A stretch of DNA of 64,000 nt from Eledone cirrhosa (taxonomy: Eukaryota). Positions 1 through 64,000 of the stretch are shown piece after piece. The DNA is taken from the NCBI GenBank assembly GCA_964016885.1, contig OZ024745.1, forward strand, positions 110,546,001 through 110,610,000, given 5' to 3'. The translations under genes and the position numbers were made by a program. How positions within the stretch are numbered: the stretch's first letter is position 1; every line of letters begins with the position of its first letter. The notes under the pieces were generated by a model. The model saw only the letters and a program-made list of their open reading frames with translations, ran no database searches and had not been told where the DNA came from.

Positions 1-367
1 CAGTACTCAAGCAGAAGCATTAACTTAATGGATGGGTTAAGAGTCTGCATTTCACTTACATACATTCCCTCACTCTGCAGAGTGCTCAAACAGACCAGTA
101 GCCTGCAACTCACAATCTCGTACACTACTGAGTGCATTTTACCATGACACCAGAACTAGAGAGGCTGTCATGTTTGACACAGCTGAAGAGTCCTCTTCCC
201 AACCCTTTGTTTTGTAGGTTTTCTCTGCTGCATGGCTTGGCTTTTCTATCACCAACCACTTTACTGAGCACATTTATCCTGTAAATCTAGGAAAATTAGC
301 TGAAGAGCTTTCTTGATCTTTTGTTTGGCAAATATTGTAGACCAAGTATTCTACAGCCATAAATCAC

Positions 368-369
<2 letters not shown>

Positions 370-438
<69 letters not shown>
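370..438. repeat. compound (CA)n(TA)n microsatellite
   Basis: Read directly from the sequence. Confidence 0.95.
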
Positions 439-439
<1 letters not shown>

Positions 440-1171
440 CTGTGCTAACTTTATCACCACAATTCAAGGTTTGATCATCAGATTTATATGGCATCAGAAT
501 GTGAAATGCTGTTGTAAAAGATTACTTTTTCATGATTCATAGCTTATTGGCTGTTCTCAGAAGATAAACAAATACCTTTATTTGTTCACTTTTGAAGAGA
601 GCTTAGGGCAAACACTATTTATATTAAACAACCCAGATTTTAACTAAAATGGCTACACAATGAACATATAGCATACATAAAAAAAAATCTATAACTCATT
701 TAATGTAGGTATAACTAGTTTTAAATTACAGACATCGATGTGAAAAGGAACAACTGTAAACACACTTTACTATTCTCTTCATATACAGAAAACCATAAAA
801 GATTGTAAATGGAAAACCTCAATAAAACTAACAACTAAGCCAGAAAAATTAAATTAACCCTTTTATTATCAAACCAGATGAAACTATCCCTGGTTCTAAG
901 ATACAAAACTATTTATGTTAAAGTGTGTATATGTAAAAGCTAGAGCTGCTCCAATAACCAAGTTGGGTGATTAGTTGATAAGTCAAAACTGAGTAATCAT
1001 CAACTGCCAATTATCTATAATGTTATGTATTATATGAAAATGTATATTATGATTAATAGTAAATGATATATTTTAGTATTTCATAATTAACCTCAAATTA
1101 TGGAGCTACTATTTGAGAGCATATGGTGACAAAATTAGGCTGAATTTACTTTAGGTGATAACATAAACCAT

Positions 1172-1440
1172 TCATCATCATCATCATCGTTTAACGTCCA
1201 TTTTCCACGCTAGCATGGGTTAGACGGGTTGTCCCATTAGAGGCAAGTTTGGTCAGGTGACCGTATCTTACTTTTGTAGGACTGTTTCTGGCGAGATTTC
1301 TATGGCTGGATGCCCTTCCTAATGCCAACCACATTTACAGTGTGGGCTGGGTGCTTGTTGTTGTGACTCTTACACGACCACTTTACTGTGTGGGCTGGAT
1401 GATTTTGTTGTGATTCCTACAGAACCACTTTAGTGTGTGC
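1172..1440 (-). mobile_element. RTE LINE 3' UTR fragment with (GAT)n tail
   Basis: catcatcatcatcatcgtttaacgtccattttccacgctagcatgggttagacggg is the reverse complement of the RTE 3' end at ~37725-37785; also carries ~47-nt tandem UTR repeats. Confidence 0.85.
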
Positions 1441-2039
1441 ATGAATTGGCTATATGGAGCAATTTTAATATTTTTACATAATAATTTATGAATTCTTAAA
1501 TTTGAAAATTAGATTTTGTTTATTTGAGTCAGTTGGTAACAAGAATCCTTATTAAAGGAAATTTTTGTTATACCTTTGTATACACATATAATCAGAATCT
1601 TTATAGTATTTTAAATTTTTTTATTTTTTTGTAAAAGACCAATTAAATACATATCCTCTGAGGTGGGTAGGAGCATCTCACATCCACTTTGATACCCTTT
1701 AACATACTGAAAAAAAGTGGACAGAACTGTTGTCAGCTGCCATTTAGCTTAAAGGTAATGCACTTGGTTGAATTCATGACATACAGAGTTCAATTCTCTG
1801 CTGGTCACTAATTTTTCTGTCCCTAAAGATATTTTGCCCAATTTTTTTTATGTTATTATCATTGAATTTTAACATTTCAAATTTCAATCATACAAATGCC
1901 TTGACCAATCATAAGATTTATATATTTATGTATTTCTAAATGTTGAATTCAATATGTTTTCCGGATTTCTCTGTCACTCATGACTTTCTTGCTCCAAAAT
2001 AATAATGACCAATTATCAAAACTGATTAATTAGACCCCC

Positions 2040-2420
2040 CCCCTCTTATCTCAATTATTTCTGAGAGGGTTGTGGTGAAAGAGTCCTCAAACACTTCTTC
2101 CACCAGGTCCTATCAGAAGCAACTATCTCCAACTGATCCAGCTGGATCCCTAAACGTGACCAACCAAGCTCATGGATGTTATCCAACCATCTTGCTTGGG
2201 GTCTACCCTTGGGTCTCCTGCTGGATGGTTTTGCCATCCAGCGATTCTTTCCTGAGGCATTCTAACCACATGCCCATAGTATCGGAGCTGTGATCTCTCG
2301 ATATGGAGAAGTAGCAACTCAACCTAGAATGACTCTCTCATCTCCAATCTACACACTTTATTGAGTAACGTTACTCTAAAGACCCTTCGAAGGAATCCCA
2401 TTTTGGCAGCTTGAGTTTAC
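2040..2420 (-). mobile_element. 3' fragment of a second RTE-like LINE family (Rex3/Expander-like C-terminus)
   Basis: ORF 2055-2237 reads RRPKGRPQARWLDNI...LGI...VASDRTWW, a typical RTE ORF C-terminus. Homologous pieces at 8860-9106, 46760-46960 and 50020-50320. Confidence 0.75.
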
Positions 2421-4398
2421 GATCAATTTTTTGTTTTTTTTTTGTTTGGTTTATGTTCTCAAACATTAACTTAATGATGATAAAGTTAATTATATCATAA
2501 AATCCCTCCAAATTCATTATTATTTTCAAAATTATCTAAAAACCATAGGCAGTGTCTTTCATTGGAAAAATAGTAACAAAAAGGTTAAAAGTTTTTAGTG
2601 AATGAAGTCTCTCTCTCCTCACTTCTCTTTACAGGATAGAAAATTGTAATAGACTTATAAACAACTGATTGTGCATATCTTAGAAGACCTTTGTTTTTTT
2701 TTCAAGTTGGTTCTACCAGCTCACAAGAAATCCATTGAACTGAAGCACTTCAGTTCTAAAAAATAACCTTGTCACTGTTGACTGAATGCCTTGCCACTAA
2801 GGTAAATCCCAAGTGTCAGATAAGTGCAGTTGGCTTGGCATAAAATATTTAGGGTAATTTAGGATAATTGTGACTAAATATAAAACCAATGAAATTTCTA
2901 TCTAGAAAAAAAAAACAATAAATAAATAAATGAATAAATAAATAAAGTGATTTTCATTTCAGTGATTTTTCTTTTCAATATGAAGCAAAACTAATTCCTG
3001 TTTTTTAATACCACAGGCATTAAAACCAATTATAATAATTGCTATAACTAAGTTTCAGCTACGGTGACATTCTGCAGCATTCACAGAGCTTGACTGACCT
3101 GAAATACAAAAGCCACTCAAGTGCATTTTGAATGTTCAATGAATTTAACTAATATGGGCATAAAAATAAACATGTAAAACTATAAAATGAGTTTCAAGAG
3201 AGAAAACAAAAATCAATCAATATATAATCATATTGATAGAACTCATTTCTATAATTAAGTATTACAGAATCTGATTCTAACCTCAAATAGGATGGAAGTC
3301 TTTGATTCCATAACAAAACTATAACTAAATATTTCCAAACATATTGTTCTCGTTAAATAGTGGTGAAATTACCTTCATGATTAAATAATATTTAATTTGA
3401 TTCTGTAAGTAGCTAATAAAATGAATTAATAACAACTCTTTACGGTTTTATAACTAAATTGTACTAAACATTTCTATAATTAGATTATACTTTGTAAATA
3501 CAGCTTTAATTCTATTTTGTTATCAAACACTATTGTTATTGTTGCTGTAAGTAATCATTGCTTCAGTTATCATTCTCTTTAAAAAGAGCAATAATAAATT
3601 ATAACATTAGTGTTAAATTCATTTAAATAATTAGATGAAACAAATATATATTTTTTTTTAATATATTTAATTAATTATTTGAACCATGTGATAAGGATAT
3701 ACGAGATAATTTAAGAAAATCTTTCAGATATTGAATATATCGCATGCAATTTATAAACAGAATAGAAATAATTATTTCTACGTTAGGCACAAGATAGAAA
3801 TAATCAGTGTTAATTATAGCTATTCATAATTAGCTGCTAACTGCCCTTGGAAGGTGGCTCATTTTTCTGAGTTTGTAACAAATTTACTAATTCTGTTTTT
3901 CACCTGCTAAAATGAATCAATTATTTTGCACTTGAATGTCAAATCTGTTGTGTCTAGCTGAACTAACTGTAGTTAAGTGATAAATTCGCAGTATAGGAAC
4001 ATAACTCAAGCAGTGGATGTTGTACATACAGATATACTAGCAATTATGTCTAGCTAGATTTGTTCAGAATCAAATGTCACGATTATATACACTGTATAGT
4101 CCATGATTACAGATCATAATAGGCATAGACATTTTATTTGAAAAATCTAAACTCTAAACAGCCATCTTTTATTTTTTTAAATGATACTCGAAAGATGGAC
4201 ATTAAACGATGATGATGATGATGATGATACATTAAGGAATTAACAACAACCAGATGTGGAAAAAATAAATTACTTGTGAAATTAGAGTAAATTCCTTTCA
4301 ATATTTTTTTTTTATTTATTTTAAACCCTATTAAAGTTGATTTATTTTTCATCAATATTGATACAATAAAATAACAGTAATGCAATAGTATTATTACA

Positions 4399-4590
4399 GG
4401 CGGTGGATTGGCAGTATCAGTAGAGAGTCGGACGCCATGCTTTCCAGCATAGTTACGTCCCTTTACGGTCTGTGTTCAAATCCCGCCGATGTTAACTTTG
4501 CCTTTCATCCTTACGGGGTCGATAAAATAAAGTACCAGTAATGTACTGGGTAATTGCTGGCCTTGTGCCAAAAGTAGAAACAATTATTAC
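4399..4590 (+). mobile_element. tRNA-derived SINE, family B (short variant)
   Basis: A-box-like tggcagtatcagtag, B-box gttcaaatc, core ttgcctttcatccttacggggtcgataaaataaagtaccag and (ATT) tail; more than 10 copies in this window. Confidence 0.85.
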
Positions 4591-4904
4591 ACTTGTATCA
4601 TATAAATTGGTCTTCTGCCAAACTAGGTAACCTATACATATGCTGTTGTTCATCCTTCATATTGTGTATGATTTTATATCCACCTTTATACTATGCTCTA
4701 ATAAACTTTAATGCAATGTAGTAGAGGCAGAATGTATCTGATTCTTATCATCTGATTTGTTTTCTAAAATTCTTCACAACACATGAGATACAATGTTTCA
4801 TTTAAAATAATCTTTCCTTGTGGAATTCCTTCATTTTGCAAATGTTCAGCCATCTACTACTTAGTATCTAGTTTTCTCAACAATATATGAACTGCATTGT
4901 TTTT

Positions 4905-5104
4905 NNNNNNNNNNNNNNNNNNNNNNNNNNNNNNNNNNNNNNNNNNNNNNNNNNNNNNNNNNNNNNNNNNNNNNNNNNNNNNNNNNNNNNNNNNNNNNNN
5001 NNNNNNNNNNNNNNNNNNNNNNNNNNNNNNNNNNNNNNNNNNNNNNNNNNNNNNNNNNNNNNNNNNNNNNNNNNNNNNNNNNNNNNNNNNNNNNNNNNNN
5101 NNNN
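4905..5104. other. assembly gap (200 N)
   Basis: Run of N; it abuts the left end of the Tigger-like element. Confidence 1.
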
Positions 5105-7520
5105 CAGTGCATGGCTCCGGTTAAGAGTATATCGGATAAGAGTATAGTTTGCATAAGAGTATAGCATAATCAATTCCCGTTTATATATTTTCTATATAAT
5201 TTAGTCCGAATAAGAGTATGTACAGCCACCGGAAATAACATCTGTGAAATAAATAACTATCTTTCTGCTTAGCTACCATGAAACAAACAACCCTTAAGCC
5301 ACCAAAATAAAATGCCTACGCAGCGGCTAAACATCAAAGATTATTTTTGTATAAATAGAGTGGTTCCAAACACAGTCGACCTTTGGCAGGGTCAGCTCGC
5401 GTATCGTTGTTCCTCTCCTCTGACACACTTGTCACTCACACACGCTTTGTACCTCTGTATCATCGCTTTATGTATGAAAATAGTTGACCGAAAACTACAT
5501 CTCTCGCCCTGCTCGTCCGTTCAACTTCTTCCTTCATCTGTTCATCCTTACCGTATGTGACACAGTCCTTTTAGGGGCTATCCTCAGATCCGATCAGACC
5601 GTATGCGATAACAGTCCTTTTAAGGGATCCGATCAGAAGTAGTGACCAGACCCACTAACCACGTCACTGAATACGGTAAAATAACATAAAAATGTCTTTG
5701 AAATGCTCTGCTTTATCTATTACTCAAAAAATTGCTATTTTGGATGAATTGAAATCTGCCAAGTCACAAAAGGAATTGTCAAATAAATTCAATTGCAGTC
5801 AAGCAGCTATCTCCAGAATTAAAAAAAAAAACGTGAAAAAATATCGAAAACTGGCTCTATCAAATGTGAATTTGGATGCAAAACGTAGAAGATCAGTTGA
5901 TCATCAAGGATTGGAAGATGCACTCATAAAATGGTTTCACCAAATGAGAAGTCAAAATGTTCCGATCAACGGCACTATGATGCTTGAAAAGACAAAAATA
6001 TTTGCGCAAACTTTGGGAATTCCCGATTTTGAACCATCTCATGGTTGGTTAGAGAGACTTAAAAAGCGTGAAAATATAAAATTCATGAAAGTACATGGTG
6101 AAAGAGCTGTCGCTGATCACTTAAGTGCCAAACATTGGATAGAAACAATTTATACCAAGGAAATTGACGGCTATTCACCAAAGGATGTGTATAATTTCGA
6201 TGAATCTGGTCTTTTTTTAAAGCACTTCCATCTGGTACACTAGCTGTCACCGGAACGAATCCAACGGGTAGAAAAACCGCAAAAGACACTCACCATTCTC
6301 TTAGCAGTCAATTCCGATTGAACTGAAAAACACGCGTTTGTCATCGGAAAATTTCAACGACCTCGTTGTATGCTGAATAAAAAAGCAATTCAAAAGTAAT
6401 TCAAAAGCTTGGATGACGAAAAACATTTGGCTGGAAATTATTGCACAATTTGACAAAAAAATGCGTGCCCAAAAACGAAAAGTCATTATTTTTGCAGACA
6501 ATGCAAGCTGTCATAAAATTGAAAATCATTTTGAAAACGTAAAAATCGTATTTTTACCTCCAAATACGACCTCATTAATTTAGCCCCTTGATAAGGGGAT
6601 AATACGTGCTGTGGAAGTGCATTATCGTACACAAATTGTGCAAAAGTTATTGGTGGCAATAGAAAATGGGAAGAGCGTAACTGAATTTGAAAAATCTGTT
6701 CATGTTCTTTTGTCTATGCAAATGTTGAAGCGCTCTCTTTTTCTTCTCAAACCCACGACGATTGTCAATTGCTTAAAAAAAGTGGGTTTTCACAATGAAA
6801 TTGAAGTCGAGTTGAACGATATACTATTAATTGAAAGTGATGATACCAATATTCCTCAATTGGAACCCGAATTCATCGATTGTGATGTCAGCGAGCCGTG
6901 CTATGGTGATTTAACTGATGCTGAAATATGTTTGGAAGTTCAAAACGAGCACATGATAATAGAAGAGGAAGAAGAAGTAGATTATATTGAAACCGAATTA
7001 ACTAGAAAGGTCAGTATGTATTATTTTTATATTTATAATATGAATGTCCATAGGTAGCTAAAATAACTTTAATCATTTATCAATATTTTAGATCTCTGGA
7101 AAAGAAGGAATAAATGCTTTGTTGACTGTACGGTCCTATATGATGCAATCGTTTGAAAATTTTGAAAATTATACTCTGTCTGAGATTGAGGTTTTGATTG
7201 AAAAAAACATTGCGAGCAATCGAGTGCAAAAAAGCATATTGGACTATTTTTAAGAAATAAAAATTGTATACCAATATGTTGAAATATTGCTTAATTTATC
7301 TATAATTTGCAATAATTCTTGTTGAAATTTTTGGTGTAACTTTCATTTTTTTTTTACTCATAAATGCATTTTAAACGATAATAAAGCGATTTTTAATCAT
7401 TGAAAGACTCAAAATGATAATACTATGGAATATTTTTACTTATTCCGGTTAAGAGTATAGTCCGGTTAAGAGTATACTATTTTCCATTCCCGAGGGTATA
7501 CTTTTAAGCGGACTCGACTG
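5105..7520 (+). mobile_element. Tigger/pogo-family DNA transposon, near full length
   Basis: Left end cagt...tccggttaagagtata matches the reverse complement of the right end, cagtcgagtccgcttaaaagtata. TA follows at 7521-7522. Subterminal taagagtat repeats occur at both ends and a transposase lies between them. Confidence 0.9.
5692..7253 (+). pseudogene. pogo/Tigger transposase (HTH-psq, CENP-B HTH, DDE_1), disrupted
   Basis: Motifs LEDALIKWF, FEPSHGWLERLKKR and VYNFDESGLF; after frameshifts NSKAWMT, IFADNASCH and FLPPNTTSLI*PLDKGII (stop at the conserved Q); acidic region; candidate intron 7010-7091; last exon ends QKSILDYF*. Confidence 0.9.
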
Positions 7521-8068
7521 TATATATATTTATTTTTAAATTGAAAATATGTTTGAGAATAAGTATTACAATTAAAATGTCTGATCTTTAAATGACGTTT
7601 ACAATTATTAAATGCTTCCAGAGGGAAATATTTTCTTTGGTAATGGTATTAGACAAATTGAGATTTAAAGAAAATAGTATCAACAACAAAAATATTAAGC
7701 AGAGGTTATTTGGTATTGTCTCCAATATATCAATAATTGGCTAAATTTGATATAACTTTCGTATTTAGATTGATTGTTGTTGCTGTTTTTTAGCCCGGGA
7801 CAGTTTTGGTTGAGTATACCTATGATTAAATGTGATCCATCCATGGGTATGCTGACGTTTTCTTTTATATATGTAAGGGATTACACAGTCAATTAATTGC
7901 ATAGATGTTCCTTTGATATATATAAGGTGTTCATACTGGTGACATTAAAAGAGAGCACAGTCAACCCTGTAAAGTGGTTGTGCTGGTGACACTACAAAAA
8001 GCACCCAGTCCATCCTGTAAGTTAATTCATGTGGTGGCTTTGGCTTGTCTGTTGTCCAATTCTTTGTG

Positions 8069-8330
8069 TTAGAGGACTTCAGTCTTCTTTAAGATGACTT
8101 CTAGGCCATAGAGGACAGAAGCATTTGCAAAGTATGAAATAAGGCACTGCATAGCTTTTTCAGTGTGTGCAACAAGCTCTCGGATCAGTTTTTCTGTGGT
8201 CTGGGTGTGTGCCTGCAACTGCCGCATGTTGAAGAATCTGATGTATACACCCTCATACTCTTGCAGGTCTTTTGTGGCTTGTTTCAGTATCATCATATTT
8301 GAAAAGTTTGATATGACCTTCATATCTGCA
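8069..8330 (-). mobile_element. BovB-like RTE reverse transcriptase relic
   Basis: GVYIR..FNMRQLQAHT....IREL-VAHTE..MQ.....FA.AS..YGL.V.LKKTEVL matches BovB-type RT with the FADD segment deleted. Confidence 0.75.
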
Positions 8331-8859
8331 CAGTGCGGTTTTAAGATGGGATGCTCAGAGCCAGAAACTCGCCTTTCACATCTTTGCCATCTGTTTTAAA
8401 AAGAGGTTAGTACAGGAAGCCAAGCAGTAGAAGTTTGGTTAGGAGAGGCTGTTGGCGACGCTATCGACATGGGGCATTTAGTAGGAGAAAGGTGGCTCAA
8501 CTCCTCACCCCAGCCTGGTCATCCTAATTCTTTTAACCCTTTCTGTATAATAAACATGCATTTAATCACACTGAATATTTTAAGCTGCACTATATGTAAG
8601 TAAACTTTCAACATGAATAGTTTGCTTACAAAATCTATAAAACTTTGTTTTTCATATTGTGGTATTTTGGTGTAAGCAAGCAACTGCTGATGATGAATAA
8701 TAATTCTGAAATATATGTATTTCTTTTTTACACAATTACTAAGATAGCCGAGACATGACCAGAGCTTAAAATACTCACAGCATAACTAAATTTATGTTTA
8801 TTACACATTAACACATTGTATATGGGTTAATATGCCTTTATTCTGAGAGAAGAGTCCTG

Positions 8860-9106
8860 AAGCACTCCTTCCAGCAGGTTCTGTCAGAAGCAACCATCTT
8901 CAATTGATCCAGCTCGATATCCAAGCACTAACAGTCAAGCTCATAGATGTTATCCAACCATCTTGCTCGGGGTCTACCCCTGGGTCTCCTGCCGATTGGT
9001 TTTGCACATTAAATCTGTCCTCCAGTGTTTCTTTCCTGAGACATTCTAACCAGATGTGCATAGTATCGGAGCTGTGATTGCTCAATCTGGATAAGTAGCT
9101 ATCCAA
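8860..9106 (-). mobile_element. RTE-like (Rex3-like) LINE 3' fragment
   Basis: Clear nucleotide similarity to 2090-2320 (tcagaagcaac...atgttatccaaccatcttgct...atagtatcggagctgtgat). Confidence 0.8.
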
Positions 9107-9319
9107 CAAAATAAATCATGACATCTATTTCTTTATACATTTAAATAATATTTTGTTATAATGATACACAGGAGAGATCTTCCATTATCTTTTCCATTTA
9201 ATTACAATGTCTAACATTAATTGAGGAAGAAAAATGTAAGAATACGAATATTTATATTTTTCTCAAACGCATTAATAATGTAGATGAAGTGAAAATAACT
9301 ACTGTCAAGAATTAAAAGG

Positions 9320-9533
9320 TGTTGTTGTTGTTTAGCCTCAGATCAATCATAATCAAACATGCCTATGATAAAAGATATTCTAGTCATGACCATCCAATCT
9401 TAAATTTTGTATATAGTGTCTAAGACTACATTCTCCCGTGTGTTCATTTAAGACAGTGGAGGTGTGATCTGAAGATTAAATTTGGCTACCATTTCCAGCA
9501 GGTTAAACTACTACTTAGATATTTTATTGTTGG
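9320..9533 (-). mobile_element. interspersed repeat family C with (CAA)n tail (SINE or LINE 3' end)
   Basis: Reverse complement shares cctgct(a/g)gaaat...gatggtcatgactag...ctaaacaacaacaac with 11985-12205, 24330-24530, 48645-48825, 61495-61660 and 63755-63940. Confidence 0.7.
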
Positions 9534-10503
9534 CTCTCTCTCAAAATTAATCTGTCGGAAATAACCTGGGATAAAACCAATTTTCTTTTTCAGTCAGTCA
9601 CAATATAGTTTTCATTATATATTTGTTTGGCAATAACATTAATATTGTCTAAAAAGTAGAGATGGTCACTGTTGTCTTTAAATCAAGGATTTCTAATACA
9701 AGATATCAACAGACCTGACCTAAGAATCAAAATGTGCTTTAGTCAAATTAATTTACTCAAGTAATTTCTTTATAAATTACTTCCTTAAATTTACATTGAT
9801 GATTTGTTAACCTGCTTCCATCAAAGACAGACAGTTATCAATGATGATATGATAGCCAGTATAAATTTAAATCATGTAAGAAGTAAATTGTGTAATTTTT
9901 GCTATGTCACCCAAGTATATGTCACAGTTAGCTTCAAAATGGCTGCAGATGTTTAGTCAAGGAGAAACAGAAAAAGCAATTTATAAAGAAACGGGGAAAA
10001 GCGAGAGAGAAAGAGAGAACAAATGTGAGAGTGAATGAGTGAAGAAGTTAGTGGGTGTGTAGGAGAAGGAAGGTAAATTGATTTCAGAATTAAACTGATT
10101 TCATAAAACCAACATCAATTACTCATATTACAATAGATTGATGTCTCCAGATATTGTTACCAACTGATTAAAGACCAAAAATGAAAATAATACTAAAATA
10201 AAAAGAACTTATTTTGATATTGGCTCCACGGAAATAATTCCAGACAAATTAAGGATAATGGGGCAATATAACAGTCTTATTAAATGACAAATCATTATTT
10301 CCACAAATTGCAAAAATAAAAAAAAATGTCTCAAATTTGATGAATCAATTATATACTGATAAACAAGTCAACAGGTGTCTTTTTCTAACATCCCATCATA
10401 TATAAGGATAACATAGAAAGCCAGAACATGTATTTTCCTGCATATAAAAACGTGCTTAGTTTGTGGCATAGTAAAGAAATGTTCAAGTTTAGAAAATCCC
10501 AAT

Positions 10504-10760
10504 GTTAACCCTTTGTATACCAAACTGCCTGAACGCAGCTCTAGTTCTATGATACAAAACTGCTTGTTTTAAAGTGTTTGTATTTATCTAAAAAGCTTCC
10601 ATCATAATTTTGTGTAAGAGCCTTTGTTAAGTTATGTTCCAAATGACAATTTAATAAAGAGACAAATATATTAATCTCTCTAAATTCCTGATTATTTTCA
10701 AAACTATTTGATAATCATAGGCAGTTTTTTTCATTAGAAATATGGTAATGAATGGGATGA
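10504..10760 (+). mobile_element. piggyBac-like MITE, family 1
   Basis: Starts ttaaccctttgtataccaaac and ends with degenerate atatggtaatgaatggg. Related copies at 853-925, 2440-2589, 48876-49515, 53258-53400 and 55488-55720. Confidence 0.6.
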
Positions 10761-10919
10761 AGTAAAAATCTAAATATGCTAGATCTTCAAAGAATGTTGT
10801 CTTTTTTTTTTACTTATTTATATCTTTTTTAGCTTAAAATGTAGTCATATTTATGTGTTTTCTTACCATATTTGAAAACAATTCAAAGATGCTCTGGATT
10901 TTTGATTTCTAATTATAAG

Positions 10920-11145
10920 AGCAGTGGATTGGCAGTATTGGTAGAGCATTGGACAACATGCTTTGCAGCATATAGTTGCGTCCCTTTACATACTGTGTTC
11001 AAGTCCCGCTGGGGTTAGATTTGTCTTTCATCCTTATGGGGCCGAAAAAATAAAATACCAGTAATGCACTGGAGTTGATTTAATCAACTTTTCCCTTCCC
11101 CAAAAAAATTGTTGGCCTTGTGCCTAAATCAGAAAACATTATTAT
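10920..11145 (+). mobile_element. SINE family B (long variant)
   Basis: Same head and core as 4399, plus internal gttgatttaatcaacttttccc segment; (ATT)n tail; a degenerate second copy follows at ~11160-11330. Confidence 0.8.
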
Positions 11146-11333
11146 TATTATTATTATTATTATAGTATCAGACAAAATGCCTTGTGATATTTGTTCCAGT
11201 TATTTATATTCTGAATTTAAAACCCACCAAAATTGAATTTGCCTTTCTTCCTTCTGGGGTTGATATAATGAACTTTCCTCCTCACTCTAAATTGCTGGCA
11301 TTGTACTTAAATTATAAACCATTGTTATTATAA

Positions 11334-11365
<32 letters not shown>

Positions 11366-11594
11366 AAACAAGTGTAGGCAGCCTATTATGCTGTCTTATG
11401 TACTAAATTCACTTATCTAAAGCTTTCATTAAATTATAGGCAGTGTTTTTCATTAAAAATATTGTAATGAAATGGTTAGTGTTTATATTTATCTAAAAAC
11501 TTCCTATCATAATTTTATGTAAGAACCTTGATTAAGTAGTTTAAAATCACAATAATCTTATTGAGTGCATGTGTGTATTGATGTTCTCTCTCTC

Positions 11595-11900
11595 TCTTTC
11601 TCCCCATCTCTCACTATTTTATGCAAATGGGAGCCCATGCACTGGCCGTCCCTCTGGTAGCCAACTCCGATGGTGGTGGGTAGGGAGGTAGTCCTAAGGC
11701 CAAGGACACCAGAAGTCTCCATTACTAAGTGCTCAAGTGCAAACCTGTCAGAAAGCAACCGATATTTGGAGAGTTTACCCTCCTTGGCCCAAAGTGCAGC
11801 AGCGCCTAGATTAGTTACAGACTCTGGGAATGGAAAGATGGTTATGCCTTCCGCTCGGTGCACCCTGCCAGCTCGAGCTGGGAGGGGAAGCCTGCAGCAT
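11595..11900 (-). mobile_element. relic of the restriction-like endonuclease C-terminus of a CRE/R2-group non-LTR retrotransposon
   Basis: RAEGITIFPF...GAAA..A.E.KLSKY..LSDRF......METSGVLG...IVR resembles the RPDG...AAA..AE..K..KY...ET.G..G...VRGN pattern, with an internal deletion. Confidence 0.65.
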
Positions 11901-11984
11901 CCAAACCATGCTTTAAAATTTGTAACCAAGACTTATCAATCAACTTGAATGTCAAACATAATAAATGAGCCAATGGGGTAGGGT

Positions 11985-12205
11985 GGCTCTATATGGTAGC
12001 TCACCCTGCTAGAAATAGAAGCCACACCTTATATCACAAGCTACAATTTAAAAAAAAAAAGTGTTTGGAGATATATTGAATAAGGTAATATGCATTACAC
12101 TATTCCTAAAAAATAAAAAGATGGGATGGTCATGACTAGACGGCCTTTGATCATAGATAGGTTTTTCTCAGTTAGAACTGACCTGAAAATAAATTACAAT
12201 AACAA
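11985..12205 (+). mobile_element. repeat family C
   Basis: caccctgctagaaatag...gatgggatggtcatgactag...ctgacctg...acaataacaac. Confidence 0.7.
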
Positions 12206-14493
12206 CAGATAAATCGATAGATATTTCCTTATTTTGGATCACTTATAATGATATTCTAAGTGGTGTGTTATAAGAAAATTGTTTTTCAATTATAAGAAAT
12301 TTACTCACTACATTAGAATAAGAAATCCAGAAAGGATATATATATATATATATTTATATACAAGGAGAGTATTATAATAAATTCTGGGCAGAAACTTTTA
12401 GAATTGATACAAATTTAAAATTCACCCATGCAATTTCACCTTGGATATGAACTAATACGTATACAAGATAAAAATGAATAGGTGTTTCAAAACAAATACA
12501 TTGATTGATCTGCCGATCAGCAGTAGAATCCAACAAATTCTTCTTGGGTGGTATGTAATATAGAGAATAATTCAGATTATTTCTTAGTAAACATTCCAAC
12601 GCTCATGTGAATATTTTACACAAAATGGAGAAGAATCAGAGTGTGGTCAGCTGTCATTAAATAGAAGTATTGGTCATTTTCAGACAGCAAGCTCATAATC
12701 AAAGCATTACAAGTCCATCACTCTCTATCCTTTCTTTTCTCTATGTGTCAGTTGTGTTCAATGTTCTCTGTCTAAATGGCCTCAAGGAAGTTTTTATTTC
12801 TTCTTAGCAGGACATATCTTCAACTCAAGTCTTTGTAAATTGTTACCATTCATTGCATGGTCAGCAAGAATGAAGTTGCTTGTTTGTTCTTATCAGTAGA
12901 TTCTTTGTGTTTCTTCTTGACATGTTTTCAAAGACGGCATAGAATTGTCACCAGAAACAATGAAATGCTCATTCAATGGAAAAATTTAACCTTTCTAATC
13001 ACATACATTTTTATTTAACAGCCAATAAATAGAAGACACTGTGAGTTACAGGAAAATTATAAATTTATGTAAGAAGTGTCAAATGAAGAAGAAAAGCAGT
13101 TAGTGATAAATAGCCATGAGGCAAGACACATGCAGTTATATTTCAAATATATCATCCTTTAGTGTTCAAATATGATTGTTACTAATCTAAAGCTAATACA
13201 AAATAATTTATTTTCATTTCTCATAAGAGATATTCTATTCAGACACTATTATTTTTAAACCCCCTGTAGATTTTGTGGAAAAGGATTATATATTTTCACA
13301 TCTACCTTTCTGATATAACATCAATAAAATATTTCTTTTCAGAAGGACTCAGCATGAAATGGTGACAAAACTATTGCTTATAGATTTCATAATAAAATAC
13401 ATTTCTTTAAACTAAACAGATAAATGTAAAGATATTATGTCTCACCAATGAATTATCCAAATATCCAATTCATAATAAAGAGAATTCAGTGATAAAAAGA
13501 AGTAAATTGTAGGATATTATGATTATAAATGTATTTTCTCAGGTTAAACAGTCTTTTATTCTTTTTAGATTGTTAAGAGAAACAATAATGAAAAATAATA
13601 AAAAAACATCACTTATGCTACCATGTTTGAGAAAAAATAACAGTGCTTTCAGTTTTTAATAGGCATTCAGAGTAACAAATCCATGTATTTTATTGGGGCA
13701 GTGCCTCTTACCTTTTCTGGAATAGTTAGATTGATGCCCTGCCTGATCATCTGTTGGTCAACGTTTGAGTAAGTATGAAATCAGACTTGTTAATAACAGG
13801 ACCACCCAATTCCACACTGTAAACATGGTTGGTGTTAGGAAGGGCACCCAACTGTAAAAATCCCAGCCAAAATACAGTTCCGTCTGGTATTTATACCAGC
13901 TTAAACTTTAGATGACAAAATATAATTTTAATTTTAACTACATTTTATTTACTCCAGAACCAAATTACAAAATTCAACATTTTCATATTGGATTTTAAAG
14001 TAATTAAAAATAACATATTCACGTATGTCAATCAATAAATTTAATACAGTATGTGTGATGACAGTAGCTTTTGATGGAATCATTGATTTACTAATGAGCA
14101 ATGACAATAGTTTGTATCCTACCTCTAACAATGGACAATGTACTTGACAAGAAAAGTTACTTAATTCTCAATTCCCAAGAGTAGTTCAAGTAAATATGTA
14201 TAATTAGAAAGCATACTTCACCACTGTAAGCAGCTGAGCCTGATGTAAAAAAGACATTAGCTTCCAGTGAAATCCATGGAATAAACTTGCATTCTTATCT
14301 AAACATGTTTATCAGACAATTAATTCTGTGTAAGCAGGATAAGCTCAAACAGACCTCAGTAATTATGTAGAATGCCTCTCAGAAGCAGCCAGTATGCTCA
14401 AATGTAGGTAATGAAATATTCTGCTAAAATTCGATTGAATCAACAATGGGTGCAGTATACCAGTGATTCTATATATACAACAGAAACAAGGCT

Positions 14494-14715
14494 TTAAACC
14501 TTTAGCATTTAAACCAACCATATCCAGCCAGAATTCTCTCACCTCTTTTGGTTCAAACCAGTCGTAATTCATACTGACATTAAGGTATTGTTCACAAAAA
14601 AAATAATAACATCATCAAAATCTCGTAGATTCCATATTATGTAAGATACTTTTGTGAGATAAAGCCTTTACCATGAAAATATAACAGTAGAGTAATGTAA
14701 ATGCTATAGGGTTAA
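14494..14715. mobile_element. piggyBac-like MITE, family 2
   Basis: TTAA-(a)cctttagcattta ... taaatgctataggg-TTAA; colinear copy at 44045-44273. Confidence 0.8.
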
Positions 14716-15848
14716 GGTTATTTTCCATGCTAAAGCACAGGTTAGCTTTACAAGGTCCCACATGGAGTCCTTTTTGATGCAGTGTTTTATGACAGGATGC
14801 TTTTACTGGCAATAACACTTTTAGTTGCCTCATATGCCATGTAAGGATAAGATGCATCTCTTCTAAATGTGATAGATACAGCTTATCTGTACATATGACA
14901 CAGGTGCCTCCAAAATACTTTCCAGCCTAACTACATTTTGTTAATTGAATCAAGAAATTAACGAATAAATAATGAGCTATACAATTGTAAAATAGATGGT
15001 AAGAAATGGTAAGAAGTGACAATCTTGTAGCTGTTTTTATCTGAGTGATATATCTAAATTTGTTTGATCAGAAGAATACTTTGTAGAAGAGCTGAGGTGA
15101 AAAGGATGTAACAAATGGCTTTTTGTTCTAGTAACACAATATTAATGGGTTTGGGTTCTTACGTTTGGGGTTAATTCTGACCAATGACTTCTCAATACAA
15201 AAGGAACAGCCATTAATAGGTAACTATAGATTTCTTCACATTCAATTTCTATTTCATGCATCAGTGAATTGCTTTTTATAATTGATATAGCTGGTGAAAG
15301 AAAACTACAGGTATTAGTATTAAATATCAATGAGAGATGAATAGCTGTCAAAAACAACTACCATAAATACCAATATCACGGATGTATATTCTTATTAACA
15401 TCAAATATATCTAGGGATCAAGGCATTAGACAAGATGTAAACTTGGCTAACAACTTGATTTAAATTTATTAGTTTAACAGCATACTACATATTCTTGGAT
15501 AAGATGTGGCAGTAATGGTTTTGTTCCAATGAACTTCACACACATGCATTTTCAACCATTTATTTCAATACATATATGCAGATATAGATGTGTGTGTGTG
15601 AGTGTGGGCAAATGAATACAGCAATGAACGTGAATGAAGAACAACACTTTAGGGTGTCAATAAATATTTGATTGAGTAGTAGTAACATGTTCAGTACCTG
15701 AAGAAATATAACAAGAGACAAATGTTTCCTGCCGACTTTAAATCATATATTTTCAAAGTCGGTAGTGTTGCAGCAATTTCCCCCATAATGACCAGTTGTA
15801 AACTAATACCACTGTCTATGCTAAGCAGCATCTGCATCTCTCTCTCTC

Positions 15849-16078
15849 TGAGCAAGACACTTTATTTCACATTGCTCCAGTTTACTCAGCTGTAGAAATG
15901 AGATGATAGGGAGTGGGGTCCATATCATTCCACTGCAAAGTGGTCGTGGAGGTGCCACAGCAAAAAAGCACCCAGCACTCACTGTAAACGAGGTTGGTGT
16001 TAGGAAGGGCCTCCAGCTGTAGAAATCGAGCCAGAATCAGTTCCCCTGCAAGCAGGGAAAAAGCGAAAATGAAATGAT
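15849..16078 (+). mobile_element. 5'-truncated SINE family A, (GAAAT) tail variant
   Basis: Matches 24930-25199. Confidence 0.85.
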
Positions 16079-16084
16079 ATATAT

Positions 16085-16293
16085 ATCATCATCATCACCG
16101 TTTTACGTCCGTTATTCCACGCTAGCGTGGGTTAGACGGGCTGTCCTGTTGTGGGCAGTGTCTGGTCGGCTGACTTCGTCTTGCTCATATGGGAACTGAT
16201 TCTGGCTTGATTTCTACAGCTGGATGCCCTTCCTAACACCAACCTCATTTACAGTGAGTGCTGGGTGCTTTTTTTCCGTGGCGCCTACACGTT
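16085..16293 (-). mobile_element. young RTE 3' UTR fragment, tail-to-tail with the preceding SINE
   Basis: Reverse complement of ~37576-37785; the 5' end abuts a TA/CA tract. Confidence 0.9.
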
Positions 16294-16352
16294 ATATGTA
16301 TATAAATGTAAGTATGCACACATACACACATATATACACATACATATATGTA

Positions 16353-16671
16353 CGTATGGGTTACATTGAACAATAATAATAATGTTTGATTCGTTTGTAA
16401 ACAAACAGACCGATTGGAAGCTGTGCTGTGCCGTGAGACTACTGAGCCGATGTGTACTTAACAAAATGCTATATATTTTCAACCATGCAATAGACTTGCA
16501 GAGGTATACAGTCCTGATGAAGGGTAATGCCCCAGAAATATTGATTTTTCCTCAAAGCCAGTGTTAAACAAAGAGGTAACGATCAGTCATCAGCACGGCA
16601 CAGCCTAAAATCAAGCCATTCATTTACAAATTAATCGAACATTATTATTAATGTTCGGTATGACCCAAACG
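16353..16671. mobile_element. fold-back element with ~85-bp imperfect inverted arms flanked by TA
   Basis: Left arm cgtatgggttacattgaacaataataataatgtttgattcgtttgtaaa...gctgtgctgtgc versus reverse-complemented right arm cgtttgggtcataccgaacattaataataatgttcgattaatttgtaaa...gctgtgccgtgc. Confidence 0.75.
16510..16545 (+). ncRNA. minimal type I hammerhead ribozyme-like motif
   Basis: AGTC-CTGATGA-A-GGGT-AAT-GCCC-A-GAAA-TATT-GATT: both core boxes, stem II, stem I (AGTC/GATT) and palindromic AATATT in the stem III position. Confidence 0.55.
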
Positions 16672-17268
16672 TACATATGTATATGTATATATATATGTGT
16701 GTGTGTGTATATGTACATATATATGTGTGTGTGTGTATATATGTACATATATATATATATACGTGTGTGTGTGTATATGTACATGTGTATGTGTATATGT
16801 GCATATATGTATATATATGTGTATGTGTATATGTATATATGTACATATATGTGTGTGTGTATATATGTACATATATGTGTATGTGTATATGTACATATAT
16901 GTATATGTACATATATGTGTATATGTACATATATGTATATGTGTATGTGTATATGTACATATATATGTGTGTGTATATGTACATATATGTGTGTGTGTGT
17001 ATGTACATATATATATGTGTATGTATATGTACATATATATATATGTGTATATATATATATGTGTATATGTACATATATGTGTGTGTATATGTACATATAT
17101 GTATATGTACATATATAATATGTGTGTGTATATGTACATATATATATGTATATGTGTGTGTATATGTACACATATATATATATATATATTATATATCTAC
17201 ATATATATATACATATATATACATTTATATATACATATATATACATTTATATATATATGTGTGTGTGT
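16672..17268. repeat. complex (TA/TG)n tract with recurring atatgtacatat unit
   Basis: Read directly; mostly alternating purine-pyrimidine. Confidence 0.95.
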
Positions 17269-17410
17269 AAAAGGTAAACAGAAATAACAACACAATCGGT
17301 ACAGTATATGGAAGGTATATATTAGGTTAACGCTTGATATAGCTATATATAAGAGGGCCTTAACGTTTCGGACGCTAGTCCTTCATCAGAAGAAAGAATG
17401 AGAAATAAGA
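17269..17410 (-). mobile_element. Penelope-like terminal repeat fragment carrying a hammerhead
   Basis: Homologous to 27585-27720 (+); contains the HHR and runs into a microsatellite. The Penelope assignment is inferred from the HHR type. Confidence 0.6.
17358..17393 (-). ncRNA. minimal type I hammerhead ribozyme, core intact
   Basis: Minus strand reads TCTT-CTGATGA-A-GGAC-TAGC-GTCC-GAAA-CGTT-AAGG. Confidence 0.8.
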
Positions 17411-17850
17411 TAGATTGGGGTACGGGCGGGATGGAATAGGTAAAAAATGTCTTTAGATAAAAATAACAGGTCCGTTCATGTTTACATCTCTTGCAAAGTG
17501 TTTGAATGTATATATATATATATATATGTGTACGTGTGCATACTTACATTTATGTATTAGCTGTGCTAGGATGAGAAATAAAATTATAATTTTATTTTTA
17601 TATATATATATATATATATTAATAAAATATTAGAGGCCATATTCAGCTTGTTGAGCGCTTCTTTTTATCTGCTTCACAACTGACAGACCATAATGTGGTC
17701 AGCACATCCCTCTTCAGTTAACCCCATACTCTAATATATATATATATATATATAATTAGCAGTAGCACTAAGACAGTGTTAAAGCATAACGGAGATGCAT
17801 ATAAAGACATATATAAACATGTATGTATGTATATATATATATATATATAT

Positions 17851-18230
17851 ATAAATGAATTGAGAGGGAGAGACTGAGCATAAGAGGAATCAAATGCTGT
17901 GTGCAGGAGAGGCGGTTGCGTTGGTATGGACATGTGATGCGTATGAAGGATGACAGCTGCATAAAAAGGTGCAGAGCACTAGAAGTCGATGGAAACCGCG
18001 GAGTGGGGAGACCCAAGATGACCTGGAATGAGGTGATAAAAGTCGACCTTACCCAATTACACCTCTCAAAGGCGATGACACACGACCGTGACCTCTGGCG
18101 TCACGCAGTAATACAGAGTACCCGACCTCCCATGGGTACAAGCTGAAGCATATAGACTATGCCCCCACGCCCCCCACTGCAAGGCGGTCGTGGAGGTGCC
18201 ACGGCAAAAAAGCACCCAGCCCACACTGTG
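17851..18230 (+). mobile_element. young RTE 3' fragment
   Basis: Near-identical to 37191-37570 ([23 protein letters not shown]...); starts in (TA)n; lacks the GAT tail. Confidence 0.95.
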
Positions 18231-20419
18231 TATGAGTATATAATTTTGTTCTCCTCCTTCCTTTATCCCTTTATTCTCTGCCCTCATGCATGAGGCTTTC
18301 AGTGAGATTCAATCCCACTGCGTAGCACCTTGAGCAAGTGCATTCCGCAATTGCCTCAAGCTGACCAATACCTTGTGAGTGAATTCAGAAACTAAGAGGA
18401 AGTCCACCATATATGTGTGTGTATGTGTATCTTCAGATCAATAATAAATAACCTTTAACACATGCTGTGACATTTGTTTGTGTCCAGCATAAACAATACA
18501 TCCTGCAGCTAGCCAGTTGAATGGTGTACACAATTTAAAAATAAAGTATGCATTGTCATCTTTAAAGGACTACCCACAAAAATGTTGCCTCAAATAGTTT
18601 TGTCCAGCCCATACCAGCCTGGAAAAGTGGACATTATGAAGAAGGTGGTGGTGATGATGATGATACATTTCTTCATTTGGTTGATTTTGCGAAAAGCATA
18701 CATATATAAATCATCCTTTTATCATGTTTTAATATCAAAATATAAAAATTGTCATCCTGAGAGAAGAATCAGTAAAATGTATGATGTTTAAAGAAAGCAA
18801 TATAACTAATAAAAATTAAATATAGTATATTGTATTCTATTCAGACTTTATATTCCTAATTCAAAACAGTCTTCCATTTATTTTTTTTTTTTGTTCTTTG
18901 TTTAGTTTTTCTTTTTGAGTTGGTTTGGGTGTGTTGGGAAATACATAACATTCCTATTTCTAAAGTCTCTTTCAGTGTTTTAACAACAAAAGAAAAATTA
19001 TTTAAACAATTTAACTAGTTTGAAATAAAAGTATAAGTTTCACTGAAGGTAAAGTTTTGAATAATTCAATCAATTAAATACTAGGTGGTATTTTCAAAGC
19101 AGCATAAAGCAAGCATAAAATTTCACAACCAAAGTATTTTTCATAACCAAAGTGTTTTATAACTGAATAAATCAACAGCTGTGTGATAAAGAAGCAAATG
19201 CATCCAGTGACATCAAAGTGCAACAGCTCAGATGAATATGCTTTGAAAGTACAATCAACCCTCATTGTCAGACATAGTTTCCAGAAAGATTTTAACATAA
19301 TGGCAAGATAAAAAGTGAAAAATATTTCTTAAGAAAATGACTTCAGTAAAACAGAGAAATAAACATGAAAAACAATGAGTCAAACAAACAAACAAATATA
19401 CAGAAATCAATGGACAAAAGCTGAAATCGTGTTATTTTATTTTGTTTATGTAGTTGGCTTGTTGTTTTTTTATTTGAAAAACAAACAAACAAACAAAAAG
19501 AAGGAAGGAAAAAATAAAAGAAGAAAAATATTTATCAATGTCTTTAATGTCAGAATCACTTATGAAATTGCTAAGTAGATATAGATGAAAATGAACACAA
19601 GCTGTGAATAACTGAAGTTTTAAAAGCTAGACAAATATATAAGGTGGAGAAAAAAAATCTGTAAATGACAGGATAATAGAAGAGACAACTACCAGAGTAT
19701 GAAAGTAAAAGATAAAACAATAAAAATGGCAATACCTATGCAGGCATATTTTTTGAACTGTCATTAAACTTTTCAATGATACAAGAAAGCTTTAGAAGTA
19801 ATTTTCAATAAGGTAAAAAGAAAAAGAAAAAGAAAAGAAAGCTTTCTTTCTGAGAAAGTTACGAATTCACAATCCTTATAGAATTTCTGCTACTTTTATT
19901 TATGTATTTATTTTTGTTTATTCTATTACCAATGGCTTATAACGAAAGAATAATTATAATATAATTTAGTATTCATTTATCGAAAGATGATCTCTTGTTT
20001 TGTATTGATTTGATCACTACACAGAACAAAAATAAATAAAAATCCTGTTGAATTTCATAACATATGTGGTATTAATAAAGAATTTTCTGTTTCTTTCAAT
20101 TTGCCTGAATCTTTACTATAACCATGTTGTGAGATTAAATTCCATCAACTCCATTTAGCTGTTGTTGATCCACTGCTGGATGAAAGTCTCAGCATAGATT
20201 TGCTTACTTATCTATGGTGACTGCAGGCATAACAGTCCATGCTGGCTAATTGTATGTTGGATTTTCATGTGGTTAGCCATGGGCATTGGTGCCTAGACAA
20301 AACTTGATTTAAATGACAGAACAAATATTGCAAGGTATCTCATCCTATACATGATCAATTCTGACAATCTACTACACTAAGGTAGTACTTTATATATAGA
20401 CCCCAAATGTTTAGATTCT

Positions 20420-20430
20420 GTGTGTGTGTG

Positions 20431-20484
<54 letters not shown>
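20420..20484. repeat. (GT)n(GA)n microsatellite
   Basis: Read directly. Confidence 0.95.
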
Positions 20485-20489
<5 letters not shown>

Positions 20490-21429
20490 TTATTTTACAT
20501 TAATTTTCCATGTTAACATGGGTTTGACAGATCATCATGGTCTGAAACTAGGATGATCAGAAAACTACATCTTGCATATATGTTCCAATTTTGACATGGT
20601 CTCATAACTCCTGATAGAGATGTAGGGGCGCCATATTGACATATGACATTTCTTGTGAATTTTAAGCCTGGCAGAGCCCACCCCTCTCCAGGCCTGAGTA
20701 GAGCAGATTTCTTCCAGAGAGAAAGAATTTTTTTATTAACCTCTAAAGGAAGCAAAAGTGAAGTTGACCTCAGATTTGAACTTAGAGAGCCAGAACGAAT
20801 GCCAAACAGCATTCTATCCGACATTCTAACGACTCTGCCAATTATATAAAGAGGGACCGACTGACAAAAATTACATAGGATCAAAAAATTGAACATTTAA
20901 AGACAGACACATTCATCAAAACTTCAACATTCATAATCCCTTTAAGTTCACTTTTCTATTTTAGCGTAAGTTGTATAAGCTACCACGAATTGAGTCAGGT
21001 TTCTTGTTTGGAGTTACTGCCAAGACATGACGAACATTTTCTCAGTGATACATACCAGAATTTAGCATCGTATTGCCAACTACTTTATGGAATTTATTTA
21101 GTGCACCAGTAGTTATATATATATAGTCCTTTTCTTTGTATATAGTGAAAAGTTGACGTGTGTGTATATTATGTGAATGTGCAAATATATATATATATAT
21201 ATAACAGAGTTTTGTAGCTTACTTGAAGCATTGTTGAATAGGAAAAACAAATTTAAATTTTGAAAAACCAAAACAATGCTAAATTGCCAAGATAACAAAA
21301 GAATCCCACCTTAGCAAATTCAACGATCCCAAATATTTTGAGGTTTAAAAACCCATCATCAAAGGAGTAACCCTATGAGAGACTTAAAAATCGATCGGAT
21401 AGACTTGCTTGTTTGGAAGCAGATTTAAG

Positions 21430-21920
21430 TTAAAACTTAACAAAAGGCTCCTCCCTATGTACAAAGGATGACTGCATGATGCCTGTGTGCAAAGTGTGAT
21501 GCTGCATGGTAGTGAAACATGGGCAGTGACCACAGAGGACATGTGTAGACTGGAGAGAAATGAAGTAGTTATGCTTTGTTGGATGTGCAATGTAAACATG
21601 AGAACTTGGATGAACTGAGGGAGAAGCTGGGTCTAAGAGGAATCTGAGGTGGTGTGCTGGAGAGAAGACTGCATTGGTACAGACATGTGATACACATGGA
21701 TTATGACCAATGAGTGAAAAATGCCAGAAAATACGAGTGGAAGGAAGTCACAGTAGAAGTAGACAAGAAAACCTGGGCAGAGGTGGTAAAAATGACCTCA
21801 AGTCACCGACACTCACAGAGATGATGAGAATGGATCGTAACATGTGGAAAGATGCCGTGCTAAGAAGGAGCAATCCAACTCATGCAAGCATGGAAAAGGG
21901 GACATAAAAACGATGATGAT
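21430..21920 (+). mobile_element. older RTE 3' fragment
   Basis: Diverged homologue of ~37010-37480 ([14 protein letters not shown]), ending catgcaagcatggaaaag...gatgatgat. Confidence 0.85.
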
Positions 21921-22044
21921 ATTGTAAATAATTAGTGCGCACTAACTATTTACAATGCATACACTCTACTTTCCCAAGTATTGAGTGCTTAGCTGAACAT
22001 GATCTTACTAGTCTAAACTGATATTCCCAATCTACATACATATA

Positions 22045-22144
22045 CAGTGTGTCCCCAAAAATGTATACATACTTTGATTACCTGTACAGGCAATATTTAT
22101 TACAATGCTGTTGAAGTATGTATACATTTTTGGAGGACACCCTG
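22045..22144. mobile_element. 100-bp Tc1/mariner-type MITE
   Basis: TA-cagtgtgtccccaaaaatgtatacatactt ... aagtatgtatacatttttggaggacaccctg-TA: ~30-bp TIRs and TA target duplication. Confidence 0.85.
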
Positions 22145-24526
22145 TACCCATGCTAGCGTGGAAAATGGACGTTAAACGAAGATGATGATGATTATGATAT
22201 ATATATATATAACAATGCTGATAGAGTGGATTAGAAATTGTCAGTAAAGACAAAATTATGTGCAAGCTGCCATCACCATCACCACTACCATTCCATCAGC
22301 CAGCAAGCCAGTGTGTGGGTGTGTCTGCATTCCCACAACTGTAATTGCACAACAACAACATTTATTGCAGCATCACAATTTTTACATCTGCTTCCTATTA
22401 TTTATCTTTCAAATGAAAAGAAAAACTTTTTGTTGCCATCGAAATCAACAACACCTTGAAGTTGTTCCACCTTCTTTAGTCTGCCAACCTTACCTTCACT
22501 ACATCCACCCTTGGAAAGTAGACTCAATCATATTTAAGAGTTGCCTATTATTTTGTTTCCCCGTTTTTGTTACTGTATTTCTAATATAAGACAATACCAT
22601 GATTTTCAAAGAATTTTGAAAATAGTTAAGAATTCGAAACACTATAACTGTCTTTATATTAAACTAGTGTTAGAGCCTACCTAAAATAAAAATTCATAAT
22701 ATAATCACAAAAGGTTTTTAGATAGATATGACTATATATAAATGGGATTCAGACCACTTAGCCTGTCTGGGAGGTCAGTAGCTCCATATCTGTACTGACT
22801 TGGTCTACACAAACACATCCAACTCTTGCTAACATGGATAAACATCATAAAACAAGCAGCTTTGTATCATAGAACCAAAGTTTCAAGCAGTTTAATATCA
22901 AGTTCACTATTTAGTTTCTGCTAGATATTAAGGTATAGGCTTTTATTTTATTTCTTTTACCATTTAGTCACAGACACATATGTTCATACACACATGCATG
23001 ATCCTGTAACATCTGAGGGAGTTGTAGGGCACCATATTGACATACGGTGGTTCCAAGACATTTTGTCAACCTGGTAGAACCCTCTCTAGGTCTGAATACT
23101 GCAGAATACAACAGATTTCTTCTGGAGAAGAATAGAGAGTGAGAGAATCAAAGTGAGAAAGAAATATAGAGGAAGAAGCGACCCCAGTATTTAATTGGTA
23201 CATTTTTATCGACCTCAAATGGATGAAAGGCAAAATTGACTTTACCAGGATTTGAACTTAGAGAGCAGAGAGCCAAAATGAATACCACAGCTTTCTGTCC
23301 AATGTTCTAATGACTGCCAATTTTCCACCTTCTCATACACACACATAAACACTAAATGAAAATAATTTTAACTTATTCTGCTCCTGCTATTCTTGTCACA
23401 GAGATTAATGCCTTATTTACAAATATCATCAGAAATACATTGTGTTGGAAATTTCAAAATTTAATTTAATATATCTAAATTTATTATTATCTACACCTAA
23501 TGTCCTTATATTTCATCCATACATTAATCAGATGACTGGGAAAAGACAAACCATACAACATACAAAATTATTGGACAACTAACAAAATTTAGTCTGCTAT
23601 AAAATAGTTCAAAGATCTTTGACCTTCAGTTCACTTGTAACCCTAACTTTTACTGAAAATCAGATTACATGTGTCTATATTGACTGTTATATAAACTTGT
23701 ACCTCTTCTAAATTCTTAACCTTCTGTAAGGATAAAACAGAAGAGTTTTGAAGTCACATAATAGATTTAAATCTCACGAGAAGACATCACATCTCAGAAG
23801 TAGTAGAACTGACATATCCTTTTAAACCTTATTCGTTTTAATCAAATCAATTTTTTACTATGGCCCTCCATCACTCTTCTACTTTCTGCCACTCATTAAC
23901 TCTGTGCTCTAGATGACTGTCAGGTTTCCTTACTATGTTTACTCTGGTATAGACTGCTTTTGAAAACATAAAAACAAAAAAAAATAACAAGGATTTCTAA
24001 TACAGGCACAATGCCACAATTTGTGTACAAGAGCCCGGTTGATTTTTCAACAGATATGCTTCTTTTATTGGCTCTAGAAGGATGAACAGTGAAGTTTGTC
24101 CCAGTGGGATTTGAACTCAGAACATGAAAGACATAACTAAAAATCCAAAGACATTTTTTCTGGCATGATACCAATTCTTTTACTCACTGCCCTCACAAAA
24201 ATACTCATAAAGCCAACAGAAGATTGTTTATTCTAACACAAGCAAGAGAAATAATAGCAGCAAGAGGCAGCAGTCTTGCATCACTGCCTATATTCATATA
24301 CATACTTGATATGAGATTCTACATTGTCTTTCAACGTGAAAGAAATAGCAGCCAAATCTCACTCAAACCCATAACTTATGATCTTAAAAGAAAAAGACAT
24401 ACATATTGGATTATATATTCTGACATATGCAATGTCTTTAAAAATAAGACATGTTGGTCATAGCTTGAATGAATATGGTCGTAAGTTTTACACAACCAGT
24501 GCTTACCTTGGACTAAAGAATAACAA

Positions 24527-24527
24527 C

Positions 24528-24590
<63 letters not shown>

Positions 24591-24612
24591 TGCAGTAGTA
24601 GCAGTAGTAGTA
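24527..24612. repeat. (AGT)n microsatellite at the end of a family C repeat
   Basis: Read directly. Confidence 0.95.
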
Positions 24613-24805
24613 ATTTTTTAGACAATCATGAGTTTCGTTGTAAATTATAAAGGTTTGAATATTTTAAATGTGTGTGTCATCATTGTAGTTTTCTTAAAGC
24701 AGATGGAAATGTAGATATTGAGGTAACCAAATTGGATAAGGAAGGAAAGAAGTGAGATTGAGTGCATAGAAGAGAAGGGAAACTAGAAATGATATTACCT
24801 TTGTA

Positions 24806-24836
<31 letters not shown>

Positions 24837-24842
24837 TATATT

Positions 24843-25199
24843 GGAGGCACATGGCTTAGTGGTTAGAGCATTGGTCTTGCAATCGAAAGGTTGTGAGTTC
24901 AATTCTCAGACCGGGTGGTGTGTTGTTTCCTTGAGCAAGACACTTTATTTCACATTGCTCCAGTTTACTCAGCTGTAGAAATGAGATGATAGGGACTGGG
25001 GTCCATATCATTCCACTGCAAAGTGGTCGTGGAGGTGCCATGGCAAAAAGGCACCCAGCACTCACTGTAAATGAGGTTGGTGTTAGGAAGGGCATCCAGC
25101 TGTAGAAATCAAGCCAGAATCAGTTCCCGTCCCACCCTTGCAAGCAGGGAAAAAGCGGACGTAAAATGAAATGAAAATGAAATGAAAATGAAATGAAAT
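24843..25199 (+). mobile_element. full-length tRNA-derived SINE family A (Meta-like core, RTE-derived 3' part, (GAAAT)n tail)
   Basis: A box tggcttagtgg, B box gttcaattc, core ccttgagcaagacactttatttcacattgctccag, then RTE 3'UTR homology; TA-rich flanks. Confidence 0.9.
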
Positions 25200-25870
25200 A
25201 TATAATATATATATGTCATAGATTGAGTTAAAAACTCAAAATAGTCTTTTTCAATTAAATAGCTCAAAGAAGGGAATCTTTCCGAGCCGTGTAATATAAT
25301 TGGATATATGAGAGGGATGAACACAGATATAACTATACATGTGTTCCAATTGCAAATGACCAAGTTAGTTAGGTTGAAAAATACTAATTTAAAACAATAT
25401 GGTTTGCCTGACTCGATTTAACATAATAAATCAATAAAAATAACAAACCTATATTGGGCAAATAGGCTATGATACCCAGACAGACATGAATCTGTTTCGC
25501 AAGAATTAAGTGAAAGCTAGAATTCCTGTGCTCTTCTGCGGGTATCCAGGAAAATTCGTACCTTTCACTTCAAAGGATCTAAGAAGACTGAACGATGCGC
25601 GGGTATAAACGCACATGTTACAGCGCCTAACACGTCCCATACTCATGCCGCTAAAAATAGCAGCTGGGTAATGTTACTCAACACAGTTGCTTGCTACCAA
25701 AGGTTTCAAAGCTTGCCCTGTATAGGACATAAAAGTTATATTTTCCTCGGTAAACATTAATAATATTTCAACTCTAGATAACATAAACCACTCTTTTTCC
25801 TTTATCTAGTCTACAGAAAACATTGACTTATTCCTACTTATTATATATACAGTATCTATATATATATATA

Positions 25871-26063
25871 TAATTGTTTCTACTTTTGGCACAAAGCCAG
25901 CAATTATCCCAGTGCATTACTGGTACTTTATTTTATCAACCCCATAAGGATGAAAAGTAAAGTTAGCCTTGGTGGGATTTGAACTCAGAGCGAAAAGGGC
26001 CGTGGCTCTATGCTGCAAAGCATGGTGTCCGACTCTCTACTGATACTGGCAATCCACTGCCCT
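25871..26063 (-). mobile_element. SINE family B (short variant) in a (TA)n tract
   Basis: Reverse complement of 4399-4590. Confidence 0.9.
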
Positions 26064-26879
26064 TATTATATATATATATATATATATATATAATAAGTAG
26101 GAATAAGGTCTCAGAGTATCATCATTAAGTTTATTCAGCTATAAATATATATATTTCTATACTTTTCATTTATATATATACATACACATACATATATATA
26201 TGCATACACACACACTCGCATAACTTTTGACTCACTATTATGAACTGTGACCAGATATCTGTTCTCATCTTCCACACTGGATTCTCTCCCTTGTCTGCAG
26301 CTAGCGCCACTTGGACTTGTTACACAATTCACACAGTGTCCTCTGCAAGGCCTACTAGGGGATATTTTTCACACTCTCTTTTAACAGCCACCCTTCTATG
26401 TACACACATCTTCTCTCTGTCTGCTCCTACATGGTTCTTTATTCTTCCAGATGTCTGTGTCTTCAAAATCTAATGGCTGGCTATTTCGTCTTGTCATCAC
26501 ATCCCTTTTGTTCCAACCTGTCCGTGATTTTATCTCAGGTGTTAATTTTCTATTTCTATTCATCAAAACTTATTTGTCTATCTGTTTTTGTGTTGTCTGC
26601 CATTTGATCCTGTTTATCTGTCGCCTCATGTTATGCTTATTCCAAACTATGTCAATTCTGTTTTGACAGTAGTGTCAGGGTTGGACTCTGAGTTTGGATT
26701 TCCTGATGTTTTCTACAGAAACCCATTATTTCAGAGGTGTCAGCCAATAATCAGAAATCTTTGTTGTCTTTTGTGTGATTGTTGTAGTTTGCTTGTCCAG
26801 TTCCCTAGCTGTGTGTATGTGTTTTGCCCCATTTTCATTATATTTCATTTATCACATATACCAACACCACACACTCGCT

Positions 26880-26923
<44 letters not shown>

Positions 26924-27237
26924 TATATATATATATGAATGAAAAGGCACAGATAATTGAGAGAAAAATCAAGTATAAGAGAAATCAAATGTAGTATGGA
27001 AGGGAGAAAATTGCATTGGTACAGTCACGTAATACACATGAATGATGATCGTTGGATGAAGAAATGTCAGAATTTAAGTCGCAGAAGAGGAAAAACCAAG
27101 AAAGATCTGATCTCAGACAACAGAATCTCAGAAAAGGAAATGACAAAGAGAAGAAATAAGTGAAGAGAACTATCTAAATCATACATTCATGGAAAAGACA
27201 TGCAAAAACAATGATGAAGATTATATATAACACATAC

Positions 27238-27277
<40 letters not shown>

Positions 27278-27281
<4 letters not shown>

Positions 27282-27574
27282 ATATACACGAACGGCAAAG
27301 CATAAACAAATTGAGAGATAGACTGAGCATAAGAGGAATCAAATGCTGTGTGCAGGAGAGGTGGTTGCGTTGGTATGGACATGTGATACGTATGAAGGAT
27401 GACAGCTGCATAAAAAGGTGCAGAGCACTAGAAGTTGATGGAAACCGCGGAGTGGGGAGACCCAAGAAGACCTGGGATGAGGTGATAAAAGCCGACCTTA
27501 CCCAATTACACCTCTCAAAGGCGATGACACACGACCGTGACCTCTGGTGTCACACAGTAATACAGAAGACCTGA
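27278..27574 (+). mobile_element. young RTE 3' ORF fragment
   Basis: Near-identical to ~37168-37455; starts in (TA)n; a more diverged RTE fragment lies just upstream at ~26940-27220. Confidence 0.95.
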
Positions 27575-27584
27575 CGATTTTTTC

Positions 27585-27730
27585 TTTTATTTCTCATTAT
27601 ATCTTCTGATGAAGGATCAGTATCCAAAACATTAAGACTCTTTTCCTACTACATCAAGCATTAAACTAATATATATCTTAATTGTACTCTATTTGCTTTG
27701 TTGTTCTCCATTTACGTTTCACACACACAC
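27585..27730 (+). mobile_element. Penelope-like terminal repeat with decayed hammerhead (27602-27637)
   Basis: TCTT-CTGATGA-A-GGAT-CAGT-ATCC-AAAA-CATT-AAGA; homologous to 17269-17410; ends in (CA)n. Confidence 0.65.
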
Positions 27731-28089
27731 ATATATAATCATTAGCAACATCATTTTATGTTCATTTTTTATGCTGGCATATGTTGGATGGGTTGGCATG
27801 GTTTATAGCTAGATGGATCCATGTACTACATTTTGTTTATATATTCCATCTTTGGCACAGTTTCTTCAACCAAATGTAATTCCTAAAAACCACTATATAG
27901 AGTGTACTAGGTGTATTTTATACAGAAGCAACAACACATGCCAACATCCCTTCATTTAAAAGGTGAGACTATGGTCTAAAAATGCTGATGATGGATTTGA
28001 GAGCTTTATTGTTTGTTCTAAACAATCTCAAAAGAACTCACATAAAAATATAAGGCATGGTGATAAAGGCATGGTGATAAAGATTAAAC

Positions 28090-28280
28090 TAGAACCCAGT
28101 ACACACTGTGAATGTAGTTGGTGTTAGGAAGAGCATCCAGCCATAGAAACCAAACCAGAAACATTTTTTGTATGGGCAAGACACAGTCATCTGATTTTAC
28201 TTGTCTCACAATGAGACAACTCCTCTAACCTATGCTAGCATGGAAAAATGGAGATTAAATGGTAATGATGATGATGATGA
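28090..28280 (+). mobile_element. RTE/SINE 3' UTR fragment with (GAT)n tail followed by (TA)n
   Basis: gttggtgttaggaagagcatccagcc...aacctatgctagcatggaaaaatgg...gatgatgatga. Confidence 0.8.
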
Positions 28281-30249
28281 TATATATATATATACATAGA
28301 ATTTACATATCTATATATGAAGCCTAGACTAGAAAGCGAGTTTATGGGAAGATGTATAGCTTGTATCGTCTTCATGTAATCAGAAATATCAGTAAGTGAA
28401 GCAATACCAACTGAGGATGAAATCCATGTTGTAGATTCAGTTCTATGAGAATTTGCTGCTTCACACATCTACCAAGCAATGCAATATATTTAATGAAAAT
28501 AAATTATGAAATTCTTATAATGATGCCTGGAATTTGCTCGTCCTTAGTTTAAATAAATGGCTCATATGCTACTAAATTCATTAATATTAAAAAAGTAAAA
28601 TTTCTTTCAAGCATGTCTTACAAGCAGCCTAATAGCTTGTTCACCAGTAACACGTTTTGGGGGCCCATTAGCAATCAAATGCCTAGTTATATGATATCTG
28701 TGTTAGATAATATATAGTGTGGAATGTTTGTAAAATGTAATTGAGGTAAGTAGAATTATTTTAAAAAATGATGTAAGTAGAAAAATCTACATAAAAATTA
28801 AATAAGTGGCCCAGTGGGAATATAATGCAAATCTAAAAAATAGCCTAAAGACTATGGTGAAAATAAAGAAAACTCAGTTTCTGTAGTTATGTGATGCATA
28901 CTGATGATGTGATTGGACAAAGAGGGCCATCTAGAGAAGAGTTCAACAATCTTAATGCAGTGTGCCAAATGTGAATTAGTTCATCTTAGCATGTAAAAAT
29001 GTAGAAACCTGTAAAAGACTTAAATAAAAATCCTCTATTTCCATTTAATAAAACTTTGTTATTTGGAAACTAAAACAAAACAGGTGTAGTAATATTTATT
29101 ATGTCTGGGAAACTTTTATCAAAATATGTTATATAATATAACTGATTCAGATGTTATGTGGATGGTGGTAGTATTACAAATTTGTACATTTCATTAAAAA
29201 ATAATATTAGAAAAATATCTCTGAGTTAATTTATATTGTACAAGAAAAATATTCCTAATTTCACGGACCACTTGAATTTGTATTTGTCTACCTCATTTGT
29301 TTAGCATCATGAAATTTTCTCATAACATGTAGGCATAGTATAATAATTTTGAAATATAACAATTCAGAATAATCTAGAAGAGTGGCAATTTTTAGGGACA
29401 CACAAAAAACAATTTAATGTAGAATAGATTCATGGTTCCCTAGATGGTAATAGAGTAAATGAGTGGCTACTGATTCCTTTATAGACACCAATCATCATCA
29501 TCCTACTTTTACATCCACTTTCCATGTCAGCATGGGTTGGACAGGAATTTATGGTACGAGTCATTTCTTCTTCAGAGTTATAGCTACTCATGGATAAGTC
29601 AGAGGACTGCATTTCATTCATACATTCCATTGGTTTCTACAGCTGGATGTCCTTCCTAACACAAACCACTTTACAGAGTGTATTGGGTGCATTTTTGTGC
29701 TGTAACAACACTAAAAAGGTTGTCAAATCCTCGATAACACTAAAGAGTCATCCCTACACTATGTTGTTTTATGATTCCAAGAGAACAGAGGAAGAATGAA
29801 AAGAAAAGTAATATATACATTGTATAATATACCTTGTCATCCACTTTTACCAGGTATTCTAGGTAATCTTTTTAAGTGAAAATTTCTCAGAGTTGATATT
29901 TTTGTATTGCCCCTTTTTCTGTCAGTCTCCAGAGAGAATGAGAACGAAGAGCATAGTTTGTTTTCTTTTATCAGTCCCTTAGGAGATTGATAAAATAACT
30001 TATCATTCCCTGTCATTGCTCTCACCTTTGTGCAAATGCGACTATCCATATTACACATACACATATGTATGTGTATAGGTGTATAGCTGTTCCAAGATAT
30101 AAATATGTATAATCTCAAGGTGGAAAGAATTAGGTCAGATCTAGGAACATTGGGCCCCCATATGAGATGACAAATGGAGAAATGCCAGCCATGGAAAAGC
30201 AGCATTATCCCAATCTCAAGGAGAAAAGGGTTATGTTAGATTAGGTCTC

Positions 30250-30590
30250 ACATCATTATCATCATCAACATTATCACCATCCTCATCTTAATTATCATCT
30301 CTGTCATCACACTATTATCATCACCACTACCAACACATCACCACTATCATCATTATCACTATCACAACCCCATAAACATGAGAGCTACCAACATACCACC
30401 ACTATCACCATCATCATAAACACCATTATCATCACTATCATCACCATCCACATAACCATCAGTCATTATCATTACCATGGCCTACCCCATTACCCCCGCA
30501 CCCTCATCCTGATCATTCTCATCAACCCCATTTTCATCACTATCACCATCGTTACCTCCTTTACCCCCATTACTGCCATCATCATTATAA
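30250..30590. repeat. degenerate (CAT/CAC)n low-complexity tract
   Basis: Read directly. Confidence 0.85.
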
Positions 30591-30599
30591 CCTAGATTG

Positions 30600-30802
30600 G
30601 GGCAGTAGATTAGCAGTCATTAGAGTATCGGACAAATGCTTAGCAGTATTTATTCAGGCTCTTTATGTACTGAGTTCAAATCCACCCCAGCTCAACTTTG
30701 CAGGGTAAATAAAATAAATTGCCAGTAAAGAACTGGGAATGATATAATCACATTTTCTGACCCCCTCAAAATTGCTGGCCTTGTGTCTAAATTAGAAATC
30801 AT
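30600..30802 (+). mobile_element. SINE family B, diverged
   Basis: ggcagtagattagcag...gagttcaaatc...aaattgctggccttgtgtctaaattagaaatc. Confidence 0.75.
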
Positions 30803-31703
30803 TACCTACATTGCTACCACCATCATTATCATAACCTCCTCCATCATCATCATCATCATCATTAGTGATGACAATAGCCATGATGTTGAAGAGAAGAAGA
30901 ATTACATTGAAAACCAAGGTAGAAGTTAGAAAGGTGATGCAATGGCCCAGTTACATAGGTCATGTACAGTCTGTAAATTCAATGAAAATATTTTTTAAAT
31001 TAAGGATATAACTTTTTTATATTCTTTTCCTCTTTTTTTTTTTATAAAACTTTCCATAATTTCCATGGTGAGCTTAACTATACTATATGATCTTAAATAC
31101 AGATTTATAGAACTTGTGTTAAGGCTATGTTCTCTTTTTAAACAAATACCTATTTTATATAATAATTAGTATTCACATGTTCTATGGCTATTGATTCTCA
31201 GTAAAATTGCTTTGCTTAAAAAAATGAAGATGAAACAAAAAAGTAGAAAAAATTTTTTTTTTTAAATGTAAGCTTTCAATATATAATATTCTAGAAGTCT
31301 TTCAATGAAATGGAGAAAAAAAAAGTGAATGAAAATGTCTTACATTATAAGTGTACATACACACATACACTCACACAAACATGCAGATATTCCAACATAC
31401 ACACAGCACATTTATATTTACACATACAAGATACATAAACATGCATGTAGTCATATATACATATGAATTCTGATCCACACCACCACCCCATTCTCTCTCT
31501 CTCTCTCTCTTCACAAGCGCGCACACACACACACACGTATGTGTATCCAAACACACAAATAATTCCATACAAACAACACAGGCCGTCTACTTACAGACAC
31601 AAACATGCTAATATATATATATATGCACATATACACACACACATATATATAAATGTATAAGTATACATATACCTATTGGTGTGTTTCAATTAATCAATAT
31701 GAA

Positions 31704-31735
<32 letters not shown>

Positions 31736-31863
31736 TGTGTATCTATATACATGTAATTATTTATACATATCTATATACTTTTACAAATGTAGGCCTCAGC
31801 CGGATGGCTGGAACAGGTAAAAGAGTATATGTGAATGGCATACTAAAAATAGTAGATGCAAAA

Positions 31864-31966
<103 letters not shown>

Positions 31967-32689
31967 TTGAAAAATACTAAGAATTTTTCAAAAGTTATTT
32001 TTTCTCGAAGAAAGCTATTTAGTTTTGTTTTTTTTATATTAAAATCTGAATATGATTTTTTAACTAAATATCAAACATTAATGAAAAAATATATAAAAGA
32101 GGGTATCATTTCTTGTCACTCTAATTTTTTTAAATAGTAATATTTAGTTGTTTTATTTTGTGTCATATTTTTTAATTCAAAATGTACATCAGAAGCAAAT
32201 ATTCTACATTACTATGTTTGGTTACCCAATCATTTAAAATACTGCATGAACATAGACTTTCATAGGAAAGGTTTCTTCAATTCACAATACACAAAATATT
32301 TATCTACTGCTTCCCCTCCTTAACAAAATACACAATTTTCTCATGAAATAAGATGCTAAATATATTTAATTATGATATATTAAATGCTATGAAAATATTT
32401 TATATATCCCAAACTCAATAAAATGTTTACTTTTATCATATACATAAGATGTTCTTTTTAATTTTAATTCTGGAAATATTAAAATGTGTATACATATATG
32501 TGTATACATATATGTATACATAGATGCATGTGTCTGTGTGTATATCTATATAGATAGATAGATAGAGGTAAATATTGTAACAAATTCTCTTTAACAATCA
32601 ATATTTTTATCCAATAAAGGTTTCTGGTAACAAACAACAGAGTGTAATATTGATAATGGTTTTAGAATGTTAATATTTTTCCTACACAC

Positions 32690-34318
32690 ACATGTATGTA
32701 TGCATATAAATATATCTATTATACATATATATATACAATATATATATTATATGTATATATACATACATATATACATATATATATTATATACATACATATA
32801 TACATATATATATTATATACATACATATATACATACATATATACATATATTATATACATACATATATACTATATACATACATATATATATTATATACATA
32901 CATATATATATTATATACATACATATATACATATATATATACATATATTATATACATACATATATATATATTATACATACATATATATATTATATACATA
33001 CATATATATATATATATTATATACATACATATATATATATATATTATATACATACATATATATATATATTATATACATACATATATATATATAATATACA
33101 TACATATATATATATTATATACATACATATATATATATTATATACATACATATATATATATTATATACATACATATATACATATATATTATATACATACA
33201 TATATACATACATATATTAATATATATTACATACATATATATATTATATACATACATACATATATATATTATATACATACATACATATATATATACATAC
33301 ATATATATATTATATACATATATATATTATAGATATATATATTTTATACATATATGTATTATATACATATATATTATATACATATATATTATATACATAT
33401 ATATTATATACATATATATTATATACATATATATTATATACATATATATACATATATATACATATGTACATATATATACATATATATACATATATACATA
33501 TATATACATATATACATATATATTATATGCATATATATACATACATACACACATATATATTATATGCATATATGTACATACATACACACATATATATTAT
33601 ATACATATATATATATTATATACATATATACATATATATTATATACATACATACACACATATATTATATACATATATATATTATATACATATATACATAT
33701 ATATTATATACATACATACATACACACATATATTATATACATATATTATATACATATATACATATATATTATATACATATATATACATACATACATATAT
33801 TATATACATACATACATATATACATATATATTATATACATATATATATATTATATACATATATACATATATATTATATACATATATATATATTATATACA
33901 TACATATATACATATATATTATATACATACATACATATATACATATATATTATATACATATATATATATTATATACATATATATATATTATATACATATA
34001 CATATATTATATATATATATATTATATACATATATATTATATACATATTATATACATATATATTATATACATATATATTATATATATATATATATTATAT
34101 ACATATACATATATTATATACATATATTATATACATATATATATATTATATACATATATTATATACATATATATATATTATATACATATATTATATACAT
34201 ATATATATATTATAAACATATTATATACATATATATATATTATAAACATATATTATATACATACATATATACATATATATATTATATACATATATACATA
34301 TATATACATACATATATA

Positions 34319-34359
<41 letters not shown>

Positions 34360-34463
34360 ATATACATACATATATATACATATATACATATATATACATA
34401 CATATATATACATATATACATATATATACATACATATATACATATATATACATACATATATAC

Positions 34464-34502
<39 letters not shown>

Positions 34503-34755
34503 CATATATACATACATACATACATATATATATACATACATATATACATACATATATACATACATATATACATACATATATATATATATATACATACATA
34601 TATACATACATATATATATATACATATACATATATATACATACATATATACATACACATATATATATACATACATATATACATACATATATACATACACA
34701 TATATATATACATACATATATACATACATATATACATACATATATATACATATAT
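32690..34755. repeat. ~2 kb complex (TA/TACA/TATT) satellite-like tract
   Basis: Almost G-free on the + strand; it explains the Y/I/H/T-rich pseudo-ORFs. Confidence 0.95.
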
Positions 34756-35168
34756 GGTGGCTGCCAACTCGTTTTCGAGTACGGCCACTACTTCATATCC
34801 ATGTAGGAGAACCCCTACCGATGCGCTGAACGAGTGTGACTTTTTAGTCCAGCCAGCGACTTGAAAACTCTGGTACCAACACTACACTTGTGACAATTAC
34901 TGACACATAGTGCTGGGCCCATGGTACCATGTGACGACAAGTGCAGAGAGATCTCCAGATATAAAGCAATGCCTGTGCCGTGAAGCTTTTATAGTGAGCA
35001 AAGGCACTGCACAAAGCCAGTCCCACTCTCTTAACCAAGATGATATTTACCAAAAAGAAGAACAAGCCAACATCATTGGATACCATCAGGGTTGCAGGTG
35101 TTATATCAGAGTTTTCCTTCTCCTAGAATTCTGCCTTGACAAAGGCTAAGGGGTCATCTCTCCCGGGG
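34756..35168 (-). mobile_element. probable RTE 5' UTR fragment, inverted relative to the adjacent RTE body
   Basis: GC-richer block bounded by TA tracts; minus strand contains aaggcagaattctaggagaaggaaaactctg, a motif I recall from RTE-clade 5' UTRs. Confidence 0.45.
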
Positions 35169-35202
35169 ATATATATATATATATATATATACATATATAC
35201 AT

Positions 35203-37785
35203 ACAGGCCAACCTGGAGAAGAAAGATCTGGAAGCTGAAAGTCCCCTCAACCAGTAACAGATTTAAAGATATTTTACTCAACGCCTACGACAGTAAAGAA
35301 GAACAGATAGAGACATTTAACGTAGAAGAGAACTGGGAGTTCCTAAAAAATAACTTACTAGAGGCGACGGATGAGGTTTGTGGCTGGAGTAAGACCTCAA
35401 GCAGGAGGAGAGTGACTTGGTGGTGGAACAATAAGGTAGATGAAGCAGTCAAGGCCAAGAGACAGGCATGGAAAGAATGGAAGAACGGGGGGAGCAGGGT
35501 ACATTACATAGAGACCAAGAGGGAAGCTAGGCGACAAGTATACTTAGCTAGGAGGGAAGCAGAGGATAGAAAATTCAAGCATGTTTTACAACGTGAGGAC
35601 CAGAAACAGGAGGTATTCAAGATTGCGAGGCAGTGTGTCAGAGATAGTTGTGATGTCATTGGAGAGAAGTGTATCCGGAATGATAAAGGTGAGCTTGCCC
35701 TCACAAGTGCTGAGAAGAAAGATGCATGGAAGAGTCATTATGATAGATTACTAAATGAGGAGAATGCATGGGAAGAAGAGACCCTACCCCACGTAGACCC
35801 TATAGAGGGACCAGCAGTACAAGTCAGCGGCAGCGTAGTAAGTAAGGCAATCAGAGATATGAAGATAGGGAAGGCAACCGGTCCATCGGGTATAGCTGCC
35901 GAGATGCTGAAGGCATCTGGGTCTGTAGGTCACACTATAACCACACGTATCGTTAACCAGGTAATACTAGAGGGGGCCATACCAAAAGATTGGTGCAGTA
36001 GCATCATTGTCAACTGCTACAAAGGTAAAGGCGATGCACTAGATAGAGGAAACTATAGAGGTATAAAGTTGATGGACCAGGTCATGAAAGTAACAGAAAG
36101 AGTTATAGCACAGCTGATTAGGGACCGGGTGAATATAGACGAGATGCAATTTGGGTTTGTTCCAGGGAAAGGCACCACTGATGCGCTCTTCCTTGTGAGG
36201 CAATTACAGGAAAAGTACCTAGCTAAAAGTAAGCCACTCTACTTGGCATTTGTCGACCTTGAGAAAGCCTTTGACAGAGTTCCACGTGCAGTAATCTGGT
36301 GGGCTCTTAGAAAACTAGGAGTAGATGAATGGCTTGTGAAAGCGGTACAAGCCATGTATAGGGGAGCAGTCAGCAAAGTTAGGATTGGCAATGAGTATAG
36401 CGAGGAATTTAGCGTACAGGTTGGGGTCCACCAGGGCTCTGTTCTTAGCCCTCTCCTGTTCATCATAGTCCTGCAGGCAATAACGGAGGAGTTTAAGACC
36501 GGATGCCCATGGGAACTCCTGTATGCTGATGACCTCGCACTCATAGCTGAATCTATGGTAGAACTAGAGAATAAATTCCAAACCTGGAAGCAGGGACTAG
36601 AGAGAAAGGGCCTCAAAGTCAACATGACAAAGACTAAGGTCCTTATAAGTAGACGAGAAAACAGAACCCAGATCCCCTCAGGGAAATGGCCTTGCTCAGT
36701 ATGTAGGAAAGGTGTAGGTAGGAACTCCATTCTCTGCCCCAAATGCAAACAATGGGTACACAAGAGATGTAGCGGGATCTCAGGAAGCTTAATTAAGAAT
36801 GTAGGATTCACATGCAGCAGCTGTGCTGAAACAGCAAGCAAACAGCCACAGGAAACAAGTACCACCAATCTCTGGGAGGGCCCTGTAGAAACAGTAGACA
36901 GCTTCTGCTACCTAGGTGACCGAATTAGCAACGGAGGTGGGTGCTCAGAAAGTACAATAACTAGGGTAAGAACGGGATGGAAGAAGTTTAGGGAACTACT
37001 ACCACTGCTAGCTGCAAAAGGCTTCTCCCTCAGAATGAAAGGCAGACTGTATGATGCGTGTATCCGAACAGCGATGTTGCATGGTAGTGAGACCTGGGCG
37101 CTGAAGGTGGAAGACTTACGTAGATTAGAGAGAAACGAAGCCTGCATGCTCCGATGGATGTGTAACAGTAATATACGTGAACGACAAAGCATAAATGAAT
37201 TGAGAGAGAGACTGAGCATAAGAGGAATCAAATGCTGCGTGCAGGAGAGGCGGTTACGCTGGTATGGACATGTGATGCGTATGAAGGATGACAGCTGCAT
37301 AAAAAGGTGCAGAGCACTAGAAGTTGATGGAAACCGCGGAGTGGGGAGACCCAAGATGACTTGGGATGAGGTGATAAAAGCCGACCTTACCCAACTACAC
37401 CTCTCAAAGTCAATGACACACGACCGTGACTTCTGGCGTCACGCAGTAATACAGGGTACCCGACCTCCCATGGGTACATGCTGAAGCATATAAACAATAT
37501 GCCCCCCCCCCCCCACCGCAAGGTGGTCGTGGAGGTGCCACGGCAAAAAAGCACCCAGCCCACACTGTAAAGTGGACGTGTAGGCGCCACGAAAAAGCAC
37601 CCAGCACTCACTGTAAATGAGGTTGGTGTTAGGAAGGGCATCCAGCTGTAGAAATCAAGCCAGATCAGTTCCTGTATGAGCAAGGCATGGTCAGCCGACC
37701 AGACACTGCCCACAACAGGACAACCCGTCTAACCCATGCTAGCGTGGAAGAACGGACGTAAAACGGTGATGATGATGATGATGAT
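35203..37785 (+). mobile_element. young 5'-truncated RTE-clade LINE, copy 1
   Basis: Open frame with RT, ~280-nt 3' UTR with tandem ~47-nt repeats, and (GAT)6 tail; the APE endonuclease is missing. Confidence 0.97.
35205..37484 (+). CDS. RTE ORF (linker, reverse transcriptase, PHD-like finger, C-terminal domain), uninterrupted but lacking its true start
   Basis: Motifs [56 protein letters not shown] (36522-36533), [14 protein letters not shown] and RGVGRPK. Confidence 0.9.
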   Translation, partial: RPTWRRKIWKLKVPSTSNRFKDILLNAYDSKEEQIETFNVEENWEFLKNNLLEATDEVCGWSKTSSRRRVTWWWNNKVDEAVKAKRQAWKEWKNGGSRVHYIETKREARRQVYLARREAEDRKFKHVLQREDQKQEVFKIARQCVRDSCDVIGEKCIRNDKGELALTSAEKKDAWKSHYDRLLNEENAWEEETLPHVDPIEGPAVQVSGSVVSKAIRDMKIGKATGPSGIAAEMLKASGSVGHTITTRIVNQVILEGAIPKDWCSSIIVNCYKGKGDALDRGNYRGIKLMDQVMKVTERVIAQLIRDRVNIDEMQFGFVPGKGTTDALFLVRQLQEKYLAKSKPLYLAFVDLEKAFDRVPRAVIWWALRKLGVDEWLVKAVQAMYRGAVSKVRIGNEYSEEFSVQVGVHQGSVLSPLLFIIVLQAITEEFKTGCPWELLYADDLALIAESMVELENKFQTWKQGLERKGLKVNMTKTKVLISRRENRTQIPSGKWPCSVCRKGVGRNSILCPKCKQWVHKRCSGISGSLIKNVGFTCSSCAETASKQPQETSTTNLWEGPVETVDSFCYLGDRISNGGGCSESTITRVRTGWKKFRELLPLLAAKGFSLRMKGRLYDACIRTAMLHGSETWALKVEDLRRLERNEACMLRWMCNSNIRERQSINELRERLSIRGIKCCVQERRLRWYGHVMRMKDDSCIKRCRALEVDGNRGVGRPKMTWDEVIKADLTQLHLSKSMTHDRDFWRHAVIQGTRPPMGTC

Positions 37786-37787
37786 AT

Positions 37788-39633
37788 ATCATCATCATCA
37801 TCATCATCACCGTTTTACGTCCGTTCTTCCACGCTAGCATGGGTTAGACGGGTTGTCCTGTTGTGGGCAGTGTCTGGTCGGCTGACCATGCCTTGCTCAT
37901 ACAGGAACTGATCTGGCTTGATTTCTACAGCTGGATGCCCTTCCTAACACCAACCTCATTTACAGTGAGTGCTGGGTGCTTTTTCGTGGCGCCTACACGT
38001 CCACTTTACAGTGTGGGCTGGGTGCTTTTTTGCCGTGGCACCTCCACGACCACCTTGCGGTGGGGGGGGGGGGGCATATTGTTTATATGCTTCAGCATGT
38101 ACCCATGGGAGGTCGGGTACCCTGTATTACTGCGTGACGCCAGAAGTCACGGTCGTGTGTCATTGACTTTGAGAGGTGTAGTTGGGTAAGGTCGGCTTTT
38201 ATCACCTCATCCCAAGTCATCTTGGGTCTCCCCACTCCGCGGTTTCCATCAACTTCTAGTGCTCTGCACCTTTTTATGCAGCTGTCATCCTTCATACGCA
38301 TCACATGTCCATACCAGCGTAACCGCCTCTCCTGCACGCAGCATTTGATTCCTCTTATGCTCAGTCTCTCTCTCAATTCATTTATGCTTTGTCGTTCACG
38401 TATATTACTGTTACACATCCATCGGAGCATGCAGGCTTCGTTTCTCTCTAATCTACGTAAGTCTTCCACCTTCAGCGCCCAGGTCTCACTACCATGCAAC
38501 ATCGCTGTTCGGATACACGCATCATACAGTCTGCCTTTCATTCCGAGGGAGAAGCCTTTTGCAGCTAGCAGTGGTAGTAGTTCCCTAAACTTCTTCCATC
38601 CCGTTCTTACCCTAGTTATTGTACTTTCTGAGCACCCACCTCCGTTGCTAATTCGGTCACCTAGGTAGCAGAAGCTGTCTACTGTTTCTACAGGGCCCTC
38701 CCAGAGATTGGTGGTACTTGTTTCCTGTGGCTGTTTGCTTGCTGTTTCAGCACAGCTGCTGCATGTGAATCCTACATTCTTAATTAAGCTTCCTGAGATC
38801 CCGCTACATCTCTTGTGTACCCATTGTTTGCATTTGGGGCAAAGAATGGAGTTCCTACCTACACCTTTCCTACATACTGAGCAAGGCCATTTCCCTGAGG
38901 GGATCTGGGTTCTGTTTTCTCGTCTACTTATAAGGACCTTAGTCTTTGTCATGTTGACTTTGAGGCCCTTTCTCTCTAGTCCCTGCTTCCAGGTTTGGAA
39001 TTTATTCTCTAGTTCTACCATAGATTCAGCTATGAGTGCGAGGTCATCAGCATACAGGAGTTCCCATGGGCATCCGGTCTTAAACTCCTCCGTTATTGCC
39101 TGCAGGACTATGATGAACAGGAGAGGGCTAAGAACAGAGCCCTGGTGGACCCCAACCTGTACGCTAAATTCCTCGCTATACTCATTGCCAATCCTAACTT
39201 TGCTGACTGCTCCCCTATACATGGCTTGTACCGCTTTCACAAGCCATTCATCTACTCCTAGTTTTCTAAGAGCCCACCAGATTACTGCACGTGGAACTCT
39301 GTCAAAGGCTTTCTCAAGGTCGACAAATGCCAAGTAGAGTGGCTTACTTTTAGCTAGGTACTTTTCCTGTAATTGCCTCACAAGGAAGAGCGCATCAGTG
39401 GTGCCTTTCCCTGGAACAAACCCAAATTGCATCTCGTCTATATTCACCCGGTCCCTAATCAGCTGTGCTATAACTCTTTCTGTTACTTTCATGACCTGGT
39501 CCATCAACTTTATACCTCTATAGTTTCCTCTATCTAGTGCATCGCCTTTACCTTTGTAGCAGTTGACAATGATGCTACTGCACCAATCTTTTGGTATGGC
39601 CCCCTCTAGTATTACCTGGTTAACGATACGTGT
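37788..39633 (-). mobile_element. young 5'-truncated RTE LINE, copy 2 (inverted; open frame 39633-38092)
   Basis: Mirror image of 35943-37785 with (GAT)7 tail; I see two substitutions, one silent and one R-to-G. Confidence 0.97.
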
Positions 39634-39655
39634 ATATACATATATATATACATAC

Positions 39656-39686
<31 letters not shown>

Positions 39687-39701
39687 CATATATATATACA
39701 A

Positions 39702-39754
<53 letters not shown>

Positions 39755-39893
39755 CATATATATATACATATATATATATATATACATATATATATATTTA
39801 CATATATATATATTTACATATATATATATTTACATATATATATATTTACATATATATATATACATATATATACATATACATATATATATATAC

Positions 39894-39926
<33 letters not shown>

Positions 39927-40697
39927 CATATATATATACATACATATACATACATATATATACACATATATATACACATATATATATATACACATATATA
40001 TATACACATATATATATACATACATATATACATACATATATATACACATATATATACACATATATATACATACATATATATATACATACATATATATATA
40101 CATATACATACATATATATATACATATATATATACATATATATGCGCATATATATACACATACATATATATACACATACATATATAGACACATACATACA
40201 TACATATATATATATAAATACACATACATACATATATATATACATACATACATATATACATACACATACATATATATATATACATATATATATATACATA
40301 CACATATATATATATACATACATATATATATACATACACATACATATATATATACATACATATATATATACAAACATATATATATACATACATATATATA
40401 TACATACATATATATATACAAACATATATATATACATACATATATATATACATACATATATATATACATACATATATATATACATACATATATATATATA
40501 CATACATATATATATACATTCATATATATATACATACACATACATATACAGACACATACATAAACATACATATGTATATATACATACATATATATATACA
40601 TACATATACAGACACATACAAACATACATATATATATATATATATACATACACAGACACATACAAACATACATATATATATATATACATACACATAC

Positions 40698-40728
<31 letters not shown>

Positions 40729-40962
40729 CATATACATACATATATATACATACATACATATACATACAGATATATACATACATATACATACATACATACA
40801 TACACATACATACATATACATACATACATACATATATACATATTTATATACATACATATATACATACATACATATATACATACATACATACATATATACA
40901 TACATATATATGCATGTATATATATATATATTATATACATATATATATATATATAATATATA
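39634..40962. repeat. ~1.3 kb (TA/TACA)n tract
   Basis: Read directly; same strand polarity (CA on +) as 32690-34755. Confidence 0.95.
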
Positions 40963-42359
40963 TGTTATATTTTAAAATGTTCAATCAAAGTGTAAATATG
41001 AACAAATTTAGAGAGAAAATTAAAAATTTCACAAATATCAGTTCTATTATTGAAAAATAATTGCTCTGTTTGAAAACAAAAGGGAGATTTAGATTTTATC
41101 ACACTATTACTAAAGAGGAAGGTACACATTTGGAATCAAATATATTGATTTGATTTTAATAAGGTGTTGAGAAAACAAAGCTTTAAAGATTGGTAAAATA
41201 TATCTAATTTCATAAAATGGTCTTTTTTAACAGGATTTTTTTTTCAAATATAATGTTGAAGACAATTTAATTACTATGTTATATATGAAAAACATAATTA
41301 AAACTAAAGAAAACATCAATATATATATATTTATTATATCAACATTACATCTGTGTGTGTCTGCATGCTAATATATATATATATGTGTGTGTATAAATAT
41401 ATATATATATGCATGTGTGTGTGTGTGTATGTGTATGTGTGTCTGTGTGTGTATATGTGTGTGTATGTATATATATATAATATATATGGTATATATATAT
41501 ATATATGTTGTTGTTCTAAAAGGAATTTAAAATTGTCAGATCAAATCTAATATGTAAAAAATACATAGTATTGATATGTCTTTACTAACAAATCCATTAG
41601 AATGTATGGACAGGTAATGGAAGGTGTAACTGAACAAGTTGATGGTATGACAGTCTGCTATCTAAAGTGGCCATAGTTTGTATTCCATTAACTGCAATTT
41701 TCCCAGGTCTATGACCAAAATATCTAAATTTTGCTGGATCGGTGTTATATGTAAATTGTGTATCTCAGGCTACTTTTATTTTAGTTAGCATAAAGGAAGA
41801 CATGACTTTATGCAATTGGGTGTGCTCAATAAGCAAAAATGAATTAAGTTACAAAAAAGAAACTATGGTTGCAAAAGTGATGCAGTACGATCAGAGACAG
41901 ACTGACAAAGGACATTGTGTATAGCAGATGTGCATGAGGAATCAACAGTAAGATTACTCATAACATACTAGCGTGGAAAATGGACGTGGAAAATGGCATG
42001 GAAAATAGACGTAAAAGGATGATGATGATGATAGATCCTTACAATTGCTCAGAGGGCTCGCTAGTTAGCTTCCCTAGATAATTTGGTTACTTTGGTTACA
42101 TATGCTAACAGTGGAGATGTTCCAAAAGCATAGGAGCCAGAGCTAGAAGGGGATAGAAGGAGGTTTGAGCACTATAACCACTACTGACAACCAAGACGTT
42201 CTGTTACCAAGAAATGGCAGAATTTTTATGCTCGAGTATAAAATGCAATACTACACAGCGGTGAAACGGACATTGAATGCAGAAGATGTGGCAAGCTGGT
42301 ACAACAAATTGGGGAAAATACAGTTTGACTGTGTCAGGAAAGAGCACAACAGATGCACT

Positions 42360-43530
42360 ATTGTTACCGAGACAATTACTAGAAAAGTTCCTAGCCAAGT
42401 GTAAGCCACTACATCTAGCTTTTGTTGAGATGGCCATTGATGGGCTCATATGATCTGTCATTTGGTGACCCTTAAGGAAACTGGTAGTAGATGAGTGGTT
42501 TGTGAAATAGACGCAAGTCATGTACAGAGGTGGTGTTAGTAAAGTGAGAGCAGAGTTTAGTGAGGAATTCGATATATAGGAGGGGTGTTTATTAAGGTGA
42601 AGTTCTCCAGACCATAACTGAAGGGTCTAAGACTGACTGACTGGATGCTGTGGTTCTTATAGTTATATCTGTGGAAGAGCTTCAGAAGAAATTTCTGTTG
42701 TGGAAACTGAACATAGAACTAAAAGGGCTCAGAATAAATCCAATGAAGACAAAAGTTTTAGTAAGTAGGGAACAACAACATGACTGATTTCATAAGGAAA
42801 GTGACCATGCTTAGTAGGTAGAAGTAGGTAGGAACTCGATATGATGTACACAATGAAAGGTATGGGTACACAAGATGTGTAGTGGGATTCTAGGCTGGTT
42901 TACAAAAAAGATACATTTTACATATGGCAGCTGTACAGCAGTAAATAGTGAGAGCACTAATGAAATAAATCTTTTCTAATCCCAGAAAGGTAACATAGAA
43001 GTTAATAGTTCTGGTTACAAAAGAGACTTAATTAGCATTAGAGGTGTTTGTTGCTCTGAAAGCATAGTAACTAGAATAAGAACAGGTGAATGGTAAATTC
43101 TATAGTGCTTGTATGAGAAATGAGATGTTGCATGGCAATGAGACATGAGCAGTAGATGCAGTGGCTGGAGAGAAATGAAGTAAGTATGGTCCATTGGATG
43201 TGAAATTCTGGTATGCTTGAATTGAGAGGAAAACTGGCTATAAGTGGAATCAGATTTAGTGTAAAAGAGAGAATATTGTGCTGGTATCGATATATGATGG
43301 TTTTGGATGATGATCACTGGGTGAAAAAGTGCCAGTAGATGCCAGTGGAAGGAAGCTGCAGTAGGGAAAGACTGAAGAACACCTGAGTTAAAATGATTAG
43401 AGCTAATCTTAAAACATTGAACCTCATAGAGGAGATAACGAAAGAATGCAACAAATGGAGGGGAGCTGTGCTGGAGTGAATCTGTCGAAGCCATGCAAAC
43501 ATAGAAAAGCAAACATAAAAGATGATGATG
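42360..43530 (+). mobile_element. old, heavily decayed RTE copy (RT to 3' tail)
   Basis: QLLEKFLAKCKPLHLAFVE, KGLRINPMKTKVLVS and WVHKMCSGI remnants; ends ...aaagatgatgatga. Confidence 0.85.
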
Positions 43531-43561
43531 AATTTATGTGCATGGCTATGTTTGTAATGTA

Positions 43562-43700
43562 GAGGCATGTGGCCTAGTGGTAAGGGTGTTGGACTTGTGA
43601 TCATAATGTCGTGGGCTGCATTGAGTGTTGTGTTCTTGAGCAAAACACTTCATTTCGCATTGCTCTAGTATACTCTGCCGTAAATGAATACCAGCAATAG
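43562..43700 (+). mobile_element. tRNA-derived SINE with Meta-like core
   Basis: tggcctagtggtaagggtgttgg...ttcttgagcaaaacacttcatttc; related to 46457-46700. Confidence 0.7.
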
Positions 43701-44044
43701 TTGGGGGTTTAACTCTCCTGAGTTAATCAAAGTTAGTACCAGTCAACTATTAATTTTGATTTACTTGACTTTCCTCTCCCCCAAATTGCTGGCCTTGTGC
43801 CTAAATAAGAATCTTGAAAAAATATGTACTGGGTCAATATGATTAAAAATCTCTTCAAGGCAGTGCCTCAGCACAACAAAGCTGCAGTCTAATGACTAAA
43901 AGAATAAAATATATACATATACACAGATATACTTTTACACACACACACACACACACATACACACATACACACATACATATATATATATATATATAACATT
44001 CGTGAATTGTTACAGATATAATTTACATGTATACAGATTTCTGC

Positions 44045-44273
44045 TTAACGCTCTAGCATTTAAACCGGCCATATCCGGCCAGAATTCTTTCACCTCTTTC
44101 TGTTCAAACTGACCATAATTGGCTGCTCATACTTATGTTAAGATATTGTTCTCAAAATAAATAATATCAAAATCTCATAGATTCGATATTATGTGAGATA
44201 ATTATGTGAGATGAAGCCTTTACCATGAAAATACAATAGTAAATATAGAATAATATAAATGCTAAAGGGTTAA
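44045..44273. mobile_element. piggyBac-like MITE, family 2
   Basis: TTAA-cgctctagcattta ... taaatgctaaaggg-TTAA. Confidence 0.8.
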
Positions 44274-46456
44274 AAAAGTAATATCATTGAACATTTTTAA
44301 CACCTATTTATAAAGTACAACACTGCATAAGATTTCCTAGTTTTTCAAATATACCAAAATATAATTAACTGTGTACTTAATCTAAGTATTTTAAAAACAA
44401 TTTAATTGATATTTTTCTTACTGGTGCGTGCTTCTTGACCTGTATTCTTTTTCATAATTTGAGAATAAATTAAGATATAAATTGTGTAGTTTTGTAGTTT
44501 GAGATGACCTCTTTAGTTCTACTTCAATATAATTTACTTTATAAATCAGAAATCTAAGTGAAAATTAATAAAAGCCAATATTTATTATTTAATTATTGTT
44601 TGAAATGTTATAAAAATAATGCGTCTCTTAGAACTAACTTAAAGAAAACAAATAGAAACAATACAATTTTCCAAGGACAGTTATTCATACAAATGAAAAA
44701 TCTTCAAGTTCTTATGAATAAAATGTTTTAATTTGATTGTATTAACTTGAAAGACATTAATTTATCTAATTTCATAATGATAAATCATAAACTGAAAAAT
44801 GGAACAACAAAATAAAAGGAGAATAAAGACTTACTTTAAACAGACTAATAGCTTTCTGAAACTAAAAGGTGTTTAGAATTCATATGAAAGGAAAAACTGA
44901 TCACTTAAGAGTAGATTCTGCATGCTAGCAAATACGAAATATGAAATCCTACATAGAGTTAACTACAAGATAATGTGACATAAAGCAAAAAAAATAAGAT
45001 TGCATATAACATTTTTGTAAAAGTAACAAAGATTTGACAGATATCAACTATACTTAGTTCATCATATAAAAAGTAGAGAAATGAAATAAATCTCATTAAT
45101 AACGAAGCAAGCCTTGATATCAATAGGGTAAGCATTAAGACTGAGCTTGGGCAAGTTTTGAACATGAGGGAAATTCTTTCCAAATAAAAGAAATGAATAG
45201 ACAAAATATATATCAAATAATACAGGCAAAAAAGTTTGAAAAGAATTTCCATAAAGGAAATAAATAAAACACTGTGCATCAACAGATAAGATTATAAAAA
45301 AAAAGTATGATTGCTTTGCTATTCTAGCAGATAAAAAAAAATATATGGATCTGCTTGTTTCTTAAAAATCATCTCTCATGAGTGGGAGAAACAAAAGAAA
45401 AACAAAATTTTATAAATAAACTAGACTATAACAACTAAGAACAACAGTTTGCATTTGGATAGAGGTAGTCTTTCTCCCTTGTTCAAGCATCGAGGTCAAT
45501 TGCCAAAGTTAATGTTGATTGTATTTTCAAAAGGCTTTCTTAGTAGATTGATTTTCGTCCAATGTACATCAAAACCGTCAGCATTTTTTTTCCATTTTTT
45601 GTTTATACACACAACCATGAACACAAGGAGAAAACGAGGTTTAAAAAGATTAAAGAAAATACTTTCCACTTTCTTTTCAGATATTACCCTAAGAGAAGGC
45701 GAACTAAAAGAAAAAAAATGGCAAAACACGTAAAAGTATAAACATTAGCCAAAAGTAACAAAAAAAAACAAAACTTTCCTTAGTGATGACATTTCTTGTC
45801 AATTCTTTTCATACTTGTATCCATCTTGTCATACCTCACTTCTCCAGTCTCACATAGAAAATTGTTACATCAGGGACAGAACAAAGAATGCCTTCAATTT
45901 TTCCTCTCCGACGACATTTTATGGTATTAATGATGTTTTATCTACCTCCAATTGGAGTTAAAAGCTTTCTTTTGGTTATATTTTTTGAAATTTCTTTATT
46001 TGTGTGTGTGTTTCAAATAAGATGTTAATAATGGTTTCTAATAATAAAAACATTAAATAAAATAAGAAAATTGTGAAATAAATAACCAAGTTTATATAAT
46101 CGCATGTTCAATATCAAAACACCAAATATTTTAACCAAGTTAAATACATATTTAAATGTGAGCTATTTAATTTTAAAGCCTAAGATTATAATACAGTGAT
46201 TAAAGATTAAGGTATACATTGTTTTACGTTGAAAGTTTCTGTATTTTAGGGAGAGTTGGAAAGGAAGTATTGTGACAGTCATCATTTCTCAACTGATGAG
46301 AATTAACTGCAACTTATGGTGTTAATTCCCCAGAATTGAAACCATTGTTCTATAGTGTTTAAAACAAGTAAAATTCAACAATGCAAAAATTGTAAAACCA
46401 AATAAACATTAGAATGTGTAATTAATATTTTAATCACTACTTCTCCAAATTTGTGA

Positions 46457-46700
46457 AGGCGAATGGCCTTGAGGTAAGGGTGTTGGACTTATGATCATGA
46501 TGTCGTGGGTTTGATTACTGGTCTAGGTTGAATGTGTTCTTGAGCAAAACACTTCATTTCACATTGCTCCAGTATACTCAGCTGAAAATGAGTACCTGTC
46601 CAGAGAGAAGTCTTGTACTCTCAGTTGCTTCACACCATGAAACCGGTATAAGCACTGGCCTAAAAAGCCTTCTGGCTTAGGACTTTAGACTTTTTATTTT
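46457..46700 (+). mobile_element. tRNA-derived SINE with Meta-like core and a non-RTE tail
   Basis: Core as in family A, but 3' part tcagttgcttcacaccatgaaaccggtataagcactggcc...gactttagacttt. Confidence 0.7.
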
Positions 46701-46759
46701 AGACTTCTACAAATTGAGAGATCATGGCTCTGTTACTAAGAGCATGTGATCAAAATGTC

Positions 46760-46960
46760 TAAAAAAAGAATTGCTGGACAGGTTTTATGTGCAAAACCAA
46801 CTGGCAGGAGACATAGAGTAGACCCTGAGCAAGGTGGTTGGATAACATCCATGAGCTCTGCTAATCTTGCTTGGAGATCCAGCTGAATCAATTAGAAACA
46901 GTTGCTTCTGACAGGACATGCTCCTATGACCCTCCCAGGAATAAGTGGGCAAAGAAGATG
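46760..46960 (+). mobile_element. RTE-like (Rex3-like) 3' fragment
   Basis: Reverse-complement similarity to 2055-2240. Confidence 0.75.
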
Positions 46961-48875
46961 TATAATTAAAATTTTAAGTGAAAGGTTTTTAAACTGTAAA
47001 GGTTTAAGTTTTTATTACCTAGATTGGGATTATTACAAATTGTCACAAAATTAAATGTACTAATTATTAGATAGCATTGCCTTTTTAGTTCCCCTAACAA
47101 TGCTAGCCTTTTCTAAACTGTCCTAAGTCTTGTTTATGGGCAACAATGTTTTGCTGTCTCAAAAAGAATCTCTCAATTTGGCAAATTCATCTACATTAGC
47201 ATTAGGGGAGATTAGTGTTAGGGCAGGCTATTTTTGTAGCATGAATTGTAGATAAATTCACCTAGAATCCAAAGTCTCATTAAATGGTGCTACTAGATTA
47301 GATCCTACTTTTTTTCAATTTCTTTATATCATCATTTAATTTTCAAGCGGTTTAGCTCTATATTATAAATCTTATTTAATTTCTTTTATTTTAGCGATAA
47401 TCAACATTTAAAATCCTAGAGCTACCAAATGGCTTTACATATTGCCATTATACCCTCAATCTATAGATTCTCCCTATTTTTCATGTTAATAAACCATGAA
47501 AGGAATACTCTCAGTAAAAAAAGGTTATATTATCAAAGAGAAATTTTAATGGGGGAGAAAAAAAACAACCTTTTTGTAAAATACCCAAATAAATTATATG
47601 CTTGGTAGATATTCAACCTTTTGCACGGTTATTGTTTCATAATGTCAATAAAATTTCTTGTAAAGAAGTGAAATAACCAATTTACTTAGTCTGATGCACA
47701 AACTGAACCTAAATAATAACATGTTAACTTTTAACGAAATATGTTCCATACCAAACATTGCTTCACAAATGAGGCAGAAGCCAGAAGATGTGTGAAATTC
47801 TAATGTTTTCAGACGTGAACATTTCCATTGAAATGAATGTAACATTAACAAAAGGTAGATATTTTAAATATGAATTTATCTATGTAAAAGAAAAGCTAAA
47901 AAAAATTATACAAAAAGTTTTATTGTATTAAATTTTAATATGTATATAATAAAACAACATAGATATTCAAAGTAATTTATTTATTCATTTAAGTCTAAAT
48001 GTTATGAACTGCTGGAATATTTTGCTAAAAAATGTAGACAAGTTTTGTTACCTAGGTGACCTAAACAGTATTAGGGTGAAACCTTAACACTCTTTAGTAT
48101 GACATCAGAAGAATAAACATGATTGGAAGAAATTGAGGGAATTTGTCAGATAACAAAGAGATTCTCTTTCCATTAAATGTATAATTTCTTCATCAGAAAT
48201 ATGAGGTTGTCTGTCTGTGAACCATGGATAGTGAAGAAGAATCATTACAAGGTAAAACTACAACAGATAGATATAAACAGGTTGAATATACAAAGGAAAC
48301 TTGAGAGGAGGGCTGATAAGATAGCAACATATAAAAAGTATTGATGTTTAGGTAAGAGGTGACAGTGTTGATCTATGTATGTAATATATAAATAATGAAT
48401 ATAGCAGGCGATCTGAAAAAGTGTTCCTCAATGGTTATGTTTTTTTTTATATTTAATTATTTATTCATTTTTATTTCATTAGTCTAAGGTAGTGGAAAGT
48501 ACTTGTGATTGTATTTCTGCCACCATAGAAATAATTCATACTATAAATATGAAAAGAGTAACAAAGAACAATATTAGTATTCATATAAACTTATTAACTC
48601 AATTCTCTCTCTCACTAATAAACAACTTACCAAAATACAAGCTAATATGGTAGCACGGCCTGCTAGAAATAGCAAACAAATTCCCTTGAAGCTACACCTT
48701 ATTTTTAAAAAAAACGACATTTTGGATAATATGGTCCCAGATACATTGCCACCTGAAAATCACTGGAATACTTGGATCATAAGTCTGCTTAATTAGAGCT
48801 GATCTGGAGCTAGACAATAACAACTTAGAAAAATAAGAAATATTTTTGCTTTATAAGAACTAAAGACTATGTAAC

Positions 48876-49515
48876 TAACCTTTTTGATAACTACCTATCC
48901 AAAACCACCTTGGGTCCTATAAAATAAAAAAGCATTTTAAAGGATTTCTATGTAAATTTAAATATTCCAACATAATTTTGTGTAAGAACCATATGTTATG
49001 TTACAAATACCATCTTAATAATAATTATTTTTACTGTTGTCACAAGGCTAGCAATTTAAAGAGAAGGGGAAAGTCAGTTAAATTGACCCTAGGGTGTTAC
49101 TGGTACTTTATTTTATCGACCATGTAAGGATGAAAAACAAAGCTGGGATCAGCAGGATTTGAACTCAGAATGTAAAGAGCCATGACTATGCCAATCCACT
49201 GCCCTTTTGAATCGTTTCTACTTTAGGCACAAGGCCAGCAATTTGAAGGGGTGCGGGGAAAGTCGATTAAATTGACCCCAGTATATTACTGGTTCTTTAT
49301 CTTAACCCCATAAGGATGAAAGGCAAAGTTATCCTTGGAAGGTTTTGAACTCAGAATATAAATGGCCGTACTATGCTGCAAAGCATGGTGTCTGATGCCC
49401 AACTGATACTGCTAATCCACCGCCCTCCTTCTTAATAATAAAAAATGATAATTAATAATAGTATTTCCATCCAAATTCTTCATTAATCAATTCAAATAGT
49501 GTATTTTATTAGCAA
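48876..49515. mobile_element. family 1 MITE interrupted by two tandem minus-strand family B SINEs (49024-49429)
   Basis: MITE halves flank the SINE pair; tcttaataata is repeated at 49013-49023 and 49430-49440. Confidence 0.75.
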
Positions 49516-49550
49516 TATCATGACGAAAGGTTTAAATACATTTAGTGTGT

Positions 49551-49949
49551 GAAAGCACATGGCTTAGTGGTTAGAGCATTGGGCTTGCAATCGAAAAGTT
49601 GTGAGTTTAATTCTTGGACCGGGTGATGTGTTGTTTCCTTGAGCAAGACACTTTATTTCACACTACTCCAGTTTACTCAGCTGTAGAAATGAGATGATAG
49701 GATTGGGGTCCCTATCATTCCACTGCAAAGAGGTCATGGAGGTGCCATGGCAAAAAAGCATCCAGCACTCACTGTAAATGAGGTTGGTGTTAGGAAGGGC
49801 ATCCAGCTGTAGGAATCAAGCCAGAATCAGTTCCCGCATGAGCAAGACAGCGTCAGCCGACTGGACACTGCCCACAACAGGACAACCCGTCTAACCCATG
49901 CTAGCGTGGAAGAACGGACATAAAACGGTGATGATGATGATGATGATGA
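49551..49949 (+). mobile_element. full-length SINE family A, (GAT)n tail variant matching the RTE terminus
   Basis: Head and core as at 24843; 49720-49949 is colinear with the RTE 3' UTR including ggacaacccgtctaacccatgctagcgtggaagaacggac. Confidence 0.92.
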
Positions 49950-52900
49950 CATATGTCTATACTAAAAACTTCGATGGATAAATTCATAAAGCTATTCTTC
50001 TTAGCCCACATATGCTTGGGGAAGGCATGGGAGCAGAGTCCTCAAGCACACCTTTTACCAAGTCTTGTCAGGATCAAAAGTCTTCAACTGATCCAGCCGG
50101 ACTACCAAGCCAAACTTGCTTGTCTCTGGGTCTCTTGGCAGCAATTCTTTCCTTAGACAGGTTCATCATACAGGAGCTGTGATCCGCCAATTCCAAGAAT
50201 TAGTCGCTCTACTCAGAGCAACTTCTTAATTTCTGAATTATGCATTCTATGAAAAATCTTTCAGGACTCCAATTCAGCCACTTGTATACATATTCGTGAC
50301 CATAGGTAAAGATTGGCATGAATACTGAATTGATGATGATTATGACTTATTTGATTCCAGATAAGTTCATAAGGTTAAATTAATAAAACAAAAATGATCA
50401 AATTGTCAGCCCAGCCAATAAGTGAGATTGATACAGTTCATACTTAGTTTAATGATATTTTGTTTATATAACAAATAGTGATATTAAAGAAATTAACATG
50501 GAAGAATGAACATATATTAACATGGAAAAATGATGAGATATTCATTATAAATATTCTCACATTCTTTTACAAGTCCAAATGTCATCATACTCCTACAATC
50601 AGGAGTCCATCCCATTTAATAGTAAATGAAGGCAACTTATAGTCCCATAAAGAATACCCATTTTCTTCCTAATACATTATTTCTACTGATAAATTAGAGT
50701 TTGGATAATATGAATTGGAGTGTCAAGAATACCCCTGGACACACCAAATAAATATTTGACATTTACCATACAATTAATAGACAACAAATATAACATAGAT
50801 ATTTCTAATTGCATACAAATAATAAACTTCCTAACAGAAGCCCTCCAGATACCACTCAAAAAAAGCAGATAGACATCATTACTAACAGGGAATTTGGCAA
50901 TATTAAGGAAGGCGATGTTGGAACTCTTTTAATACATCATGCTTATGGGAATGTAATGTATGACAAAGATGGTTATTACTATGATGAGTCAAAATATGAC
51001 TATTTACTAAATGGTTTTAGGGCTTGGACCAATAATTTAGAAGACATTTTTTTTAGCTATATTACTACATCATTACTGAATCATAGTAATTTTAAATATA
51101 TAAAATACCACTGAAACAGTATACAAAATTATTATTATTATTATTATTTTTTGCCTTTATAATGACATTATATAATTTGAATATTCCATGGACATCTTTT
51201 TGGATTATTCACGAATGTATTAAAAGATGTTTTGGTACAAACAGTAAAAATGGATATTATAATGGTTTCAATTAATGTATTTCCAAACATTTTCAAGCCA
51301 ATTTTCTTCTCTGTATATTTTAAAGGAAAATATGCCATGTGTCATAACTCCCAGAAATATTGCCTGAGAATGAATTAGAATTCAATATGATTAATTGTGA
51401 ACAAAAATTTGTAGTCAAGTGTAAACATATTCAGAATTCAGAAAATCTTAAAATATTTTTTACTTCACATGATGTCGGTTAGAGGTATTACCTCCTGAAA
51501 GGTCATATAATTGCTGCTGCTGCTGTTGGTCACCTCAGGCAAATATCTTAGGTCATTATTACAGTTTTGCTACTTCTCTATCGTGCGTTGCCATCATGTA
51601 AAATTACTAACTTTTTCAACTCTTTTTCAACTCTTAAAAATCAATCCTTAATTGATCATCCTGCTGACATCTACACATACAATATAGAACAGTTCAGAAT
51701 TTCTTTTGGGTTTAGTGGGAAATAACCTGACTAAATATAATTACTGATTTTGGCAGAAGACCAGCAAAATTCGATTAAAACGACCCCAGCGCATTACTGG
51801 TACTTTATCTTATTGATCCCGCAAAGCTAACCATGGCAGGACATGAAATCAGAACATAAAGGGCCGTTACTCTATGCCACGAAACAGTGTTTGATGTTAC
51901 CAATCCATGACCCATTAACCTGACTAAATATAATAATAATTAAATGGCTTTTAAAAAAGAAATTCAGAAATTCTTTTTATTTTTTTTTGTTTACACTGTT
52001 AGTAAAAATAAAAATTAATAAAATTAAGTTTATATTTATGAAAATACAAAATACTCAAAATCAGGATTTAGTAAAAAGATGCATTTATTTATGCATACTT
52101 CAGGGTTTCATGTAATATGGTAAACTGAAAAAACATTAATTAACCAAGATTACCTATGCAATTAGTAAACAAAACTCCCTCTATGAATGCTTCAAATGTA
52201 AAAACCACAGACAAAAGAGAACTCCAATTAAATCACATTTCACCCACAGCCATATCCTTTTATTTATGTGCCATATATTTAGATATCAATGTATGTCATT
52301 TTTTACTTTATACATATAACATCATAAATTTGTAAGCGCTGGCCATCTCACAGTCCCGGCAAGCCTTTTCTTTTGGTGGCCAGTGCATGAGCCCCATTTG
52401 GCTCATAATAGTGAGAGATGGGAGACAACGGGAGAAACAGAGACAGTGGGAGTTTGGTTCCTTTGTCATCAGACCTGGTGTATATGTTTTGTATTTTTTT
52501 ATCGCATCACTATACACAGTATGAAATATACAAAAAGCCTACACAACAGCAGCAATTGTAAGGGGTATGAGATACATTTCCAGTCTGTTATGACTTATCT
52601 GTTCTACAAATAAGTTTAAAGTGAATAAATAAGCACCAACTTAATAAGTTTATAAACATATTTAGTGTGTGTAAACATGTGTAGTTAGTATATGTATGTG
52701 TATTTGCAGATATTGTACATTTACCAACTTTTTTAAATTCATACTTTAAAAGTAAAACAATTTCTAATGATTTTGAAAAATAATTATCTAAGCAAATTTA
52801 GAAGTTAGGGCATCCGTTGTTGTTCATTCACAATTCAATTCTGAAAATATTTTTGGTATCTGGTAGCATCTTATGCTGTTCTTTTTATTTTCTAGGACAA

Positions 52901-55487
52901 CATTGCTTATTCCATTATACTATACTTGACTATATGATATGTCTTAATGCAGGGATCCCCAAATTCTTTAGGCAATGGACCCTTGCAGCAAATTTTTGAC
53001 CCCCCTCATTGACAACAGACTTGTACAAAAATAAATAACTAAACAAATTGGTAAACAATATAAAATAAATAGAAAATAAAGATTAATTAATTATAAATCA
53101 GAAACACGTATAAGCAAGTTGTATCTACAGCATCATTTTATGTATTTTTGTTTCTCATACAATTGTCAAGTTTTAGTTCAAAAGTTCAGTCAACCCCCAA
53201 GGTATCCCATCAACCCCTACAGATCATTATCAACTACTTTGAGAACCATTTCACATATCAACCCTTTTGATACCAAACCACTTAAAACAGTCCCAGTTCT
53301 ATGATAACAAAACTTTATATTAAAATGTTTATATTTAAAAACCTATCATAATTATATGGAAGAGCCTTTGTTAAGTTAATTTCCAACACTAGCTTAATAA
53401 TATGATAGAAACTGTTTCTTGTTTATTGGACTATAGCTGTAATACAAAGAAATACCCAGTCTACTCACATATTGTGTCTGAATCTTCCTGTGAATTATGT
53501 TAAGCGTACATGTGTCTGTGGAATGCTTAGCCACTTGTATGTTAATTTCATTAACTGGCTGTTCTATAGAGTAAACAACTAGAACACTCATCATCGAAAC
53601 CGATGGAGATCCATTCCATCAGAAATTATAAATAATATTTTGTAGTAAAAACAAAATATTTATAAAAATATCAATCATTTTAAAATAATCAAACATATAT
53701 TAACATTGAACAATAAATATTAAGATGACTTCTCTTTTTAGAGAGAGGGGAAAACGTTCACGATTTGGGGGATTTTGCAAATTGTTTTCTTTCTTTTGAT
53801 TGTTAAAATTGTCATTTTTATCATTTTTCATTAATGACAGAAAAATCTTAAATAAGCAAAAATATTTTAGATATATTTCTTTCAAGAGGTCAGTTATTCC
53901 TGCAAGAGATACGATGATAATTACCTCAAAAAATAATATAGAGAGTACAAATTATTTTTACTTTAAATCTTTTACACAGTAAGCCCAAAAACTTTAAAAT
54001 AAAACAATATACAAATGATTTAGAAATAGTTTTTAAATCAAAAGAAAAATTTAATAAATAAATGATTTTACTATTTGATCTTTAAGAGATGTATTATCGA
54101 TTTCCTAAGAACCTTTAATTGTGTTCATATATTCTCTACATTGTAAAATAACAATATATATCACAAATGAATTTTCATAATTGTGATTTTATTTTTTATC
54201 TTATGTTGAACTGGCTAAAGATAATCACTGATCAAGTTATGGAATATTGATCCTATGAAAAGGCATCCTCATCGTTAGAAATCTGGTGCTACTAAATACC
54301 AGTTTTTATTGTTATCGGAAGTACTCTACTGCATTCTGTCATTTCATTTTCTACCAGGTAACTGTTTTTGTCATCATACAGAACATTAATCTTCTACAAA
54401 ATATACAGCTAATATTACATTTCGAAAAAGTGTGTAACCTATATCTTTTGTCTTATAAAACATCTTATGAAATATATGTGCTAAAACATCTGAAGTTGAC
54501 AAATGTACATCTAATATGATAGATTTGACAACACAAGAAAACAATCTATTGCACAGACTTCCCTTGTAATAGTTAATAGTCTGCAGACACAGGTCACTTA
54601 TGATATAATGATGACTAAAACATTTGCCATGTGTCAAGTCAAGGTTTTCTGGTATTTCAACAGTAGAATAAAACATGTTTGAATGCACAAAGAAAATAAA
54701 TAGACAGTTGAAGGAAATATGAGATTTGAAATGTAATCTCTGTAAATGCTAACTGATGTACAGTTATGTATATTAACAGTTTAAGATCTATAACACAAGC
54801 TTCCTACTGAATTCAAGATATAAGGCTAATTGTAACATTATCTATAACATAGAAACCCTTTAGAAATATATAACTTTTTTTGTATACTTAAGAATGTCTT
54901 TTTCCTTTTTTATAATGTATAGAATCAGTGATTTATGTTTCTATTTAATAAATGACACCCATATTACGATTATATACGTCAAAATAATTGACAAACATTT
55001 TAAAAAGTGGTGTAGATAATTCAATAGATGTTTTCTATGCAATAATTAGAATTCTAAAAAAATTAAGTGAGAACACAGAAAAGCTGAAATTGAATCTGCT
55101 GTGAAGATTGTCAATAAGATAAAGGCAAGGTGATATTTGACTAACAACGATATTTTTATTTTCTACCTTGCTGTTTTCAATGTACTGATAAATAAAAACA
55201 TTAGTAACTATGATGATTTTAGGTCTACCTCTTCTCTGCTAACCAAATCTGAGTTAGACATTGTGCTTCCATGATCAGCTGATTAATCCTAGTCATTGGC
55301 ATCTAAATGGGATTTTAACTCAGAATGCAAATGGCCAGAATAGGTAACACAAACTATGCCTTTTTTAATATCTATTTAATATATTTACTTAAAAATAATA
55401 AGTATTTTCAAATAAATTCATCACATAATACCATATATTTAATATATTTCAATTATCATAGCAATATTGAATAAAGCAATTCATTTA

Positions 55488-55720
55488 ACTCTTTTTTTTG
55501 TTACCATATTTTTAATGAAAGACACTGCCTATGATTTTCAAATAATGTTGAAAATAATCAAAACTAACCTTCTTATTATTAATTTGGAATTTGAAACTAT
55601 TTAACAAATATTCTTGTATAAAATGTTGATGGAAGATCTTTAGATAAACATTTAAAAGCAAACAGCTTTGTATTATAGAGCCAAGAGCAGTTTCAAGCGA
55701 TATGGTGTCAAAAGGGTTAA
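55488..55720 (-). mobile_element. piggyBac-like MITE, family 1
   Basis: ttaactcttttttttgttaccatattt ... ggtgtcaaaagggttaa. Confidence 0.65.
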
Positions 55721-56547
55721 TATATTTAACTTTTTCCCTCTTTACTCCCACTGATTTTATTTATTATTCATTAATATTACTATAACGCATCAAGGGAGTA
55801 CAAAAAATTGCTACCATACTTCAATTGTTAGTTGAACTTATATATACAAACTCTCTTGAAACCTTTCCTTTTTATGATTGTAAAACAAACAGTATTCGAT
55901 AATTCTTTCTTTTTTTCTTTTACTGATTTCAATCATTAGACTGCAGCTATGCGGGGACACAGCCTTGATAGCATTTAGTCGATCAGATCAACACCAAGAG
56001 ATGTAGTTTTCAAGTCTGATCCTTGTTTTATTGATTGCTTTTTTTGTTAAACTGTTGTTGTTGTTTTTTTTTTGGGGGGGGGGGGGGGGGTCAGACAATT
56101 AAGTTATAAGACACAAACAGTAAACAAACATGGATACTTATATACATATTCACATGTAACATATGTGAAACTAATTATAAAAACTGCTATGCTTCAACCA
56201 CTTAAAATCAGATGCACATGCTTTCCTACTACTCTCAGGCACATGAGCAATATACCACTATTGTGTTTGTTCTTATTCTGAAAATGGGGCTGTGAAGGTC
56301 TTGAAACTTTAATACACACATGGATTTCAGAACCCTATTATTCTGAACCAGGGATAATGAACTAATAAGGAAATATGAAAAATCCTTTATATAAAAGATC
56401 AAACTGGAGCAGTCATGTTTTTAATGTAATATGTTTTAAAGAAAATATATTCCCTACTTATACATTCACACACACATACATATACACACACACATACACA
56501 CACACATATATACATACACACACACACACATATACACACACACATAT

Positions 56548-56611
<64 letters not shown>

Positions 56612-56617
56612 ATACAC

Positions 56618-56770
56618 AGTAGGCTTCCACAGAGCTTATGTCTACCAAATTCTGATAAGTCATCAGCCTATTCAAAGTTATTATAGAAAACACTGCCCAA
56701 GGTGCCACACACAGTGGGACTGAACCTGAAACCAGGTAATTGTTAAGTGACCTTTTAGTATACAGCCAGG
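56618..56770 (-). mobile_element. SINE family E head (composite SINE with internal microsatellite)
   Basis: tctaccaaatt...aacactgcccaaggtgccac...agtgggactgaacc. Related copies at 63490-63635, 60425-60540 and 18290-18415; probable 3' half at 55915-56130. Confidence 0.7.
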
Positions 56771-56825
56771 TTAAAAAAAATAAAACTTAATTTTAAAATA
56801 GCATCTCTATTTTACATTTCTTCAC

Positions 56826-57095
56826 ATGATGTGTTGTTTCCTTGAGCAAGACACTTTATTCACATTGCTCCAGTTTACTCAGCTGTAGAAATGAGATGAT
56901 GGGGACTGGGGTCCCTATCATTCCACTGCAAAGTGGTCGTGGAGGTGCTACGGCAAAAAAGCACCCAGCACTCACTGTAAAGGAGGTTGGTGTTAGGAAG
57001 GGCATCCAGCTGTAGAAAGCAAGCCAGAATCAGTTCCTGTCCCACCCTTGCAAGCAGGGAAAAACGGACGTAAAATGAAATGAATGAATAAAATG
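56826..57095 (+). mobile_element. 5'-truncated SINE family A, (GAAAT) tail
   Basis: Matches 24915-25180. Confidence 0.9.
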
Positions 57096-57569
57096 AATAC
57101 AGCCAATTCAATTAAATAATTTATTATAACAATAGCTTAAGATACACATTTTGGGAAATTGATTTTAGAATTATATAGACCCTATCAGATTACATTACAC
57201 TTCTGTATCGTATCGTATCATAAACATTATATGTTACCATTTCTTTATTCTTGGAGATTAACAGCAATAAATTCATCCTATTACTAGAAAATTACAAAAA
57301 ATTAATTCTGTTGAAGTCTAAGACTTAACAGATTATTAGCTCTTTATTAATTAACTCACTTCTTATAATATTTAGAATGATTTTAGAACTGAAGAAGAAA
57401 AATATGTTTTCAATATATATTTATTTAACTAAGACTGTCAATTGCCTAAACTTGAATGGAAATGCATCTATATCAAACCTAAGCCATCCTCAAGCTCAAG
57501 GAAAAGTAATCCATACACCTATATTTTACCTCATTCACCAGACTTATTTAAGTTCTGGCTTATATTTGT

Positions 57570-58100
57570 AGTAAATGTGTCTGATAACATTCTTCCTTAT
57601 CAGCATTTACTCTATCTCATCTTCTGGTGAGGATAAAATCCATTTTGTTGGCAAACTCACCTGATCTATAGGTGATCAAGTAGTTTGCTGGGTTTTTTAA
57701 GTTTGTGTTACAGACAACTAAATCATTGGTGTTATAGAATTCCAAGAACCTTGATCTTTCCTCATTTCTTATACCAAACCAAAGACCTCTGTGAACCCCA
57801 TAGAAGCCATTACATTTTTTGACCAACAAAGTCCTCTGAAATGGTTATGGAGTCACCATTACTCATTAGAGAATTAGCTTACATTAGGGATTTGTAAAAC
57901 TTGTCTTTTAGTTCATCTAATAGTTCAGATTGAGGTGCATATAAAGATATAATTGTTACAGTTGTTCGATTTAGAACTAGTCTAAGTTTAATGACTCTGT
58001 TGTTCACTTTATTTACTTCAATTACATTATCTACCCATTTTTCTGCTAATATAATACCTACTCCACCCAGCCCACTGTCTTTGCCTACCCAGAAAAATTT
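57570..58100 (-). mobile_element. RTE APE endonuclease relic
   Basis: FFWVGKDSGLGGVGIILAEKWV...IISLYAPQ...FGIRNEE..RFLEF....DLVVCNT...LITYRSG.....DFIL. Confidence 0.9.
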
Positions 58101-59029
58101 CTAGCATTTGGCAGAATTGCTAAAGCATTAAATTAAATGCCTTAATATTTGTTCTGGATTTCTGCACTGTGTATTCAAATTTAAACAAGGTAAACTTTGC
58201 CTTTCATCCTATCTAAGCAATAAAAAAAATAATCAAAGATAAAAATAATTGACATTATTCAATTTCTCAATGCTAAATGTTTGTACAATTTAAAACTATA
58301 TGTTCTAAAAACATTGTACTAAAGCAAATGGTTTGAATAGATATATATGAGGATAATTTCAATTTATAAAGAATTTTTTTTTGTATATGTAATTCAGTAT
58401 AAACATATATATTTGATTTATTTCTAAATACATGCCATTCAGAAAAAATTATTTGCAAATCTTTTAATTGTAAAAATCTTAATTTCATTGGTCAAACAGA
58501 TTTATGTTATCTACGCTTTTCCTTTAAGCATGAAAATTTAATTTTTTCATCAATTTTTAATGCATTGAAGCTATCTTCCTTTTTCTTTGTGAGTCGCAAA
58601 TGTATGCTGCTAGTTTTTTTTTCTTTTTGTTTTCTTTCTATAGCTAATAGCCAAATTAAAATTCATAAAGAACTATTTTCATGTCATTCAGTACATCCAT
58701 ACATACTTGATTTATCTTAATATCTACCATTGGCTTAGTTGAGTTATATCTCTTAGTTCAGTTCAATTTTCTTTTATATATATATATTTCCTTTATTGAC
58801 AATACTTGGATATTTATCATACACCATGGAATATATAGAATATTGACTGATACATTTTAATAATAAAATAAACATATTTGGCATATGAATATATCCTTTT
58901 CAACTATCCCCATGCCATAATTATTATCTAAATGGAATTTGATATCCTACACAGCATTGTTCTATCATTTAAATCTATGCATTTTCAGGTAAATATATAT
59001 TTGGAAAAGGGAAATTATTCCATGTAGAC

Positions 59030-59450
59030 AATGGTTTGTATCCCCTTATAGAAGTTCATTTCTCTGGTACAGTGGAGACAAATGTTGTAGATAATAGTAA
59101 CCCCCACCTGACTTCATCAAATGTCTCTTCTTTGTACATTGCACCTGTCAAAGTGTTGTTCTGCATGACATCAGGGTCATCTTCACCAGGGATGCTAATG
59201 CCAGTTCTGATCAGTATAGATATCATATTCAGTGATGCTGTCAGCATGAAATCTCTGTATTTCATCATCATTTCTTATTGCTGTCAAAGGATTTTCGTTT
59301 GAACCTTGATTTGTCCATAAAGAATGCTGAAGTCCAGTCTAGCATTGTCAAGTACTCTGTCTGCTTAGTTATGCTATTCTTACTTACATAAATAGCTTTT
59401 TGAATGCCAATATCTATATATCAATACAACCTATTCTCCTGAACATAACT
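59030..59450 (-). pseudogene. possible piggyBac transposase C-terminal relic
   Basis: MKYRDFML...LNMI...LTG followed in another frame by YNICLHCTREMNFYKGY, which resembles a decayed cysteine-rich domain. Confidence 0.4.
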
Positions 59451-60029
59451 AAGAACAGTTTGGTCAGAATTCTCACCTTTATGTCATGAAGATAACCTGA
59501 AGAGAATAGAAAACGTCTTTGGAACCACTGTAGGTTGGTTGTGCAGCATTAGAAATCTGTCATATAACTAATTTGGATGGAGTCTTTTCTGTATTTTCAC
59601 ACTACTACAGTTTAGTTTCTGACTTTCTATTTTCAAAGATGACATCTTGGCCAATTTCAGGGTCAAATGTGATATGTTCTTATGGAGTCTTATTCTATAT
59701 ATTATTCTGAAGAAATGACAGCTTTTTGGAATGTTTAATATATCTTTTACAATTTGGATCATATCCCAAACATTTAGATATTATGCAAGTGCTAAATAAA
59801 TTGTATGAATTAAATAATTAATAAAACATAATTCTTTGGATAAAAAAAATAAAAATAAACAGCTATTTTTACATAAATAATTTAATTCTTTTTTCTCCTT
59901 TTGCCAAAAAAATATATTCTTCAACTATCATTATAAACAATTACAGATATCAGGAAATATTCTAACTTCATATTCTGTGGAAATAAAGTAAAAAAACGAA
60001 CTTTTTATACCTACTTTTTAAAACTTATC

Positions 60030-60540
60030 TTTTTCTTTTTTGGGGTTCAGTCATTGAATTGATACTATTCTGGGACACTGCTGCATTCAATAGTTTAGTC
60101 AATCATATTGATCCCAGAACTTATTTTAAAGTCTGGTACTTGGTTTCTATTTGTCAAACAACTAAGTTGCAGAACATAAACCTATAGCACTTGTTGTTAA
60201 GTGGTATCAACATAAATACAAAAATATATACATACATATATGATTGTTTTTACTTTTTGGCACAATGCCAGCAATTACCCCAGTGCATTACTGGTGCTTT
60301 ATTTTATCGACCCCATAAGGATGAAAGGCAAAGTTAACCTCATCAGGATTTGAACTCAGACCGTAACTCTATGCTGCAAAGCATGGCATCTGACCCTCTA
60401 CCGATACTGCCAATCTACACATATATATAATGGACTTCTGCACAGTAACTGTTTATCAAATTTGACTCATAAAGCACTGTTCAAGCCAAAACTATAATGG
60501 AAAATGCTGCATGACTGAATCCAGAATCATGTAGATTGTT
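60030..60540 (-). mobile_element. SINE family E with a family B SINE (60243-60418) nested in its internal TA tract
   Basis: The 3' half (60030-60210) and head (60425-60540) are separated by a short-variant family B copy flanked by catatat. Confidence 0.65.
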
Positions 60541-60758
60541 GTAATCTTTTCCAATCTTTACTTGATTTTGATGAAAGTGAGTAGAATTTTTTTGTAGCTA
60601 CTTAACTGGTAACATATTTTCAAGAAGACTAAAGATGAGGCACCAGAGAAAAGAAAAACAATGTAATTATAATCTGTTAAAGTTCACCAAACACATGCTT
60701 TACCGAAACTTCATGGCTTTGTTGTAAGTAAATGAATAAATCACCTTATATACTAAGT

Positions 60759-60924
60759 CAGTGATTCCCAAAGTGGTTTCCACAAAGGAGTGTCTGGGGT
60801 TCCCTGAAAAAAGGTAGAGGAGTATATTTATATTATGACCATATAACAGTATTAGACTTTGGGGTTTCGCAAAAATTTCTGAACCAAAAAGGGCCCTGCA
60901 TTTAAAAAAGTTTGGGAAACCCTG
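60759..60924. mobile_element. hAT (Charlie-like) MITE
   Basis: TIR cagtgattcccaaa versus cagggtttcccaaa (12/14); decayed 8-bp flanks tactaagt / ttataaat. A weaker candidate lies at 52950-53251. Confidence 0.65.
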
Positions 60925-60996
60925 TTATAAATATTGAGTACTTCCTCTTTTGAGGTCTACAATGATCCATAGATCAAAATCCAACATCTAAAGTTT

Positions 60997-61150
60997 TGGC
61001 AGTATCAGTAGAGGGTTGGATGCCATGCTTTGCAGCATAGAGTTACGTCCTTTTACGGTCTGAGTTCAAATCCTGCTGAGGTTAACTTTGCCTTTCCTCC
61101 TTATGGGGGTCGATAAAATAAAGTACCAGTGCCAAATGTAGAAAGAATTA
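60997..61150 (+). mobile_element. SINE family B, internally deleted
   Basis: ttggcagtatcagtagag...gagttcaaatcc...gtcgataaaataaagtaccag. Confidence 0.85.
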
Positions 61151-63489
61151 TTTTAAATGCTTGAGTAAGGTGGGAGTAGATTAGAATTTTAACATTCTTC
61201 TATCAACATTTTGAGAGGGAAAAGTGTGGTTTGCTTCTAAAGTGTTGCTCTTCTAGATGTATCAAATGTTTGTTACCTTGGAAGTGTTGATCTGGCAAGT
61301 TTTTAACATGACACTAAATCATCAAACTGACAAAGTTACTCCAATTATTTTAAATCAATTTATTACTTGTTTTTTAATTCTAGAAGGATAAACGTTAAGT
61401 GGATCTAAACCAGGCTTGAAAAACAAAACCATACATTTTGAAGTTCCAACCCCTCAGCTACACCAAGTCAAGTTCACGAACCAATAAAGAATCCTCTACA
61501 TAGTTGCTCAACCTGCTAAAAATAGCAACCAAATCCTCCCTGAATCTTAAAGAAACAAACAATGGACAGTTTAGTTTGGGATATACAGAAAGATGGTATG
61601 TTCATGGTTGGAATGCATTTCATCATAGGTGTACTCAATGAGAGCTGGCTTCAAGTAATGAAACAAGACATTAATCCTAACTAGAAGCATCATTGTCATC
61701 TTTATGTTATTATTGATTAAACCCTAGTCAACTTTGAGCAATCTTATGATTAAAATCGTTCCAAACATGACTATCCCATACCAGTGTGGAAAAATGGGCG
61801 TTAAACAGTGATGATGATGACATTTGTGTTAACCCCTTTTAAGATGGTAGGTGCCATTTGAAAGACGTAAAACCTCATTTCAAAAGACTCCTGAGATGAG
61901 TTTGAAGCCTGTTGTGGGACCCACAAAGTTAACTCATGCTTTAGCAGGGAAAATAGGCTTAAATAATAGGCTTGTTATGGTTGTTGTATTTATTGCCATC
62001 ATTCAATAAATATGACATTTCATTCAAATGCTCAGCTATTGGTGAATTCTTTTTTTTAAATTTCAGTTTTCAAAATATTCTTCTATATTGCATCACTACT
62101 ATTCTAAAATCTCTTAATGATTGATTCTTTAGAATTCATAAACATGTTTTCATACTTCACATTTAAAGATAAATAAATGAATTTCTTAATAATTCTTATT
62201 TTAATCTATACTATGCATATCAATATAGTAATATATTTTAAAATTTCTATATACTAAAGGAATATTAAATTACAAGTGAAAACGATGGTAATAAATTACC
62301 TAATAACTTAAACCTACTCACATTAATGACAAATTTTTCAACTCTTCGAAAAATAACAAAAGTAATTATTTAAAATTATTTCTTTTCTCGTGACAGATAT
62401 ATCAAATTTTGAACATTATATGTATCAGTTTAAGAAGCAAAATACAAAACAAATTGTCTTGCTATTTATTACTGTGAAATTCTCATTAAAAATAAAAATA
62501 AAATATTTATGTCTTTAGGAATATAAAGCAAAATTGTTTTTTGTTTTTTTTAATAAATCCCAAAATATTGATAAACGCACAATTTATTCTTTTCTATCCG
62601 TCAACAGCCAGCACATATACCCTAAATCTTTCCAACACACCTTTTTTAGTTGTATATAAATACATAATAACAAGACATAAAAAAGATTACTTTCAAATGT
62701 ACTATAAAAAGTGAAATGTGTAACAGAATAGGTGAACCAATGAAACAATATTGTTTCATTGTACAGATATTTTCTACATATTTTCCCACAGGCATTTACT
62801 CAATAAATCACAATATTCTTTTAATCCATTAAATAGATAAAGTATCTTTATAAAGACTAATAATTCTGAAGAAAATGAATGCAGGTTTGGGGGGGGGGGG
62901 GATTCTTGTTTAATCTAAATCAACAATCTATATCTTTATAAAATTCCATTGCATTAATGGTTTAATTTCTCCTGCATTTCTTTCTTTTTCTATGATAGTA
63001 TATGAGCTGAATGGATATAAAAAATTAGTTATTTGCATATAAATTGAGAAGACAATGCTTTTTTACCAACCCCATTTCAATTATTGGAACCTAAGTTAAA
63101 CACTATTTTCAGCTCCACTATACAAAAGTCAGAAGGAACAATTGCATTATTTGGCAACGTAAGGGTTACAATCAATGATGAATCAGTCTCAAATAATTAG
63201 TCAGAGTGAAGTACTAATATTTTGAGTTAACAAAACTCTCTTCAGGGTGAAAAATTGAAATGTCTTATCTATTCTTTTAATCACTTAGTAATAAGGTTAA
63301 TGCCAAAGACCTTTTTCAAAGCCTCCAAGAGTTGTAGAAGGTAAGGAAGAAGTTATCCACAGACAAGAGACCTGGTCTAAATGATTGTAACTAAGTACAT
63401 ACTGTTAAAGACACCCTATGATCAAGTGGTAGCATTAAACTGGGTGAAATACCAAGTTTACTATCCATGAACAGGCAAAGTACATGAGA

Positions 63490-63635
63490 CAGTCTTCCAT
63501 ACAGTTTCCATCTGCTAAATTCGACAAGGCTATGATCCACCAAAGGCTATGGTAGAAGACACTTGCCCAATGTACTGAACTCAAAACCACATGGTTGAGA
63601 ACCAGATGGTTGAGAAGCAAACATCTTCATACGTC
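63490..63635 (-). mobile_element. SINE family E head
   Basis: cagtttccatctgctaaatt...ggctatggtagaagacacttgcccaa. Confidence 0.7.
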
Positions 63636-63754
63636 TGTACACAATAGGACATCACTGTACAAATAAGTCTGAAATCTCAGTTTTCACTATTTCAACTCCT
63701 TTATCTCATAGTCATTGTGCTCTAAAATATAAAAAAAACCTATGAACCAACAAG

Positions 63755-63940
63755 GGAGCCTCTATGTGGTTATTCAACCTGCTAAAAATAGTTAACAAAT
63801 CTCCTTCAAATTGCACTACCATTAAAAAAAATAAGGAAGGAGATACTGGATTTTGTAGTCTTTGATATGCTATGTTTAGAAAATACCTTTGATTATAGAT
63901 CGACTAAATCAGGATTGACCTGGGGCTAAACATCAACAGC
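63755..63940 (+). mobile_element. repeat family C
   Basis: cctctatgtggttattcaacctgctaaaaatag...gacctggggctaaacatcaac. Confidence 0.7.
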
Positions 63941-64000
63941 ATATAGAAACTCCTTAATTATTCTAAAACTAAAATCTGTTCAGATCATTTTTTGTTTGTT

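Follow-up and report, generated by a model that had tools for sequence, protein, structure and literature searches.

In an account of closely spaced inverted Alu pairs and of CLIQUEs in the human genome, short-spacer inverted pairs are described as prone to form hairpins; in the same account, a spacer of at most 24 bp goes with a strong bias of Alu pairs towards direct orientation, with an inverted:direct ratio of 0.076 (PMC3215922). For RTE LINEs with microsatellite 3' ends, it has been proposed that 1 to 2 nt of the tail pair with the target at priming, with short target duplications, and the target duplication has been described as preceded, some 10 nt upstream, by a stretch of T (PMC6007223).

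Here we describe a near-perfect palindrome of about 3.7 kb in a 64,000-nucleotide stretch of the Eledone cirrhosa assembly (contig OZ024745.1, positions 110,546,001 to 110,610,000; "the window"). Our best reading is that the palindrome is real in the assembly, rare, and mechanistically ordinary.

Anatomy of the palindrome and its LINE family

Sequence comparison confirmed that the palindrome consists of two very young, 5'-truncated copies of one abundant endonuclease-RT-PHD LINE (Table 1). Their tail-to-tail arrangement is confirmed as anatomy of the assembly, and it is known here from the assembly sequence alone. The arms, 35943-37785 and 37791-39633, match without gaps over 1843 nt each (99.9% identity) and have exactly two mismatches: C at 36734 versus T at the mirror position, and A at 37032 versus G. 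The original prediction, made from the letters of this stretch, had described the mirrored arms, the (GAT)6-AT-(ATC)7 joint, tails differing by one unit, and substitutions near 36734 and 37032. All of these were borne out, with the right arm proper beginning at 37791. It had also noted that the two 5' truncation points differ: the right copy does end at the mirror of 35943, but the start of the left copy lies at 35205 rather than 35203.

Table 1. Features of the palindrome and its flanks (positions within the window)
Feature	Positions	Strand	Remarks
Long (TA)n/(CA) microsatellite	32704..34755	.	Adjoins tail of element U
Element U	34756..35170	-	Separate short repeat family; 5'-truncated, ~415 of ~600 nt; head-to-head with left LINE
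Candidate 17-bp target-site duplication of left copy	35183..35199	+	Weak
Left LINE copy	35205..37785	+	Truncated at 5' end, with loss of the endonuclease; open frame up to 37484; RT ~36033-36647; PHD finger ~36693-36824; then 3' UTR; (GAT)6 tail 37768-37785
AT spacer, 2 bp	37786..37787	.	Likely remnant of TA target
Right LINE copy	37788..39633	-	5' truncation point at mirror of 35943; open frame; (GAT)7 tail 37788-37808
Long (TA)n/(CA) microsatellite right of pair	39634..40963	.	Polarity as in left tracts

The tracts that flank the pair share one polarity and are not mirrored, as predicted: their C:G counts are 213:7, 2:0, and 178:10. The first unique stretch to the right, 40960-41400, is single-copy in the assembly, so the mirror stops short of the flanks. 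The window's sole run of N is at 4905-5104. The right copy splits the partner of the candidate duplication into 37784-37787 and 39634-39646. An equally good match is found at 11-16% of random positions in the right tract, so this duplication, from which the order of the insertions is read, lacks significance; this counts against a sequential origin of the pair.

We considered whether element U might be the twin-primed 5' end of the LINE. This was ruled out: U is a separate short family, with an exact 35-mer at 50 places and 10 retrieved copies that are 95-98% alike. A search of the assembly for an empty allele found only that the right flank is single-copy and that three copies of U on small contigs are other loci. 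We also looked for a host gene: among 78 ORFs of at least 90 aa, none of the 16 chosen as non-repeat had a match in Pfam, and small exons could escape this search.

LINEs of the RTE clade have one long ORF with an APE endonuclease and RT and no separate ORF1. In the family studied here, copy L072 has a 1040-aa ORF with PF03372, PF00078, and PF00628, and in near-full-length copy L234 the ORF is the only sense-strand frame of at least 120 aa. Both the single ORF with endonuclease and RT and the microsatellite-like 3' end are found in this family, which we take to be RTE from its architecture. The label is consistent with that architecture, and the homologues returned for the protein were unnamed or uncharacterized.

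The family is large and young. Its tail 17-mer occurs 18,005 times and the exact tail 36-mer 10,720 times, and in 1,806 copies the element extends 1.8 kb inward from its tail. Identities of 99.2-99.9% are common between unrelated copies, and among 210 copy pairs 12% show at most 2.5 substitutions per 1790 nt. Truncation at the 5' end is general in the family. All 29 copies examined have (GAT)3-10 tails, and in 20 of these a TA tract follows the tail directly (such tracts make up 4-9% of a 200-kb sample). Target duplications of 8 bp are clear in copies L125 and L152; most flanks are low-complexity.

Lineages of the two arms

The left copy is identical over 2569/2569 nt to L234 and L235, and its two-site haplotype occurs 188 times. 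The right arm is one substitution away from both L152 and L074. It carries the sister-lineage allele at the mirror of 36734, a site that segregates 11:11 in sampled copies, plus a rare A>G at the mirror of 37032. These matches support the view that the arms derive from two sister source lineages and hence, presumably, from separate RNA templates, which argues against a single-molecule fold-back. This agrees with the original prediction of two young LINE copies rather than a fold-back.

The rare G is present in 5 copies. We rejected it as a lineage marker: of the other four carriers, only L183 is at least 98.5% alike, and it lies on another background. Editing of the template RNA by ADAR, considered as an excess of A>G, is unsupported (singletons: 10 A>G versus 3 T>C; p=0.39 once base composition is allowed for). 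Both arms also have a C13 homopolymer, which is found in 3 of 35 other copies and at 4 of 30 loci with the left haplotype.

Perfect palindromes are a known read artifact, and a chimeric or fold-back read could have joined two copies that are not neighbors. However, a fold-back should yield a single haplotype and a mirrored flank, whereas here there are two lineages, the tails differ, and the flanks are not mirrored, the right one being single-copy. A chimera would need both breaks to fall exactly at tail ends, and 22 other same-family pairs in the genome have a junction of the same form. We therefore consider an assembly or library artifact improbable.

Nascent DNA might also have turned back at its GATAT end, which is self-complementary, and used 1.84 kb of the left copy as template before rejoining the TA tract. 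The tiny spacer, the near identity of the arms, and the common C13 tract fit such a replicative fold-back. However, one of the two arm differences is the exact sister-lineage allele, and a random change hits one of the 17 segregating arm alleles about 0.3% of the time (17 / (3 x 1843)). Because the left copy shows no change relative to its lineage, a fold-back would need later gene conversion of the right arm. This origin is very unlikely.

Tail-to-tail junctions across the genome

We counted pairs in tail-to-tail orientation at plus-strand tails. An (ATC)4 run faces 175 of 8,976 plus-strand tails. The partners are mostly from older families: the same family was found in 8-9 of 66 sampled partners, and the same-family share is at most 4.6%, versus 7% expected. 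Mixed-family junctions are estimated at 350. Thus, tail-to-tail junctions are common and mostly involve older families, as targeting of shared TA microsatellites predicts. They exceed a uniform expectation about 20-fold (range 14-40); TA targeting alone yields 5- to 12-fold, and the remainder is unexplained. In this genome, tail-to-tail neighbors are ordinary, and only the length and perfection of the present pair are unusual.

Set against chance, as the original prediction had envisaged, tail-to-tail pairs gave no excess of same-family or age-matched partners. Among the 23 same-family pairs, one joins two long, young copies, where 0.43-0.70 would be expected by chance. In a small test, same-family partners were not in excess at spacers of 2 or less (3/14 versus 7/53 otherwise; Fisher p=0.42), nor were age-matched pairs in another (4 both-young pairs among 16, versus 3.5 expected). 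Therefore, the near-simultaneity that had been proposed for the two insertions is not needed. Insertion at the very tail of an earlier element, as the prediction's aiming model would have it, does happen: L125 and L152 are 99.6% young copies that abut the tails of far more diverged elements. Strong aiming is unsupported because spacer lengths range between -2 and 31 and the peak at -2 is small. Imperfect long pairs persist in the genome, at 3328 nt (95.0% identity, spacer 33), 2414 nt (88.5%, spacer 11), and 822 nt (99.1%, spacer 24).

These data bear on whether the two insertions were coupled. The unsealed 3' junction of the first (plus-strand 3' end ...GATAT) could have primed a second RNA in one germ cell, so that both copies entered in one episode within a single target duplication. 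The arms come from the youngest lineages, being 0 and 1 substitutions away from copies elsewhere, they have the C13 tract in common, the spacer is 2 bp, and the pair lies within one candidate 17-bp duplication; moreover, PMC11702581 describes cases in which a single L1 insertion drew on two RNA templates. However, the two small tests above found no excess of same-family partners at spacers of 2 or less or of age-matched pairs, young elements are also found joined to old ones with zero spacer, and the arms match different lineages. We regard coupling as possible but unlikely. It is similarly doubtful that, more generally, a LINE primes an inverted second copy from its own unsealed junction and so makes a spacerless palindrome of several kilobases at one go, with TA-targeting, (GAT)n-tailed elements thereby seeding hundreds of tail-to-tail hairpin substrates in this genome.

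Origin of the pair and comparison with known systems

One of two mechanisms offered in the original prediction was a single staggered cut in TA, with both strands priming at nearly the same time. The signs of two RNA templates and the self-complementarity of TA both suit this model. However, under target-primed reverse transcription each cDNA should start with its tail at a genomic 3' end, grow into the break, and meet the other at the 5' ends. The model fails because the tails would point outward; tail-AT-tail would need a 2-bp target freed from both flanks by extra nicks. We deduce this geometry from the reaction, and it agrees with what PMC11702581 says of twin priming and opposite-end ligation. 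Simultaneous priming is thus very improbable. A twin-priming inversion, in which one RNA gives a tail at the outer end and an internal inverted segment free of overlap, was ruled out as well: the tails meet centrally, the arms overlap over 1843 nt, and there are two lineages.

We think it probable that a single TA microsatellite received the two copies in succession, each through ordinary target-primed reverse transcription. The left copy would have arrived first, with a duplication of about 17 bp of TA/CA target. A second nick would then have fallen on the opposite strand, 2 bp past the left copy's tail, where a 3' AT could pair with the (GAU)n end of the RNA and prime an inverted copy, truncated at 1.84 kb. 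Because (TA)n is self-complementary, either orientation of insertion is equally available. The pair is predicted to be recent, probably polymorphic, fragile, and without selected function.

Counting against sequential insertion are the rarity of the full coincidence, the C13 tract common to both arms, and the unexplained part of the tail-to-tail excess. The full coincidence is expected about 0.005-0.04 times per genome (roughly 1-in-30 to 1-in-200), which is the product of 0.43-0.70 long-young pairs, the fraction with a spacer of 2 or less (2-4 of 23 pairs), and 0.12-0.3 for near identity, where 0.3 is an assumed upper bound.

If reads confirm it, the palindrome would be an inverted repeat of 1.84 kb, very recent and with essentially no spacer, that arose naturally in an animal germ line; work on long spacerless inverted repeats normally relies on engineered constructs or on Alu pairs, which are short. 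The palindrome reveals neither a new enzyme nor a new function. The 22 other same-family pairs, graded in arm length, identity, and spacer, and the estimated mixed-family junctions form a series from which the rate of palindrome loss could be measured, and which could also serve to ask whether palindromes feed dsRNA pathways. A read-through transcript of the present pair might, as the original prediction proposed, form dsRNA open to ADAR editing or small-RNA production.

As with Alu pairs, retroelements here pile into targets beside earlier copies, and tail-to-tail is defined alike; unlike in the account of Alu pairs, the target is self-complementary (TA)n, which would remove the orientation bias known for Alu, tail-to-tail neighbors are frequent (the only orientation counted here), and the arms reach 1.84 kb at 99.9% (PMC3215922). 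The microsatellite-like tail and a proposed pairing of 1 to 2 nt between tail and target are shared with the RTE LINEs described in PMC6007223, from which this family differs in its (GAT)n tail, its TA-tract target, and a PHD finger after the RT. Twin-primed and two-template L1 insertions likewise bring inverted reverse-transcribed segments from two RNAs to one site, but opposite-end priming leaves the L1 tails outside; the one tail-to-tail case described there is an L1/PTMA chimera at the foldback junction of a rearranged chromosome, not copies between colinear flanks (PMC11702581). The active RTE LINEs of Octopus are likewise single-ORF endonuclease-RT elements with recent activity; as described, the O. 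vulgaris element is set apart by a finger of the C2H2 type and a microsatellite 3' UTR, whereas the Eledone element has a PHD finger and a 3' UTR of about 290 nt (PMC9115989, PMC13282606).

Structure of the palindrome and its LINE family

Two 5'-truncated copies of a young LINE family (family A) lie tail to tail in the 3.0-Gb assembly of Eledone cirrhosa (the window is G000:C5:110546001-110610000). When we remeasured the arms, the junction, the mismatches, and the flank polarity, the original prediction's description of a palindrome was correct, save for a 2-nt offset. The arms (35943-37785 and 37791-39633) mirror each other over 1843 nt without gaps, with two mismatches (36734, C/T, and 37032, A/G) that leave perfect blocks of 791, 297, and 753 nt, and they meet at (GAT)6-AT-(ATC)7. 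The tracts flanking the pair have the same polarity on both sides, and a unique stretch to the right (40960-41400) has one copy in the assembly. In the assembly the palindrome is real, and it probably exists in the genome too.

Longer copies of family A reach ~3.9 kb and contain a single 1040-aa open reading frame with endonuclease, reverse transcriptase (RT), and PHD domains. The architecture and the microsatellite tail fit the RTE clade, and family A is a putative RTE family. RT-PHD relatives are widespread: named ones, from Hydractinia, Branchiostoma, and Mercenaria, are 51-60% identical, and a single match at 78% bears a bacterial label. Exact matches in the assembly number 10,720 for a tail 36-mer, 18,005 for a tail 17-mer, and 1,806 for a 40-mer lying 1.8 kb upstream of the tail. 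The genome-wide average is one match to the 36-mer per 280 kb, but the first 100 matches fall within 9.6 Mb (G000:C1:1-9,600,000), a roughly threefold enrichment; young copies are strongly clustered by region.

Features of the window, with notes on sequence content
Feature	Position	Strand	Notes
Left LINE copy	start 35205	+	RT (PF00078) and PHD finger (PF00628); frame open
Right LINE copy	end 39633	-	Frame open
U, a short repeat family	34756-35170 (other copies at loci L046-L055)		~600 nt, minus strand; tail runs into TA/CA repeats
Broken DNA transposon, presumably pogo/Tigger-like	5680-7057		HTH_Tnp_Tc5 match in 5680-6240; next frame without a match
Older LINE fragments (same or related families)	17851-18229, 27278-27565, 21441-21707, 42337-43332, 49721-49947		62-94% identity
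Second tail-to-tail pair, mixed-family	15849-16292	+ / -	Short + element ending ...GAAAATGAAATGAT, short AT spacer, - fragment of the family A 3' end at 93%

Some other features of these repeats were apparent. Two of the five older LINE fragments directly follow TA tracts. Several U copies are truncated at almost the same GGGG position, and their 5' junctions carry short tandem duplications. In two family A loci (L074 and L083), element sequence has been re-copied in short tandem stretches, at 5' junctions or internally, which suggests that the template slipped during reverse transcription. Also, sequencing runs labelled as nine other organisms (X4-X13) contain at least half the words of 34756-39640; one of them (X4), compared with 41000-60900 only, matched in 68 short pieces, and among the matches listed, all are on high-copy repeats. 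This sharing may reflect close relatives, trace DNA, or horizontal transfer.

Templates and order of insertion

Identity to the left arm is 99.2-99.9% for most long copies at the first 30 tail loci and 92-98% for a few. When the 21 long copies with at least 98.5% identity are compared in all 210 pairings, the median difference is 8 substitutions per 1790 nt, and no more than 2.5 substitutions separate 12% of the pairs. Thus, the 99.9% identity of the arms is at the upper end of the family's range and would not need a shared origin.

At 36734, sampled copies are evenly split (11 C, 11 T). The left haplotype (C at 36734, T at 37196) is present 188 times in the assembly; 5 of the 30 such loci that we fetched have no substitution relative to the left arm across the shared region, and two loci (L234 and L235) are identical to the left copy across 2569 nt. 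The right arm has the T allele at the mirror of 36734, and two copies (L152 and L074) are one substitution away from it; its second difference, at the mirror of 37032, is found in five copies genome-wide. Because a fold-back copies one haplotype, and a random change has a chance of only ~0.3% of hitting one of the 17 segregating alleles, these alleles make it much more likely that the pair came from two RNA templates. A C13 tract common to both arms counts against two templates, as it is present in just 3 of 35 other copies, but its presence in 4 of the 30 left-haplotype loci softens this objection. Between linked polymorphic sites of family A (36161, 36734, and 37196), each of the four possible allele combinations is present, which suggests that active lineages undergo template switching or gene conversion, or that mutations recur in them.

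As to the order of insertion, removing the right copy gave back a match of 17 bp with the 5' flank of the left copy (11-16% probability by chance), while treating the left copy as last left the right tail without a duplication, so left-first is mildly favored. The left copy would have inserted into a TA tract, with a 17-bp target duplication; a nick 2 bp beyond its tail would then expose a 3' AT, which could pair with the (GAU)n of the second RNA. Pairing of 1-2 nt between tail and target has been proposed for RTE elements (PMC6007223). The original prediction had also proposed that both strands of one cut were primed at once. This fails on geometry: cDNAs primed at either 3' end of a single cut would start with their tails outermost, against the flanks, and would join by their heads. 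The geometric argument is our deduction and is in line with PMC11702581.

Frequency of tail-to-tail junctions

Of 29 family A tails, 20 run into a TA tract. In twenty 10-kb samples taken across the six largest contigs, such tracts make up 4.1% of the sequence when only pure runs are counted and 9.4% under a loose mask. The original prediction proposed counting tail-to-tail pairs against random expectation, and there is an excess: of 8,976 plus-strand tails, 175 meet an (ATC)4 run inside the permitted gap, versus ~8 expected with uniform placement. These counts cover the tail-to-tail orientation. TA targeting explains 5-12-fold of this ~20-fold excess.

We examined the partners at 66 distinct sites, drawn from the first 100 matches listed (C1 and part of C2). 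Just 8-9 of the sites have same-family partners; the other partners are mostly older relatives with ~72-80% similarity or a short element whose tail is related, and some were unrecognized. Spacers range from -2 to 31, with 13 at 2 or less (8 of these at -2), 12 at 3-8, 20 at 9-14, 14 at 15-20, and 7 longer, although the gap limit trims long spacers. At two loci (L125 and L152), 99.6% young copies adjoin the tails of much more diverged elements, with 8-bp duplications, so sequential insertion without a spacer does occur.

Exact patterns, which miss pairs whose tail 17-mer has changed, identified 8 same-family pairs with gaps of 4-34 and 15 with gaps of 35-65. The original prediction of near-simultaneous insertion was not borne out by these pairs. 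The same-family share of plus-strand junctions is at most 4.6%, versus 7% (4.6-13%) predicted by the proportion of (GAT)4 runs that belong to the family. In 16 pairs, neither copy is shorter than 60 nt; both copies were young in 4 of these, versus 3.5 expected. Alternatively, the first insertion might prime the second copy from its 3' junction while this is still unsealed, which would give the tail-AT-tail arrangement; however, these tests, which are small, lack a signature of coupling, and we consider such coupled insertion unlikely.

Long elements that are at least 99% alike account for 8 of the 46 in the 23 same-family pairs. With independent pairing, 0.43-0.70 long-young pairs would be expected, and one was seen (the palindrome). 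Behind it come an 822-nt pair (99.1%, with a spacer of 24), a 556-nt pair (98.9%, with a spacer of 16), and a 3328-nt pair (95.0%, with a spacer of 33). The 3328-nt and 822-nt pairs are on contigs of just 89 and 49 kb (L231 on G000:C822 and L232 on G000:C1784); long inverted pairs may hinder assembly. Once a spacer this short (2-4 of 23) and such close identity are factored in, we expect ~0.005-0.04 such loci per genome. The palindrome is rare, and the window was chosen for being striking. Overall, the palindrome lies at the far extreme of a by-product that is common when an active LINE targets microsatellites.

Consequences and comparison with known systems

Neither copy has its own 5' end, so read-through would require an outside promoter. 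In squid, editing of repeats is widespread (PMC9068888). In the literature listings searched, largely outside subscription journals, we found no description of RTE pairs lying tail to tail within TA tracts; in PMC10191854 and 10.1101/2024.08.27.596794, "tail-to-tail" names rearrangement classes only. Inverted Alu pairs are comparable: those with short spacers are described as hairpin-prone and depleted (PMC3215922), and by analogy, we predict that the palindrome is recent and fragile.
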